A stretch of 63,624 nt of DNA, filler included, from Folioceros fuciformis (taxonomy: Eukaryota), in assembly GCA_049999805.1 (NCBI GenBank). It is 6 parts of 6 records of this genome, joined end to end, with 100 filler letters (N's around TTAATTAATTAA, not from the genome) between each part and the next. Parts side by side here need not be neighbours in the genome. Positions count along the whole stretch, not along the records: positions 1 to 9,942 come from JBNGIO010003112.1; 5 more parts are not named here. One strand, given 5' to 3'. This document shows, one piece after another, positions 1 through 63,624 of this stretch. Every line of letters starts with the position of its first letter. Position 1 is the first letter of the stretch. A model generated the notes under the pieces. It was given only the letters and a program-made list of their open reading frames with translations. It did no database searches and was not told the DNA's origin. The translations under genes were made by a program, and so were the position numbers.

Positions 1-2953
1 GGTAACGGAAAGTGATCCTTTTGAGTCACCTTGTTCAACCTCCTCCAGTCCTGGCATACTCGAATTTTCCCGGGCTGTTTCTTGGGTACCACTACAATTG
101 GTGCCACCCATTCAGAGGTGACAATGGGATAAATGATGTATGCCTTTAGATACAGCTCTAGCTGTTCCTTTACTTTCAGGGAGTAGTTTGGGTTCAACTT
201 ATACTGGGGTATCCTTACGGGCACTGCCCCTGGCTCCAGCTCAATCCTATGCTCTCCCCACTCCTTGGGAATGCCCTTCATATCTGTGACATCAAACGCA
301 AACACATCAATAAACTCGGCCAGCAGGTCCTTCATCCCTTCCTCCAGCACCGCATCCAGCTTGGTGGAGAACTTAAGGATTTTTCCTGGCAGGACCTCCA
401 CATCCTTGATCTCATCCGCCTGTACCCACTCTCGTTCGATCGGTGCTGAAGTAACACCAAACCCTTCCTTTGGCCTTCGGGGCTCTGCCTCCCTCATCCC
501 CCATTCACAGAAAAGCTCTTCAGAGGTGATCCTCGTGACGCCCTCCTGATCCTTAGGAATCCTCATGTCCAGATCACCCTCTTTGATCCCTTCCGATCCG
601 ACTACCTTGGTACCCTCTTGGGCTACCGTCCGTTCCCTTCGGGCCTCCGCTGTAGTCCAAGGGACTACCTTACGTTCCCCTAAGGAAATTTCTTCTTCCC
701 CCGTCTCCTCATCTGCCTCCGCCTCTGTGACCCTGTAACAACTAACCATAGGTAGCTGCCACTGGTAATCCTTCTCTTCCTCCGACCACGAGATATGCGC
801 AAACGGAAATCTTTCATCCTCATCTGCCTGCCCTTCCGTGTCTTCGGCTGAAGTGTACCCCTCCGTCTCAGAGGGTGTCTCACTTGCGTACATATCCTTA
901 CTCCAAGACAAACACATTCTTCCTTCCTTAGCCTTTGGATCCCAGTTCACTGGTTTATAGCCTACTTCCTTCCGCCCCCATTTGAACGTGCACCTGGCAC
1001 CATACATCTAGGTTCTGCCAATCAGCACCTTATAACCCGGGGCTTTCTGCCTGATCACGACATAGTCCATGAGGTAGGGGATAGTTCCAATATGGGTTAA
1101 TACCCCAAGAATTTCTCCGACTGGCGCCATTTTTGACATATCTGCCAATCGCAAGACCTTGGCAGTGTGCTCGATTTCCAAACCCAATTTCCGGGCTGTG
1201 TCTTCAGTCATAATGTTTACTCCAGACCCTGTGTCCAAAGGTACTTTCTTAATTACACATCCCGCGATTTCGATTTGCAGCTCGGCTGGTCCTTGATCTG
1301 TCATGGTTACCAAATTCACAGCGTGCATCCTTGGTCGCACCCTTGGCAGACTTGGTTTCCTCCTTGGTTGTGCCATCTTCAATGCTCGCCTCAACTGCTG
1401 CCGATATCACGGTGTATCTTGGAGCAATTGTCCAAAAGTCACCATGAATTTCTGATCCATGATGGCTTCCGCCAAATCCAGCACTCGTGATCTCCCCTTC
1501 TCTACCCCTGCCGTGGGCCGAGAGGCCGCGTCCTTTGGCTCATCCTGTTCCCTTGCTGGCGTGGTCTTGGCTGGCCCCCCTTTCGTTGCCGCATCCTCCA
1601 GCGAGTGATTCAACTCCTCTTGGATCATATCAGCCACCTCCTGACGCACATCCGGAGGAAATCCCAATTTCCTCATTTCATCTAGCCGCAAATCCTTTCC
1701 TCCTTCTTCTGCCTTCTGGCCCATCCCCTTCTGGGGTCGTCGTTCTTCCTCCACGCGCGGTGCTGACTCCTCGGCTCAACCACCTCTAAATTCCTCCTTA
1801 CCCGAATTTTGTGGGGGTTCCTCTGTCCTTGGCAATTCCTGTTCCTCCTTGCTGATCGGAGTGGCGGGGTCTTCTGTACTGGAGGATGTAGTTCGGTCCT
1901 TTCCTCCATGCTCCCTCTGCCCCGACTGCTTATTCTTTGCTGCTTTTGGTTGTCCCCGAGTTCGGACGGCCATCGCAGGGGCTTCCTCGTAATATTGTCC
2001 GTCCAAGCTACCCAATCCTTCCAACTTCCTCAACATGCTTCCTTCCGCATCTTCCCATACAGCCATTAATGCGTCTGTCACCGGTATCGCAGGAGGAGCA
2101 CTTGGACCAGGGGCGTGAATCACTGTTGCTGGGGTGGGGGTAATCCTTACGTGTTTCTTTGGCGCAGCACACAAAACGCTTCCGGCCACATGGCCCATTT
2201 GCTTGCAGTCAGTGCACAGCCTCTCATAGTCCCCATTCCCTTGGCGCGGCGCCGAGGGACAGCTGTTCGCAAAGTGCCCTATGCCTCGACAATTATAGCA
2301 CTGGATTGTTGTCAGCTGCGTCGGATTTATGGGGGTTTTTCCTGGTATGGGTGCATTGTTACGTAAATGTGGAGGGTAGACCGTCTTGGGGTATCCCATC
2401 ATGGGCATCGTTTCCTGAATTTGATAGGCGTCCTCTAAGTAAGCCTCCTCCTTCTCCTCTTCGTATTCCGCGATCTGCACCTTAACCTGCGGACAACTCG
2501 CCTTGGAGTGTCCCTACTGTCCGCATGTTGAACAAAAAAGATTTTCCCGTCCCCCCGTCGCGACCCTCCTCCTCTCATGGTCCTTTACAGCATTGATTTG
2601 CAGTTTTTCCAGTTTGGCCAAAATCTCTCCCATCTTGTTCCCTTGCTCTTCAACCTTCTTGGTTGCCAACTCTACCTCCTTCCTCACTTGCTCAGCCCTT
2701 CTCTTTGCACTCCCAGGCTCTACCTTGATCCTCCCCGACTCCCTATTTCTGGACTGAATTTTTTTTCGCAATCCATGCTTACTCGACTACCTGTGCTTCC
2801 TCCTTCTCTAATCCTCCGATGAGTCTTCCGCTGAACTTGACAAATCCTCAGTGGTCGCGTTGTCCGAAACGGTCCTCGAGGATCCCCCCTTCGCTGATGA
2901 GTCGTCCTCCGAGGAGGAGTACTTCTTCTTCCCCTTTGAATGTTTCTTCCACA
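1..2953 (-). mobile_element. Degenerate Ty3/Gypsy LTR retrotransposon fragment (gag, protease, start of RT), probably non-chromovirus
   Basis: Minus strand: zinc knuckles CSTCGQ, CYNCRGIGHFANSC and CTDCKQMGH; protease LDTGSG (1008-1394); RT start SEWVAPIVVVPKKQPGKIRVCQDWRRLNKVTQKDHFPLP at 1-120. PR followed directly by RT is the Gypsy order. Stops and frameshifts; no LTR seen. Confidence 0.9.
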
Positions 2954-4120
2954 TTTGAGATGTTTGTGTTATGTGCCATCCACACATGAGATCCTGATAA
3001 GCAGGGATGTGGTATTTGATGAGTTAGCCTCCTAGTATAGCAACTCAATTGCACTACCCTATGACGAATTCACAGGGGAGAGTACTATTAAGAGTACTCC
3101 AGCAAAGAGTGAGGATGTTACTAATGGTGGATCACCAACGATGAATCCATGGTCTGGAAGACTGCGAAATGGTAAACCCAATACCACTGACCCGGATATG
3201 TCAGTGAGGAGGAGAGTAGAAAGCAGCAAAATTGGAAATGAGGGATATGAATCATCAAGTAGTGAGAGCATTGACAGTCAGTTTGGCATTCCGTCTGTGG
3301 AAACGCCAGGTGCTAAGGAGCAACAATATGCAAGGCAGGTTCAACCTGAACCAAGACCAAGGAGATCTGAGAGGGTTAGGAAACCCATTGAGAGGTACAC
3401 CTATACAAGCTACAATGCGCAACATTATGCGTATATGACAAGGGTCACAGCCTGTAAAGAGCCAACCAAGTTTGCTGAGGCAGTGACAGATGATAAGTGG
3501 TGTCAAGCCATGGATGAAGAATACGCAGCATTAGTTGAGAACGGAACGTGGAATTTAGTTCAATTGCCTGATGGCAAGGTTCCTATTGGTTCTAAGTGGG
3601 TGTACAAGCTGAAGTTCAAGTCAGATGGAACGCTGGAGCGTTACAAGGCCAAGTTGCTTGCAAAGGGATATGCACAACAATATGGTCTTGATTATGAGGA
3701 ACCCTTTAGTCCAGTAGCCAAGATGACAGCTGTAAGGACAATCATAGCATCAGCAGCAGCTAAAGGATGGAAGTTATGGCAAATGGATGTCAAGAATGCT
3801 TTCTTGAATGGTGAGTTGCAGGAGGAAGTGTACATCGAACAGCCTGAAGGCTATGTTCATCCTAAGTTTCCAACGTACGTATGCAAATTGAAGAAGGCAT
3901 TGTATGGACTCAAACAGGCACCTAGAGCATGGAATGCTGGTATCACAAGCTATTTGAAGGAGCGACGGTTTGTGATTGGAGACGCAGATCACAGTCTGTT
4001 TGTAAAACAGAACAAGGTAGGACAAGTGTGTGTTGTCATTTATGTTGACGACCTGATTTTCACAGGAGATGATGCAGATGGTATTGCAGATGTCAAGGCG
4101 AATCTGCAAAAAGAGTTCAA
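2954..4120 (+). mobile_element. Ty1/Copia fragment (integrase C-terminus and RT)
   Basis: ISRDVVFDE, then KWVYKLK, YKAKLLAKGY, QMDVKNAFLNG, LYGLKQAPRAW and YVDD. Truncated after EFK. Confidence 0.93.
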
Positions 4121-4624
4121 GGTTTTGTTTATAGATCTAGAATGTATTGCAATTGATGCAGTCAGCCTAGTGCATTTCCATTAAATTGTCATTTGACAAT
4201 TCAATGCAGATACACTATGACAACTACCTAGATAGCAATTGTATCCTAGCAATTTATACTAGAATATATAAATTTTTAGCCTACCTTTTATACTAGAACA
4301 AAATATTCTATTCTATATCTAGATTTACAATCTAGATAGTATCTTCAATAAAATGTTTAACTGCATGAATTAAACAGTTTTATGTTTTAGTATTTCACTA
4401 ATAAATTTCAGTAAAGACTAAAATTCAGCAAATAATGATAAACGAATTTATGATTTATTACCTTGAGCAGATTGTTGTTTATTTGCTTAGGATTTTATCC
4501 TAAACAACATGAAAGAATAGATTGCAGTTATCATTCTGTAATTTCCTCAATTAATTAATATATTTCAAAAAATGCTTATACAACATCTGCTAGCAATAAT
4601 AATTCCCTTACCAATTCTGATTGG

Positions 4625-7372
4625 ATGGAAATTGACGATGCGGCTGATCTTGATTGGAACCCTCCTTTTGGTAATCTAAACCCAAGAGAATTGTTCCCTT
4701 GTAAAATGTCATTTGGAGAACATGTTGTATTGAGCCAAGAACGTGGTCAGTGTTATGGCTGCAATGCACAATTTTCAAAACTACAAGATGAGGGAGGGAG
4801 ACTCAATAGAAAAGCATGTTGGTGCGTTTAGAGCATTGGCTGCAAAGTGTGAAAGTTCCTCTAGCGAGGTGATGGAAGAGTAGGACCTCTGTATGGCACT
4901 CATGTTATCCCTGCCATATTCGTGGTCACATTTTGTGACATCACACACAGCTACTCAAACCCAAGTTGCTAAGCTAGCAAGACTCGTAGGGGTAACTTTA
5001 CCTTCCATGTCTTTTGCTGAGCTAGTGGGAGCCCTAATGCAAGAGGAGGCAAGTAGGGGCCAACATAGACGTGCAGGAAAACAACAGGCCCTAGGGATAC
5101 ACATCCAACAACAACAACAAAAAGGGCACAAGGCCCAGCTTTCGTGGTTCTCAATCTCCTAACAGAGGAGCTTCAAAGCTTGGAAGTTCTCCACAGAAGT
5201 CAAATAACCAGAAAGTAAAAAGACCAGGTAATTGTAACTATTGTGGCATACCTGGTCACTAGGCACGTGACTATAGGAAAAAGCAAGCCACTGAATCTCG
5301 CAAGGAACCTTCAACGGGTGCATCCAGTCAAGTCGTGGTGAAGAAACAACCTACTCCCTCTGCCCTTACAGTTTTGACTAGGGAGAATGTAATTGTCTCA
5401 CTAGTCCAGCCCATCTGCCTGGCTGCAAATTCATTCACCCAATGTTCTAATGAGTGGTTTATAGATACAGGCGCTACTGCACACATCTGTTTTGACATAA
5501 GTGCATTTACCACATACTGGTCAGTCAAAGATGAGTATGTTTACCTAGGAGATGATAGATCTCTGGTTACACTTGGCAAAGGCACAATTAAATTGTTACT
5601 ACCTTCTAGGGTCACTTTGCTTCTTAATGAAGTCTACTATGTGCTTGATATGACAAGGAATTTGATATCTGTCAAGCAAATGAATGCAAATAACAATTGT
5701 CATGTATTGTTTACACAAGCAGAATGCCAACTTATAGATGCATTTGATCATAGGAAAATACTTGCCTTTGGGTCATCTGCAGATGGTTTGTTCCTTCTTC
5801 ATACAAAGCAGGAACCTGAAGAGTCTAATCTAAAACAAGATGTATTGTTATCCTCTGACCAGCAAGTAGAAAAGTCTAAACTTTGGCATGCTAGATTGGG
5901 ACATCCACATCATGCTAAGTTGCAGAAACTAGCAATAAGTGATTTGTATCGAGATGGGAAGATAGGTTCCTTACCCAATTTGCCACTGTGTGAAGCCTGT
6001 GTGCTTTCTAAAAGACATTAAGCTGCTTTTAAAAATCAGACTCCCCACAAAGCACATGAAACCTTGGAACTTGTGCATACAAACCTATTGGGCCTCTTCC
6101 TCAAGAGTCCATAGGTGGGGGGAAGTACTTCTTGACCTTCATAGATGATAAAACCAAATTTGTTACTTCATACATCTTGAAAGACAAGTATGAGTGTTTT
6201 TCCTATTTCAAGGAGTATATTAAATAATCTGAAAGGTGGACTAGAAAACCATTGAAGATATTGAGATAAGACAATGGTGGGGAATTTACTTCCAAAGCTC
6301 CCCAGGACTACTGTACAAATGCTGGTATTGGAAGACAACTTACAGTTGTGTACACACCTCAGCAGAATGGAGTAGCTGAGTGCTTGAATTTGACGCTACA
6401 AGAAATGACATCATGTTTGCTTCATCAAGTTAAACTTCCTCTACCATATTGAGCAGAAGCATTAACGACAGCAACTTACCTCAAGAATAGATTGCCAACA
6501 AATTCAGTTGAGAATATGACACCCTATAAGGCCTTTATAGGCCAAAAGCCATCTATTCAGCACCTTAGAATCTTTGGCTGTGTTGCTTATGCTTTTGTTC
6601 CCGAGGAAAAATGCAAGAAAATTTCAAATAAGTCCAAGAAGCTTCTCATGCTTGGTTACACAGAAGGCATCAAGGCATATAAGCTGTATGATGTTTCTAA
6701 AAATAAAATTTCCTATGCAAGAAGTGTTACTTTTGATGAAAATACCTTTGGTTCAATGGGAGATGATAAGGATAAATCTAATGACTTTGTTGTTGAAGAG
6801 AGCGAAGATGTATCAGCCCTTCCTCCAACTTCTCATTTTGATCAGACATATCATGGCACTTCTTCATCTATTAGTGCAAAAGCTGATAATTCTTCCGCAG
6901 CTGAACCTCCACAGCAAAATCAATCTCCTAAAATTGTTGAGCAGTTACCTCCTCCTGGACAGCAACCCAACACAGAAGTTGCTATACCTACAGCTAATGT
7001 TCAGGATGAAAATATTAATCCTGCAGAGGGGAACATATAAGGGAACTTTGACTTACTTAATCAAGCACTTGAGCCAGAGTATCCACCACATCGCTACCCA
7101 GTTCGTGATTGACGTGCCCCAAATTAATATCGTGCTCCAGATTTCAGAGCTAGTAGAGCAGGAGTTTCCTGTGCTGAAATTCTGGCTGTAACATCTCTGC
7201 CCCTTGAACCTCAGTCTCTGGAAGAAGCCTTGAGCAAACCTGATAGTAAGCATTATAAGGTAGCTCTTAAATCAAAATATGATTCTTTGATTGAGAATGG
7301 CACTTGGGAGTTAGTGTCATTACCTCCTGACGAGAATTTGGTATCTTGTAAATGAGTTTTTAAGTTGAAGGT
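4625..7372 (+). mobile_element. Ty1/Copia fragment (gag, PR, IN, RT start), interrupted at 7373 by another element
   Basis: Zinc knuckle CNYCGIPGH, protease WFIDTGAT, LWHARLGH/CEAC, HLRIFGC, then NGTWELV. Many stops. Confidence 0.92.
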
Positions 7373-9942
7373 TGATAATAAGCAGAAGCTTGTTGTAAAC
7401 ATTGAATGAATTAATTAAAATATAAAATCGTGTATGTTTAAATACTGACTAAAGTGTCTATTCACTTTAACCTAACTACCAGTAGGTTATAACTGGTTAA
7501 TCTGTGTTAGGATATCATTTATTATCCCTAACACTCCCACTTAGCCGTAGACACAGATTAATGATTAATCAACCATTAAAACTCGTTACGCTTGGGTCAC
7601 ACGGGTTCCTCCACGACTGAACGGATCGGTCAGTGATTACTCCTACTCTTCAAGAGTTGCACCTACTCTTCTGATTGTCGTTCCTGACTCGTGCAACTTC
7701 AAGGCCGTGAGCAATGGGGCCGTTCTTGGTTGTCTCTATATGCTTGCTCACCACATTTCTAACATGTAGAGTTGAAGCAGCGCTGATCAGCAAGATGGTG
7801 CTGACCAAGAATCGCATCCTGCCTTGCCAAGAGCAACCTTATGTGCACCATATTGGAATAGGCCATCCAAGCTCAAGTCTGGTGAAGACCGTAGGCACTG
7901 GAGAACCCTGGCTTCCAGATTCACAGAGGCGACCGACTTTGGCTTACACGAACATGTTCCGCCACCTACATGCTATCCTGAAGAAGTGCGATGAGTTGAA
8001 AGAGGCCCTGAAGGAGTCAAGCTGCAGACTGTATGAGTTGCAGGAGTTGCTATCTCCCAAGCCTGATCCTAAGGATCTTAACCATCCCTTGACAGAGATA
8101 GAGTGTCACCACTTAGTGAAGGAGCTGATCCTGATGGGTTATGTTGAAGAGGTTGACGGTGGAAAACCTTACAGTCCCTCTCATGTCTATTGGTAAGCGA
8201 CTAAGACTGCTACTATGCAGTTTGCTGTAGACAGTTTACGTTTCATACTCTAAACTTGTTGGCTTCATCCACTAAATTGCTGCTAATTGAACTTGCCTGT
8301 ATCAAGAAGGACAATAACGGGAAGATATTTAAGCAGACAGGGTGGGAGTCTGGACCTCCTTAACCAATCAACAATAAAAAACACCAAGTCCTAGGGTTTC
8401 TTCATCCTTCCCATAGGGCAAGTGACAGCCTCAAGTTGTAGAAGAGGGAGTAGGCATAACAAAATCCTTAAGCCTAAGAGCTGCCACATGTCTATAGTGC
8501 TTTGTTTTACCAAGTCCCTTAGTCAAAACATCGGCAGTGTTGTTGTCTATATGTATGTACTCGACTTTTACAACTCCTCTTTCTACTGCATCACATATAA
8601 AATGATGATACAACTCTATGTATTTTGTTCGTGCATGAAATCTTGGATTTGAGACCAAGGCAATGGCACTCATATTATCACAGAAGAGCTAGGTTAGTAC
8701 ATTTTGAGGTAAGTGAATACCATCTAGAAATTGCCTCTCCCACTCCGCTTCCTTACAAGCATCTGTTAAGGCTTTATACTCAACTTCAGTGCTGGACAGC
8801 GCTAACAATGCTTGCTTTTTACAGGACCAATTTACAAATCCCGACACAAGTTGAAACACATAGGCTGAAAGGCTCCGTCTAGTATTAGCATCTGAAACCC
8901 AGTCGGCATCAGCCCAAGAGGTAAGTACCATCTGTTTATGTCCACTGGCTATATAACGCAAGCCTAGATGAATTGTACCCTTAAGATATCAATAAATCCT
9001 CTTGACAACAGCCTAATGAGGTCTGCCTGGGCATTTGAGAAATTGGCTAACAGTACTCACTGCATAGGAGATATCGGGGCGAGTCCAGTTGGCAATGAAA
9101 ATAAGACAACCCATAGCCTCAGCATAAGGTACAGCTTGCATGTCAGCAAGATCTTGAGCAGTTGTTGGGGACATGTATGTTGTGAGCTTTACTCCCACTG
9201 CTGAGGGAGTGGACACTGGACAAGCAGAATCAAGACCAAAACGTTTCAAGATCTCCTTGAGATATTTAATTTGACGTAGTATAATTGCTCCAGCAGGCCT
9301 ATCCCGTAAGATCTGAATTCCAAGACAAAACGATAATTCGCCTTAGTCTGTCATCTCAAACTCTGCTCGAAGCAAAGCCTTTGCCTTATCTAACATGGAG
9401 GTACTATTACTCAACAAGATGGCATCGTCGACATAAAGGGCAAGAATAACAATGACGGCTCCTTCTAAGAAATAAAACACATTGGAGTATGCCCCACACT
9501 GCACAAAGCCCTTCTGCTTGAGGTACTTCATTATTCGTTTATACCAAGCCCTCGGGCTTTGTTTCAATCCGTAGAGAGTTTTCAGGAGCTTACATACTTG
9601 CTGACGCCGCTGGGTACTAACAAAGCCCTCTAGCTGCTCAATGTACAGGACCTCCTCCAGCTCACCATGGAGAAACGTTGTACACACATCCATCTGATGT
9701 ACCTCAAGGTCAAACTCTGCAGCCATAGCAAGTAAAATCTGAATAGACAGTGGTTTAACAACAGGAGAAAATGTCTCCCCATAATCCACTCCTGGGATTT
9801 GGCTAAACCCTCTTGCAACTAGTCGAGACTTATAGCGGGCAGTTGTGCCATTAGACTTTAGCTTTGTTTTAAACACCACTTACAGGTAATGGGTTTACGT
9901 CCAGGAGGTAAGTCCACCAATTCCCATGTATTGTTCTTTATT
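7373..9942 (-). mobile_element. Ty1/Copia 3' half (RT, RNase H, long 3' region, PPT, ~161-bp 3' LTR at 7373-7533)
   Basis: YKSRLVARGF and YVDD (9343-9879); ADADW and ARTKYIE RNase H motifs; PPT AAGTGGGAG (7534-7542) followed by TGTTAG on the minus strand. Confidence 0.9.
7714..8196 (+). CDS. Antisense accessory ORF inside a Copia 3' region, unknown function
   Basis: Open 160 codons between RNase H and the PPT, opposite to pol; similar by eye to a disrupted antisense frame at ~59370-60003. Confidence 0.55.
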   Translation: MGPFLVVSICLLTTFLTCRVEAALISKMVLTKNRILPCQEQPYVHHIGIGHPSSSLVKTVGTGEPWLPDSQRRPTLAYTNMFRHLHAILKKCDELKEALKESSCRLYELQELLSPKPDPKDLNHPLTEIECHHLVKELILMGYVEEVDGGKPYSPSHVYW

Positions 9943-10042
9943 NNNNNNNNNNNNNNNNNNNNNNNNNNNNNNNNNNNNNNNNNNNNTTAATTAATTAANN
10001 NNNNNNNNNNNNNNNNNNNNNNNNNNNNNNNNNNNNNNNNNN
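9943..10042. other. Artificial assembly spacer
   Basis: N44-TTAATTAATTAA-N44; the same spacer occurs five times in the window. Confidence 0.97.
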
Positions 10043-11379
10043 TCAGTCTTCTATGGCCGAGGAACCATTTCGGCTGGAAGCTGATCCCGCTGAATAAGCT
10101 ACCGTTTTCAGGCCAGGTTCCGGCTGCTGATCCCACTCCTTCCCACCTCCTCTCTATCTCTCCCACTTCTCATACTCCTCCCCTGGAGGCTGGCTCAGCC
10201 ACCAAGGGTGAACAGTTGTAGGGGAAGACCTAGCGGGCGACCATCCAGCAAGGAAGAGGCAGCGTCCGTAGATCTTTGAAGATCAGACATCCTCCGAAGT
10301 CTCAGGATAGTCTAAGAGGTGGTAGATCCTTGTGGTGGTAGGGCTAGGAGCTCATTGGTGGCAGGTTGTGCTAGAAGTCTAAATAAGTGGCTGGTGACAG
10401 TCGGCTAGGCTATTAAAATAATATTTCTCAAGTTAGAGAGAGGTGAAGTCAAAGAGAGAGAGAGGCTCCTATAAGATCAGGTGAGCCTGTAGGAGGAGGG
10501 AGTCATTCACTTTGGGAGTCAGTCTATCTCTTTGTGAGCTCTTGGAGGTCCTCTCTTCATGAGCTCTTGTGGTCTGTCCCTGCTTGGTTTAGGACCTGCA
10601 GTGTGTTGCCGGGTGTGCAACGTCTGGTAGGATCGCAAGCTGTGTGTTGCCGGCTGTACAGTGTTTGGTAGGATCGCAGGTAGCGTGTTGCCGGCTGTAC
10701 AGTGTCTGGAAGGATCGCAGGCAGCATGTTGCCGGTTGTATAGTGTCTGGTAGGATCACAAGGTGTAATGACCAGGGTGTAGGGGCTTGCCCCTGGCTCT
10801 TGATTGTAAAGGATGTGTCTTTCTCTTGACCTATCCACTCTTGTTCCTTGCTTGGACAAGTGCTGTAGGCCGGCCATGTTTCATGGTGTCTGGTAAGGTT
10901 GTGGGGGGGAGATATCCAAGAGGGGAGTGTGTTCCCTTCTTTCTTTTGTTTGGGGTTAGTCTAGTGACTCTTGCCGGGTAGGAGGAGTCAGCAGGGAAGT
11001 GTAGAAGGTAGTGGTGTCGTTGCTGGTTGTTGGTAGTTGCTGGTGTTGGTGCTGGAGTGAGAGAGTGAGTGAAGTGTGTGAGGGAAGTCGCAGATCTGAG
11101 AGGTTAGAGTCGTCGTAGTGATTGGAGTGAGTTTGTGGGCACCGAGAGACGTGCAGCTGATCGCCGGACAGCGAGGCCTGTCCTGCGCCTGATCAGAGCT
11201 GGAGGGGAACCCTCGAATCCATCATCGAGTCGTTCAAGTCCGACCCTCCATCCACAGCAGCAAGGAACCCCATCGCTCCTTCGTGGGAACGAAACCCAAT
11301 GTCTCAACGACAGTGGGATAAGTGTGGCCACTAAAGGTGGAACCCGTTGGCAATTAGTGCCCGGGGTTTTGCCTCCACA
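10043..11379 (-). repeat. Dispersed long repeat, probable large LTR (copy 1 of 3)
   Basis: Highly similar to 44473-45415 (+) and 58066-58520 (-); begins TGTGGAGGCAAAACCCCGGG on its own strand; runs into a gap. Confidence 0.85.
10603..10757. repeat. 41-bp minisatellite (4 units) inside the dispersed repeat
   Basis: Unit approximately GTGTTGCCGGCTGTACAGTGTCTGGTAGGATCGCAGGCAGC; only 3 units in the copy at 45067-45180. Confidence 0.9.
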
Positions 11380-12903
11380 ACTAGATCACTCGTTAGAGAA
11401 AAATACGTCTTTAAAGGGTAGCAAAAACAATTTGCAAGTACTAGGACTTTGATCTTGCAGGCTTGGACCTGCTCGCAAAATCAGTGCTACTCCTTAACCC
11501 AATCTTAGTCTTGTAGACTTGGACCTACTCAAAAGAAACGGCGTTGTCACAAACCAAACGAACGTTTTGTATATATATATATATTGTTGCCCAAAGTTTC
11601 AGCCTTTAGCGCACACAATTCTTCTAAATTATACGTGGTTAGCCGGAATAATTTATCCAAGAAGAAATATCATCTCAGCTCATATGATTTGACATCACAA
11701 AACTAGTTGAAAATTTTCCTCATATACAAGAACACCAGAAGATAATTTTATGCATAATAAAGCTGATAAAAATGATTAAAAATAACTGAGGAGAACGGGG
11801 TGCAATATAATTAAAGAGGGGTCGCGGGCCATGAACGGGTGTGCCGTTCCATTAAACGGGTGTCCCGTTCCCCTCCCCTTGGTGAAACAACTAAATTTGT
11901 CGTTTCGACAAGGGGGCACCGTTTCGGCCCAAGCGCGCCGTTCCTCATGTGTGCAGACCTCGGTGGGCGAGGGGCTATTGGAAATTGCCAGAGCGATCCG
12001 TCGCTGCGACATAGGAGGCTCACCACCATACCTAGGCGGCCTAATAGCCTTTCCTCCCTAAGTGAATTCAGCCACAAATTGTCAGCTAGCATGTCCTCAA
12101 GACATCACTCTTCTCTATCTGGGCTTCCTAGCCCCGAATCAGGCTTCAATTCAAAAAATTTGTTTTTTTGACAAACTTGAGACGAATCAGAAGAGAACGC
12201 TTCGACTGAGCGCTCATCCCTGGGCATGAATTTCTGAGAACGGGAGAGCGGCGTCTCTGATTTGTGTGGCCGAAGATTATGGCGGCTTCAATATTGTCTA
12301 TGATATGCAGGTCTACATAATATTGTAAGGAAGTGAAGATCCGTTGCTCATAGACTCGTTACCATTAGAACTCCACAATTAAGCGCTCCACACATGGATC
12401 AATACCTACATGGGGAGCCTGGCAGTAAAGTGATAGTTTTCTGGTTTTTTTTAGAAATTCTATTTTTAATTAAAAACTCTAGGTTAGGCTAGCATTTCAG
12501 ACTACCTAAAAGAGTATTTTAATGATGCAAACCTTTCAATCTAGATTTGCTTGCTTTTAACTTATGCAAATTCTTAACTATTTGCTTTTAATAAAGAACA
12601 CTTAGATTGACGAGACACAAATCTAGAGCCCTTGCAGCCCATCATGTTCTCAAGAACCTGCTTCTTTATACAGAAAATGATCACAAACACTCAAGACTCA
12701 CATCTTGGATTATTAAAATCCTCAATGATCTTTTGCAGTGATTTTTCTTATCCTTTTTTTTATATATATAAGACATATATCTAGGACCGTTGGAGTCTCT
12801 CATACTCTTTAGAAAGCACAAATCTAATTTAATATGCTATTTCCTTTTCCCTCTACTACTAGAAACATGGAAGAAATAGCTAGCAAGTCCATGGAGGATC
12901 ATT

Positions 12904-13137
12904 GCTCTGATACCAAGTTAGAAATGCCATGCGGAAGCGTCTCGTGTCAAGCACATGCTTTACTAAGAAGGATAAACAATCAACTAAGGTTTAGGTTCAT
13001 ACGTGGGCTTTTAAAGGGTTACGAAGGGTTGTGTCCTTTGGCTAGCTTGCTAGTTAACTAACTACATTTAAAGCTAAGGCCTAGTTAGACTAACCAATGT
13101 GGTACAAAACCAACATGGTCTGCTTTTTCTTCTAACT
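12904..13137 (-). mobile_element. Copia LTR (12916-13137, AGTT...AACT ends) plus tRNA-iMet PBS
   Basis: The reverse complement of PBS TGGTATCAGAGC (12904-12915) abuts the LTR; LTR similar to 21063-21272 and 24419-24643. Confidence 0.8.
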
Positions 13138-13507
13138 CTCCTCTCGTAGGTAGGGGTTCCCTACCATTCTTATCCATTTTCATAGGTAGACAGCCTACCC
13201 CATTGCCGTAGGTGGGTGTCAACCATTGAAGTACCTTCCCTACCTACGTAGGTATCTTCCATTTTCCCCACATAGGTACTCTCTCTATGTAGGTAGGTAG
13301 ACATCCTACTATGTAAGTATCTTCTTATTCTAACCCACCAGAATAGAACTAAAAAACTCCATAAAAACCTTCACTAGCCGCTCATTACCTACCATGGGCA
13401 CTTGCTTAGAAACCTACCTTTCACATGCCTTCCTTCGAAATATTCTGAACAAAAAAGAAACCAAGTTAGGCTTTCCTAGACTGATTACCAAACTTTTCCA
13501 TCCCACA

Positions 13508-14674
13508 CTTCACATCCATCATATGAAGCTCAAGATTATGCTGAGCTGTTAAGACGAAGATCATTCTAAGGGAAGCAAACTTTGCTGCTGAAGCAAATGT
13601 GGCCCATGGGAGGTAATCTAAGCCCGATATCTGGGTGAATCCCCTGGCCACAAGGTGTGATTTGTATCTCTCAATGGAATCATCCCCTTTTCTTCTTATT
13701 TTGAATACCCACTTGCTGGTCATGATTTTTCTACCCTTGGGTGGCTTGACTAATTTCCAAGTTGAGTTGCTAACTAGGGAGTTGTATTCGGAATCTACAG
13801 CAACCTTCCATTAGTCTTTTTCAGAAGATGAGAAAAGCTTGTTTGAGGGAGATAGGTTTTGCAGGATCCATTGTTACCTTGTATACTGCTTCTCAGTACA
13901 GTGATGTAGGGTGAATAGGATCATCGAATACATCTAGATATCCTAGAGGAGGCTTTCCATCCTATGGGTCCAGAGATTGCAGGACAGTTTCTTAAGTTTT
14001 ACCTTGGTGTAGGTTCAAGTGCATCTTCCACGGGAGTAGGATCATTGGTAGGATCGAGATGCTCCATGTCATTCACTAGAGGGTCATCATGCTCTTCATC
14101 AAGAGTGTCTACTAGCTCCTTGACTTGAATGTTGTCACCATCAGGCGGTGTATCTTGTGGAATGGACGCTAACTCCTCGTCCTCCTCCATAATAGGTTCA
14201 ACTAGGGGAACACGTAAAGCAAGAACTAGAAATTGAGTGATATAGTCATTATCATCAAATGAGGAGGTATCTAAGGGTTCTTCGGAAGAGACGTCCTCAG
14301 GGCCGGATGTACCAGCTCCCACTGCTGGGGAAAATAGGTAAGACTCATGAAAAGTAACACTCATGGCATACATAAGCTTCTGTGTGGTGGGTTCAAATAG
14401 CTTGTAACCTTTGATGCCTTCGACGTAGCCAATGAATATATATTTGGCAGCTTTTAGATCTAACTTCTTGCGTTGGACTTTAGGGATAAAGACATATGTA
14501 GGAGATCCAAAAATTTGAAGGTGATCGATGGAAGTCTTGTTGCCGATGAATACGTCATATGGAGTCATACCTTGAATTGATGAAGTCAGTAGGCGATTCA
14601 TGAGATAGGTTGCTATAAAGAGGGCCTCAGCCCAATAAGCTTTGGATAAGTTAGCTTGTGTTAATAGGCAACCT
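13508..14674 (-). mobile_element. Ty1/Copia fragment (IN C-terminus, RT N-terminus)
   Basis: HLQIFGS, GYVEGIKGYKL, KWVFKIR, YKSHLVARGF and MDVK. Confidence 0.9.
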
Positions 14675-15418
14675 ATGAGAGCTTTCCTGGTAGCCAGTTT
14701 ATGCCCTCCATAAACCTTTGCTGTCTAGTTTTGCCACAAGGAGAACAATGAAAAGGACCAGATCACTCCCCACCATTGGTATTGAAGAAATGGCCCTCCC
14801 GTCTGCTCATCAAGCCCGAACAAGACAGTTTGCTCAGTAACCAATGCAACCACGAACCAACGTCGTTCTAGATACCTTGCGCATAGTCGCATTGAAAGAA
14901 AATATGTTGGCTTTTATGAGAGGCGCCAATGCTACACAACCTGCAACATTCCTCCCCCGTGGCCACCAACAATCCGTTCCAGCAGTCTGCATTAGGCAAG
15001 CAAGCTTAAAAGAAACACCAGATGGTTACCCTCACCTTAGGGGGGATCCCTAAGGACGACCACAAGAGCTTGATCGTTGTCCGCTGGTGGTGTTGGGAAA
15101 GCCTCAATCTAGGAGCTAGTCGACCTCGTCAAAGGGGTTTTTGTGCTCGCACCAGTCGGAGGTACATGATTGCTAACGGAAAGTTGAAGAGTGATTTTGC
15201 GATAGCCTACGCCCTTCCTGCGCTCCCCGGCCACTTGTAGAGGTTGGGACGCATCACTAGCTCCCAATTCTCCTTCAGACAAAACCAACATCTTACAAGT
15301 CCTTGTTGCATGTCCTGTTTCCTGTTGCCTTGTTCTTCCTGGGTCAGCCAGAGACCCGCCCGCCTAGCCTTGTAGAGCATAGTAATCCCTCTCAGGGCTA
15401 CTCCACCTCAGTTACAGA
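14675..15418 (-). mobile_element. L1-type LINE ORF2 C-terminal fragment (zf-RVT)
   Basis: Minus-strand translation PPKVRVTIW...CLP...CRLC...HIFFQCDYAQGI*, then a WWGVIW...LWQN*TAKVY segment; the typical CCHC end of plant L1 ORF2. Confidence 0.7.
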
Positions 15419-18400
15419 CTGGCCGTAAACTTTGGTGTATTCGCTCTGACAATGCGGGAGAACTCAACAACCATCAGTGTCGCGACTTTTGCGAGCAGCA
15501 TGGTGTCTTGCGTCAGTTTATAGTGCCCTACACTTCTGAGTAGAATGGTGTTGCTGAGAAGGCCAATGGTGATTTGATGTCCATGGCTCATGCCATGCTG
15601 GCAGTCCCAGCTACCCAAGTCCTTTTGGGCTGAGGCTGTGTCTACTATGGTGTACATTAAGAATAGAGTCCTCACCAAGTCGGTTTCTGGGTGTACTCCA
15701 TATGAGTGTTGGCATGGGAGCAAGCCTTTAATTTCACATCTTCGTGTTTTTGGTTGCCCTACATATGCTCTTGTCTCGTCACAGCTTCACGACAAGCTTG
15801 ATACTTGTGCTTGCAAGTTGGTGTTTGTCAGTTATGGCGATGACCGCAAAGCCTACAAGCTCGTGGACTTGGACTCTCGGATTCCTATTTACGCCCGCAT
15901 TGTCACCTTTGATGAAGCTAACATAGTGCCTGCTCTTGCGACTTCATTTGAGCCTCCTCTTGATGTGCAAGATGGTGCTTCCTCTGGCTCGAGCACTCCT
16001 CGCTCTTCTGGTGATTCTTCTATTGGTCACTTTGTTCAGCCCTTTACTTTTCCGACTGTTGGTGTTCCTCCTCCTCATGTGGCTCCTATCCCTCAAGCAG
16101 TTCCGGTGCCGCCAGTTGCGGGTCCTGCTCCCCAAGTGCAGCCCGCTCCTGAGTCACATGTTCCTGCTCGAGAGGGGGACATGGAGATAGACCACGAGGT
16201 AGTATATGAGGACCCACGTGCGGAACAAGGTGATGTTGAATATGTTGATTTTAAACATGTGGTGCCCCATGATATTCCTCAAGCACCTGTCACTCTTGCA
16301 TCCCCACCTAGGCCCCCAGCTGCTCCTAAGCGTAGATATCCTACTTGTGTGCGCTAGCCTAGGCATCTCTAGAAGGAACAACCATTTGATATTGAGTTTA
16401 ATCAAGCTAGCTTAACCTATGTTAATTCTTCGGATGCTCTCTATGACTTAAGTGTTGCTGCTGTAGAGGGAGATCCTTCAACCTTACAGGAGGCTTACTG
16501 GAGACCCGAGGCAGCCAAATGGAAGCTGGCTATTGATGATGAGTACAACTCATTACTTAAAAACAACACTTGGACTTTGGTTAGTCTGCCTAAGGGTAGG
16601 ACCAATGTCAAGTGCAAATGGGTTCTTAAAACTAAGTTCCAGGAAGTAGAGCCACGAATTCGCTACAAGGCGAGATTAGTAGCTAAGGGATACAGTCAGA
16701 AAGTGGGAGTGAATTATCAAGGCGATAAGGTCTACTCACCAGTCGTTAAGGCTGCATCAGTTAGAATGCTCCTTGCTTTATGTGCTGAACTAAACTTAGA
16801 GATCTATCAGCTTGATGTGTGTACAGCCTTTCTCTATGGTCATCTTAAGGAAGAGATCTACATGGATCAACCTGAGGATTACGAAGATAAGGCTTGTCCA
16901 CAAAAGGTGTAAACTTAATCGCTCAATTTATGGCCTTAGCAAAGCCCACGACTATGGTATGAGAGAATAGATTCATATATTAAGAAAATAGATTTTGTTC
17001 AAAATGAAGCAGATTCTAATATTTATGTGCTACGCAAGGATAGCTCACTTGTTCTAGTTGCACTCTACATGGATGACTTAGTCATTCTAGGCAATAACAT
17101 TGAACTGGTCAACAAGATAAAAGCTGACCTCAACAGGGAATTCGAGATGAAGGACGTAGGAAAGGTTAAGTATATCCTTGGCATGCAAGTACATAGGGAT
17201 ACCACAGGTGCTATCTATCTTCACCAAGGTAGATACGTAGCCGGTATGCTCAAATACTTCAACATGGAGAATGCTAGGGCGTCAACCACCCCAGGTGCGT
17301 TTGGAGTCAAGCTCTCATCTGCCTTGTTGTTACCACCAAGGCGGCGCCGATAGAAAGGAGTAAGAGAAGTTTAGGGCACGGTTCAGTTTAGGGTTATATA
17401 ACTAACCTCAACAGTTATTAGATATAGTTAAGACTATAAAAATAGTTAAACAATTTAGGTAGTTTAACCGTGGTGGTTTAAACGCTGACCAGGGCTATAT
17501 AAAATAGGCCCTCAACAACAATAAATCTATCTTTTCTTTTTCCCATAGGTTTCTAAATGGTATCAGAGCCGCGTTGCTCCTTACCGCGCGTTTCCCGCTT
17601 TGGCACTCAAGGCTTGAGCCTCTGAGCCTGGGCCCCATGGCACAAAGCAAGGCATGCCAAATTTCAAGCAATCAATCCTGAATTCCCCGCGAGATGCCGC
17701 GACGATGCATGCCACCCTTTAGCGCATTACGGGCGCCGCAGCCATGCCCAGCACCTGGACCCTGCAACCACCACACAAGGCGCTCACTACACGGCGAATT
17801 CTCAAGACATAAAGCGAGGCTGGTAGCCCGTGGATTCACACAAATCCCACGCTTTGACTATGAAGAAAGCAAGCTCTTCAGTCTAGTGGTGAAGGTAACA
17901 TCAATCAGAATCCTCTTGGCCTTTGCTACATAGCACAGACTCGACATTCATTAGGTTGACATGACAACAACCTTCCTGTACGGGACCTTACATAAGGAGA
18001 TATACATGTTGCAGCTGCTTAGATTCGCCAAGGACCATCGAAAGGTCTGCAAGCTGTTAAAATCACTCTATGGCCTCAAGCAATTGGCGCAGGTTTAGAA
18101 TGAGACAGTTGATCTGTACCTCAAGAAATGCTGCTTCACACCCCTCTCAGCTGACTCAAGCGTCTACATGCTAAGGAAGGACAAAGACAAGTATGTTATT
18201 GTTACCTTGTACGTGGATGATAATTTCATCTTCGGTACTGACCCACAATTGATTCAACATGTTAAGAACTTGCTCACCAAAGAGTATGAGGTGGCTGACA
18301 TGGGCACCCTGAGGTACGCCTTAGGAGTCCAGTTCGAGAGGAGCACGGATGAGCACTCCTTCTTCATACATTAGGAGAACTATGTTGAGCAACTCCTCAC

Positions 18401-21272
18401 TAGGTTCAACTTGCAAGACGTAAAGCCAGTATCCAATCCCATGGCCACAGGACAGAAGGTGTCAGCCTTGGACATTCCAACAACACCCGAGCAAGCAGAA
18501 GAAATGGCAAATGTGCCCTACAGTGAAGTTGTAGGGAGCCTGCTTTACCTGTCTATTTGGACAAGACCGGACATCGCTCAAGCAGTAAATGTGACGTCGA
18601 GGTATCTGTCGAACCCTGGCATGGCGCATTGGACCTGCATAAAGAGGATCCTACGTTACCTGAAGGGAATGAAATCATTTGGGATAGCATACAGAAGCGA
18701 TCCCAATACCAAGAAGTGCCTACTAACCTCTTTCTCAGACGCAAACTAGGCTGGAGACCTAGACGCCCGCAAGTCCACCTATGCATATTGTATGATGATA
18801 AACATGAGCGCTGTCTCTTGGGCATGCAAGAAAATGCAGACAATGTGCCTATCATCGATGGAGGCGGAGTATGCTGCCACATCCCTAGCTGCAAAAGAAA
18901 TACTCTAGATCTGCCAATTCCTACACAACATACACGAAGATCAAGAACAGCTCACAGAGCTGCAATGCGATAACCAGTTAGCAATCATGAACCCTATCTT
19001 GCAGGTAAGAATGAAGCATGTGGAGATCCAGCACCACTTTATCCGACAAGTGGTGGCTTACAAGCACATCAAGCTCAAATATGTGAGCACAGCCGAGAAC
19101 ACAGCCGACCTCTTGACGAAAGGACTCACAAAGAAACTCTATCTCAAACATGCGCAAGGCATCGGCCTACTCATAAAAGAGACTTATCTCGAGGCAGCCG
19201 AGCAGTCAGAGATAGGGGGAGCACTGGCAACGGCAACACCATCAGACGAACAATGATCAGTCGTCTGATAGAGGCAGTCTAGTCACAGTCCTAAACCTCT
19301 TAGCACTCACGCCCGCATCCTTCCGCACAGGAACAGCCACAACACCATCTTTGCACTGCTTCTTCGCCAACTTGGGTCTTGAGGCTCCAGCTCGCTCGAG
19401 ACTCTCCACTCCCTCGCTTATGAGCTAGATGATACAACTCACGAGCAGAAGTAGCCAACACAAACCATAAAGAATGCACAGAAGGAGTTGCATGCAAGCA
19501 TGCACCAAACAAGACATCCCGCCGAGATTGAGCGTTCTCCTTCACACTCCTTGTCCACGGCAAGGGGGAGTGTTTTTGTCACCAAGGCTGCGCCGACAAA
19601 AAGGAGTGAGAGAAGTTTAGGGCATGGTTCAGTTTAGGGTTATATAAGTAACCTTAGCAATTATTAGATATAGTTAAGACGATCAAAACATTTAAGCACA
19701 TTAGGCAGTTTAACCATGGCGGTTTAACTACTAACTAGGGCTATATAAAATAGGCCCTCAACAACAATAAATCTATCTTTTTTTTTCCCATAGGTTTTAC
19801 TCTACGTGGATGACTTAGTCATTCCAGGCAATAACGTTGAACTGGTCAACAAGATAAAACCTGACCTTAGCAGGGAATTTGAGATGAAGGACCTGGGAAA
19901 GGTTAAGTTTATCCTTGGCATGCATGTACATAGGGATACCACAGGTGCTATCTATCTTCACCAAGGTAGATATGTAGTCGGTATGCTCAACGCTTCGACA
20001 TGGAGAATGCTAGGGCGTCAACCACCCCAGGTGCGTTTCAGGTCAAGCTCTCATCTGCCTCATGTCCCCAATTTGAAGAAGACAAGATGGAGATGGAAAA
20101 TATTCCTTATCGCATGGCAGTTGGCACCTTATGTTCTTGAGTAATCAGACAAGACCCCATATATCCAACACAGTCAACGTTGTTGTCCAATTCTATGAAA
20201 ACCCAGGAAAGGATCACTGGGTTGCTATCAAGCGAATTACGAGGTACCTTAAGGGTACACCTAATTATGGCCTTTGCTACAAGCCAAGTAGGAAGAAGCA
20301 TCTGTAGCTAACTTGTTATGTAGATGTAGATTGGGCTTTCAATGCAGATACCAAAAAAGTATATCGGCTTATTGTTTTCTAGCCAACTCCTTTGTAGTTA
20401 ATTGGTCATGTAGAAACAAGCAGCCATCTCCCTGTCTTCCACAAAGTCTGAGTACAAGGCACTCACCGAAGCCACTAAGGAGGCTGAGTGGGAAAGGAAG
20501 CTTTGTGAAGACTTGGGTATGAAGCAAGAAGGGCCAACAATCTTGCATTGTGACAAGATGTTAGCAATTGGTTTGGTTGCTAACCCCATCTTCCATGCAC
20601 GCACCAAGCATATAGAAATTCAACATCATTATTTTAGGAATGCTGCTGAGAGAGGTATCGTCAAGGCTCAATATATACCTCCCGAGGACAACACAACAGA
20701 TGTCCGGACCAAGTCCTTGCCTAAGTTCAAACACTGTTTTCACACAGAAGGGCTTGGTTTGGTGGATTGTAGTAGATAGATGACATTAGATAAATCACTT
20801 ATATGGTAGGACCTTTCACTACACAAATATTCCGTCACTTAGGTTGATGATCCGAAGCAGTTGGCATGCTTCTCTTTTGGTCATTGGAGTGGTGTTCTAC
20901 TTTGTGAGATCCCGTAGACTACAGGCTCTACAAGAGTGAGGACTACTGACTCTAGGTGATAGCCGTTTTGAAGATGTTTAAAGCTTGGCATCAACAACAG
21001 TGATCTCTGTTTGTACTTAGGAGCGCTCTTCTAACAACAACCAGCACGTGTCTGAGAGGGAGAGTTGGAATATAAGGCAGACCACGTGGTTCTATATTAT
21101 GTTGGTTAGCCTAACTAGACTTAGTTATAAGTGTAGTTAGTTAACTGGCAGGTTAGTCAAAGGGCACACCCCTTCCTAAACTGCTACTTAAGGCCTACCT
21201 TTGTATCCACTTATTCAATTTTGCTAATAGATCATTTTCAATGCATCTGCTTCCGCGTTAGCAACTCTAACT
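15419..21272 (+). mobile_element. Ty1/Copia (IN, RT, RNase H, PPT, 3' LTR 21063-21272) hosting a nested element
   Basis: [28 protein letters not shown] and ARTKHIEI; PPT GAGAGGGAG followed by an LTR AGTTGGAA...CTCTAACT. Confidence 0.9.
17325..19798 (+). mobile_element. Nested, internally deleted Copia (LTR-PBS-RT-RNase H-PPT-LTR; no gag, PR or IN)
   Basis: LTR pair 17325-~17557 and 19571-~19798; PBS TGGTATCAGAGC at 17558; PPT AAGGGGGAG at 19562-19570; RT motifs start about 230 bp after the PBS. Confidence 0.9.
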
Positions 21273-21273
21273 T

Positions 21274-22285
21274 TGTATGCATCAATTATAATAGAAAGTA
21301 CAAAGAATTTATATAAGCCAGGTGGGTATAACCATAAGGTGGTTGTAACCATAAGTAGTTCTAACCTCTAAGTGGTTGTAACAACTAACTACTCAATAAA
21401 CTACCTAAAGCCATAAGAACTAAATTAATTAATGCTCTTAGGTGCCCTAGTTGAGACTATATAAAAGATATATAGATAGTTAGGGTTTACAGGTCGGTAG
21501 GTTAGTTTACTCAACCGCCACAACCGTCGCGTTCATAAGACATGTGACTGTAACTTCCACGAATGTATTCTCTATTCTACGCCTACGCGCTCCCGTGTGC
21601 CCTTTGATAGTGTCATGGTATTAGAGCAGGAATTTTTACACGAATTTTTCTGTTCTTGACCTACTCGATCATGTTGATTGCTGTTTGCGCTTGCATTTCT
21701 AAAAGCATGCAATAGCCCGGTTCTTTAAGCACGCATTTTTGTTTTGTTCTCTACTTGCATCATTTTTCTTGATGCCCAATCCTGCCTTTTCTTGAGATCT
21801 GTGCATTCTTGTCCGAGTTGTGTTGTTGTTACTGATGCTTCTAGGGTCCCACTCCTGGAAAATGTCAACAGCCCCACAAGCAGGTCAGCAATTATGTCTG
21901 GCTTCTAGAAATGCCAACGACTAGCACGTAGAGCTACAAGACAACAATCACTGCAAGCTTGGATACAAGAGAGGGAGGAAGCTTATATGCGCTCCCTTAG
22001 TCCAACCCGCTGGCAACAAGTATGGCTTAGAATTAGCATTATTTGCGAGCTTATGGCCACTAAATTCTTACAAGGGTTTCCCGCTTTAGATGGCTACGAT
22101 TTCAGCACCATTGATGTGTCTGACCTTGTTTAATCAAGATGTTGCTGCCCTTTAGCAAGGAAATTTTCCACTTGTATATTCCCAGCTCCATTTCTTTTTT
22201 GCATCATCGACTACATCTTCATCTCAGCCACCTGTTCAGCAGGAATTCTATGGAGTTTCCCACATTTCTACTTGATCAGTATGCT
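21274..22285 (+). mobile_element. 5' LTR, PBS and leader of another LTR element
   Basis: The LTR ends TGTCA at 21615, then PBS TGGTATTAGAGC (21616-21627). It shares ACAGGTC(G)GTAGGTTAGTTTA and CTACGCCTAC blocks with the 24868-29801 LTRs. Left boundary uncertain. Confidence 0.7.
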
Positions 22286-22385
22286 NNNNNNNNNNNNNNN
22301 NNNNNNNNNNNNNNNNNNNNNNNNNNNNNTTAATTAATTAANNNNNNNNNNNNNNNNNNNNNNNNNNNNNNNNNNNNNNNNNNNN
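22286..22385. other. Artificial assembly spacer
   Basis: N44-TTAATTAATTAA-N44. Confidence 0.97.
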
Positions 22386-24406
22386 TTCTTCTAGAATCTA
22401 ATCCTCTTCTCCACGCTCACGCGAACATGTCAGAGTAGCCATCTTCGATATACTTGTGATTATTGACAAAAAGCTGACTTTGTGCTATGACGCAAAACCA
22501 AGAATTTGCGTCAATAACCACGATTATAAATGTAAATAGAGATGTACTGCTCACAATAACCACACCACACTCACAACACAAGCTCAAAGGGCCCAAAATC
22601 AAGTTCAATGTTAATGTGATTCACAGAATCAAAAGTGGATTCGATTCGGCGAACTGTTTCAGCAACAGAAACTAAATTGGTGTTGATTTGTGTGATTGAA
22701 TGCCAAAGAGCTTGATATTGTTGGGTATGTTGCTCCTGTGCTGTAGCTCTTGCTTAAGCCTCACCAAGTTTATACTCCTTGTAGACTGTCTCCAGATTCT
22801 CGAAAACAGGAGTGAGTTCCTCTTGCTTGATCATAGATGTCAAACCTGGAAGAGAATCAGCTTGTACAAAGACTTGTGGTGGTGGCACACAGCACATAGC
22901 AAGTAGTCTCCGTCGTGGAGGAAAGCTCGGATCACCACGAGAAGCAACGAATTGTGGTACTGGTGGAAGAGGCTCAACACTCGAGGTTAACTTGCAAGGT
23001 GTAACTTCATAAAGCAAAGTGCTTGAACCTGCAACGTGGCCGAGAAGTTAAGCTTGGGGAGAGCCGAGGGGATCCTTTGTGGAGCGAACGGGTACGTCCT
23101 GCGAGTGAGGAGCCACCACTTGTGAGGGAAAAGGTGCACCCGTTGAGTCTAACTGTTACGCCCAACGGGTGCCCCTAAATATATTATTTTAGGGCGCGCC
23201 GTTTCATTCGCGGGCCCCGGCGTTTCATACCTCGGGGCCAACTTAAAATAATTTAAGTTGGCCTGGGGCTAAAACAGTGCCTCGGCCGCCTCACGAACCA
23301 GCGCATGCACCTGCCTTGCCACAACCGTAGGGATATGGTCGGCGGGTCGCTGCACAGGCGCCGCTTGACGATTCTCGGGCGCGCCTGGTGGGATCTAGGC
23401 GCCCTCGGATGGTGTCCCTCCTGCCAAACGTGCACCTGATTTTGCTCTCGCAACTGCTCCTAGACCTGCATGCAAAGAGAAATCCAAATGCTGGTTGTCC
23501 TCGTGCACAAATTTGATTGGCTCTGGAATTCTTGATTTTGGGCGCCCATGCTCATGATCGCTAGAGGGCAGATCTCCACACCTTCGGAGCAAGTTGGAGT
23601 CACTGGAATCTGACCATGATGGGCCGGCGCTCCTTGCTGGAATGCGAGAATTTGTCGCTGATCTCAAGGCCGTGTGAAAGGCTCTGCCTGATAGATCAAG
23701 AAATCTTGTTGGTAGGGGCCTCGTTCCTCGCTCTTGCAGCAAAATTGTGAGAACATCCGCCAGAGAGGATATGAGGTTGAGCATGCATCTAGGAGCAGAA
23801 ACCAATCCAAAACCAGAAGTTGGGGTTCGATTTGATGCTCGTCTACGGTATGTTTGCTCATGCTTCTTCCGAGCCTCAAAAGACTTCCTCTTGGCCTCAG
23901 CCTCAGCAAGTGTGCGCCGATGCTTGCCCATGATTGTAGTACTTGGGATCTAGGAAGCTTGATTCAAAGACTAGAAAATAGAGTTTGCTTAGAAAGTAGC
24001 AAGCAAGTGTTATGCTTGTTCTAAGAAGTATGAACTTATAAGGCACCCAAAAGGTAGGAATTACAGAATCCCTAGATCTAGAAGGGTGAAAAGAACCCAT
24101 AACCAAACAATTTAGAATAATTGGTTTGATTATATGAAATTGAACTAATGAAAATAATCAATAAAGTAGCTATGATAGTTAATGTACTTAAAAGGTTCTA
24201 AGCTAATTATTTTCACTTAGCAATGGTATGATGGGCAGCATGAGTTTCTACATAAAAGTAAAACTAGCAGATGCTGCCTATGATGCATATGGTAATCTGC
24301 TATCGAAAATGCATTTTCATCAACTAAGGGAATGGGGTTGCTAGCTTATCTTCCTAAGTTGATTAGAGAAGAAAAATTAGCAACAAAGCCATTGAAATAT
24401 AACATG

Positions 24407-24643
24407 GCTCTGATACCAAGTTAGAGATGCATATACAGAAGCGTCTTGCTTCGAGCAAATGCTTTATTAACTAATAATATGTTTAGCTCATAGGTGGGCT
24501 TATAAAGGATGGTTACGAGGGGGTGTGTCCTTTCACTAGCCTGCTAGTTAACTAACTACCAACTAGCTGAGTCTAGTTTGGCTAATCCACACTGGGTCTG
24601 GTCTAGTCGACCTTAACCAACGCCGTCTGCTCTATTTCCAACT
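24407..24643 (-). mobile_element. Copia 5' LTR (24419-24643, AGTT...AACT ends) plus PBS
   Basis: GCTCTGATACCA at 24407-24418, directly followed by AGTTAGAG...TTTCCAACT. Confidence 0.8.
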
Positions 24644-24867
24644 ATATGCGGGTAGCAAAAGGACCATGAGTGGAGAGGCAGTGAGGCTGCCAAGGGGAAA
24701 AGGAATGCGGCGGTTGCCCCTTCTTTTTGCTTTTTTTCCCTTCCATGATCAGGGAGCAATCTAGAAGCGGAATCTTAGGGATCTGTAAGTTGGAGGAGGC
24801 ATAGGTTGCGTGCAAGGCTGGCTGAAGTAGTGAGAAGGAGGGCTGTGAGCGAATGGAGTGAAGAGCC

Positions 24868-27800
24868 TGACAAGTATCGAGCACGCGCGGAGGCTGGTAG
24901 GCGTAGGAAAGATTAGATTAGAGAATGCATTACATACCAGTGTTTTATGCACGCTGCAGACGGTTACTAACCGGTAGGGTTTTAAACTAACCTACGACCT
25001 GTATACCTAACCTATACTAGGGTTACACATGCATATACTAACACTGCCACTCAGGTCTAGAGTTAGGATGGGTACAGTTTATATTTTATAGTTATATATA
25101 TATATATTTGTGTGTGTGTGTGTGTGTGTTGCTAACTGCTAATTGCTATGAAACGTAAAACCTAACTAAAGAAACCTGACAACACGCATAGAAACTCATC
25201 AACCCTAAGCAGGGGTCGGCATCGCTTCAGTCTTCACGTTCCCAACTCAATCTTCGATCCACGTTGTGCTCCACCTCAAAGGATTGTCCGCTGACCTCAG
25301 CCCCATGGCAGCTGCATGCTCGTAGTGCTTGATGCGTCCCAGAGCCTTTGTCAGGATGTCTACGGTCATTACTTCCGTGGGGTAGTAGGAAATCCTTATT
25401 AGGCCTTAAGCTACAATCTCGAGAATGTAATGATGTTTGATTCCGATATGTTTGGTTTTGGCGTGGAAGCAAGGGTTCATTGTTAATGCAATTGCGCTCT
25501 AATTGTTGCATAGCAGGTCTACTGGCAGCTTCTGTGGTATGCCGAGCTCCCTCAATGCTCCCACTGACCAAGTGGTTTCCTTGCATGCCTCGGTCAAACT
25601 CTTGTATTATGCTTTTGTAAATGACAGTGCAATTGTAGATTGCTTCTTACTGCTCCAAGAGATTGCACCACCAACTAAGATTGTCACATAGTTCCTAACG
25701 CTCTTCTGGCTGTCTGGGTCTCCACCCCAGTCAGCGTCACTATAGACTGTTAAATGCAATGCCTTCTTTGCCTTTGAGCTGTACAGGATTCCCCACTTTG
25801 CTATTCTAGAAATGTATCTATAGACCCTTATCATCAGGTTCTCATGAGTTCTATTGGGGTTTGAGACAAACCGTGAAGTCAATCTAGAGGTGAAGGCAAG
25901 ACCAGGCCTGCTGCCTTTCATCAAATGCATTACACTTCCATTCTTTGAAGGATATAGTTCAACATATTGAATGTCCTCTTTAGGTATATCTCCCACTTGC
26001 TTTGTATACTTGACATTCTGCTCTACTGGAGTTGCTACAAGCTTGCAGCTGGTCATGCCATATTTGTCTAAAATTTGCAAGGCATACTTATGTTGGTGTA
26101 GGAAAATGGTGCCCGCACCTCGATTTCGAAGTAGCTGCATGCCCAAGCAGTAGGCAAGTGCACCAACCTTTGTAGTCTTAAAGGCTCTTCTCAGGTGCTC
26201 ATTTAATTCAAATATCATGCGTAGGGAGTTGTTGAGGATGATTATGTCGTCCACATAAATGGCAAGTGCTAGGAAGTCTGAACCTTCTCCTTTCTCTCTC
26301 ATATCCAAGCTCTGTTAGGTACGTGTGGATTCTTTCATACCATGTCCGGGGGCTTTGCTTAAGCCCATACAATGTCTTCTTGAGCTTACAAACTGGACGA
26401 GGCACATTTGCAGCCACTATGACCCCTAAAGGAACTTGCATGAAGATCTCCTCCTACAAGTTCCCAGATAGAAATGCTGTAGTGACGTCCAGTTGCTCCA
26501 ACTCAAGGTTATTCACTGCAGCAAGTGCTACAAACATGTGCAGGGTGTTGAGCTTCACTACAGGGCTGAATGTATCATTATAGTCCACCCCATGTATTTG
26601 TGAATACCCTTTTGCAACTAGCCTTGCCTTGTAGCGTGCAATGCTTCCGTCTGCCTTAAGCTTAATCTTAAAAACCCACTTGCTGCCAACTTGTTTCCTA
26701 TTTGCAGGAAGGCTGACTATTGTCCAAGTGTGGTTTTCATACAAAGAGGCCAACTGGGACTAAATGGCCTTGTACCAGCTCTCAGCAGCAGGACAGCTGA
26801 GGGTTGCTTCGTCAGTTGGAGGTTCGTATAGCACAATGTTGGCAGCTAAGCAGTAAGTTAGATGTGACTTTGGGTGCCGACAGTCCTATGACACATACCG
26901 TTCTGGTGGTCTGTGCGTCCTTTGTGACTACTAAGGCTCAAGGTGAGCATGTTTCACCTTCCTTCTGTGCTGTCCAACCGGTGGAGCTAACGGGGTCACT
27001 GTCTTTGCCTCCTCTAAGCTCAACGACCCAACTGAAGGTGTGTCTTGTAAGTTTTGGCTACTGAGGGTGCGTCCAGGTGTCCGCATTGGTGTCTACACAA
27101 GTGGTGACTGTGGTGCTGGGGGTCTTACTAGTGCCGCTTATGCTACAGGGGCTATAGGTGCCAGAGGCGTAGCAGGAAGAGGAACTCGGATTTCTCCGAC
27201 GATCATCTCCTCCTCCTCTTCTGCAAGAGCCATCGTCAGAGCTTGAATAATCAATTAACATCCCTCCCAGTGGCTATTGAGACTCCACACCTTCGACGAA
27301 CACCACATCCCTGGAATGGGTAACTACCCTTGTTCTTCGATTCAACACCTTGTACCCCTTGATTCCTTCTGTGAACCCAATAAAAATGCAGTGAGTTGAC
27401 TTGGTTCGAACTTCTTGCGCAGGTCCTTGTGTATTTGAGTATACACTGACAAGTCAAACACACAGAGATGCAAAAGGTTTGGCTTCTTGCCTGTCCACAA
27501 CTCATAGGGAGTCTTTCCCTTAACAAATTTATGTGCTATCCTGTTTTGGATGTAGGTAGCATAACCTACTGCCTCTGCCCAGTACACTTTTGGTAGGTTT
27601 GCATAATGGAGCATACTGGAAGCTGATGTCGCCAAGGACTGATTTTTTATTCTCAGAAACCCCATTCTGTTGTGGGGTATGGGCATTCATCAACAGCCTG
27701 CCTATGCCATGCTGTATGCAGCATGCATCAAACTCCTTGGAGATATACTCACCGCCATTATCAAACCTCAGGTTTTTCAGATGACGACCAGTTTGGGTCT

Positions 27801-29801
27801 CAGCCCATGTCTTGTACTCTACAAAGCATGCAAAAATGTCCGATTTTTGCTTCCAAAAATGCACTATGCAAAAACGTGTGTAGTCGTCAATAAAAGTGGT
27901 AAAGTACTCCTTCCCTCCAAGAGAAACTGGCAGCTTTCCACACACATCACTGTGTACGAGTTCTAAGATCTCTGTTGCTCGTGTTGCTTGGCCAACAAGG
28001 AAGGACGTACGCTTGTGTTTGCCCAATACACAAGCTGCGCATACTCCAAAATTTTGGAGATTGTCAATGGTGATGCCTTCCACCAGCTTATCCTTGTAAA
28101 TGTTCACAAGCTTCTGAAAGTTGATGTGACCCAGGCAAAGATGCCATAGGTACGTAAGAGAGGGCTTGGCATAGTGTGTGTAGTCGGCAGCTAAGAGTGC
28201 CTTCTCTTCCTTCATGTCCAGATGATAGAGATTGTCCTTCAGCAGTGTCCAATGGCCAATTGCCATCTCCAAAACACACATAACAGCCCGACTAATCTAT
28301 CTTCTGAAGTGAGACAAGGTTCTTTGCCTGTCCAGGTACATAAAGCACTTCTAGGATTTCTAGGTGCTTATCAGGTTTCAAGTCGAGCTGAATGGTCCCC
28401 TGGCCAGCAATTTCATGCTGGGAGTTGTCTCCTAAGCATACAAACTTTGCAGGTGTGCTCTCATTCAACTCTATAAAGTATGCAACATGCGGGGTCATAT
28501 GCTGCGAGGTGCCGCTGTTTATGTACCAAGTGTGTTTAGGGTGGCTGGCAAAGCAAGTGACTACATTGCATTGTTTGGAGTTGTGATCTCGAGGTGAGGT
28601 CACAGTGGTATCATAGATGACACTTGTACAGAACACCTTGCTGTACTTTTGCATGGTCACTGCAGGTGCCCTAAGGGTACACCTTCTCCAGCCAGTCTCT
28701 TGCAGCATACGTCCCAGGTATGATTTGTTATGCCGCAATGCCCACATGGGGGCTTGCCTTTGCCATTGCCAAAGCTAAGAGGCCTAGAGTTATTACCTCG
28801 GCCTCTGCCTCGGCCTCTACCAAATGGACGTCCTCGTTCACGACCTCTTCTAGGTTTGCCCGTCCAGAGAGCCTTGTCTCCTCCTGAAGAGAGAGACGTA
28901 TTTGCTATTTTCCTCCAGGACTCTTCTGTTAACATAGCTGCTATCACTCGATTAACTGTGATGGCTTATACGTCCTGCAGGCCTTGTACCACACTTGACC
29001 AAGTTTCTGGCAGCGTAGTGAGAAGAATTACTGCAAGGAGCTCCTCCTCCAATGCGAAGCCTGTAGATACCAACTTGGCTGGCGAGTTGCAAAACTCAAG
29101 TACGTGTTTATCCATGGGGTCTGTCTCCTTCATCTTGAGGCCCATAAACTGTTTTAACACAAACATTTGCAACATGAGGTCCCTCGAGTCGTACAAGGCT
29201 TTTACTTGCCTCTACCAGGCAGCAACATTTTCTTTAGCTCCCTGGAATACGCCAGTGTGGGTGCTCTTGACACTAAAGTGAAGGAGTGTCCGAGCCTGCT
29301 GATCATTTTCCTCCCATAGGGCCACCTCTTCTGGTGTAGCAGCAGCGCCAATATGGTGCTGTTAACATACTCCAGAACCAAAGTCCAAGAGGCATTTGTA
29401 GCAGCAGCACAGCAGGGCCGCAACGCTCAAGCCAGAAGAGAAGAAATACCAAGTGCCATCGCCACTAAGAATGTGACCATGGCATTAGAGCCAGAATAAA
29501 CTTTAGGAGAACACCACCGCGTCGTAGAAATCCACTGTAGAGTTAGGGAATTGTAGGTGCCGTGATGCATATGCTAACACAAGCATTTCATATTAGAAAT
29601 CGAGAAGATTCCCACTCTGATACCATGACAAGTATCGAGCATGCGCGGAGGCCGGTAGGCGTAAGAAAGATTAGATTAGAGAATGCATTACATACCTGTG
29701 TTTTATGCACACTGTAGACGGTTACTAACCGTTAGGGTTTTAAACTAACCTATGACCTGTATACCTAACCTATATTAGGATTAGACATGCATATACTATT
29801 A
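24868..29801 (-). mobile_element. Structurally complete but mutated Ty1/Copia element (4.9 kb)
   Basis: 176-bp LTRs at 24868-25043 and 29626-29801; 5-bp TSD GAGCC on both sides; PBS at 29615-29625; gag, CGHC knuckle, WYINSG protease, IN, RT (YVDD) and RNase H (YSDADW) in Copia order. Confidence 0.96.
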
Positions 29802-30765
29802 GAGCCATCTCCCAAAGATTCTCTTTTCTCTCTAATTTGTTGATCACAGGGAGCTAGCTTCAATGGGGGTTTTTGCATCCCCTTGATCCTGCTGATTTTA
29901 GTGTGGAGAGCAATGTGTGGAGCCAACCAGGCTCCCTCTAGATTGCTGCTCACGGGAGCTAATTGATGGGGTTGTGAGAAAGGGGAACGAGGCACTGATC
30001 CTACCCCTTTTTGCTTGTTTCTTTTTCCTTCTCTCCTTCACTTACGGGCAAGGGGCAAAGAGCAAGGCAGGTGCCTCAAACTTCATGGGCTATGGCTAAG
30101 CACAAAGGAGGGGGTGTGGTTCTTGGCCTCATGTTCTTTTGCTCCCCCTCCCCCCTGTTTCTTTTCCTTCTCCGGGTGCAGGTGATCTGGCAATTGCAAG
30201 AGTGGTGATGAAGGGTGGCTTTTGAGCTAATGGAGGGGCTGCAAGTAGTGCTGTGAGTCACAGGTAGGAGCTCGGTTGCAGGAGTCACCAGCGCTGAGGT
30301 GGTTTTCTCTTTGCCGGACGGAAGTGTTGTCGGTAGTGAGAGGATTTGGGGCCCAACCAATGAAACATGGAGACAAGGAAGAGTATGGGTAAGGCAGAGG
30401 TACAGGTGGATTCCACTCTCGCCCCACTAGTGCCAAAGAAGGCCCCCAAGTACGAGAAGATGGAATTTTTGTGCCTTGCAGGATAGGCGTCACCCCAGGA
30501 TCTATGGGACTTCCATCCCTATGTTGTGGATCCTGACGTTAGGATGGAATGGCTCTACGGATGGCACTGGTCCTATGCCCACCCTAAGATGGCAGGGGAG
30601 TGCCACCGACAAATACGGAATGCACATCTGACAATGGGAGATCTTGGGAACACCTGACCTTAGGATAGAAGCTAACGTGGATCTGTCACTAACGTGGATC
30701 TGTCACTACATATCTTATCTTAACAGCACAAACCCTTTAATCATTATTAGCACTAGTTATCATTA

Positions 30766-33700
30766 CTCCCACTTGCTGATTAAGATTTAAGGACAGTCGT
30801 AGCCGCCGTGAGCTATTCGTGAGAGTGTGTCCTTTGAGCTTCAGATCCGCAAAAGATCCACCGCTTTGGAGTAAGCATTGTGTTGCACCAGCACCTCTCC
30901 ATGGCACCTTTGGATATGATGGAGTGCAATAACAGCTCAAAATCGGGGCCTGAATACAGGTTTGCTCCCATTCTTATTCTCCTTTACGCCCTCAGCATCA
31001 CGTTCATAAGACTTTTGGAGCAGAAACTAGTTGAGCTTTGCGAGATGGATACTTCTGCTGACGAAGCGTAGACCAAGCGTTGCACAAGATGCCCTAGGGC
31101 GGTTTGCCGCCACTAGAGCAGATGCCTGCAACAAGAGGAAAGCAACATCTTCTAGAACAACAGGCAGCAGCGCCAACAGGAAGCAAAAACCTAAGAGCCC
31201 TCGAAGCACCGCCATAAGAATTCTTCAGTGCTGTAAGAACCCGCCTGCATCTCAAGGTTCCATGGGAGGCTCTTCAGCACCTCATCCAATCAACGCGGCA
31301 CCTAAGGTTGCAAGATAAGTTCCGCCAACCAAAGCTGTGAGTGGAAAGCTTCCTTCTTGGGAATTTGAGACTGACCAAAATCAATATCTGAGCTTTCCTG
31401 TCCCACCAAGCCTATATGAGGAAACAAAAATCATCCCATTTGGTTCCATCAAGCATCCACGCAGCCCTCTTTGGTACAACGTTGATGTGGGCTGCATCAA
31501 ATCGACTATGGAGCGCATAAAGGTTGAAAATTGTTGGCTGTTTCTAGAGCACATTGTCACCACCTACAGTAAGTTGCAAGTCTGAAAACTGGTGCTTTGC
31601 TTTGGCTGTTGATATGTCTAAAGTTACATTTCTTCACTATGTTGAGCTGTGAAGCAGAAGGCATTATAAGCTCCCACTGTTTGTGGCAGGGTCTACTACA
31701 CGGATGGAGGAAGAAGCAGACTTAGATTCTGATAGTAGGCTCTCTAGTCAAGCAAGAAAAAAAGAGAAGAGAATCAAATCTCTGTTTAGTCCATATACGC
31801 CAGATTCGTCCAAAATAGATGAAGATAGTCCTCAATCAGGAGAATCTGACTCTGGCTCTGGTTCTTTCTTGAATGACTATTCTGAGGAAGAGAGCTCTTC
31901 CTTCAGCCGCCGTAGTTAGGACCCTCTGCCACGTGTGTCCTATCAGTTTTCAAATGAATTGCCTAGGAACTCCGAGGAGTCCCCTAAGCCCAAACGTTTA
32001 ACATGTCTTTCATGAAGCTCCTTTCCAAGAGCTTTAGTGAAAATATATGCTGGATTCTCTTGTGTTGGGATGTATTCCAAACTAATCTTTCCAACTTTGA
32101 CGAGGTCATGAATGAAGTGGTATTTGACCTCTACATGCTTTTTTCTAGCATGAAAGACAGGGTTTTGAGCCAAAAACATCAAGCCTTGATTATCTGTGCA
32201 AATCATTGTACAAGTTGGTAGAACTATACCTATCTCACTCAGCAGCAATGTGCACCAGATCACTTCCTTTGTTGCTGCTGTAAGTACCCTATACTCAGCT
32301 TCTGTACTTGAGAGTGCTACTGTGGGGTGTTTCTTACTCATCCAGCAAATCGGCCCACCAGCAATACTAACAACATAACCAGAAATTGACTTTCTGTTGT
32401 CTATGTTGCCAGCGTAATCTGAGTAAGTATAGACCTCAAGCTCAAGCTGTTGTCCAGGTGTGTAGCTATATTGAATGCCTCTGTTGAGAGTTCCTTTCAA
32501 ATATCTAAACACTCTCTTAGCACATGTCCAATGCTCTTGACCAGGATTTTCTAGAAATTGTGAGAGAGCTTGTTGCAAAGGCTACTTCTGGACGGGTGGC
32601 ATTAGCAGCGTAAATCAACTTTCCAATGGCTTGTCTATAGGGAACTAAAACCATTTTTGCTTTTTCAGCATCTGTTTGAGGTGACATTTCATTGCTCAAC
32701 TTCAGACCAGAAGGTAAGGGTGTTGCACTTGGTTTTGCATCTTTCAGACCTAGCTGCTCTATGCTAGTTAGCAAATATCTTGGTTGTGTAAGAGTTATGA
32801 CCTGCTTTCTCTGTTGCGCTGTACATATATGCCAAGACAATTTTGTAGAGGGCCAAGGTTTGACATCTTAAAAATTTGTGGCCAGCAGGTCTGTGATCCT
32901 TGTGATGAAAGCTTGATTGCTACTGGACAGAATTAGATCATCTACATATACTGCCAGATAACACACAATATCATTCTTATTGTAAATGTACAGGCTTCCA
33001 TTTGCTTGGCTCTTGTGAAATCAAAAGTTAAAAGTTCAGCATCCAGCACTGCATTCCAAGCCATAGCAGACTGCTTCAAGCCATATAAGGTTTTATTTCA
33101 TTTGCAAACGTAATCCTCCTTCCCCTTGACTTCAAAACCTCCTGAGGAGGCTATTGCATATAAATCTCTGTGTCAAGCTTACCATTCAAAAATGTTGTTT
33201 TAACATCAAACATCTGCAACTCATAATTCTTACATGTTGATATTGCACAAATGGCTCGCAGGGTTGGTAGCTTGACCACAGGAGCATTAGTCTCCAAGTA
33301 ATCCACACTTGGGATTTGCGAAAAGCCTCTTACTACAAGTCTAGCCTTATACCTATCAAATATGCCATCTGCTTTGACTGTGAGTTTAAATACCCATTTG
33401 CATGAGACCATCTTCCTGCCAGGAGGTAATTTAGCGAACTCCCAAGTGCTATTCTCAATGAGAGAGTCATATTCTGATTGTATGGCCTTTTGCCAATCTT
33501 GATGATCAGGTCTGCTCAAAGCCTTAGCATAAGACTGTGGTTCAACAGGATCAAGTGAGATAGCAGCATATGCTCGAATATGAGCAGAATATGGACAAAA
33601 ATTAGGTGCACTATAGAAGTCAGGAGGTCGCCATTCTCGTGTGGAATAACAACGAGCAAGTTCAGGAGCTGGCACAGGAGTTGATGCAATCTCATCAGTG

Positions 33701-34780
33701 GTATCAACAGAATTTGGCAACTCTTCAAACTCTGATGTTTCACTATCAAGTAGGGGATCATGTAATATGTCTTGATGAGGATGCAGGTCATGCATAACGG
33801 ACTGATCAAAGTCAATGAACAAAGGTGCATCTTCTGACTCTATAACAACGGCTGGTGTTGCCCCCTTTGCAAAAGATACATCTGAATTCTGAGTCCCATG
33901 GTCTGTGAGATCAAAATGGGAAATCTCCAATGAGTTCTCTGCATCATCATATTCTGGTATTACAGGATGAGTTCCCATTGAAGCCAAAGTCCTGGTTTCA
34001 TCAAAGGTAACGCTCCGAGCATAGATTTTTCTGTTACATGGAACATCATATAGCTTATAGGCTTTTATCCCTTTTGTATAGTCCAGCATAAGGAGCTTAC
34101 GTGCTTTATCTAAGAGTTTAACTCTCTTTTGTTTAGGGATAAAGGCATAAGATAGGCAACCAAAAGTCCTCAAATGTTGTATTGATGGCTTTCTGCCTAT
34201 AAAGGCTTCATAAGGGGTCTTATCTGCAACTGCACTTGTTGGCAATCTATTGCGCAGATAAGGTGAAGTAATCATGGCCTCAGCCCAATAAGGGAGTGGC
34301 AGCATAACATCATGTAGCAAAGAAGAAACCATTTCCTGTAGAGTAAGATTCAAACGCTCTGCAACTCCATTCTATTGTGGAGTATAAACAACTGTGAGTT
34401 GACGACCAATGCCTTTGTCCTTACTGAAGTTCTGAAATTCATTAGATATGAATTCTTCGCCATTATCAGATCTAAGTGTCTTGAGCTGTTTGCCTATCCA
34501 GCATTCAGCAAACTTAATGTACTCCTTAAAGTAGGAAAAGCATTCACTCTTGTTCTTCAGGATATAGGTGGTGACAAAACGACTTTTGTCATTAGTAAAC
34601 GTTAGAAAGTAACGCCCACCTCTAATAGACTCTTGAGATAAGGGTCCACACAAGTCTGTGTGTACAGGCTCAAGGAGATCTGAGGCACGGTAGGGTGCTT
34701 TATTCTTGAAAGCTGCTTGGTGTTTCTTAGATAATGCACAAGCTTCACATAGAGGAGTATCAACCAATGGTCCAATGGGG
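30766..34780 (-). mobile_element. Ty1/Copia (IN, RT, RNase H, ~1.1-kb 3' region, PPT); same family as 4625-7372
   Basis: HTDLCGP, LRSDNG, YWAEA, YKARLVVRGF, SDYAG and KHVEVKYHF; PPT AAGTGGGAG at 30766-30774; shares NLTLQEM and GIKAYKLYDV with 4625-7372. Confidence 0.92.
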
Positions 34781-34880
34781 NNNNNNNNNNNNNNNNNNNN
34801 NNNNNNNNNNNNNNNNNNNNNNNNTTAATTAATTAANNNNNNNNNNNNNNNNNNNNNNNNNNNNNNNNNNNNNNNNNNNN
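34781..34880. other. Artificial assembly spacer
   Basis: N44-TTAATTAATTAA-N44. Confidence 0.97.
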
Positions 34881-35279
34881 TCAGACCCTGACCCCTGACA
34901 CTGACATACCCAGATACCCGTTCCTATGTTCAAACCATTATTTTATTATTTTATTATTTTATTATTTAATATTATTATATTATTATTTATTCATTTAATA
35001 TTATATATCTTTAATTAATATTAAACTAATCACCCAACCCTATGGCCTGGTACCGAACCTAAACCTTCCCAGGTCTGGGACCAAACCTATACCCACTCTT
35101 ATAACCAAACCAACGATTTCCTAGTCAATTAACCTAATTAGCACAAAGAAAAATAGGAAAAATAACCAGAAAATAAAGGAAAATTAGGAAAAATAAGTAG
35201 AAAAAGAAAACCAAACCATACCACTATTAACCCTTTTTCAACCAAAACAAACCACTACCCCAAACTTTGGAGGTTCACA

Positions 35280-37583
35280 ATGGGTGTTTAAATTGAAGCT
35301 CAATGCAAAAGGGGAGATAGCACGCTATAAGGCACGTTTGGTAGCTAGAGGCTTCACTCAGGTGGAAGGCTTGGATTACCAGGAAACATTTTCCCCAGTA
35401 GTCAGATCACAATCAATCAGGGTGATTCTTGCACTTGCTGCTGAGTATGACTTGGATTTACACCAAATGGATGTGTGCACAGCCTTCCTATATGGATCTC
35501 TCGATGAAGATCTATACATGACACAACCAGAGGGGTATGAAGACCCCAAACATCCTAGAAAGGTTCTCAAGCTGCTTAAAACGATTTACGGCTTGAAACA
35601 AGGTGGCAATGTGTGCCTGACCATTCATGTGTATTTGCTGAGTGTGTCCTTCGTTCAAAGTGCTGCAGACAGCAATGTTTATAGACTGTCAAGAGGAGAG
35701 GCTTATGTTGTGCTCGCCTTATATGTTGACGACGTGATCCTGGCGACAAAAAATCAAGACCTGTTAGCAGAAGTCAAAACAATGCTAAGCAGTAAGTTTG
35801 AGATGAAAGATATAGGGGAATTGAAATTCTGTTTGGGCATCCAATTGCTCCCGGTCAGATCTGAAGGTCTGCTGTACATACACCAATGTAAGTACATCCA
35901 ACAGCTGCTGGATAAATTCAAGCTCGATGAGGCACGTCCTGCCTCTACCCCATCTGCCCTAGGAGCTAAGCTTACAAGCTTACAGTGTCCCCAGTCTGCT
36001 GAAGAACAAAAGGAGATGATAGATATCCCTTACCGTCATGCAGTAGGTAGTCTACTGTTTGTCGCAAACTAGACTCATCCAGATATACAATACTATGTAA
36101 GTACCCTGTCACAATTTCTAGAGAAGCCTGTTAAGGCACACTGGGTAGCTGCTAAACGTGTATTTAGATACCTAAAAGGGACCCAATACTATGGACTTTC
36201 CTATAAAAGCAGCGGACAAGGACAACTTACTTTAAGAGGATTTACAGATGCAGATTGGGCATCTGATAGCGACAGCCGTAAAAGCTTATCTACATATTGC
36301 TTCTTATTAGCATCTGCGGTTGTAAGTTGGAGTTGCAAAAAGCAGACATCAATTGCTCTATCCTCGACAAAAGCTGAATATAAAAGCTAAAAGACTCCTC
36401 AAAGGAGGCAGAGTGGGAATGTACCTTCCTACAAGACCTTGGGCAGCAGCAGATAGCAACAACTCCACTCCTGTGTGATAATATGTCAGCACCTGCCCTA
36501 GTTGCAAATCCTCGCTTTCACGCAAGAACAAAACATATCGAGATACAACATCATTATATCAGGGATGTTGTTGAGCGAGGAGTTGTCAAAGTTGGCTATG
36601 TGAGCACAGAAGACAATACTGCAGACATCCTAACTAAAGCCCTGCCTAAGTATAAGCACTTTCTACACATGGCCGGACTCGGCTTACAGGATTTCTCACG
36701 GTATTTCAACGACGAGCTGGCATGAGCAACTGTGGACTTATCTGTAATTACAGTATGCTCAGCACAGCAGAAATGGTCATCAGCAGGCGGATGAAGCCCC
36801 ACGATTACCTTATCGCCTGGCTGCTTGATACCTCAACGACCGTATTCGCCATCTTCCTTGAGCTGGCCCAAGAGCTTCACTGCCTCCCTAAGACGGACGA
36901 CCAAGCCAGCCTCTCTCTCGATTTCCTCCTGTGTCCATGGCCGGAGTTTTTTCCGCCCCGTCCTCGCCAACTGCTACTGGCCTCCTCCAGCTCAGAGTGA
37001 TGTTAAGCTCAACCTGATATCCCATGATATTCAGGTACTGGCCACAGCACAGGCGATGCTCCTCCCCATCAGTCACAATTTCAGGCTCCTAGATAGTGGA
37101 TTGGGAGTTGGATTCCTGTCCGTGCTCCATCCTTCTCCTTGCACGTCATCTGCTACCACTCGCCCTGCTTGCATACAGCTGCCCCCTTCGCATCTTCGTC
37201 ACAACAACAATTGCCAGACGTGTGATTGTGAAGAGGGCTGCCAGCATATAGGCAAGGGCGGTGTCCAGCTTAATCGCCATCACTGGCTCACGTTTTTCCA
37301 GCTGTGTCTGGGAGCGCTTGAGTTTGTTGTGTCCTGGTGCGTCCGAGTTCGATTGTTGGGCATAATGTCTCGCATGTGTCCTGCTTAAGCTTAAAAGGGA
37401 GTGTGAATCGTTAACCCTGGACAGCTTATGCTAGCTATTGAACGGGTTATGTTAATATACATTTAATTTTGCAACCTTTGGATATTAGGGTTTAGTATAA
37501 AAACACATCTGAGATACTTTGCTAATTAATCACTCTTGTTTGTGAGACTCGTGCCATTGCTCATTAGGCTCTCGTCTTACACA
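35280..37583 (+). mobile_element. Ty1/Copia 3' half (RT, RNase H, ~680-bp 3' region, PPT, LTR 37402-~37583)
   Basis: YKARLVARGF, QMDVCTAF, YVDD, DADW and ARTKHIEI; PPT AAAAGGGAG followed by TGTGAA...TACACA. Confidence 0.92.
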
Positions 37584-37628
37584 ACGTGCATAAACGATGC
37601 CCGTTTGTTGATAGGGTTTTTTTTTTGG

Positions 37629-38330
37629 TAAGAGCTCCCTTGACCTTGTGTGCAGCCTGGCTGCTGGGTTAGAGGGTTAATCTAGTGTGCAGATGCACCT
37701 CGGCCTTGATTCCCCATGCCACTAGGGGAACGTGGTGGCTCCCAAAATCGCTGAGATCTGGGTGGCCAGATCCGCAGGGGCTAATCTTTCTTGCAGGCTG
37801 GTTGGGTGGTTGGGGTACCTTGACGTCCCTAAGGGGTTTCCAAGGCGACAGATTGCAGGGCTGTGAGCCGAGGAGGCTATCCAGCCTGGGTCTGCACATC
37901 CCGGCCTCAAGGACTGCAAGTGGGGGGCTACTGTGTTCCAAAATCTAGGAGTGAGACGTGGAGGCGAAGGGTTGAAGAGCTGAAGTGATGGGCAAAGATT
38001 TGAAGTGCTGGAGTAGGGACTTCAAGTGCTGGAGTAGAGACTTGAGGTCAGGAGTTTGGAGTTGTTGTGCTGGTACTGAAGTTCTCAATCAGCTGCTGAG
38101 GTGGCTGGCATTTAGGGCTGAGAGTGGAGGTTTAGGCCGGGACTAGGGCCCCCCTCTCAGCGGCTGAGGTGGTTGATACCAGGAGCTAGAAGTGAGGGCT
38201 GAGGATGATGCTGAGCCCTCATTCAACTGGGGTTCTGATCTTTTTGCTGTAGTGTGGTTAGGTCTAGGAACCGGCTGACAGATAGGGTTAGATTTGGCAA
38301 TGTAGGGAAGATTGTGGGGGAACCTTGACA
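37629..38330. repeat. LTR-like dispersed repeat related to 56632-57624
   Basis: Shared blocks (GAAGTGCTG runs, TTGATAC..GGAGCT.GAA..GAGGGCTGA.GA..ATGCTG, GATAGGGT.AGATT) and an identical terminus AACCTTGACA. Left boundary approximate. Confidence 0.6.
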
Positions 38331-38427
38331 CTAATTCACTCCCTTTGGAGTGAACCCTAGTACTACGACAATAATAAGGGGGAAGTGTGGCCCTTGGTGG
38401 TTCTTGGGGGCAAGATCCATTCCACAC

Positions 38428-39555
38428 TTCCGATTCCAGAAGTATTCATATGGAGTTTTATAGGGCAGAGCCTTAGTGGTAAGTCGGTTTAAAATATATG
38501 TCGCTGTGACCACAACTTCTGCCCAGTATGGAGAAGAGAGTACAGACCACAGCAGCATAGATCTGGTCATGCCCATCCAGGTTTGGTTCTTTCTCTCCGC
38601 TACACCATTCTGCTGCTGAGTGTAAGGAATAGTAAGTTGATGTATTATGCCTCTCTCTTCCAGGAATTGTGTGAATACATTACTGACAAATTTGCCGCCA
38701 TTGTTAGATATGAAAACCTTGAGAAGACGACCAGTCTGCCTCTGAACTAGAAGCAGCCACTCTTCAAAAAGAGTAAACGTATCACTTTTCCTTTGCATAG
38801 GATACGTCCAAGTATATCGACTGAAGTCGTCTGTGAAGGTAAGATAATATTCTGCTCCACCCAAGGATGGGACTTTCAGTTGTCCAGAAATGTCTAAATG
38901 TACTAAATCCAGGACTGCTATTGTTCTGTGAGCAGGTGTGCGAGGAAATGAAGCTTCACGTTGTTTTATCAAAACGCAGATCTCGCATGTGGGGAGTTCC
39001 TTGAAACATGAAGGTAACGGCTCCCTGTAACAGTCCTGTCTAGATGATGCCAAGAGTTTAGTCTTGTTAGCATGGCCAAGGCATGCGTGCCAGAGCTTGG
39101 CCATCTGGGTAACTGTTAGGCTGCCATTAGATGCTAAACAAACTTGCTCTCGACGTGTATAGGAAATGTCTAGGCGATACAACTCTGACTCCAGGAAGGC
39201 CTTAAAAATACAGATTTCAGGACCACTTCCTCTACAGAAGCAACATACAGTCCATGATATAGTAAGTACTAAACTCTTCATTTTCATGAGTTTATTCAAG
39301 GACATCAAGTTTTTCGCCATCTTTGGAACATATGAGACATCTGAAACCACTACCTCAGAGTCATCATGCAACAGGAACTTGCAGGTTCCAGATCCTAATA
39401 TACTTAGACTAGTGGCACTACTCTCATCACTAAGGTAGACTCTGTCTGGAGCAGAAGAAAAAAGTAAGGCAAGTGAAAAGAGACTCGTCCTGGTAGATGT
39501 GCGCTGTTGCCCCACTATCTAGGTACCAACTATTAACTTCATTCACTAGAGTATT
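38428..39555 (-). mobile_element. Ty1/Copia fragment (protease, integrase)
   Basis: WYLDSG, LWHACLGH, CEIC, FTDDFSRY, QQNGVAERKN and YWAE. Confidence 0.92.

Positions 39556-39606
<51 letters not shown>
39556..39606. repeat. (GATA)n microsatellite, about 12 units
   Basis: Perfect TAGA repeats at the point where the Copia reading frame breaks. Confidence 0.95.
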
Positions 39607-39607
<1 letters not shown>

Positions 39608-40297
39608 ATCTTTACAACTAGCTTGCCTGAATTTGGTGTTGAGAAATCCACTCTATGACACCCAAGGCTCGCTCTTGTGCGAGTTGTCATGGGGGGTGTG
39701 AAGAGATTAAAGAACACCACACAATGCTGAGAGGTGAGAGGCTACCCTACCTTAATGCAGGAAACTTGAGGCCACCCTCATCGCGGCCACAACCGGGGCT
39801 TGGGCTCACGCCCACCCTACATCGTGCCGGCAGGAGGCTGGTGGCAATGGGAGGGTTGGGCTGTGAACTTGTAACGTGAGTCCTCAATGGTGTAATATGC
39901 CACAGCCAAAAATGAAAATGTTTCAAAACCTCAGGCTAAGAGGATGCAGTTATGCTCCTACCTCACTTTATCCCATCTTAACACAAGTTTAGAGATGTGC
40001 GGGCATAGTTTGCACCCCCACAACTTATGATGCACATTTTCCTCCCAATGATTCAGTCTTCAGAAATCATGTTGCATAATCGAGGTGGATGCTTAGTCCA
40101 TGAAAAGTGGTTATCACAATTTTTTTTCATATTTATTTCAAAATTTCAGGATTTCTATGAAAAATGAAAAAGGAAAAAAAAGTAAAAGAAGAGAGCCTCC
40201 TTTCCTTTTTAATAAAGAAATCCCTTTCTACCTACCCCTACACTAATTTTTTTGATCCCTTTCTACATCCCCTAACTGCTAATGGTGCTATACTCAG

Positions 40298-41854
40298 CTA
40301 ACCAACCACTCCCTTATTTCCATTCACAATCCTTTCCTCGCTACAACCACTCGAAGGTGAAGAGCTCGGACTTGAATAGTAGTAGTAATCGGACGAAGGA
40401 GTATCACATTGATAAGGCTCAGGTGCAAAAGGAGAGGAATCGCTTGGCACGGGGCTGTCATACGGGGTGCTCGGTTCATCAGCTGGTGCGGGTGTGGGTT
40501 CATATATTGTAGCCGGTGCGGGTGCTGGTGCCGGTTGATGCACACTTGTTGGTACTGGTGTTGGTGTTGTTGGTGTTGGTAGTGTAGGTGGTAGTGGTGG
40601 GATGCTTCCATCGCCGCTTGAACTGTTGGAATTGCTTGAACTAGTTGAACCGCTTGAACCATTGGAATTGCTTGAACCGCTTGAACTGGTTCCATGATAT
40701 ATGGCAACATTCCAATCATACGATACAGTGGCGTTGCATAGAGCTTGAATGCTAGTGGTGCCACTTCCACTGCCGCTTATAGTGACAGGCCCTGATCCTT
40801 GGACATACCACGAAGCCAAAGTACCCAAAATCCCGGCTTCCAAATGATAGAGATCCCACCATAAGAAGGTCTTAGAATTCTCACAATGCTTTGTGCTGCT
40901 TCTGCACGGGGTATTCCCGTCACCGCAACATGCTCTTGTAGAATGTTGGATTCCATACTTGGTAGGATGATGAATAATCTCATTAGTCGCGTGAAGAGTT
41001 GGAAGAATAACAAACTTAGCCTCGGTCAACCTATGACGAAAGAGATGATGGAGTTCGGTATTCAACTTCCTATTGTAGGTACTAATATGCTGATTGACTT
41101 CTTTGTTGCACCCATTGGACCTAGTGGCATGAATAACCGAAGGAGAACACCCCAAGGATCCAACATCAGCTATGATAAATTTTCGGGCCCCTTGTTTGTA
41201 TAACTTGTGGATGTTTTTCACCATCCTATGAATAAGGGTTCTGTGAAATTCTTTTCCTGAAATGTCGCGTCTACCCATAATTCTTTGATGAATGTCGTCG
41301 GTACCCACATCAATATAATACAATGAGTGTGCTAGATGTTTGGCAACATGATGATTCACATCACCACCATCTTTGGCTAATTGTCTTGCAAGAGCTGGAA
41401 CTGCTCTTCGTTCAAACAATTCCACTTGATGGTGGAAAGGTAGAACACGCCCATATTGTTTTCCAGTACTCTTTAGCAACCCTGATTTGCCAGAAGCAAA
41501 ACTCACACCTTCATGTCTAATAGCTCTTGGTGTATGAGATAAAAAGGGTTCCTGAAATTTTTCATAACCAAGATGACTTGCAAAGTAATCGACCAAAATG
41601 CGACCATTGCTGAATCTCCCTGTAGCCTTTCTTGAGTCAAACTCTTTTCCATAAGGAGAGTAATTTGCTTTTGCCTCCGATTTTAAGTGGAGATGATTAT
41701 TGTTGCCTATCTCTGCCACGGAATCTCCAAAAGAGTATATGGAACCTTTAAATCTGTGCGAAGATGCATGTGAGCTAAGAGCACAAGTGCATAAAATGCA
41801 TAAGATAATAACTTGAATACTCGTTGACATGTTGAAGAATTGGCTCATTTTCAC
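40298..41854 (-). CDS. Secreted GDSL/SGNH esterase-lipase with Ser/Gly- and Pro/Thr-rich C-terminal extension, intronless
   Basis: Hydrophobic N-terminal signal; block I FGDSV; PYG..F...ATGRFSNGR; block II GVSFASG; block III VGTDD; LGCSP; ACCG; block V WWDLYH. Confidence 0.9.
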   Translation of the reverse strand: MKMSQFFNMSTSIQVIILCILCTCALSSHASSHRFKGSIYSFGDSVAEIGNNNHLHLKSEAKANYSPYGKEFDSRKATGRFSNGRILVDYFASHLGYEKFQEPFLSHTPRAIRHEGVSFASGKSGLLKSTGKQYGRVLPFHHQVELFERRAVPALARQLAKDGGDVNHHVAKHLAHSLYYIDVGTDDIHQRIMGRRDISGKEFHRTLIHRMVKNIHKLYKQGARKFIIADVGSLGCSPSVIHATRSNGCNKEVNQHISTYNRKLNTELHHLFRHRLTEAKFVILPTLHATNEIIHHPTKYGIQHSTRACCGDGNTPCRSSTKHCENSKTFLWWDLYHLEAGILGTLASWYVQGSGPVTISGSGSGTTSIQALCNATVSYDWNVAIYHGTSSSGSSNSNGSSGSTSSSNSNSSSGDGSIPPLPPTLPTPTTPTPVPTSVHQPAPAPAPATIYEPTPAPADEPSTPYDSPVPSDSSPFAPEPYQCDTPSSDYYYYSSPSSSPSSGCSEERIVNGNKGVVG

Positions 41855-42910
41855 CTTTCAAAGACAATATTTAAAAAAAACACACACAACAAAAAATAAA
41901 CAAAATTAGAAAATTAGAATTTTTCTCATAATACAAATCCAAGTAAAATACAACATCTAGGGCTCCTTAAGAAAGATACAACATCCAAGACTACTCTACA
42001 ATGTGTAGGGCTTCTAGAAGAAAGAGGCAAGATTCAAGGCTCCTCCAAAATAGATGCAAGATCTAGGGCTCGTCCAAGAGAAAGGCAACATCCACAGCTT
42101 CCCCAAGAGATATAACATCCATGGTTTTTCCCAAGATAATAGATGAAATATATTGGACTGGATCCACAACTACTATGCAACATCCTACACAACAATCCTG
42201 GATACTCTACTCTCTGTAAGAGTCATACAACATCCATGAAATACACCATCCACAAGTTCTTTCAAGAAAAGAGACAAGCAATATCCACAACTCCTCCAAG
42301 CAACATCCACACAGTCTCACACCATCACAAAGGTTACAAACTATCAAAATAACTTTTGACATACTTCCCAACTCTATTGTGGAAGAGCTGCAAGGCAAAA
42401 AAACCAACATCCAGCCAACAAAACAATGAAGATGCAAGCACGTACCGTATAATGGTAAGGTGCTAGATGAGATGTTGCTGGTGAGAGAGGTACACACATT
42501 GATAGGAGTGCCACCACAAGTCCATTATATAGGGGCTTGAGGTATCTCAGTTAATTAGGTCTAACATAGTACTCAAAAGTAGACACCAATTTATGACCTC
42601 TTCTTATGTAGTTACTATACAGGTGTGTTCTATGGACCTTATGTATGTTAGCAAGTAGGTTAGGAAAGCTTTTATCACCATTAATCAAGTGAATTCTTTA
42701 CTTGGGGCCTAAGGATCTTGCATCTTCATTTAACAGTGAAAAAAGTACCTAAGTTGGATACTATTTATAATTTACCAACGGGTCTCTATTACTTCCACGC
42801 CAACTATTGCTATTACAACCATAATCAAAGGGTCTTGTACTACTTCCATGTTTAGTATAAACCACTACCAAAGAGCTGTCTCTTACTCCCTATCTAGAAT
42901 TAGTATTACT

Positions 42911-43038
42911 AAGAAATCTACCAAAATGCGACTATTACTAAATCTTTCTTTGGCCTTTCTTGAGTAAAACTCTTTTCCATAACGATAGTAATTTGCTTTT
43001 GCCTTCCATTTTAAGTTGAGATGATTATTATTGCCTAT
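42911..43038 (-). pseudogene. Fragment of a tandem paralogue of the GDSL gene
   Basis: Colinear nucleotide match to 41583-41710 (the GNNNHL...GRILVD region); cut at 43039 by an LTR. Confidence 0.8.
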
Positions 43039-44465
43039 TGTGGAGACACCAATTTATTAAAGGCTAAATTAGGATCGCAAGAGAGAAAGAGAGGCAGATT
43101 AGAAGAAAGGTTATTTGCATTAGGCCGTGGGGCACGAAAATGCGCCATTGCATAAAGAGCACCTCCCAACGGATCCCCTTGCCTTGTGCCTATTGCTGAA
43201 TCAAACACTAAGACCCCCTTAATAGTCGGGCCATGTTGGTAGTAGAGCTTGGATGGCGAGCCATAGAAAGAGCGAACACAAGGGATAAGACTTGCCAATT
43301 GACCTTCTGCACTCTTGAGCTCCGAGAAGATGGCGACCCTAGAGACGGTGTTGAAAGCATTTTCAATATCAACCTGCAAAGCTACCCAATGAGGATGTAA
43401 GTCAAGGGCCGCCTGGATGCTGAGAGCGGCAGATTCACACCCACATGGGGTAGCAATCCCAAATTGGTGGGGTGCAAGATGCGCTTGGAAGTACTCGCAA
43501 AGTTGAATTGCGATACTTCGGCTAATAAGGCGCAAAAGTACCTCCCCCACAGTAATAAGGTGCACTCCTGAGGTGGGCTTTTCCAATGCAAGTAGCCTAC
43601 TAGCCGCTAAGACTTGAGAGATTCGATTAGGAACTTCGCCCTTGGCCACTGTAGCTGCTAGTGTATAAAGCTCCAAAAAACCACTTGAGGGATCCTCAGA
43701 GAAAAATAATCTCGAAAATGGTGATAAACTGTGCCAGACAAACCCCCTGCAGAAAGTCACGGCGCAGAAAAGAGTGCATTCCCAAAAACAACCCTATCCA
43801 AGCAAAAAGGCTCCTCGGCCGTGTGGTCAAGAAGATCTTGCGGTATAGTGTCATGAGGTTCTGGTTGAAGGGCACGAAGTGCAGCAATGGTGTCCTCAGT
43901 TGCAGATGCATCCGGCACTAGGCGCAATACTCTAGCAGCCCGAGCATTTTCACCATCCTTGCCCAATATGAGACACCGCTTGAGACGCACTTTAAGTGAG
44001 TCATGGCACACCTTGTCAACCTTAGCTGGCTCCAATCGAGATTTTGGTGCTAGTAAATCCTCCTCTTCAAGAGCTTGTCAATCTCCGGATCGAAAACAGC
44101 GAAGTCGAGAGGCCACCTCCCTATGACCTGACAGACTAACCCTAGAGCGCTGAAGGCACCATCTAAGCAGGAGGAGGAACAAAATCCAAGCACCCTCTAA
44201 AGGCTAAATTAGGATCGCGAGAGAAAAAGAGAGGTAGATTAGAAGAAAGGTTATTTGCATGAAGTCGTGGGGCCGCTTAAAAATGCGTGAGGGCTACCAT
44301 TGGGATTGTGCCCCGTGAATGGCGTCGGTTTGGTTTAGGGTGCGACCCTTAGCACCACCGATACGACTCTATTGATTCGTATATGGTGCCATTAACTATT
44401 TGGCCTAATTTAATTACTTAAGTAATAACCTAATGTTGGCTATACTCACATTAACACTCCCACTT
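43039..44465 (-). mobile_element. 3' LTR (TG at 44456 to CA at 43039) plus PPT, split by a CRE-like insert
   Basis: PPT AAGTGGGAG plus TGTTAA (same 18-nt context as 7529-7546); the other end reads TCTCCACA at the GDSL-fragment junction. Confidence 0.65.
43134..44197 (-). mobile_element. Internal RT fragment of a CRE-clade-like non-LTR retrotransposon
   Basis: SAGGLSG, SRLLALEKPTSGVHLITVGEVLLRL, HQFGIATPCGCE, VDIENAFNTVSR and GTRQGDPLGG; truncated before YxDD. Confidence 0.8.
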
Positions 44466-44472
44466 AGCCAGT

Positions 44473-45415
44473 TGTGGAGGCAAAACCCCGGGCACTGATT
44501 GCCAACGGGTTCCACCTTTAGTGGCCACCCTTATCCCACTGTCGTTGAGACATTGGGTTTCGTTCCCACGGAGGAGCGATAGGGTTCCTTGCTGTTGTGG
44601 ATGGAGGATCGGACTTGATCGACTCGATGATGGATTCGAGGGCTCCCCTCCAGCTCCGATCAGGCGTAGGACAGGCCTCGCTGTCCAGCGGTCAGCTACA
44701 CCTCTCTCGGTGCCCGCAAACTCACTCTTGTCACTACAACGACCCTAACCTCTCAGATCTGCAACTTCCCTCACTCACTTCACTCACTCTCTTACTCCAG
44801 CAACGACACCATTACCTTCTATACTTCCCTACTGACTCCTCCTACCTGGCAAAAGTCACTAGACTAACCCCAAAGGAAAGAAAGAAGGGAACACACTCCC
44901 CTCTTGGATATATCCCCCCTCACAACCTTACCAGACACCATGAAACATGGCCGGCCTACAGCACTTGTCTAAGCAAGGAACAAGAGTGGACAGGTCAAGA
45001 GAAAGACACATCCTTTACAATCAAGAGCTAGGGGCAAGCCCCTACACCTTGGTCATTACACCTTGTGATCCTACCAGACACTATACAACCGGCAACACGC
45101 TGCCCGCGATCCTACCAGACACTGTACAGCCGGCAACACGCGGCTTGCGATCCTACCAGACGTTGCACAGCCGGCAACACACTGCAGGTCCTAAACCAAG
45201 CAGGGACATATCCTAAGAGCTCATGAAGAGAGGACCTCCAAGAGCTCACGAAGGGATAGACTGACTCCCAAAGTGAATGAATCCCTCCTCCTACAGGCTC
45301 ACCTGATCTTATAGGAGCCTCTCTCTCTCTCTGACTTCATCTCTCTCTAACTTGAGAATTATTATTTTATTAGCCTAGCCGGCTGTCACCAGCCACTTAT
45401 TTAGACTTCTAGCAC
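44473..45415 (+). repeat. Dispersed long repeat, probable LTR (copy 2 of 3)
   Basis: Starts TGTGGAGGCAAAACCCC; reverse complement of 10043-11379; runs into a gap. Confidence 0.85.
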
Positions 45416-45515
45416 NNNNNNNNNNNNNNNNNNNNNNNNNNNNNNNNNNNNNNNNNNNNTTAATTAATTAANNNNNNNNNNNNNNNNNNNNNNNNNNNNN
45501 NNNNNNNNNNNNNNN
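45416..45515. other. Artificial assembly spacer
   Basis: N44-TTAATTAATTAA-N44. Confidence 0.97.
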
Positions 45516-45846
45516 AAACCCTAAACCCTAAACCCTAAACCCTAAACCCTAAACCCTAAACCCTGAACCCTAAACCCTAAACCCTAAACCCTAAACCCTA
45601 AACCCTGAACCCTTAACCCTGAACCCTAAACCCTAAACCCTTAAACCCTAAACCCTAAACCCTAAACCCTTAACCCTAAACCCTCAACCCTCAACCCTAA
45701 ACCCTCAACCCTCAACCCTCAACCCTAAACCCTCAACCCTAAAACCCTTAACCCTTAACCCTTAACCCTAACCCTTAACCCTTGACCCTTAACCCTTAAC
45801 GCTTAAGCCCTAAAACCCTAATCCCTAAATCCTAATCCCTAAACCC
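45516..45846 (+). repeat. Arabidopsis-type telomeric tract (CCCTAAA)n at a contig start
   Basis: Near-perfect CCCTAAA at the left, grading rightwards into CCCTGAA, CCCTCAA, CCCTTAA and CCCTAAT variants. Confidence 0.97.
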
Positions 45847-46393
45847 GCTTCCAGTGAATTCGACGTAGGAATCACAAATACATTAACAAAGGGTGACAAT
45901 CGGGTTGTCATTTTAACCGTATTGCGAACTCAGTCTTGGTCCCCATTTTTTTCCGATGACCAACGGTTCCAAAAGGCCCAATCCTCCTAGTAAATGAAAT
46001 GGTATTGTTAATGCCCGAAAAGAGCAGTCTCCACAGCAGAATATACCATACAATTATATTCATATATTGTTTAAATAATATAACATATATAACGAACGAG
46101 ATTCAAAAAAATACGCGATCTCCGCTCGGTCCCCGCCGGGACCCAGACTAGAAATGCTACGCGGTTTCGAGGACTGAAACAAAGCTTTGAAACAAAATGA
46201 CACGGTCGTGACAGGGTGATTGGGGGCAAAATCAGAAGGTGACTCGAGGCGGGGCATTTGTGCGGGATAAAACGCGTGTCAGATAGACTCTGGCACGTCA
46301 ACGTCTTCATTACTCTAACCCTCATTGTGTAGGTGACGAAGATATTATCACTTTCAGCTCACCCAACGAGCCCTGACTGCCTTGTCTTTCATG

Positions 46394-49300
46394 TCACGGT
46401 CTACCCTTGCAACTGCAACAACCATTCACAAATCGATGTACACGGTAGCCATCCCTCACAACGATGTTTCTCTCTTCGAGCCTTGACATGATCTCCGTGG
46501 AACTGTGGCAGTCGCTGCACATGCGCAGGTTCTTGGTCACCACCAGAGGTACCCCGCTCGGAGTGTTCAACAGACCAAACGCCAGGGCCAGCTTCTCAGC
46601 ATGCCCACAAAGCGCATCTTCCTTTCCTTTCTCAGACAGTGGCTTCAGCACCAACTTCGTATGAGGTACGTGGCCCCCTTCCGTCTTCAGCCGCGCATTC
46701 GTGCTCTCTACCTTCAACGCGATGTCCTCTCTCGTTTCTCCCACCAAAAAGTTATGTACCTCGCCGTTCACCTCGATCGTCACCACTGCGGGTTTCTTGT
46801 TAGCTCCTGCTGCCATCCTCAGCGTTTCAATCCTGTCCACATCAACCCACCTGCCTGCATCCGCGTAAGCATTGGCCATGAGCACATATGCAGACGCCTG
46901 CTGAGGCTCCAGTTTCACAATGCTTTCAAAACACCGCGTCGCCCTCTCTATATCCCCGTGACACTTGCAAGCATTCAACAAAGTCGTCAATCCCACCACA
47001 TCGGTCTGACCCTCACATGATAACAACATGTTTTCTGCGTCATCTAAAAGGCCAACACGCCCTAGAAGATCAATCATGCAGGTGTAATGCACCATATTCG
47101 GTTTGATGCCATACTCCTTAGCCATGGAATGAAGGTGCTTGCGACCCTCGTTAACCAGTCCCCCATGACTGCATGCTACCAAAAGGCAAGTGAAAGTAGA
47201 CTCATTAGGATGAACACCGGCAACTAACATCTCCTCAAAACAAGCAAGTGCCTTGTGAGCTTCATCGCAACCGCCATATCCAGCAATCAGGGCATTCCAT
47301 GTCACAACATCCTTTGTCCCCGACTTGTCAAAAGCGTGGCGTGCATCTCCCAGTTCACCACATTTTGCATACATGTCCACCAAGCAGGTGCCCAACACCA
47401 AGTTATCCAATAGTCCTGTTTCGACAATATGCGAGTGCAGCTGCCTGCCCTTCTGTAGGGCACCAGTGCTTCCACACGCCCTCAGAAGACAAGCGAGAGT
47501 CGCATCGTCAGCCAAAATGAGGCCCGTCTCCTCCATTTGTCCATACACAAGGAGCGCCTCTTGGCCCAGCCCTTGCTGTGCGTACCCAGCAATCAAGGCA
47601 TTCCATGTCACAACATCCTTTGTGCTCATGTTGTCAAAAACCTGACGTGACTCTTTCAGTTCACCACATTTTGCATACATGTCCACCAGGCAAGTTCCAA
47701 TGACTACGTTATCCAGCAGTCCTCTTTCAACAATCTGTGAGTGCAGTTGCCTGCCCTTTTGTAAGGCACCGGTGCTTGCACAGGCCTTCAAAAGGCAAGC
47801 AAATGTAACATGGTTAGCCAAAATGAGACCCGTCTCCTCCATTTGTTCGTACACAACAAGTGCCTCTTGGCATAACCCTTGCTGTGCATACCCAGCAATC
47901 AGCACCGTCCATGTCACCACATCCTTTGTGGCCATGCTGTCAAAAACCTGGCGGGCATCCTTTAGTTCACCACATTTCGCATACATGTCCACCAGGCAGT
48001 TGACCACAACGACGTCATCCAACAGTCCTCTTTCTACGATCTGTGAGTGCAGTTGCATGCCCTTCTGTAAGGCACCAGTGCATGCGCACGCCTTCAGAAG
48101 GCAAGCAAAAGTAACATTGTTAGCTAATACCAGGCCCGCCTCCTCCATTTGTCCATGCACAAGAAGCGCCTCTTGGCCGAGTCCTTGCTGTGCATACCCA
48201 GCAATCAGCGCCGTCCACGTCACCACATCCTTTGTGGCCATGCTGTAAAAAATCTGGCGTGCATGATTCAGTTCCCCACATTTCGCATACATGTCAACCA
48301 GGCAGTTGCCCAACAAAATGTTATCCAGCAGTCCTCTTTGGACAATTTGTGAGTGCAGTTGCATGCCCTTCTGTAAGGCACCAGTGCTTGCACAGGCCTT
48401 CAGAAGGCAGGCAAACGTGACGTGATCAGCCAAAATGAGGCCCGACTCCTCCATTTGTCCATACAGCACAATCGCCTCGTGGCCAAGTCCTTGCTGTGCA
48501 TACCCAGCAATCAGTGATGTCCATGTCACCACATCCTTGGTGGCCATGCTGTCAAAAACCTGGCATGCATTCCCCAGTTCACCACATTTGGCATACATGT
48601 CCACAAGGCAGTTGCTCACAACAAGATCATCCATTAGTCCCCTTTTGACAATCTGTGAGTGCAGTTGCATGCCCTTCTGTAAGGCACCGGTGCTTGCACA
48701 GGCCTTCAGAAGGCAAGTAAAGGTAACATGGTTAGCCAGAACGAGCCCCTCCCGCTCCATTTGTCCATGGAGAATAAGTCCCTCGTGTGCAAGGCCTTGC
48801 TGGGAATAGGCAGCAATCAGCACCGTCCACGTCACCACATCCTTTGTGGACATACTGTCAAAGACTTGGCGTGCATCTTTCAGTTGGCCGCATTTTGCAT
48901 ACATGTCCACCAAGCAGTTCCCCACCACAACGTCATCCAGCAGTCCTTTTTCGACAATCTGTGAGTGCAGTTGCATGCCGTTCTGTAAGGCCCGAATGCT
49001 TGCACAGGCCTTCAGAAGGCAAGCAAAAGTGAAATGGTTAGCCAAAACGAGGCCCGCCTGCTCCATTAGTCCATGTACATCAAGCGCCTCTTGGCCGAGT
49101 CCTTGCTGTGCATACCCAGCTATTAGGGCATTCCACGTCACCACATCCTTCGTATTCATGCTGTCAAAAACCTGGCGTGCATCTTCCATGTTGCCACATT
49201 TTGCATACATGTCCACCAGGCAGTTGCCTACAAATAAGTTTGCAGCAATGTCACTGTGCGCCACATCAGAGTGCACTGCTCTGCCAGATTCCAAGTCAAC

Positions 49301-50248
49301 GGCAAATGCACAAGCTTGAAGGGCAGCTACAAAGACGTGGGCATCTGGCTTCACTCCTGACCCACGCATCTCGTGGTACAGTCGTATGGCCGCCTTAGGC
49401 TTCCCATGTTTTGAGTGTGCTGAGATTAATGAAGACCACATGAAGGCATCCGGTTTCTCCACCCTGTTGAACACATGAATGGCCTCCTGCAGCCTACCTC
49501 CACTGGCATACATGCGCACGATATGGTTCCCTAGGAATGAGCTGGAATCGTATCCAAGTTTGGCAATGAGAACATGAACTCGACGCCCCATGACCATATC
49601 CTTCTTAGCTGTGCACAGTTTGAGCACAGTGTACAGCAGGGACTGAGAAATGGCAGAGTAAGTCTCCGCCAGTGACTCCAGGGATCCGACGGCCTCAGCA
49701 AGCTTCCCCTGCTGACACAACATGGTGACAGTTCCAGAGGTGAGCACACCCACTCCCGTCCTTGCACGCTTTCCAGGTTCAGGCCTATGCAAAGAGGTGG
49801 ACGCTGAAGGCGAGGCAGCATGATCACCCACGTGCATATCCAAGGAAACGAGCCGTTCGTCCACCCAAGCTGGTTTGAACATGTTGTTCAACCACAGGAC
49901 CTCGCCAGACCCCTTACGCCGGAAGTCAGGCGAACGGGAGCTCCTCTTATCTCGTCTGTTGTCCCACCACATGCTAGGCTCCAGAAAAAGTTGTTGCCAC
50001 AACTGCTCCTGCTCCCGGTGACGACCATCGCTGCTGGGAAAGGCGTCCCGACCCACAAATTCCCTCTGAAGAGAAAGTGCTGGGTTCCGACACTCGACAC
50101 TGCTGCATCTGGAGGATTTGTTTGCCAGGGGAGGTTGACTCCCCAAGATGAGGAAGCGAGCGGGAGGTTCCGGTGGAATACCTGTAGAAACTCCGAGCGC
50201 AATTTGTTGGGTGGTCCACGACGGGTCCGGTTGCCATACTGTGACCAT
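46394..50248 (-). CDS. PLS-class PPR protein with E1/E2 and DYW:KP (GRP-type) domain; candidate organellar U-to-C RNA editing factor
   Basis: About 26 PPR motifs (L,S + 7xPLS + P2L2S2), E1 and E2; KKPAVVTIE in place of the PG box; HAEKLA; CSDCH; C-terminus CSCKGRP. Start codon uncertain. Confidence 0.95.
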   Translation of the reverse strand: MVTVWQPDPSWTTQQIALGVSTGIPPEPPARFLILGSQPPLANKSSRCSSVECRNPALSLQREFVGRDAFPSSDGRHREQEQLWQQLFLEPSMWWDNRRDKRSSRSPDFRRKGSGEVLWLNNMFKPAWVDERLVSLDMHVGDHAASPSASTSLHRPEPGKRARTGVGVLTSGTVTMLCQQGKLAEAVGSLESLAETYSAISQSLLYTVLKLCTAKKDMVMGRRVHVLIAKLGYDSSSFLGNHIVRMYASGGRLQEAIHVFNRVEKPDAFMWSSLISAHSKHGKPKAAIRLYHEMRGSGVKPDAHVFVAALQACAFAVDLESGRAVHSDVAHSDIAANLFVGNCLVDMYAKCGNMEDARQVFDSMNTKDVVTWNALIAGYAQQGLGQEALDVHGLMEQAGLVLANHFTFACLLKACASIRALQNGMQLHSQIVEKGLLDDVVVGNCLVDMYAKCGQLKDARQVFDSMSTKDVVTWTVLIAAYSQQGLAHEGLILHGQMEREGLVLANHVTFTCLLKACASTGALQKGMQLHSQIVKRGLMDDLVVSNCLVDMYAKCGELGNACQVFDSMATKDVVTWTSLIAGYAQQGLGHEAIVLYGQMEESGLILADHVTFACLLKACASTGALQKGMQLHSQIVQRGLLDNILLGNCLVDMYAKCGELNHARQIFYSMATKDVVTWTALIAGYAQQGLGQEALLVHGQMEEAGLVLANNVTFACLLKACACTGALQKGMQLHSQIVERGLLDDVVVVNCLVDMYAKCGELKDARQVFDSMATKDVVTWTVLIAGYAQQGLCQEALVVYEQMEETGLILANHVTFACLLKACASTGALQKGRQLHSQIVERGLLDNVVIGTCLVDMYAKCGELKESRQVFDNMSTKDVVTWNALIAGYAQQGLGQEALLVYGQMEETGLILADDATLACLLRACGSTGALQKGRQLHSHIVETGLLDNLVLGTCLVDMYAKCGELGDARHAFDKSGTKDVVTWNALIAGYGGCDEAHKALACFEEMLVAGVHPNESTFTCLLVACSHGGLVNEGRKHLHSMAKEYGIKPNMVHYTCMIDLLGRVGLLDDAENMLLSCEGQTDVVGLTTLLNACKCHGDIERATRCFESIVKLEPQQASAYVLMANAYADAGRWVDVDRIETLRMAAGANKKPAVVTIEVNGEVHNFLVGETREDIALKVESTNARLKTEGGHVPHTKLVLKPLSEKGKEDALCGHAEKLALAFGLLNTPSGVPLVVTKNLRMCSDCHSSTEIMSRLEERNIVVRDGYRVHRFVNGCCSCKGRP

Positions 50249-51493
50249 GGCGCAGGGTCCGGCGTCGGAAACAACTGATTATGACAGGATGCACGGTTCC
50301 ACCACATCACCGGAGCAACAGAATATTACGGGTACACAGTTTCTACCGCCACTGAGCGGATTGGACTTCCGAAGGCCGTCCCAATTCGAAGTTGGTGCTG
50401 GTTGAGGGTTCTCCGTCCTCCTCCACGATGGGGCAGGCGTTGGTGACACAGGGCCGGCGCGACCAAATACAGGGCTACATGGTCCGCCGAGATGAGGGGC
50501 GCTCTACACCTTCGCTCCAACAAATCCCTTGGAGCCGGCTCACACTGGCCGATCGGGCCCCATTCCGAACGGCGCCCAACGGAGAAGTAGGTGGCATCGA
50601 GCATTTTTAGCACAGGCGGCTGAGGGCTGTGACGCTGAGGACTTGCGACTTCATCAACTTCGTCACTAAATGAGCTGGTGTGGCTGGATCATGTTCCTCT
50701 GGCATCACCCAACTGAATCCAGATCCCCAATCAGACCTCTGAGCCAACAAAGGAAACATCAGCGATGCAGTGCTGCTGTCTTAGCTGTAGGGGGTGAGGG
50801 TTGGAAAAAGTGATGAGCTGCCCGGATGTGAACGCAGGCGCGTTAGACGTGACTGAAAGTGAGCCCCATGCATTCGTGCTCGCAATTCCGCCCCCGAAAT
50901 TTCACCCTGACCTCGACGTTTAAGGCAGTTCAGTACTTCAAAACGACTATTTCCAAACCTGGGCCAATTCTATCGGCATACGTCGGGAAGAGGTGGAACT
51001 CGCTCCACGTGCTTCCATTGGCCCAGATGCACTGAGCCGCGCTCCAAGCCGGCGCACCCATGAAAAAACATGTTAGCCACTAAATCTCCCGGCCTCCATG
51101 CTATAACGTGTGTGCAACTCACGTTATGGTCAAGGTACCAAGGGGGAGGGAACGCTACATTCGCACTTGAAAACTTGCGTGTCGTGCAGGCCAACCTTCA
51201 CAACAACCATGTATGAATCCATGGAAGGGTTTAGGGTACCCACGATTCGAGAATCCCACATTGTGAAGATGTGTTTGTCCCAAATGGCATACATACTATT
51301 TCTTAGGATTTTATAAAAAAAACATTAATTATTATTTATGTATACTTTCTTCAAAAACATAAAATTTTAATTATTATTTATGTATACTTTCTTCAAAAAC
51401 AAATTTGGCTGCACGTTTTCCACTCATGCCACAAGCATAATAATGGTCAATAGCAAAAAACTTCTTGTTAACAATAATCAATAATCTTTTAAA

Positions 51494-51901
51494 CCTCCTT
51501 TAGAGAAGATGAAAGCTAATTGAGTAAATAGTATAAATCTTTGTAGAACAACTAGATGTTCAATCCTTGTTGACCTTTTCAACTTACTTTTGTGAAGATG
51601 AAAACCAACTAATAAGTGACTATGTAGTAGTAATAGCCCATGCTATTGGAACAATGTTCAAGTGCTGATCTTTTCAGCCTCCTTTTGTGAAGCTGGAAGC
51701 TAATTGAGTAAATAGCAAAACTCTTTGTAGAACAACTAGATGTCCAATCCTTGTGTTGAACTTTTCAATCTACTTTTGTGAAGATGGAAACCAACTAACA
51801 AGTGACTATGTAGCAGTAATAACCCATGCGACTATGTAGTAGTAATAACCTATGCGACTATGTAGTAGTAATAGCCCATGCTATTGGAAAAACGTTCAAG
51901 T
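51494..51901. repeat. ~185-bp tandem duplication with an internal 26-bp triplication
   Basis: CCTCCTTT.G.GAAG.TG.AAGCTAATTGAGTAAATAG... occurs twice; GACTATGTAG.AGTAATA.CC.ATGC occurs three times in the second copy. Confidence 0.85.
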
Positions 51902-52375
51902 AATGGTAAAAAAATATCACATTGAATAAGTGGTAGCAGTAGTTGTTCAACCTAAACGTTATATCCTTAGCTTGTACTTTACTATTCCCAGAAAGGGGCA
52001 TGAAAGGAGAACCATGATAGTGAATAAGTGGCAATGATACTTGTTCTACCCAAAGTTATATCCATAGCTAAAACAATACTATTCCTCATAAAATCAATGT
52101 GCAATTTAACATAAAAGGAGTTGTAATATCAAAAGCTAAAGGTTGCTTTAGACTTCATTGGTGGAAGACTATGCATGAATTCTACTTCTACCATGCTGAC
52201 ATCATCATCTTTGGGTGTTCGTGTAGTAGTGTCGTATTCGGTTAAACATAGTACTTATCCACGATTCATTAGTTAATAGTTATTCACATCACATGTTGTG
52301 CATACTAATCAGTGCATGATGGTGCTACAGTTCTATAAAAGTGAAGCATTTGTTACTTCAGACACCACAAAATCT

Positions 52376-52526
52376 CCACTACTTAGATCCACACTTCTTA
52401 CAACCACTACTTAGATCCACACTTCTTACAACTATAGCTTGGCCGCTCAAATCCACAATCGGGTCCTACTTATATCCACACTTCTTACAACTATAGCTTG
52501 GCCGCTCAAATCCACAATCGGGTCCC
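52376..52526. repeat. Overlapping short tandem duplications (~29 and ~59 bp)
   Basis: CCACTACTTAGATCCACAC x2; TCCACACTTCTTACAACTATAGCTTGGCCGCTCAAATCCACAATCGGGTCC x2. Confidence 0.85.
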
Positions 52527-53080
52527 ATGGTCTTGCACATTGCATACATGTACACCTTCAAGAGGATGCACTCATAAAACTAAAAGAGAATACAAGCTTA
52601 CAAGTACAGCGAACATTATTGAGCTAAGCTTTTATACCTACTACAGCCAAGTCCACACATCTAATTTTGTACATATGCTATTGATTTTATTTAATTTCTA
52701 TTATCCTAACCAAATATTTTATTATTACTAGTAATCCTACTTATTAACAAGCCTTAATTTTTAAACTTATTACTATTTGCATGCATTTTCGTGGCAATAG
52801 ATTACAATAGTGGTAGAGGCAGAGATTGACATACCATAGGAGGTTGGAGATCAACAATGCTTATTGAATCGATGATTTTTTTTTTTGTGGAAAAAAGGTC
52901 AGATTATGACAACTTCCGATGTTACTAAGAATACAAGGTGCTAAGTGAGGGGCAAATGACCCCTATAAATGTAGCACTAGACAGATACTCCTTAGAAGAG
53001 CCCTTGAAGCAATAACTTCAAAGGAGCAATGCACCGATGAGAGGCCCTAATACCTCAATTGGGACTCACCAAAGGGCATT

Positions 53081-54060
53081 TGTAGGGTTAATAAAGCCCA
53101 ATTGCTTAGACTAATGTATTTAGTCTAAGATTAGTGTCTAGTTAAGTACCATTACTTTAGATTAGCTTAAGTTAATCTGTAGGAAGCTTCTTGCGCAGCT
53201 TCCTGTGCGCTTCTTGTAAAGCTTCCTAGAGAGCTTTGCTAGAGGGTATAAATACCCCCTTGAGCTCCCTTGCAATGTGAGACATTGTGAGAGTGTGACC
53301 TCTCTATTTCTCCTCTCCTCCTTACTTTCTCCTCTCCTGCTTTACCATGTGGCTCCTCTAGCGATACATCAACTGGTATCAGAGCGTAGGTGTGGAGCAA
53401 GATTGGTGATGGCTACAAGTGCGACGGACAGAGGCGCAAGGACGGTGAGGATGGGCATCTAGGCGGGGTGCCAGAGCAAAGGAAGCGTAGAGCGCCAAAA
53501 GCATAGAGCGTGGTGTGCGAACGAAGGACGCGGGAGCAAGGAGCAACCAACCCGCGGGGCGCCAGGTCTCCGCAGGCCCCAGGCGCCACGGGCGTGGGCG
53601 AGCGCAGGCGGCGAGGCCCGCAGCGCCTAGCGGGCACCGCGGACGCCCTAGCTGCAGGCGCTAGGCACGAGGGCGCCAAGTCGTTAGGCCAGCCCTGGGT
53701 TGCTAGGGCGACAGCCCGGCGTGGGCGCACCGGCGCCAGGCCTCCCGGCATCCGGGGCGCCAGGCCGCCCACTAGGAGCGCCAGTCCCCCAGTCGGGGCA
53801 CTAGGCCACGTCAGGGGCGGGTAGCCCCGGCCACCCTGCCACGGGGCGCCAGGCCCTGCTTAGGGGCGCGGCTAGGGCCTAATCCCCGGCCAGCGGGGGT
53901 TAGGTCCTCGGGGGCACCCAACCAGCGGCGTCGTCAGGGGGGCCGCCAAGGGCGCTAGCGGTGCCACAGGTGCAAGCGATGTAGGTGCGAACGATGTGGG
54001 CATGGGCCAGCCGAGATACCAACCGCAAGGTGGCCAGATTTCGATCGGAGGATTTAGGCC
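53081..54060 (+). mobile_element. LTR (53081-~53371), PBS and very GC-rich non-coding internal region
   Basis: TGTAGG...TACATCA with a TATAAATA box; PBS TGGTATCAGAGC at 53374-53385; GGCGCC/CTAGG-rich stretch follows. Confidence 0.7.
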
Positions 54061-54318
54061 TGTCGAGTCGTGTGGGGGAAAATATTACACCCGGGGGTGC
54101 TAATGAAAGTGCCAGCTATTAGCAGCCCTGGTATTTAGGGCACGTTTGGGTAATTAGCATATTTAGATATTAAGATATAAACAGTCATAACTGCTTTAGT
54201 CCTTCCGAGTCTCGTAAACACCAACGGCCGTGCCGGTACACAAGTCCGTGCACAAAAAGCACATTGCTCAATAGAATTTACACGCATAATTCAATTCCGC
54301 TACGTATGAGCATTGACT

Positions 54319-57300
54319 TGGTATCAGAGCCTCTCACCTAATCCTTACAGCTTTCATCTATCCTTTTTCACCTAATCTGACAATGCTTCCAAGAACATAG
54401 TCAGGTTTGATGGAAAAGAGAGAAAGTTGGGGATATGAGACATTTGGCTACAGTACAATGATTGGAGATCAAAGACTGTTCTCCAAGTCTCTATATGAGT
54501 GGGCAGTAATCACAAACAAGACTCCATTTTCAACTATGGAGAGAATTAGATCAATTTCTCAGCGCCTTTATAAGTAGTGGCGATCTCATGAAGATGCGCC
54601 TCTGTTCAAAGGCTCATCATATTGAAAATGACTATATCAGCCCAAGTGGGAGATAATGCCGAATCGACAGCAACGCTTCGTTGAAACCTGCGCAAGCAGT
54701 GAGGACGCCAAATTGAGTGGCGCACACATTACAATCTCTGTGAAGACTCTCCAAGAACTCATAGCAGCAAAACATACAACTAACCTGCCTGTGGGATCTC
54801 CATCCGCACCAAGGTATAACTTAGCCGCACACTCTAAAGTGCATGAAGGAAAGAACGCTGCACAAATAGAAAATCAAGCAAGAATTAAAGAAGCTCTCAA
54901 ATCAATCTTGCGAATTAGAAGCAATCTACATCATCTTGGAGAGAACGGGATTTTTCCTGGTTACTACTAATCTAGAAATCTTACAACACTTACGTGAATT
55001 GAAGACGAGTGTATCTTCCCTAACCCCTGTGAATGAATCTATTCTTTTGGGTAAGGAGGAGGGAAATCCACCTCTCTAAATAGATACTTTGGACCCGTAC
55101 CCGCATCATTGGGTACCTCGAGGCCTTGGAACTGCTAGCTTGCCTCAGAAACTACATCAACATATAAAACACAGAGTAGTTAAACTCGCAAAGATGTGTG
55201 GAGGCGGAGGCAGAGGCGGTTCTGGAGGTGGAGGAGGCGTCGGCCCCAACGTTTCTCCTCCTCCTGTTCCTACAGTGGTGACGAACAACATCACCAATAT
55301 CAGACTAGATTTTTGAGATAAGGACCGTTTCAATGGCACGGAGTATGACATATGGGCCATGCGTGTTCAAGGTATACTTGAAGAGCATGAGCTATGGGAA
55401 ACTGTTACTGGAGCTGACCCTGCACCTGCAGCTAATCATCAAGACTATGCAATGTGGAGTAAGTTAGATAAGAGAGCAAGAAATTTGATCTTGTCAGCTT
55501 TGGACAAGACCATGATGCACCACACGAGTGCAACACCCTCATCAAAGGAGGTGTGGAAACGGCTCTCTGATCTGTATCAATCAACAGATTCGACACATAA
55601 AATGTCAATCACAAAACAGTTTCATTCCTTGTCAATGAAAGATGGCAAACATGTAGAGAAGTACGTCCAACATTTCAGAGCTTTGCGAGCTCGATTAGCC
55701 TCATGTGGCACGACGCTGTCAGAGACTGAGGCAGCGGAGGCCTTCTTGGCTAGTTTACCTGCAAGCTACGCAGCTTTCTCTACATCACAGTCTGGTTTGT
55801 TGGACCAGAGTAAAGCCGCTGTTGCACTAGGCATGGGCAGGGAGCTTACCTTGTCTGATGTTATTGCAAGCCTATTAGCCGAAGAATTGAAGCGGGAGTC
55901 AAATAAGCACGGGTCTTCTAGCGGGCCGGCTCGTGCACTCTTTGCTGAAAAATCAAAGTTCAAGAAGAACTTTGATTCATCACCCAGTAGTTCAACTTCA
56001 AGAAGGAAGAAAGGGGCTTGCAGTTGGTGTCGGATTCCCGGCCATTACGAACGGGAATGTCGTAAGAAACAGGCTTAGACGAATTTGACTACAGCTTCTA
56101 ACCCAAAAACGAGACCAACGGTATTAGTGAGCTGTGCCCAAGATGCAAATTCATCTACAAGTGGGTGGTTCCTAGATAGTGGAGCCACACATCATGTGTG
56201 CAAGGACAGGAATCAGTTTATGGACCTGACAAATTTTGCCTAAACCTCAACAACTAACAGCGGGAAATGACAGTGTCTGCCCAATTGTTGGAAATGGCAA
56301 GGTTCGATTAATCACAGCCAAAGGGGGAGTTGTGATACTTACTGACGTGCTTTATTCACCAAAGATGATGAAGAATCTCATCTCGATGTCAAAGGTGATG
56401 AGCTCACCAGGTCTTCATTTGACCTTCAACGCAGATGGATGTCGCATGTTAGATAACAAGCAACGACCCATTCTTGAAGCACATCTGCAGGACTCGCTGT
56501 ATAGTGTATGCTTGAAGTCCACACCTTCTGCTCACGTAACAGCTAAGGCAACAAAAGGGCAAGTTTCTACTACCATGCTTTGGCATGCGTGCCTTGAGCA
56601 CGTGAGTGACTCAAAATTGCAGAAACTTCACTGTGGACTCCACATGCTGAATAGGTCCTTGGAAAATGGTAGGATTTCTCTTTTTGGGAATCTCTGAGTG
56701 AATCCTGTGGTGAAATGGTTAGAAGATTAGGTTAGATTAGTAGCTAGATTAATGGTGAGGCGAGACGGGTCTTTGAAGGGTTGCTGGATGCTCTGAAGGG
56801 AAGGGATGGAATGATCTGAGAGAAGGGATGGAATGATTTGAGAGAAGAGGGAGAGCGTTGAGAGGCACTAACCATTTTGGTAGTCTTGAGAGGTTGGTCA
56901 ATTTTGGTAAGGGCACCCAGTGGTGTCCATGGGACACAACCCCTATTAGGTCGGATTAAGGTTAGGTCAGAGTTAGGGTTAGGGTTAGGTCAGAACTAGG
57001 TTTGGGTCAAAGTTAGGATTAGGTTAGAGTTAGGTTTAGGTCAGAATTAGGGGCTGACCACCTTGCATGCTGGCTGAGGTGAGGTTGCAGGGTCGTGAGC
57101 CAAGGAGGCTACCCAGCCCTAGGCCTCGCCTCTGCTTTGAAGGCTGCAAGAAGGAAAGCTGTTGTGTTCCAAATTGCAGGAGAGAAGGGTTGAGTTGCAG
57201 ATTTTGGAAGTGGAAGTGTTGAAGTGAGGATTTGAGCTGAAGTGAGGGGCTGGAGGGTGAAGTGAAGTGCTAAAGTGAAGGATTGAAGTGATGAAGTGCT

Positions 57301-57826
57301 GAAGTGGTGGAATGAAGTGTTGGAGCTGGAGTGAGGAGCTAGCTGAAGTTGAGGTTCTCGTTCAGCTGCGGAGGTAGCTAGCACTAGGTGCTGAGAGTTG
57401 GAGGCCAGACTTGGGGCTGGAGCCTCCTCTTAGCACTGAAGTGATTGATACTTGGAGCTGGAAACGAGGGCTGAAGACAATGCTGGAGTTCTCATTTTGT
57501 TGAGGCTGGGGTTGGTGTTGTGGTAGGAGCCGAAGACAGGACCGAGAATTCTGACCTATTGCTGTAGCACTTGGTATATGCTGATAGATAGGGTGAGATT
57601 AGGGAGATGTAGGTAACCTTGACATTATGGGATGTGGGTATAAACCTTCCATTTCACATCTGCGCATCTTTGGATCACCTGCCTATTCTTACATTTCAGA
57701 CGCCAAGCGCAGAAAAATGGATCCCCGTTCAGAAAAATTGCTCTTAGTCGGTTATGCTGACGAACTTCGAGCTTAAAAGCTGTTCAACCCCACAACACGA
57801 AGGGCTTCTTATGCCCGCAGCGTCAT
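54319..57826 (+). mobile_element. Ty1/Copia 5' half (PBS, extra 5' ORF, gag, PR, partial IN), interrupted by an LTR-like repeat
   Basis: PBS at 54319-54330; gag DRFNGTEYDIWAMR...LASLPASY; CSWCRIPGHYEREC; WFLDSGATHH; LWHACL; HLRIFGS after 57624. Confidence 0.9.
56632..57624. repeat. LTR-like insert (TG...CA) containing a degenerate TTAGG(G) array
   Basis: Begins TGTGG and ends CTTGACA; replaces the integrase core of the host; related to 37629-38330. Confidence 0.65.
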
Positions 57827-57965
57827 TGATTAGGGTTTAGGGTTTAAGGTGAAGCCGCATTGTCCTTGATTCCTCGTCACCGCACAAGTGACCCTGCTGA
57901 GCCAGGGGGAGAGTTCCTTGTGTATTTTGCGGAGAGAGCAAGACAAAATACTATCGACTAAACTT

Positions 57966-58065
57966 NNNNNNNNNNNNNNNNNNNNNNNNNNNNNNNNNNN
58001 NNNNNNNNNTTAATTAATTAANNNNNNNNNNNNNNNNNNNNNNNNNNNNNNNNNNNNNNNNNNNN
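57966..58065. other. Artificial assembly spacer
   Basis: N44-TTAATTAATTAA-N44. Confidence 0.97.
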
Positions 58066-58520
58066 ATCCAAGAGGGGAGTGTGTTCCCTTCTTCCTTTTG
58101 TTTGGGGTTAGTCTAGTGATTCTTGCCGTGTAGGAGGAGTCAGTAGGGAAGTGTAGAAGGTAGTGGTGTCATTGTTAGTTGCTGGTGTTGATGCTGGAGT
58201 GAGAGAGTGAGTGAAGTGTGTGAGGGAAGTCGCAGATCTGAGAGGTTAGAGTCGTTGTAGTGACTGGAGTGAGTTTGTGGGCACCGAGAGAGGTGCAGCT
58301 GACCGCTGGACAGCGAGGCCTGTTCTACGCCTGATCGGAGCTGGAGGGAGCCCTCGAATCCATCATCGAGTTGATCAAGTCCGACCCTCCATCCACAGCA
58401 GCAAGGAACCCCATCGCTCCTTCGTGGGAACGAAACCCAATGTCTCAACGACAGTGGGATAAGTGTGGCCACTAAAGGTGGAACCCATTGGCAATCAGTG
58501 CCCGGGGTTTTGCCTCCAAA
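58066..58520 (-). repeat. Dispersed long repeat, probable LTR (copy 3 of 3)
   Basis: Matches ~10914-11379; inserted into a Copia RT/RNase H region. Confidence 0.85.
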
Positions 58521-60104
58521 GTATAGTATCATAGTTTCTAAAAACTCCTAGCAGAGCCCATTGGTTAGCCGTTAAGCGCATTTACAGATACTTAAAAGGC
58601 ACCCTTACTTACGGGTTGCACTATGTGGCTAGTGGACAGCAGAAATTCTTACTTATAGCATTCGCAGATGCTAATTGGGCTTCTGATGCTGACTCCCGTA
58701 AGAGTCTATCGGCGTATGTCTTCCTACTGGCTATAGGAGCTGTGAACTGGTCTTGTGAAAAGAAAACATCCTTGGCGTTGTCATCCATAGAAGCTGAGTA
58801 CAAAGCCCTAATAGACACATGCAAGGAATTAGAGTGGGAGAGGCAATTCTTGGAAGCAATCCACTTACCTCAGATTGGCCCCACTTCTCTGCTATGCAAC
58901 AATATGTCAGCTATAGCGCTTGTCCAGAACCCGAGGTTCCCTGCAAGGACGAAACACATCAAACTTTATCACCACTACGTTCGTGATGTAGATGAAAGGG
59001 GCATGGTGAGAGTTCAGTATGTTAGTACCAATGAAAACACTGCTGATATCTTTACTAAGGGTCTGTCCAAGGAGAAGCACTACAAACACCTAGAAGCACT
59101 TGGGCTGAGGGCATTTTCCATGCCCATTACTAGTACATGACCTACCTAGTTCTATCCACATGGAGACAGCTTGCAAGGCACCTTGCCCAATTCGCAGTAG
59201 TCCATACTTGGTCTTGCTGTCCGCACATAGTACATGACTTGCTTTACTGTCTCTTGTTCACAAGTAGGTCGACGATGAGGTGCCCTTAGTGGATGAAACC
59301 TAAGTTTAGAATCCAGTCGTGAGAGCATCACATGTTAGAATTTTTGGAAGATGGCAGGTTTACCTCTCACTTGTTGCTGAGTGAAGGATGTATCCAAGTC
59401 CCTCGAGCTCCTACATCACCGCACTATACTCTGCAGGCGTTAAAGGTTGTGACAATTCGTCCTCTGCAGGTGTCATAGCCAGTAACACCTCCTTGCTTTC
59501 TTCTTTGCAGACGAGAGGAGGTCTTCTAGTTCGTTGCACTTCTCCAGCGCCTTGATCTGATGTCACAGCAGCTTCATGTCAACTTTGGTTGGCCACCATC
59601 CCTTCCCAGTCACAGAGGGAGCTGACAAAGCTGGAAGCTGTTTGGGTGGCAGAGGTCTCAGATGCTTGATGCTCCTACTGCTCATCTCCAGAGAATCGAA
59701 GTTGCTGCAGGCCACGCTGAAGAGGCGAGTGGTGATGGTGGTAACACACTGCCACGATTAAGCAAAGCCCCCTACTGACTGCCAAAGCATTGTTTCTGCT
59801 AAGCGCCGAGTCGCCCTTTTGTAGCTTGGATGAATTGCCAGGCTACAGGCTATGATCGCAATCAATGCCATGGCACAGGAGGATAGCGTGACAAGTAATA
59901 ATGGCAGCTGAAGTGCCTCTATGAGGAAACACGATGCTAGCTGGAGTTCGTGTGAGTCGTCCTTCAGTCCTTGGCTCATGAGCTTCGCTTTTAACCATCG
60001 CACGTTAAGAGGGAGTGTTAGGGTTAATCAGTGATTAGTCAATTTAACCTGCTTAGGTTAGAAATAACCAAGGGTCACACCCTTTCGGGTTACCCAAACT
60101 AACA
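58521..60104 (+). mobile_element. Ty1/Copia 3' end (RNase H, ~860-bp 3' region, PPT, short or truncated LTR 60016-60104); same family as 7373-9942
   Basis: YVASGQQK..ADANW and ARTKHIKL; PPT AAGAGGGAG followed by TGTTAG...CTAACA. Confidence 0.9.
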
Positions 60105-61329
60105 AAGTACTTTACACAATTTGGTTTTGAACACTTTAATCACAACAACATATTTTGCCTTTCTGTCCAAGCCTTCTGCTGATAAACAAACAGCTTGTCG
60201 AGTAAGATTGTCTTGTATGAAAGCCGAAAGAACTTCTGTGAGTATACCCTCGACATCTTTCTTGGCTTGCCTGCCTTCCTTGAAGGCTTTTTGAGCGTCC
60301 CGAATTTTGGGGTTTTGTGAGGTGATAAAATCATGATGGCTTGATGGCAGGGTGTAGAGAAACACGGCTGTTGCCTTTACCTCATCAATTTGCCAGCCAG
60401 AGCTAGCTAGTTTGGCACAGGCTGTTCTGAAGGTAGATATGTGGTGCTAGGCCATATCTGTGTCCTTCATTTTTAGTGAGAACAAATTTCTCACTGTTAC
60501 CACCTTTGTGCCAAGATCTTGTGCTTGGTACAAGTTTGCAAGTTGTGACCAAGCTTGGACGGACGATGTTGTTCCATCGCTTAATGTAACATTTGTCGCT
60601 CCAGTCTTGCAAGTATAAGCCTCCTTGCTTTCTTATCCTTTTTCTTCCATTGATCCACGTTAGCCTGATTTGATTGTCCCGCATTGAGAACACCTTCTGG
60701 TTCCGTGCCATCCACTATCCCCATAAGGTCAGCCTCATCAAGGATGGAGGTCATGCGAACCACCCAGGTATCATAATCAAAACCGTTAAAATGGTCCCTA
60801 TCTTTTATGTCAACATTGTAGTTATGTATGGTGGTACCCATGTTATTAGATGTAGTGAGTGTTCCTGTCTAGTTGCTGGACCTGGACGGTTTTAGCGTCG
60901 TCTAGGAGTGTTGCTAGAAGAGGAGGGTCTCGCTAAATGATCTAGATAGAGTTTGATTGTCATGATTCTCTTTTCTGATGCTACAAGTCTGGATTCTAGT
61001 GTAGGTCGATCATGATTGTCAAATCTGCTAAATCTATGTTCTAAGAAGGTGAGGCGCAGTTCTTGGATAGGCTCTGTACATTTTGGGTTGTAGGGTGCTA
61101 CGTCTGCTAATTGGTCCAGGTGCCTCATTTCCCTTGTAGCGTTGAAACTTTCTACAGGGATACGCTTTATCCAGACATGTGAAGCATTTGCAATATTGCA
61201 GTTGCCTCTATATAGGATCCATTGTCTGCAATTTGCTTAGAACAAAATTTTCGTGATTAGGGATTCAGATCCCATCTTGTGATGGAAGGAGGGCAGCCTT
61301 CCTATGCTTGGCTTACAGCTTTGATACCA
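60105..61329 (-). mobile_element. Ty1/Copia 5' end (PBS, extra 5' ORF, gag); related to 54319-57826
   Basis: PBS TGGTATCAAAGC at 61318-61329; gag DRDHFNGFDYDTWVVRMTSILDE...WKKKDKKARRLIL. Confidence 0.8.
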
Positions 61330-61647
61330 TAACGCGAATTGGTCCTGAAGAGAAGAATCAATAAATTAAGTGTGTGAGCAGTACAGGGAGTTTGTGTTTT
61401 ATGATGCATCATGAAGAGACATGACTCTACGGAGAAGTGCATCAGTTTAATCTACATGCTACATGTGACTCATAAGCTAAATTATGAAAAGTGCCCTAAC
61501 TTGCTCAAGTGCGTTTTTGTCTTCCGACACGTTACTCACAACAACATCGTGGTGTCCAACTCTAGCTATAGTGATGGAAACATGAAAGTTTCCATTCTGT
61601 AAACTTTCCTAGAGCGGAGAGCGTTGGAGAGAAGAGACTTGGTCTCA

Positions 61648-63624
61648 TGAAACAACAATAATTGAATTAAAGGAAAAAGTCTTTAAGTACAAAATTGTAG
61701 ATAACTAAGTGACTTTTCATTTTTGGGATTGGTTACTTGACCTAACTTATATGTTTGATTAAAGTCCAAGTGACATGGTTATCAGAGGACCCTAACCTTG
61801 TTCAACACACCCCCTCAACCACGACACGACAAAGTAACGCAATAAGCATAGCCCGAAGATGACGTGCATGCTCCACTTGGTGTTGTCCACCTGCGCGCTT
61901 GCAATAGCAGCATTCCTTCTAGCCAAATACTGGCAACAAGAGTAAAAAACGGGCATGGAGACAGCAAGGAGGCGATGCAGCTGACATCCCAGATTAGTAG
62001 CAGCAGCAAGTGGCGATTGGATGTGGATGGTTAGCTTCATCCGCCATTGTCTGCTGATTTGTTTATGAAAAACAAACACCTGTCCAGACCTGCTAATTGA
62101 AAAACCTTAGTCTGTATGCAGGTTCTATAACATCTGGCTTCTGCACATCACTGTTCAGAACTGGAAGGGAGAACAGCTAAGTAGTTGATGAGACCCATAG
62201 CTTCCATGTGAAAGTTGTGCTTAGTAGTAGGCAGAATTTTAGTAAGCAGGTCTACCGTGTTGAGGTCAGTAGGGATGTACTCGACCTTGACAAATTTCCT
62301 TTCAACAAAATGACGCACAAAATGGTGCTGGATTTCTATGTGCTTAGTCCGGGCATGAAATCGAGGGTTTCCTACCAGGGCTATTGTCGATTGATTATCA
62401 CAGTATATGGCAGTGGGTGCAGGTTGCTTGAAGGACAAGGCAGCAAGGAATGTCCTTTCCCACTTGGCCTCCTTGGCTGAGGCTGTAAGGGCTTTATACT
62501 CAGCCTCCGTAGATGAGAGAGCAACTAACGATTGTCTCTTAGAGCTCCAGTTTACCACAACATCTGAAAGGAAGAAGCAGTATGCTGAGAGACTTCGACG
62601 GCTCTCAGGATTAGTAGCCCAGTCTACATCAGCATAGCCCACCAAGGTGATATCTTGTCCTTTCCCTCTAAAGCATAATCCATAGGTTGAAGTTCCTCTT
62701 AAATATCGTAGAATGCGCTGTACTACTCCCCAGTGCTCCTTACCTGGGTTTTCCAGGAACTGAGACACGGAGCTAACAGCATGTTGGATGTCAGGCCTAG
62801 TCTACTAACTTGTGTAGTTCAAGCAGCCCACAGCGTGATGATAAGGGACTTCATACATAGCTGCCTCCTCATGCTCATCCTGGGGGGATTGCTCGGAAGT
62901 AAGCTTGACTCCAATGTTGCCAGGGGTATTTATTGACTGGTTTGGCTTGATCTAGGTTGAAACGACGTAAGGTCTCATTGATATATTTTGTTTGATGGAG
63001 GACAAGGGTTCTATTTGCCCTGTCCCTGAGCAACTGGACACCTAGGACAAATGTAAGTTGTCCGATGTCCTTCATGTCGTATTCCTTATGCAGCATTGCC
63101 TTTACTCACTCCAGTAACTCTTTGTTGTTTGACACGAGGATGGCGTCATCTACGTAGAGAGCCATGATGACGATGTGGCCACCTTTGGTATACATGTAGA
63201 CGTTGGCATCTGCAGGATTTTGAAGGAAACCAATTGATCTCAGGTATATGTCTATACATTTATACCATTCACGGGCACTTTGTTTGAGCCCGTACAGGGT
63301 TTTCTTCAGCTTGCAAACCCAGTCAGGGTGCTCACGATCCTCAAAGCCTTCAGGTTGGACCAAATATATTTCTTCTTCTAATTCCCCATAGAGAAATGCA
63401 GTAGATACATCTATCTACTCTAGGTCCCAATCTCGTGCAGCAACCAGAGCTAGAATCATTCTAATAGTTTGCGTTTTGACTACAGGGCTGAATGTTTCAT
63501 TAAAATCAATGCCAGCAACTTGTGAGAAACCACGTGCTACCAAACGAGATTTATGGCGTGCCATCTGTCCATCTGCATTAAGTTTATGTTTGAAAACCCA
63601 TTTGCAGCTCACAGCCTTACGGCC
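61648..63624 (-). mobile_element. Ty1/Copia 3' half (RT, RNase H, PPT, LTR ~61648-61807)
   Basis: CKWVFK, HKSRLVARGF, YVDD, GYADVDW and ARTKHIEI; a purine tract followed by TGTTGAA at 61807. The far LTR boundary is uncertain. Confidence 0.92.

Follow-up and report, generated by a model that had tools for sequence, protein, structure and literature searches.

Extra genes are the least understood part of LTR retrotransposons, and antisense ones are documented in Ty3/Gypsy elements of the Tat/Retand type, where they have no known function. Among retroviruses, HBZ and the small, hydrophobic HIV-1 protein ASP are products of antisense genes. Env-like products carry membrane segments, and AtRE1 and Mdoryco1-1 are both Copia elements. 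Excerpts of two papers describe antisense genes named aORF-3R in plant Ty3/Gypsy elements, represented by maize Grande gene23, rice RIRE2 and Silene Retand with its TRP28 domain (PMC7264820, PMC11963269). Copia elements of the SIRE clade instead carry an env-like ORF, eORF-3'F, which occupies the interval between pol and the 3' LTR and is highly divergent between groups (excerpt of PMC6317226). Antisense promoters are reported for HTLV, Arabidopsis AtRE1 and apple Mdoryco1-1 (excerpt of PMC7264820). The excerpted literature that we searched describes no antisense ORF for Copia elements, and the supplementary lists of PMC6317226, which sort extra ORFs by lineage, position and orientation, may hold Copia antisense ORFs of at least 250 codons.

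Within the window, the whole 63,624-nucleotide stretch of joined Folioceros fuciformis DNA analysed here (filler included), we compared an antisense frame in two Ty1/Copia copies, c1 and c2. Both frames lie between RNase H and the polypurine tract (PPT), as the preliminary description had placed them; we locate them at 7714-8196 on the plus strand in c1 and at 59871..59360 in c2. The features of the two copies are:

7375..7533, minus strand: short 3' LTR of c1, starting TGTTAGGG; outer end approximate (7373-7395)
7421..7427, plus strand: TATAAAA inside this LTR, a candidate antisense promoter element
7534..7542, minus strand: PPT of c1, AAGTGGGAG on the minus strand; arrangement shared with c2 and with elements G and J
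7714..8196, plus strand: antisense additional ORF of c1, ATG (context GCAATGG) to TAA, 160 codons
7714..7779, plus strand: hydrophobic N-terminus of the predicted product, residues 1-22, MGPFLVVSICLLTTFLTCRVEA; putatively signal-peptide-like or a membrane anchor
7897..8145, plus strand: conserved C-terminal part of the product, residues ~62-144, from the c2 alignment; helices predicted at residues 76-113 and 128-140
8261..8272, no strand assigned: short nucleotide motif, antisense GGCTTCATCCAC, between pol stop and ORF stop; common to c1, c2, G and J
8373..8378, plus strand: AATAAA, candidate poly(A) signal 177 nt past the ORF stop, between two convergent stop codons
8431..9879, minus strand: pol of c1 (RT, RNase H), a single frame with 4 in-frame stops; 5' part lost to N runs at 9943
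58535..59140, plus strand: RNase H of c2, open over 201 codons and 63% identical to c1
59360..59871, minus strand: broken ORF counterpart in c2, with ATG (GCCATGG) and a hydrophobic stretch, interrupted by 3 in-frame stops and 1 frameshift
60007..60023, plus strand: PPT (AAGAGGGAG) and LTR start (TGTTAGGG) of c2; LTR cut at ~60100 by gag of another element

Copy c1 is a decayed Ty1/Copia element with an RVT_2 match at 9346-9879 on the minus strand and an RNase H region at 9042..8434 on the same strand. Its PPT/LTR junction, read on the minus strand at 7542..7526, consists of AAGTGGGAG followed directly by TGTTAGGG; summed contig depth peaks at 7382-7563, and loose contig ends fall at 7373. The c1 ORF is located between the pol stop (8431-8433) and the PPT on the strand opposite to pol, and this layout is repeated in c2 (RNase H region 58535-59137) with the strands reversed, such that the two properties of an aORF-3R, a position in the pol-3' LTR interval and an orientation opposite to gag-pol, are found in both copies. 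A plus-strand Copia element occupies the DNA left of ~7363; we rejected assignment of the ORF to this element (5263-7363) because the c1 LTR and PPT intervene. An upstream ATG at 7561 starts a 19-codon frame (counted by eye). The sequence TGGTAAG at the ORF stop was considered as a splice donor and dropped, since the distance to the candidate acceptors would be too short for an intron in plants. The GGCTTCATCCAC pattern occurs four times in the window, each time 65-165 nt past a pol stop, and is independent of the ORF.

The c1 ORF resembles the Ty3/Gypsy aORF-3R genes in its pol-3' LTR position, its orientation antisense to gag-pol, its lack of a known function and its fast-evolving protein (excerpts of PMC7264820 and PMC11963269), but its host is a Ty1/Copia element (RVT_2, E 4.3e-50). 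The spacer that holds it measures ~0.9 kb, compared to 2.9-6.6 kb in the excerpted account of Retand, and in contrast to the Retand/Tat antisense ORF it has no TRP28/PF04195 match in Pfam. Its product has a hydrophobic, signal-like N-terminus, whereas excerpted accounts of the Ty3/Gypsy aORF-3R proteins give nuclear or DNA-binding features. Like SIRE eORF-3'F, the c1 ORF is an extra ORF of a Ty1/Copia element in the pol-3' LTR interval, yet the SIRE frame is far longer and runs in the sense direction (excerpt of PMC6317226). With the retroviral 3'-LTR antisense genes it shares an antisense position near the 3' end and a promoter presumed to lie in or near the 3' LTR; those genes overlap with the coding regions of env or of accessory genes, whereas the c1 frame occupies an otherwise non-coding spacer, and neither HMMER across 1.84 billion representatives nor PDB sequences revealed a sequence relation between them. 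AtRE1 and Mdoryco1-1 tie antisense transcription to plant Copia-type LTR retrotransposons, although the excerpted account describes promoters and transcripts rather than a conserved protein frame. At 160 codons the c1 ORF lies under the survey cut-offs of 250 codons (PMC6317226, excerpt) and 600 bp (PMC11963269, excerpt), so surveys of this design would miss it.

We examined the c1 frame against composition and against c2. The frame is intact and measures 161 codons stop to stop on the plus strand; when the 885-nt spacer was shuffled 2000 times with dinucleotides preserved, a stop-free frame of at least 161 codons arose in 13 shuffles and an ATG frame of at least 160 codons in 4. Each sense frame across 7714-8193 contains 6-7 stops, with no likeness between c1 and c2. 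An open frame in c1 is by itself weak evidence, because the stop load of c1 pol (4 stops in 483 codons) predicts ~1.3 stops per 160 codons. We recovered both translations quoted in the preliminary description, that of c2 as a minus-strand three-frame translation with 3 stops and 1 frameshift, and its expectation that their alignment would exceed shuffled controls was borne out: frameshift-aware local alignment of the c1 ORF with c2 scored 74, and none of 100 shuffles reached this value (mean 34.2, s.d. 5.4, maximum 51; a second set of 60 gave 34.8 ± 4.6). The signal is frame-specific, with z = 8.5 in the ORF frame and scores of 27-41 (z -1.0 to 1.8) in the five remaining frames, and with whole spacers as query the ORF frame reaches z = 15.7 and the remaining frames z <= 2.0. 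In a both-strand scan of the 63.6-kb window, the c2 site was the best non-self place (74, runner-up 52) and had the equivalent position and orientation. A plain tblastn search with the ORF gave E 0.41 only, although this was its top non-self match in the window.

At the residue level, 24 of 69 aligned codons specify the same amino acid in c1 and c2, and nucleotide identity at the three codon positions is 48/62/33% in an alignment that was picked by amino-acid score and therefore favours positions 1 and 2. The start codons (ATGG) align and are followed in both copies by the hydrophobic stretch, and nucleotide likeness, which the preliminary description had found unobvious by eye, is limited to small islands. 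With third-position identity at 33%, synonymous sites are saturated and dN/dS between c1 and c2 is not estimable; likeness at the protein level in the ORF frame only is the pattern that protein selection leaves once synonymous sites saturate. These comparisons support homology of the c1 and c2 frames at the protein level, in the ORF frame only. The earlier claim of a conserved protein frame thus stands for this frame-restricted likeness but not for the state of the c2 frame, in which ~170 codons hold 3 stops and 1 frameshift while the 201-codon c2 RNase H has none and is open, indicating that the gene was already dispensable or dead in the c2 lineage.

The same results bear on whether the conserved entity is instead a cis-acting or antisense non-coding RNA or DNA region, acting for example through double-stranded RNA regulation, with the c1 frame incidental. 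The broken c2 frame would fit such a region, as would the nearby short motif that c1, c2, G and J keep whatever the ORF, and for LTR retrotransposons antisense transcription has been discussed as possibly acting at the level of RNA (excerpt of PMC7264820). Conservation, however, is confined to one of six frames, with second codon positions the most conserved and third positions near random; the nucleotide alignment yields small islands only, and a search of Rfam with 7200-8600 at E <= 1 returned no match. We consider a non-coding origin of the signal unlikely.

We next determined how far the frame extends beyond c1 and c2. The preliminary description spoke of conservation in Ty1/Copia elements, which overstates its reach, as the frame is not conserved even across the local clade. 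Element G (RNase H 55-60% identical to c1/c2, spacer ~670 nt) and element J (RNase H 50-54% identical, spacer ~330 nt) gave z <= 3.8 when their spacers were compared with each other and with c1/c2 in every frame, and no relative of the ORF was detected in them. This comparison also provides a negative control, showing that related spacers do not normally give a signal of the c1-c2 type. Contigs from DNA runs that all derive from a single plant sample show that c1 belongs to a multi-copy family: run X1 contains 371 contigs of at least 80% likeness on 7200-9900, filling 30 of 30 depth bins, and contigs of at least 80% likeness give sequence coverage of the entire ORF region in runs X1/X2. One diverged contig has 85 differences and 1 gap over 7737-8232, and two others have 55 and 40 differences and no gaps over 7859-8141. 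Among the 12 of 36 indel places listed, a selected subset, none falls in the 483-nt frame, 3 fall in pol and 9 in the non-coding flanks, which together measure 748 nt, and by our own arithmetic the probability that all 9 non-pol indels avoid the frame is ~0.011. Among the 40 of 1019 difference places listed, likewise a selected subset, X1/X2-supported differences number 2 in the frame, both at synonymous third positions, versus 9 in 405 nt of internal spacer (P ~0.016, own arithmetic). The likely scope is a single subfamily in one genome, in a case built on two copies in one window.

Database searches agree with the earlier view that the family is not a recognised one, as Pfam, word search, HMMER and PDB sequences gave no annotated match. 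Exhaustive HMMER searching across 1.84 billion representatives found no relative of the ORF product; two hits were tandem-repeat proteins and were rejected as relatives, because their low E-values sum 7 near-identical repeat matches at ~28 bits each. A word search of proteins of 88-280 aa in 5.8 billion clusters gave 12 candidates, none of which scored, and no donor-like protein. Pfam at E <= 10 returned only DUF4248 (E 0.041, below its cut-off) and no TRP28/PF04195, the best PDB sequence match had E 0.72, the ESM Atlas gave nothing, and 122 pattern matches in metagenome contigs yielded 0 confirmed cases. These searches weigh against the idea that the c1/c2 ancestor once picked up part of a host gene or of another mobile element, which is now a functionless, decaying passenger. 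Transduction is discussed as an origin of such ORFs (excerpt of PMC7264820), and both the restriction of the frame to c1/c2, with nothing detectable in G and J, and its breakage in c2 are as this history predicts. Yet HMMER, the word search and Pfam offer no donor-like protein, and neutral decay would erode frames and codon positions equally whereas the observed loss is unequal, making simple capture quite improbable. That the long c1 frame and its c2 similarity are both fortuitous would accord with the plain tblastn E of 0.41, two readable copies only, a c1 intactness that fits its mutation load and a poor AlphaFold model (mean pLDDT 55.5), but is very hard to reconcile with 0 of 100 shuffles reaching the score, the best place on both window strands falling at the equivalent site, an ATG frame of this length in only 4 of 2000 shuffles and start codons that align.

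Analysis of the predicted product reveals a hydrophobic N-terminal stretch in both copies, as first described, with 13-residue Kyte-Doolittle maxima of 2.62 at residue 4 in c1 and 2.80 in c2. The c1 hydropathy maximum spans residues 4-16 and is followed by V-E-A ahead of residue 23. Of the membrane-anchored product proposed in the preliminary description, the signal- or anchor-like N-terminus by Kyte-Doolittle is retained in both copies, but c2 shows no clear cleavage motif. AlphaFold places a helix at c1 residues 3-35 (pLDDT ~68-78) within a single-sequence model that is poor overall (mean pLDDT 55.5, pTM 0.40) and too poor for a fold search. Motifs kept between c1 and c2 in the C-terminal part include TG.(P/G)W.P, KC(D/N)EL, SSC, PLT and EL..(M/L)GY(V/I). 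The product would therefore be a protein of ~160 aa in which the hydrophobic N-terminus resembles a signal peptide or acts as an anchor, the linker varies and is probably disordered, and the C-terminal domain is helical and keeps two conserved cysteines. An antisense ATG and hydrophobic peptides next to the PPT also occur in G and J. Base composition could account for the hydrophobic N-terminus, the sense strand beside the PPT being rich in purines.

The protein sequence kept in a diverged second copy points, on sequence comparison, to what is probably a real but lineage-restricted Copia accessory gene. We assign a probability of roughly 0.55 to a subfamily-restricted antisense additional ORF whose small product begins with a hydrophobic, signal-like segment and ends in a helical domain. 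Such a gene would be a genuine addition of the aORF-3R type in one subfamily pair from a Ty1/Copia lineage with short LTRs in a land-plant genome, in which purifying selection would have kept the protein while identity in RNase H fell to 63% and synonymous sites became saturated. It would also be dispensable, as suggested by its breakage in c2 and the lack of a detectable relative in G and J. Transcription may run convergent to pol, starting on the antisense strand within the short 3' LTR or close to it, where TATAAAA lies at 7421, and may end near the AATAAA at 8373. Run X4, presumed to be RNA, gave 0 contigs on 7200-9900, pol included, a result that is neutral with regard to expression. The product would be routed into the membrane or secretory pathway and could there influence the cycle of its own element as an accessory or regulatory factor, a self-regulatory role that we offer as a guess by analogy with antisense genes of other retroelements. 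Movement, silencing suppression and copy control, the functions proposed in the preliminary description, are speculative. A tentative and rather doubtful extension is the complete scheme of a Ty1/Copia lineage whose antisense accessory protein is translated, reaches the secretory or membrane system and modulates replication of the element that encodes it, with the short 3' LTR driving expression in both directions.

If this complete scheme is correct, plant Copia elements would gain their first described family of antisense accessory genes within the literature searched, and its product would be the plant parallel to the small, hydrophobic proteins that retroviruses encode in antisense. If small antisense frames of this kind are translated, Copia accessory genes would have been overlooked by current annotation, and the intact c1 copy with its signal-like N-terminus would provide a handle for testing what such proteins do.

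The preliminary description placed the 160-codon frame antisense to a Copia element, between RNase H and the polypurine tract (PPT), and the domain assignments bear this out: the RVT_2 and RNase H regions of c1, the decayed Ty1/Copia copy that holds the ORF, lie on the minus strand, its PPT and LTR start lie at 7542..7526, and the peptide strings quoted in that description are present in the translation of 7714-8196. The pol, PPT and LTR positions of c1 therefore set the ORF within an 885-nt pol-to-PPT spacer, where it is convergent with pol. Summed contig depth at the c1 LTR peaks at 7382-7563, contig loose ends accumulate at 7373, and a plus-strand Copia occupies the DNA left of ~7363, beside the LTR.

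Features of c1, of the diverged second copy c2, and of G and J, the next-closest Copia elements in the window, used as controls
7714-8196, plus: antisense ORF of c1, 160 codons from ATG to TAA, 161 from stop to stop
9346-9879, minus: RT of c1, RVT_2 match, E 4.3e-50
9042..8434, minus: RNase H region of c1
9879 to 8431, minus: pol of c1, single frame with four in-frame stops
7542..7526, minus: PPT and LTR start of c1, AAGTGGGAG then TGTTAGGG
LTR of c1: short, ~145-160 bp, from contig depth and loose ends
58535-59137, plus: RNase H of c2, 201 codons, open
60007-60023, plus: PPT and LTR of c2, AAGAGGGAG then TGTTAGGG
59871 (ATG) to 59360 (last stop), minus: broken ORF counterpart in c2, three in-frame stops and one frameshift
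36115-36722, plus: RNase H of G, 55-60% identical to c1/c2; PPT near 37392-37401
62801..62151, minus: RNase H of J, 50-54% identical to c1/c2; PPT near 61805-61815

We asked how often such a frame arises by chance. Dinucleotide shuffles of the c1 spacer gave a stop-free frame of ORF length in 13 of 2000 cases and an ATG-initiated one in 4 of 2000. The pol of c1 carries four stops in 483 codons, so that ~1.3 stops are expected per 160 codons, and the intactness of the ORF alone is therefore not significant.

Among the seven Copia pieces of the window, the RNase H regions of c1 and c2 are closest to each other (63% identity), and those of the three pieces other than c1, c2, G and J are 37-45% identical. 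c2 is a plus-strand 3′ fragment of a Copia element whose antisense strand reads as first reported, with its three stops and one frameshift between 59871 and 59360. In a tblastn search of the window with the c1 protein, c2 was the best non-self match, but with an E-value of only 0.41; because tblastn cannot bridge the stops and frameshift, we wrote a frameshift-aware local alignment. This aligned the c1 protein to c2 with a score of 74, which none of 100 protein shuffles reached (mean 34.2, s.d. 5.4, maximum 51). The remaining five frames of the same c1 region, two on the same strand and three sense, scored 27-41 (z -1.0 to 1.8), and with whole spacers as query z was 15.7 in the ORF frame and at most 2.0 in all others. 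A protein scan of both strands of the whole window likewise ranked the c2 site as the top non-self match (74; runner-up 52). Nucleotide likeness is confined to small islands of identity, in line with the earlier remark that it is not obvious by eye. Identical residues occupy 24 of 69 aligned codons, with nucleotide identities of 48%, 62% and 33% at the three codon positions in an alignment selected by amino-acid score and thus biased toward positions 1 and 2. The start codons align, both in the context ATGG, and the hydrophobic N-terminus described for both copies is present (hydropathy maxima 2.62 and 2.80). The c1-c2 observation is real and beyond chance. The c2 antisense frame carries four lesions and its RNase H frame none, indicating that the gene is dispensable or already dead in the c2 lineage.

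Five pairs of 44-N runs, each with 12 bases between and probably the product of masking, occur ~10.6-12.5 kb apart (at 9943, 22286, 34781, 45416 and 57966), and one of them truncates c1 upstream of RT. A 460-nt repeat (10914-11377 and 58066-58518; 93-97% identical, same orientation) adjoins the truncated 5′ sides of c1 and c2, at c2 directly after an N-run pair. The c2 LTR is interrupted near 60100 by the gag of another element. The stretch 60102-62801, which contains J RT/RNase H, a PPT, an LTR-like stretch (~61331-61815), a PBS-like TGGTATCAAAGC (minus strand, near 61330) and the other copy's gag (60868..60102), looks like two tandem elements with one common LTR.

In none of the six frames do the spacers of G (~670 nt) and J (~330 nt) significantly resemble each other or those of c1 and c2 (z at most 3.8). 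Related Copia spacers thus normally show no frame-specific signal, which makes the c1-c2 signal special. By the same result the ORF is no general feature of this clade, still less of Ty1/Copia, and the proposal that it is conserved in Ty1/Copia is overstated. The antisense strands of the G and J spacers hold only short ATG-plus-hydrophobic peptides inside the PPTs (44 and 28 codons, respectively), and sequence composition beside the PPT may account in part for the hydrophobic N-terminus. The sense strand of both spacers (36726-37400 and 61816-62147) is largely open, with a 197-codon frame in G (36795-37388) and an 82-codon frame in J that starts at 62040 and continues through the PPT. The sense motif G[T/C]GGATGAA[G/A]C[C/T] occurs four times in the 63.6-kb window, once each in c1 (8261-8272), c2 (59289-59300), G (36787-36798) and J (62033-62044), each time 65-165 nt 3′ of the pol stop; its ATG opens 10, 9, 69 and 82 codons, respectively, and the motif could act in cis or mark where a small sense ORF begins.

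Elsewhere in the window, a minus-strand Copia with PR, INT and RT is bordered by a 182-nt direct repeat pair (24868-25049 and 29626-29807, 92% identical), probably the LTR pair of another lineage, with an RNase H-to-LTR gap of at most ~180 nt. Minus-strand frames include a single 1294-codon frame (46397-50278) for a PLS-type PPR protein with E and DYW deaminase domains, whose DNA contains seven tandem 306-nt units (77-82% identity) and which identifies the window as nuclear DNA of a land plant, and an uninterrupted 519-codon GDSL-lipase-like frame (40301-41857).

We placed contigs of three DNA runs from one plant sample, which may be the one that was assembled, on 7200-9900 at a likeness of at least 80%. 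The numbers recovered (371, 313 and 258 from X1, X2 and X3) indicate a multi-copy family that includes the ORF region; a fourth run, X4, only guessed to be RNA, gave 0 contigs. Diverged contigs differ by 85 changes and one gap over 7737-8232, and by 55 and 40 changes without gaps over 7859-8141. Among the best 12 of 36 indel places, none falls in the 483-nt frame, nine fall in the 748-nt non-coding flanks and three in pol; by our arithmetic, all nine listed non-pol indels would miss the frame by chance with P ~0.011. Among the best 40 of 1019 difference places, those supported by X1/X2 include two in the frame, both synonymous third positions, and nine in the 405-nt internal spacer (P ~0.016). 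Taken singly, 3 of the 17 listed X1/X2-supported pol places are synonymous, a pattern consistent with decay confined to the copy in the window. As a selected subset of places from one sample, these counts lend modest support at most. In X3, C>T and G>A changes prevail (173 and 177 places, respectively), a bias not seen in its sister runs X1 and X2, and X3 looks like a bisulfite-type library.

No relative of the ORF protein was accepted among 1.84 billion representative proteins, and none was found in a word-indexed protein search, metagenome contigs, Pfam, PDB sequences or the ESM Atlas. The two matches among the representative proteins were rejected: both are tandem-repeat proteins, and their E-values arise from adding up seven near-identical matches of 28 bits. 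In the available excerpts of the literature, additional ORFs that lie between pol and the 3′ LTR in antisense orientation are reported, with unknown function, from Grande, RIRE2 and Retand, all plant Ty3/Gypsy elements, and likewise from PvRetro13 (PMC7264820); in Retand, the antisense TRP28 ORF is present in 97% of clusters, within a 2.9-6.6 kb region (PMC11963269). The Ty1/Copia survey of Neumann et al. counted extra ORFs of at least 250 codons in 582 elements (45 similarity groups), and the sole Ty1/Copia lineage feature named in its excerpted text is the sense eORF-3′F of SIRE (PMC6317226). Our search of full-text literature found no description of an antisense ORF family in Copia. The ORF fits the positional class of antisense additional ORFs between pol and the 3′ LTR (aORF-3R). 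It is not a member of the TRP28 family, since it has no TRP28 domain and its host is a Copia, nor of the SIRE env-like family, which is encoded on the opposite strand.

The AlphaFold model of the product is poor (mean pLDDT 55.5; low confidence at 34-72), with helices at 3-35, 76-113 and 128-140. The protein would begin with an N-terminus that resembles a signal or anchor (residues 1-22, with V-E-A ahead of residue 23), followed by a variable linker and then by a helical C-terminal domain with the conserved pieces TG.(P/G)W.P, KC(D/N)EL, SSC, PLT and EL..GY(V/I). Candidate signals for an antisense transcript are a TATAAAA in antisense orientation in the LTR at 7421 and an AATAAA at 8373, 177 nt past the ORF stop; a short frame of 19 codons, counted by eye, would start at an upstream ATG (7561). 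A self-regulatory accessory role is a guess, by analogy with antisense genes of other retroelements. The earlier reading as an accessory gene is partly right, in that protein-level conservation extends to the diverged c2. The c1 and c2 subfamilies would descend from an ancestor with a translated gene that purifying selection maintained as the lineages diverged, and from its sequence the ORF is probably a genuine, fast-evolving antisense gene, dispensable and limited to this one subfamily pair.
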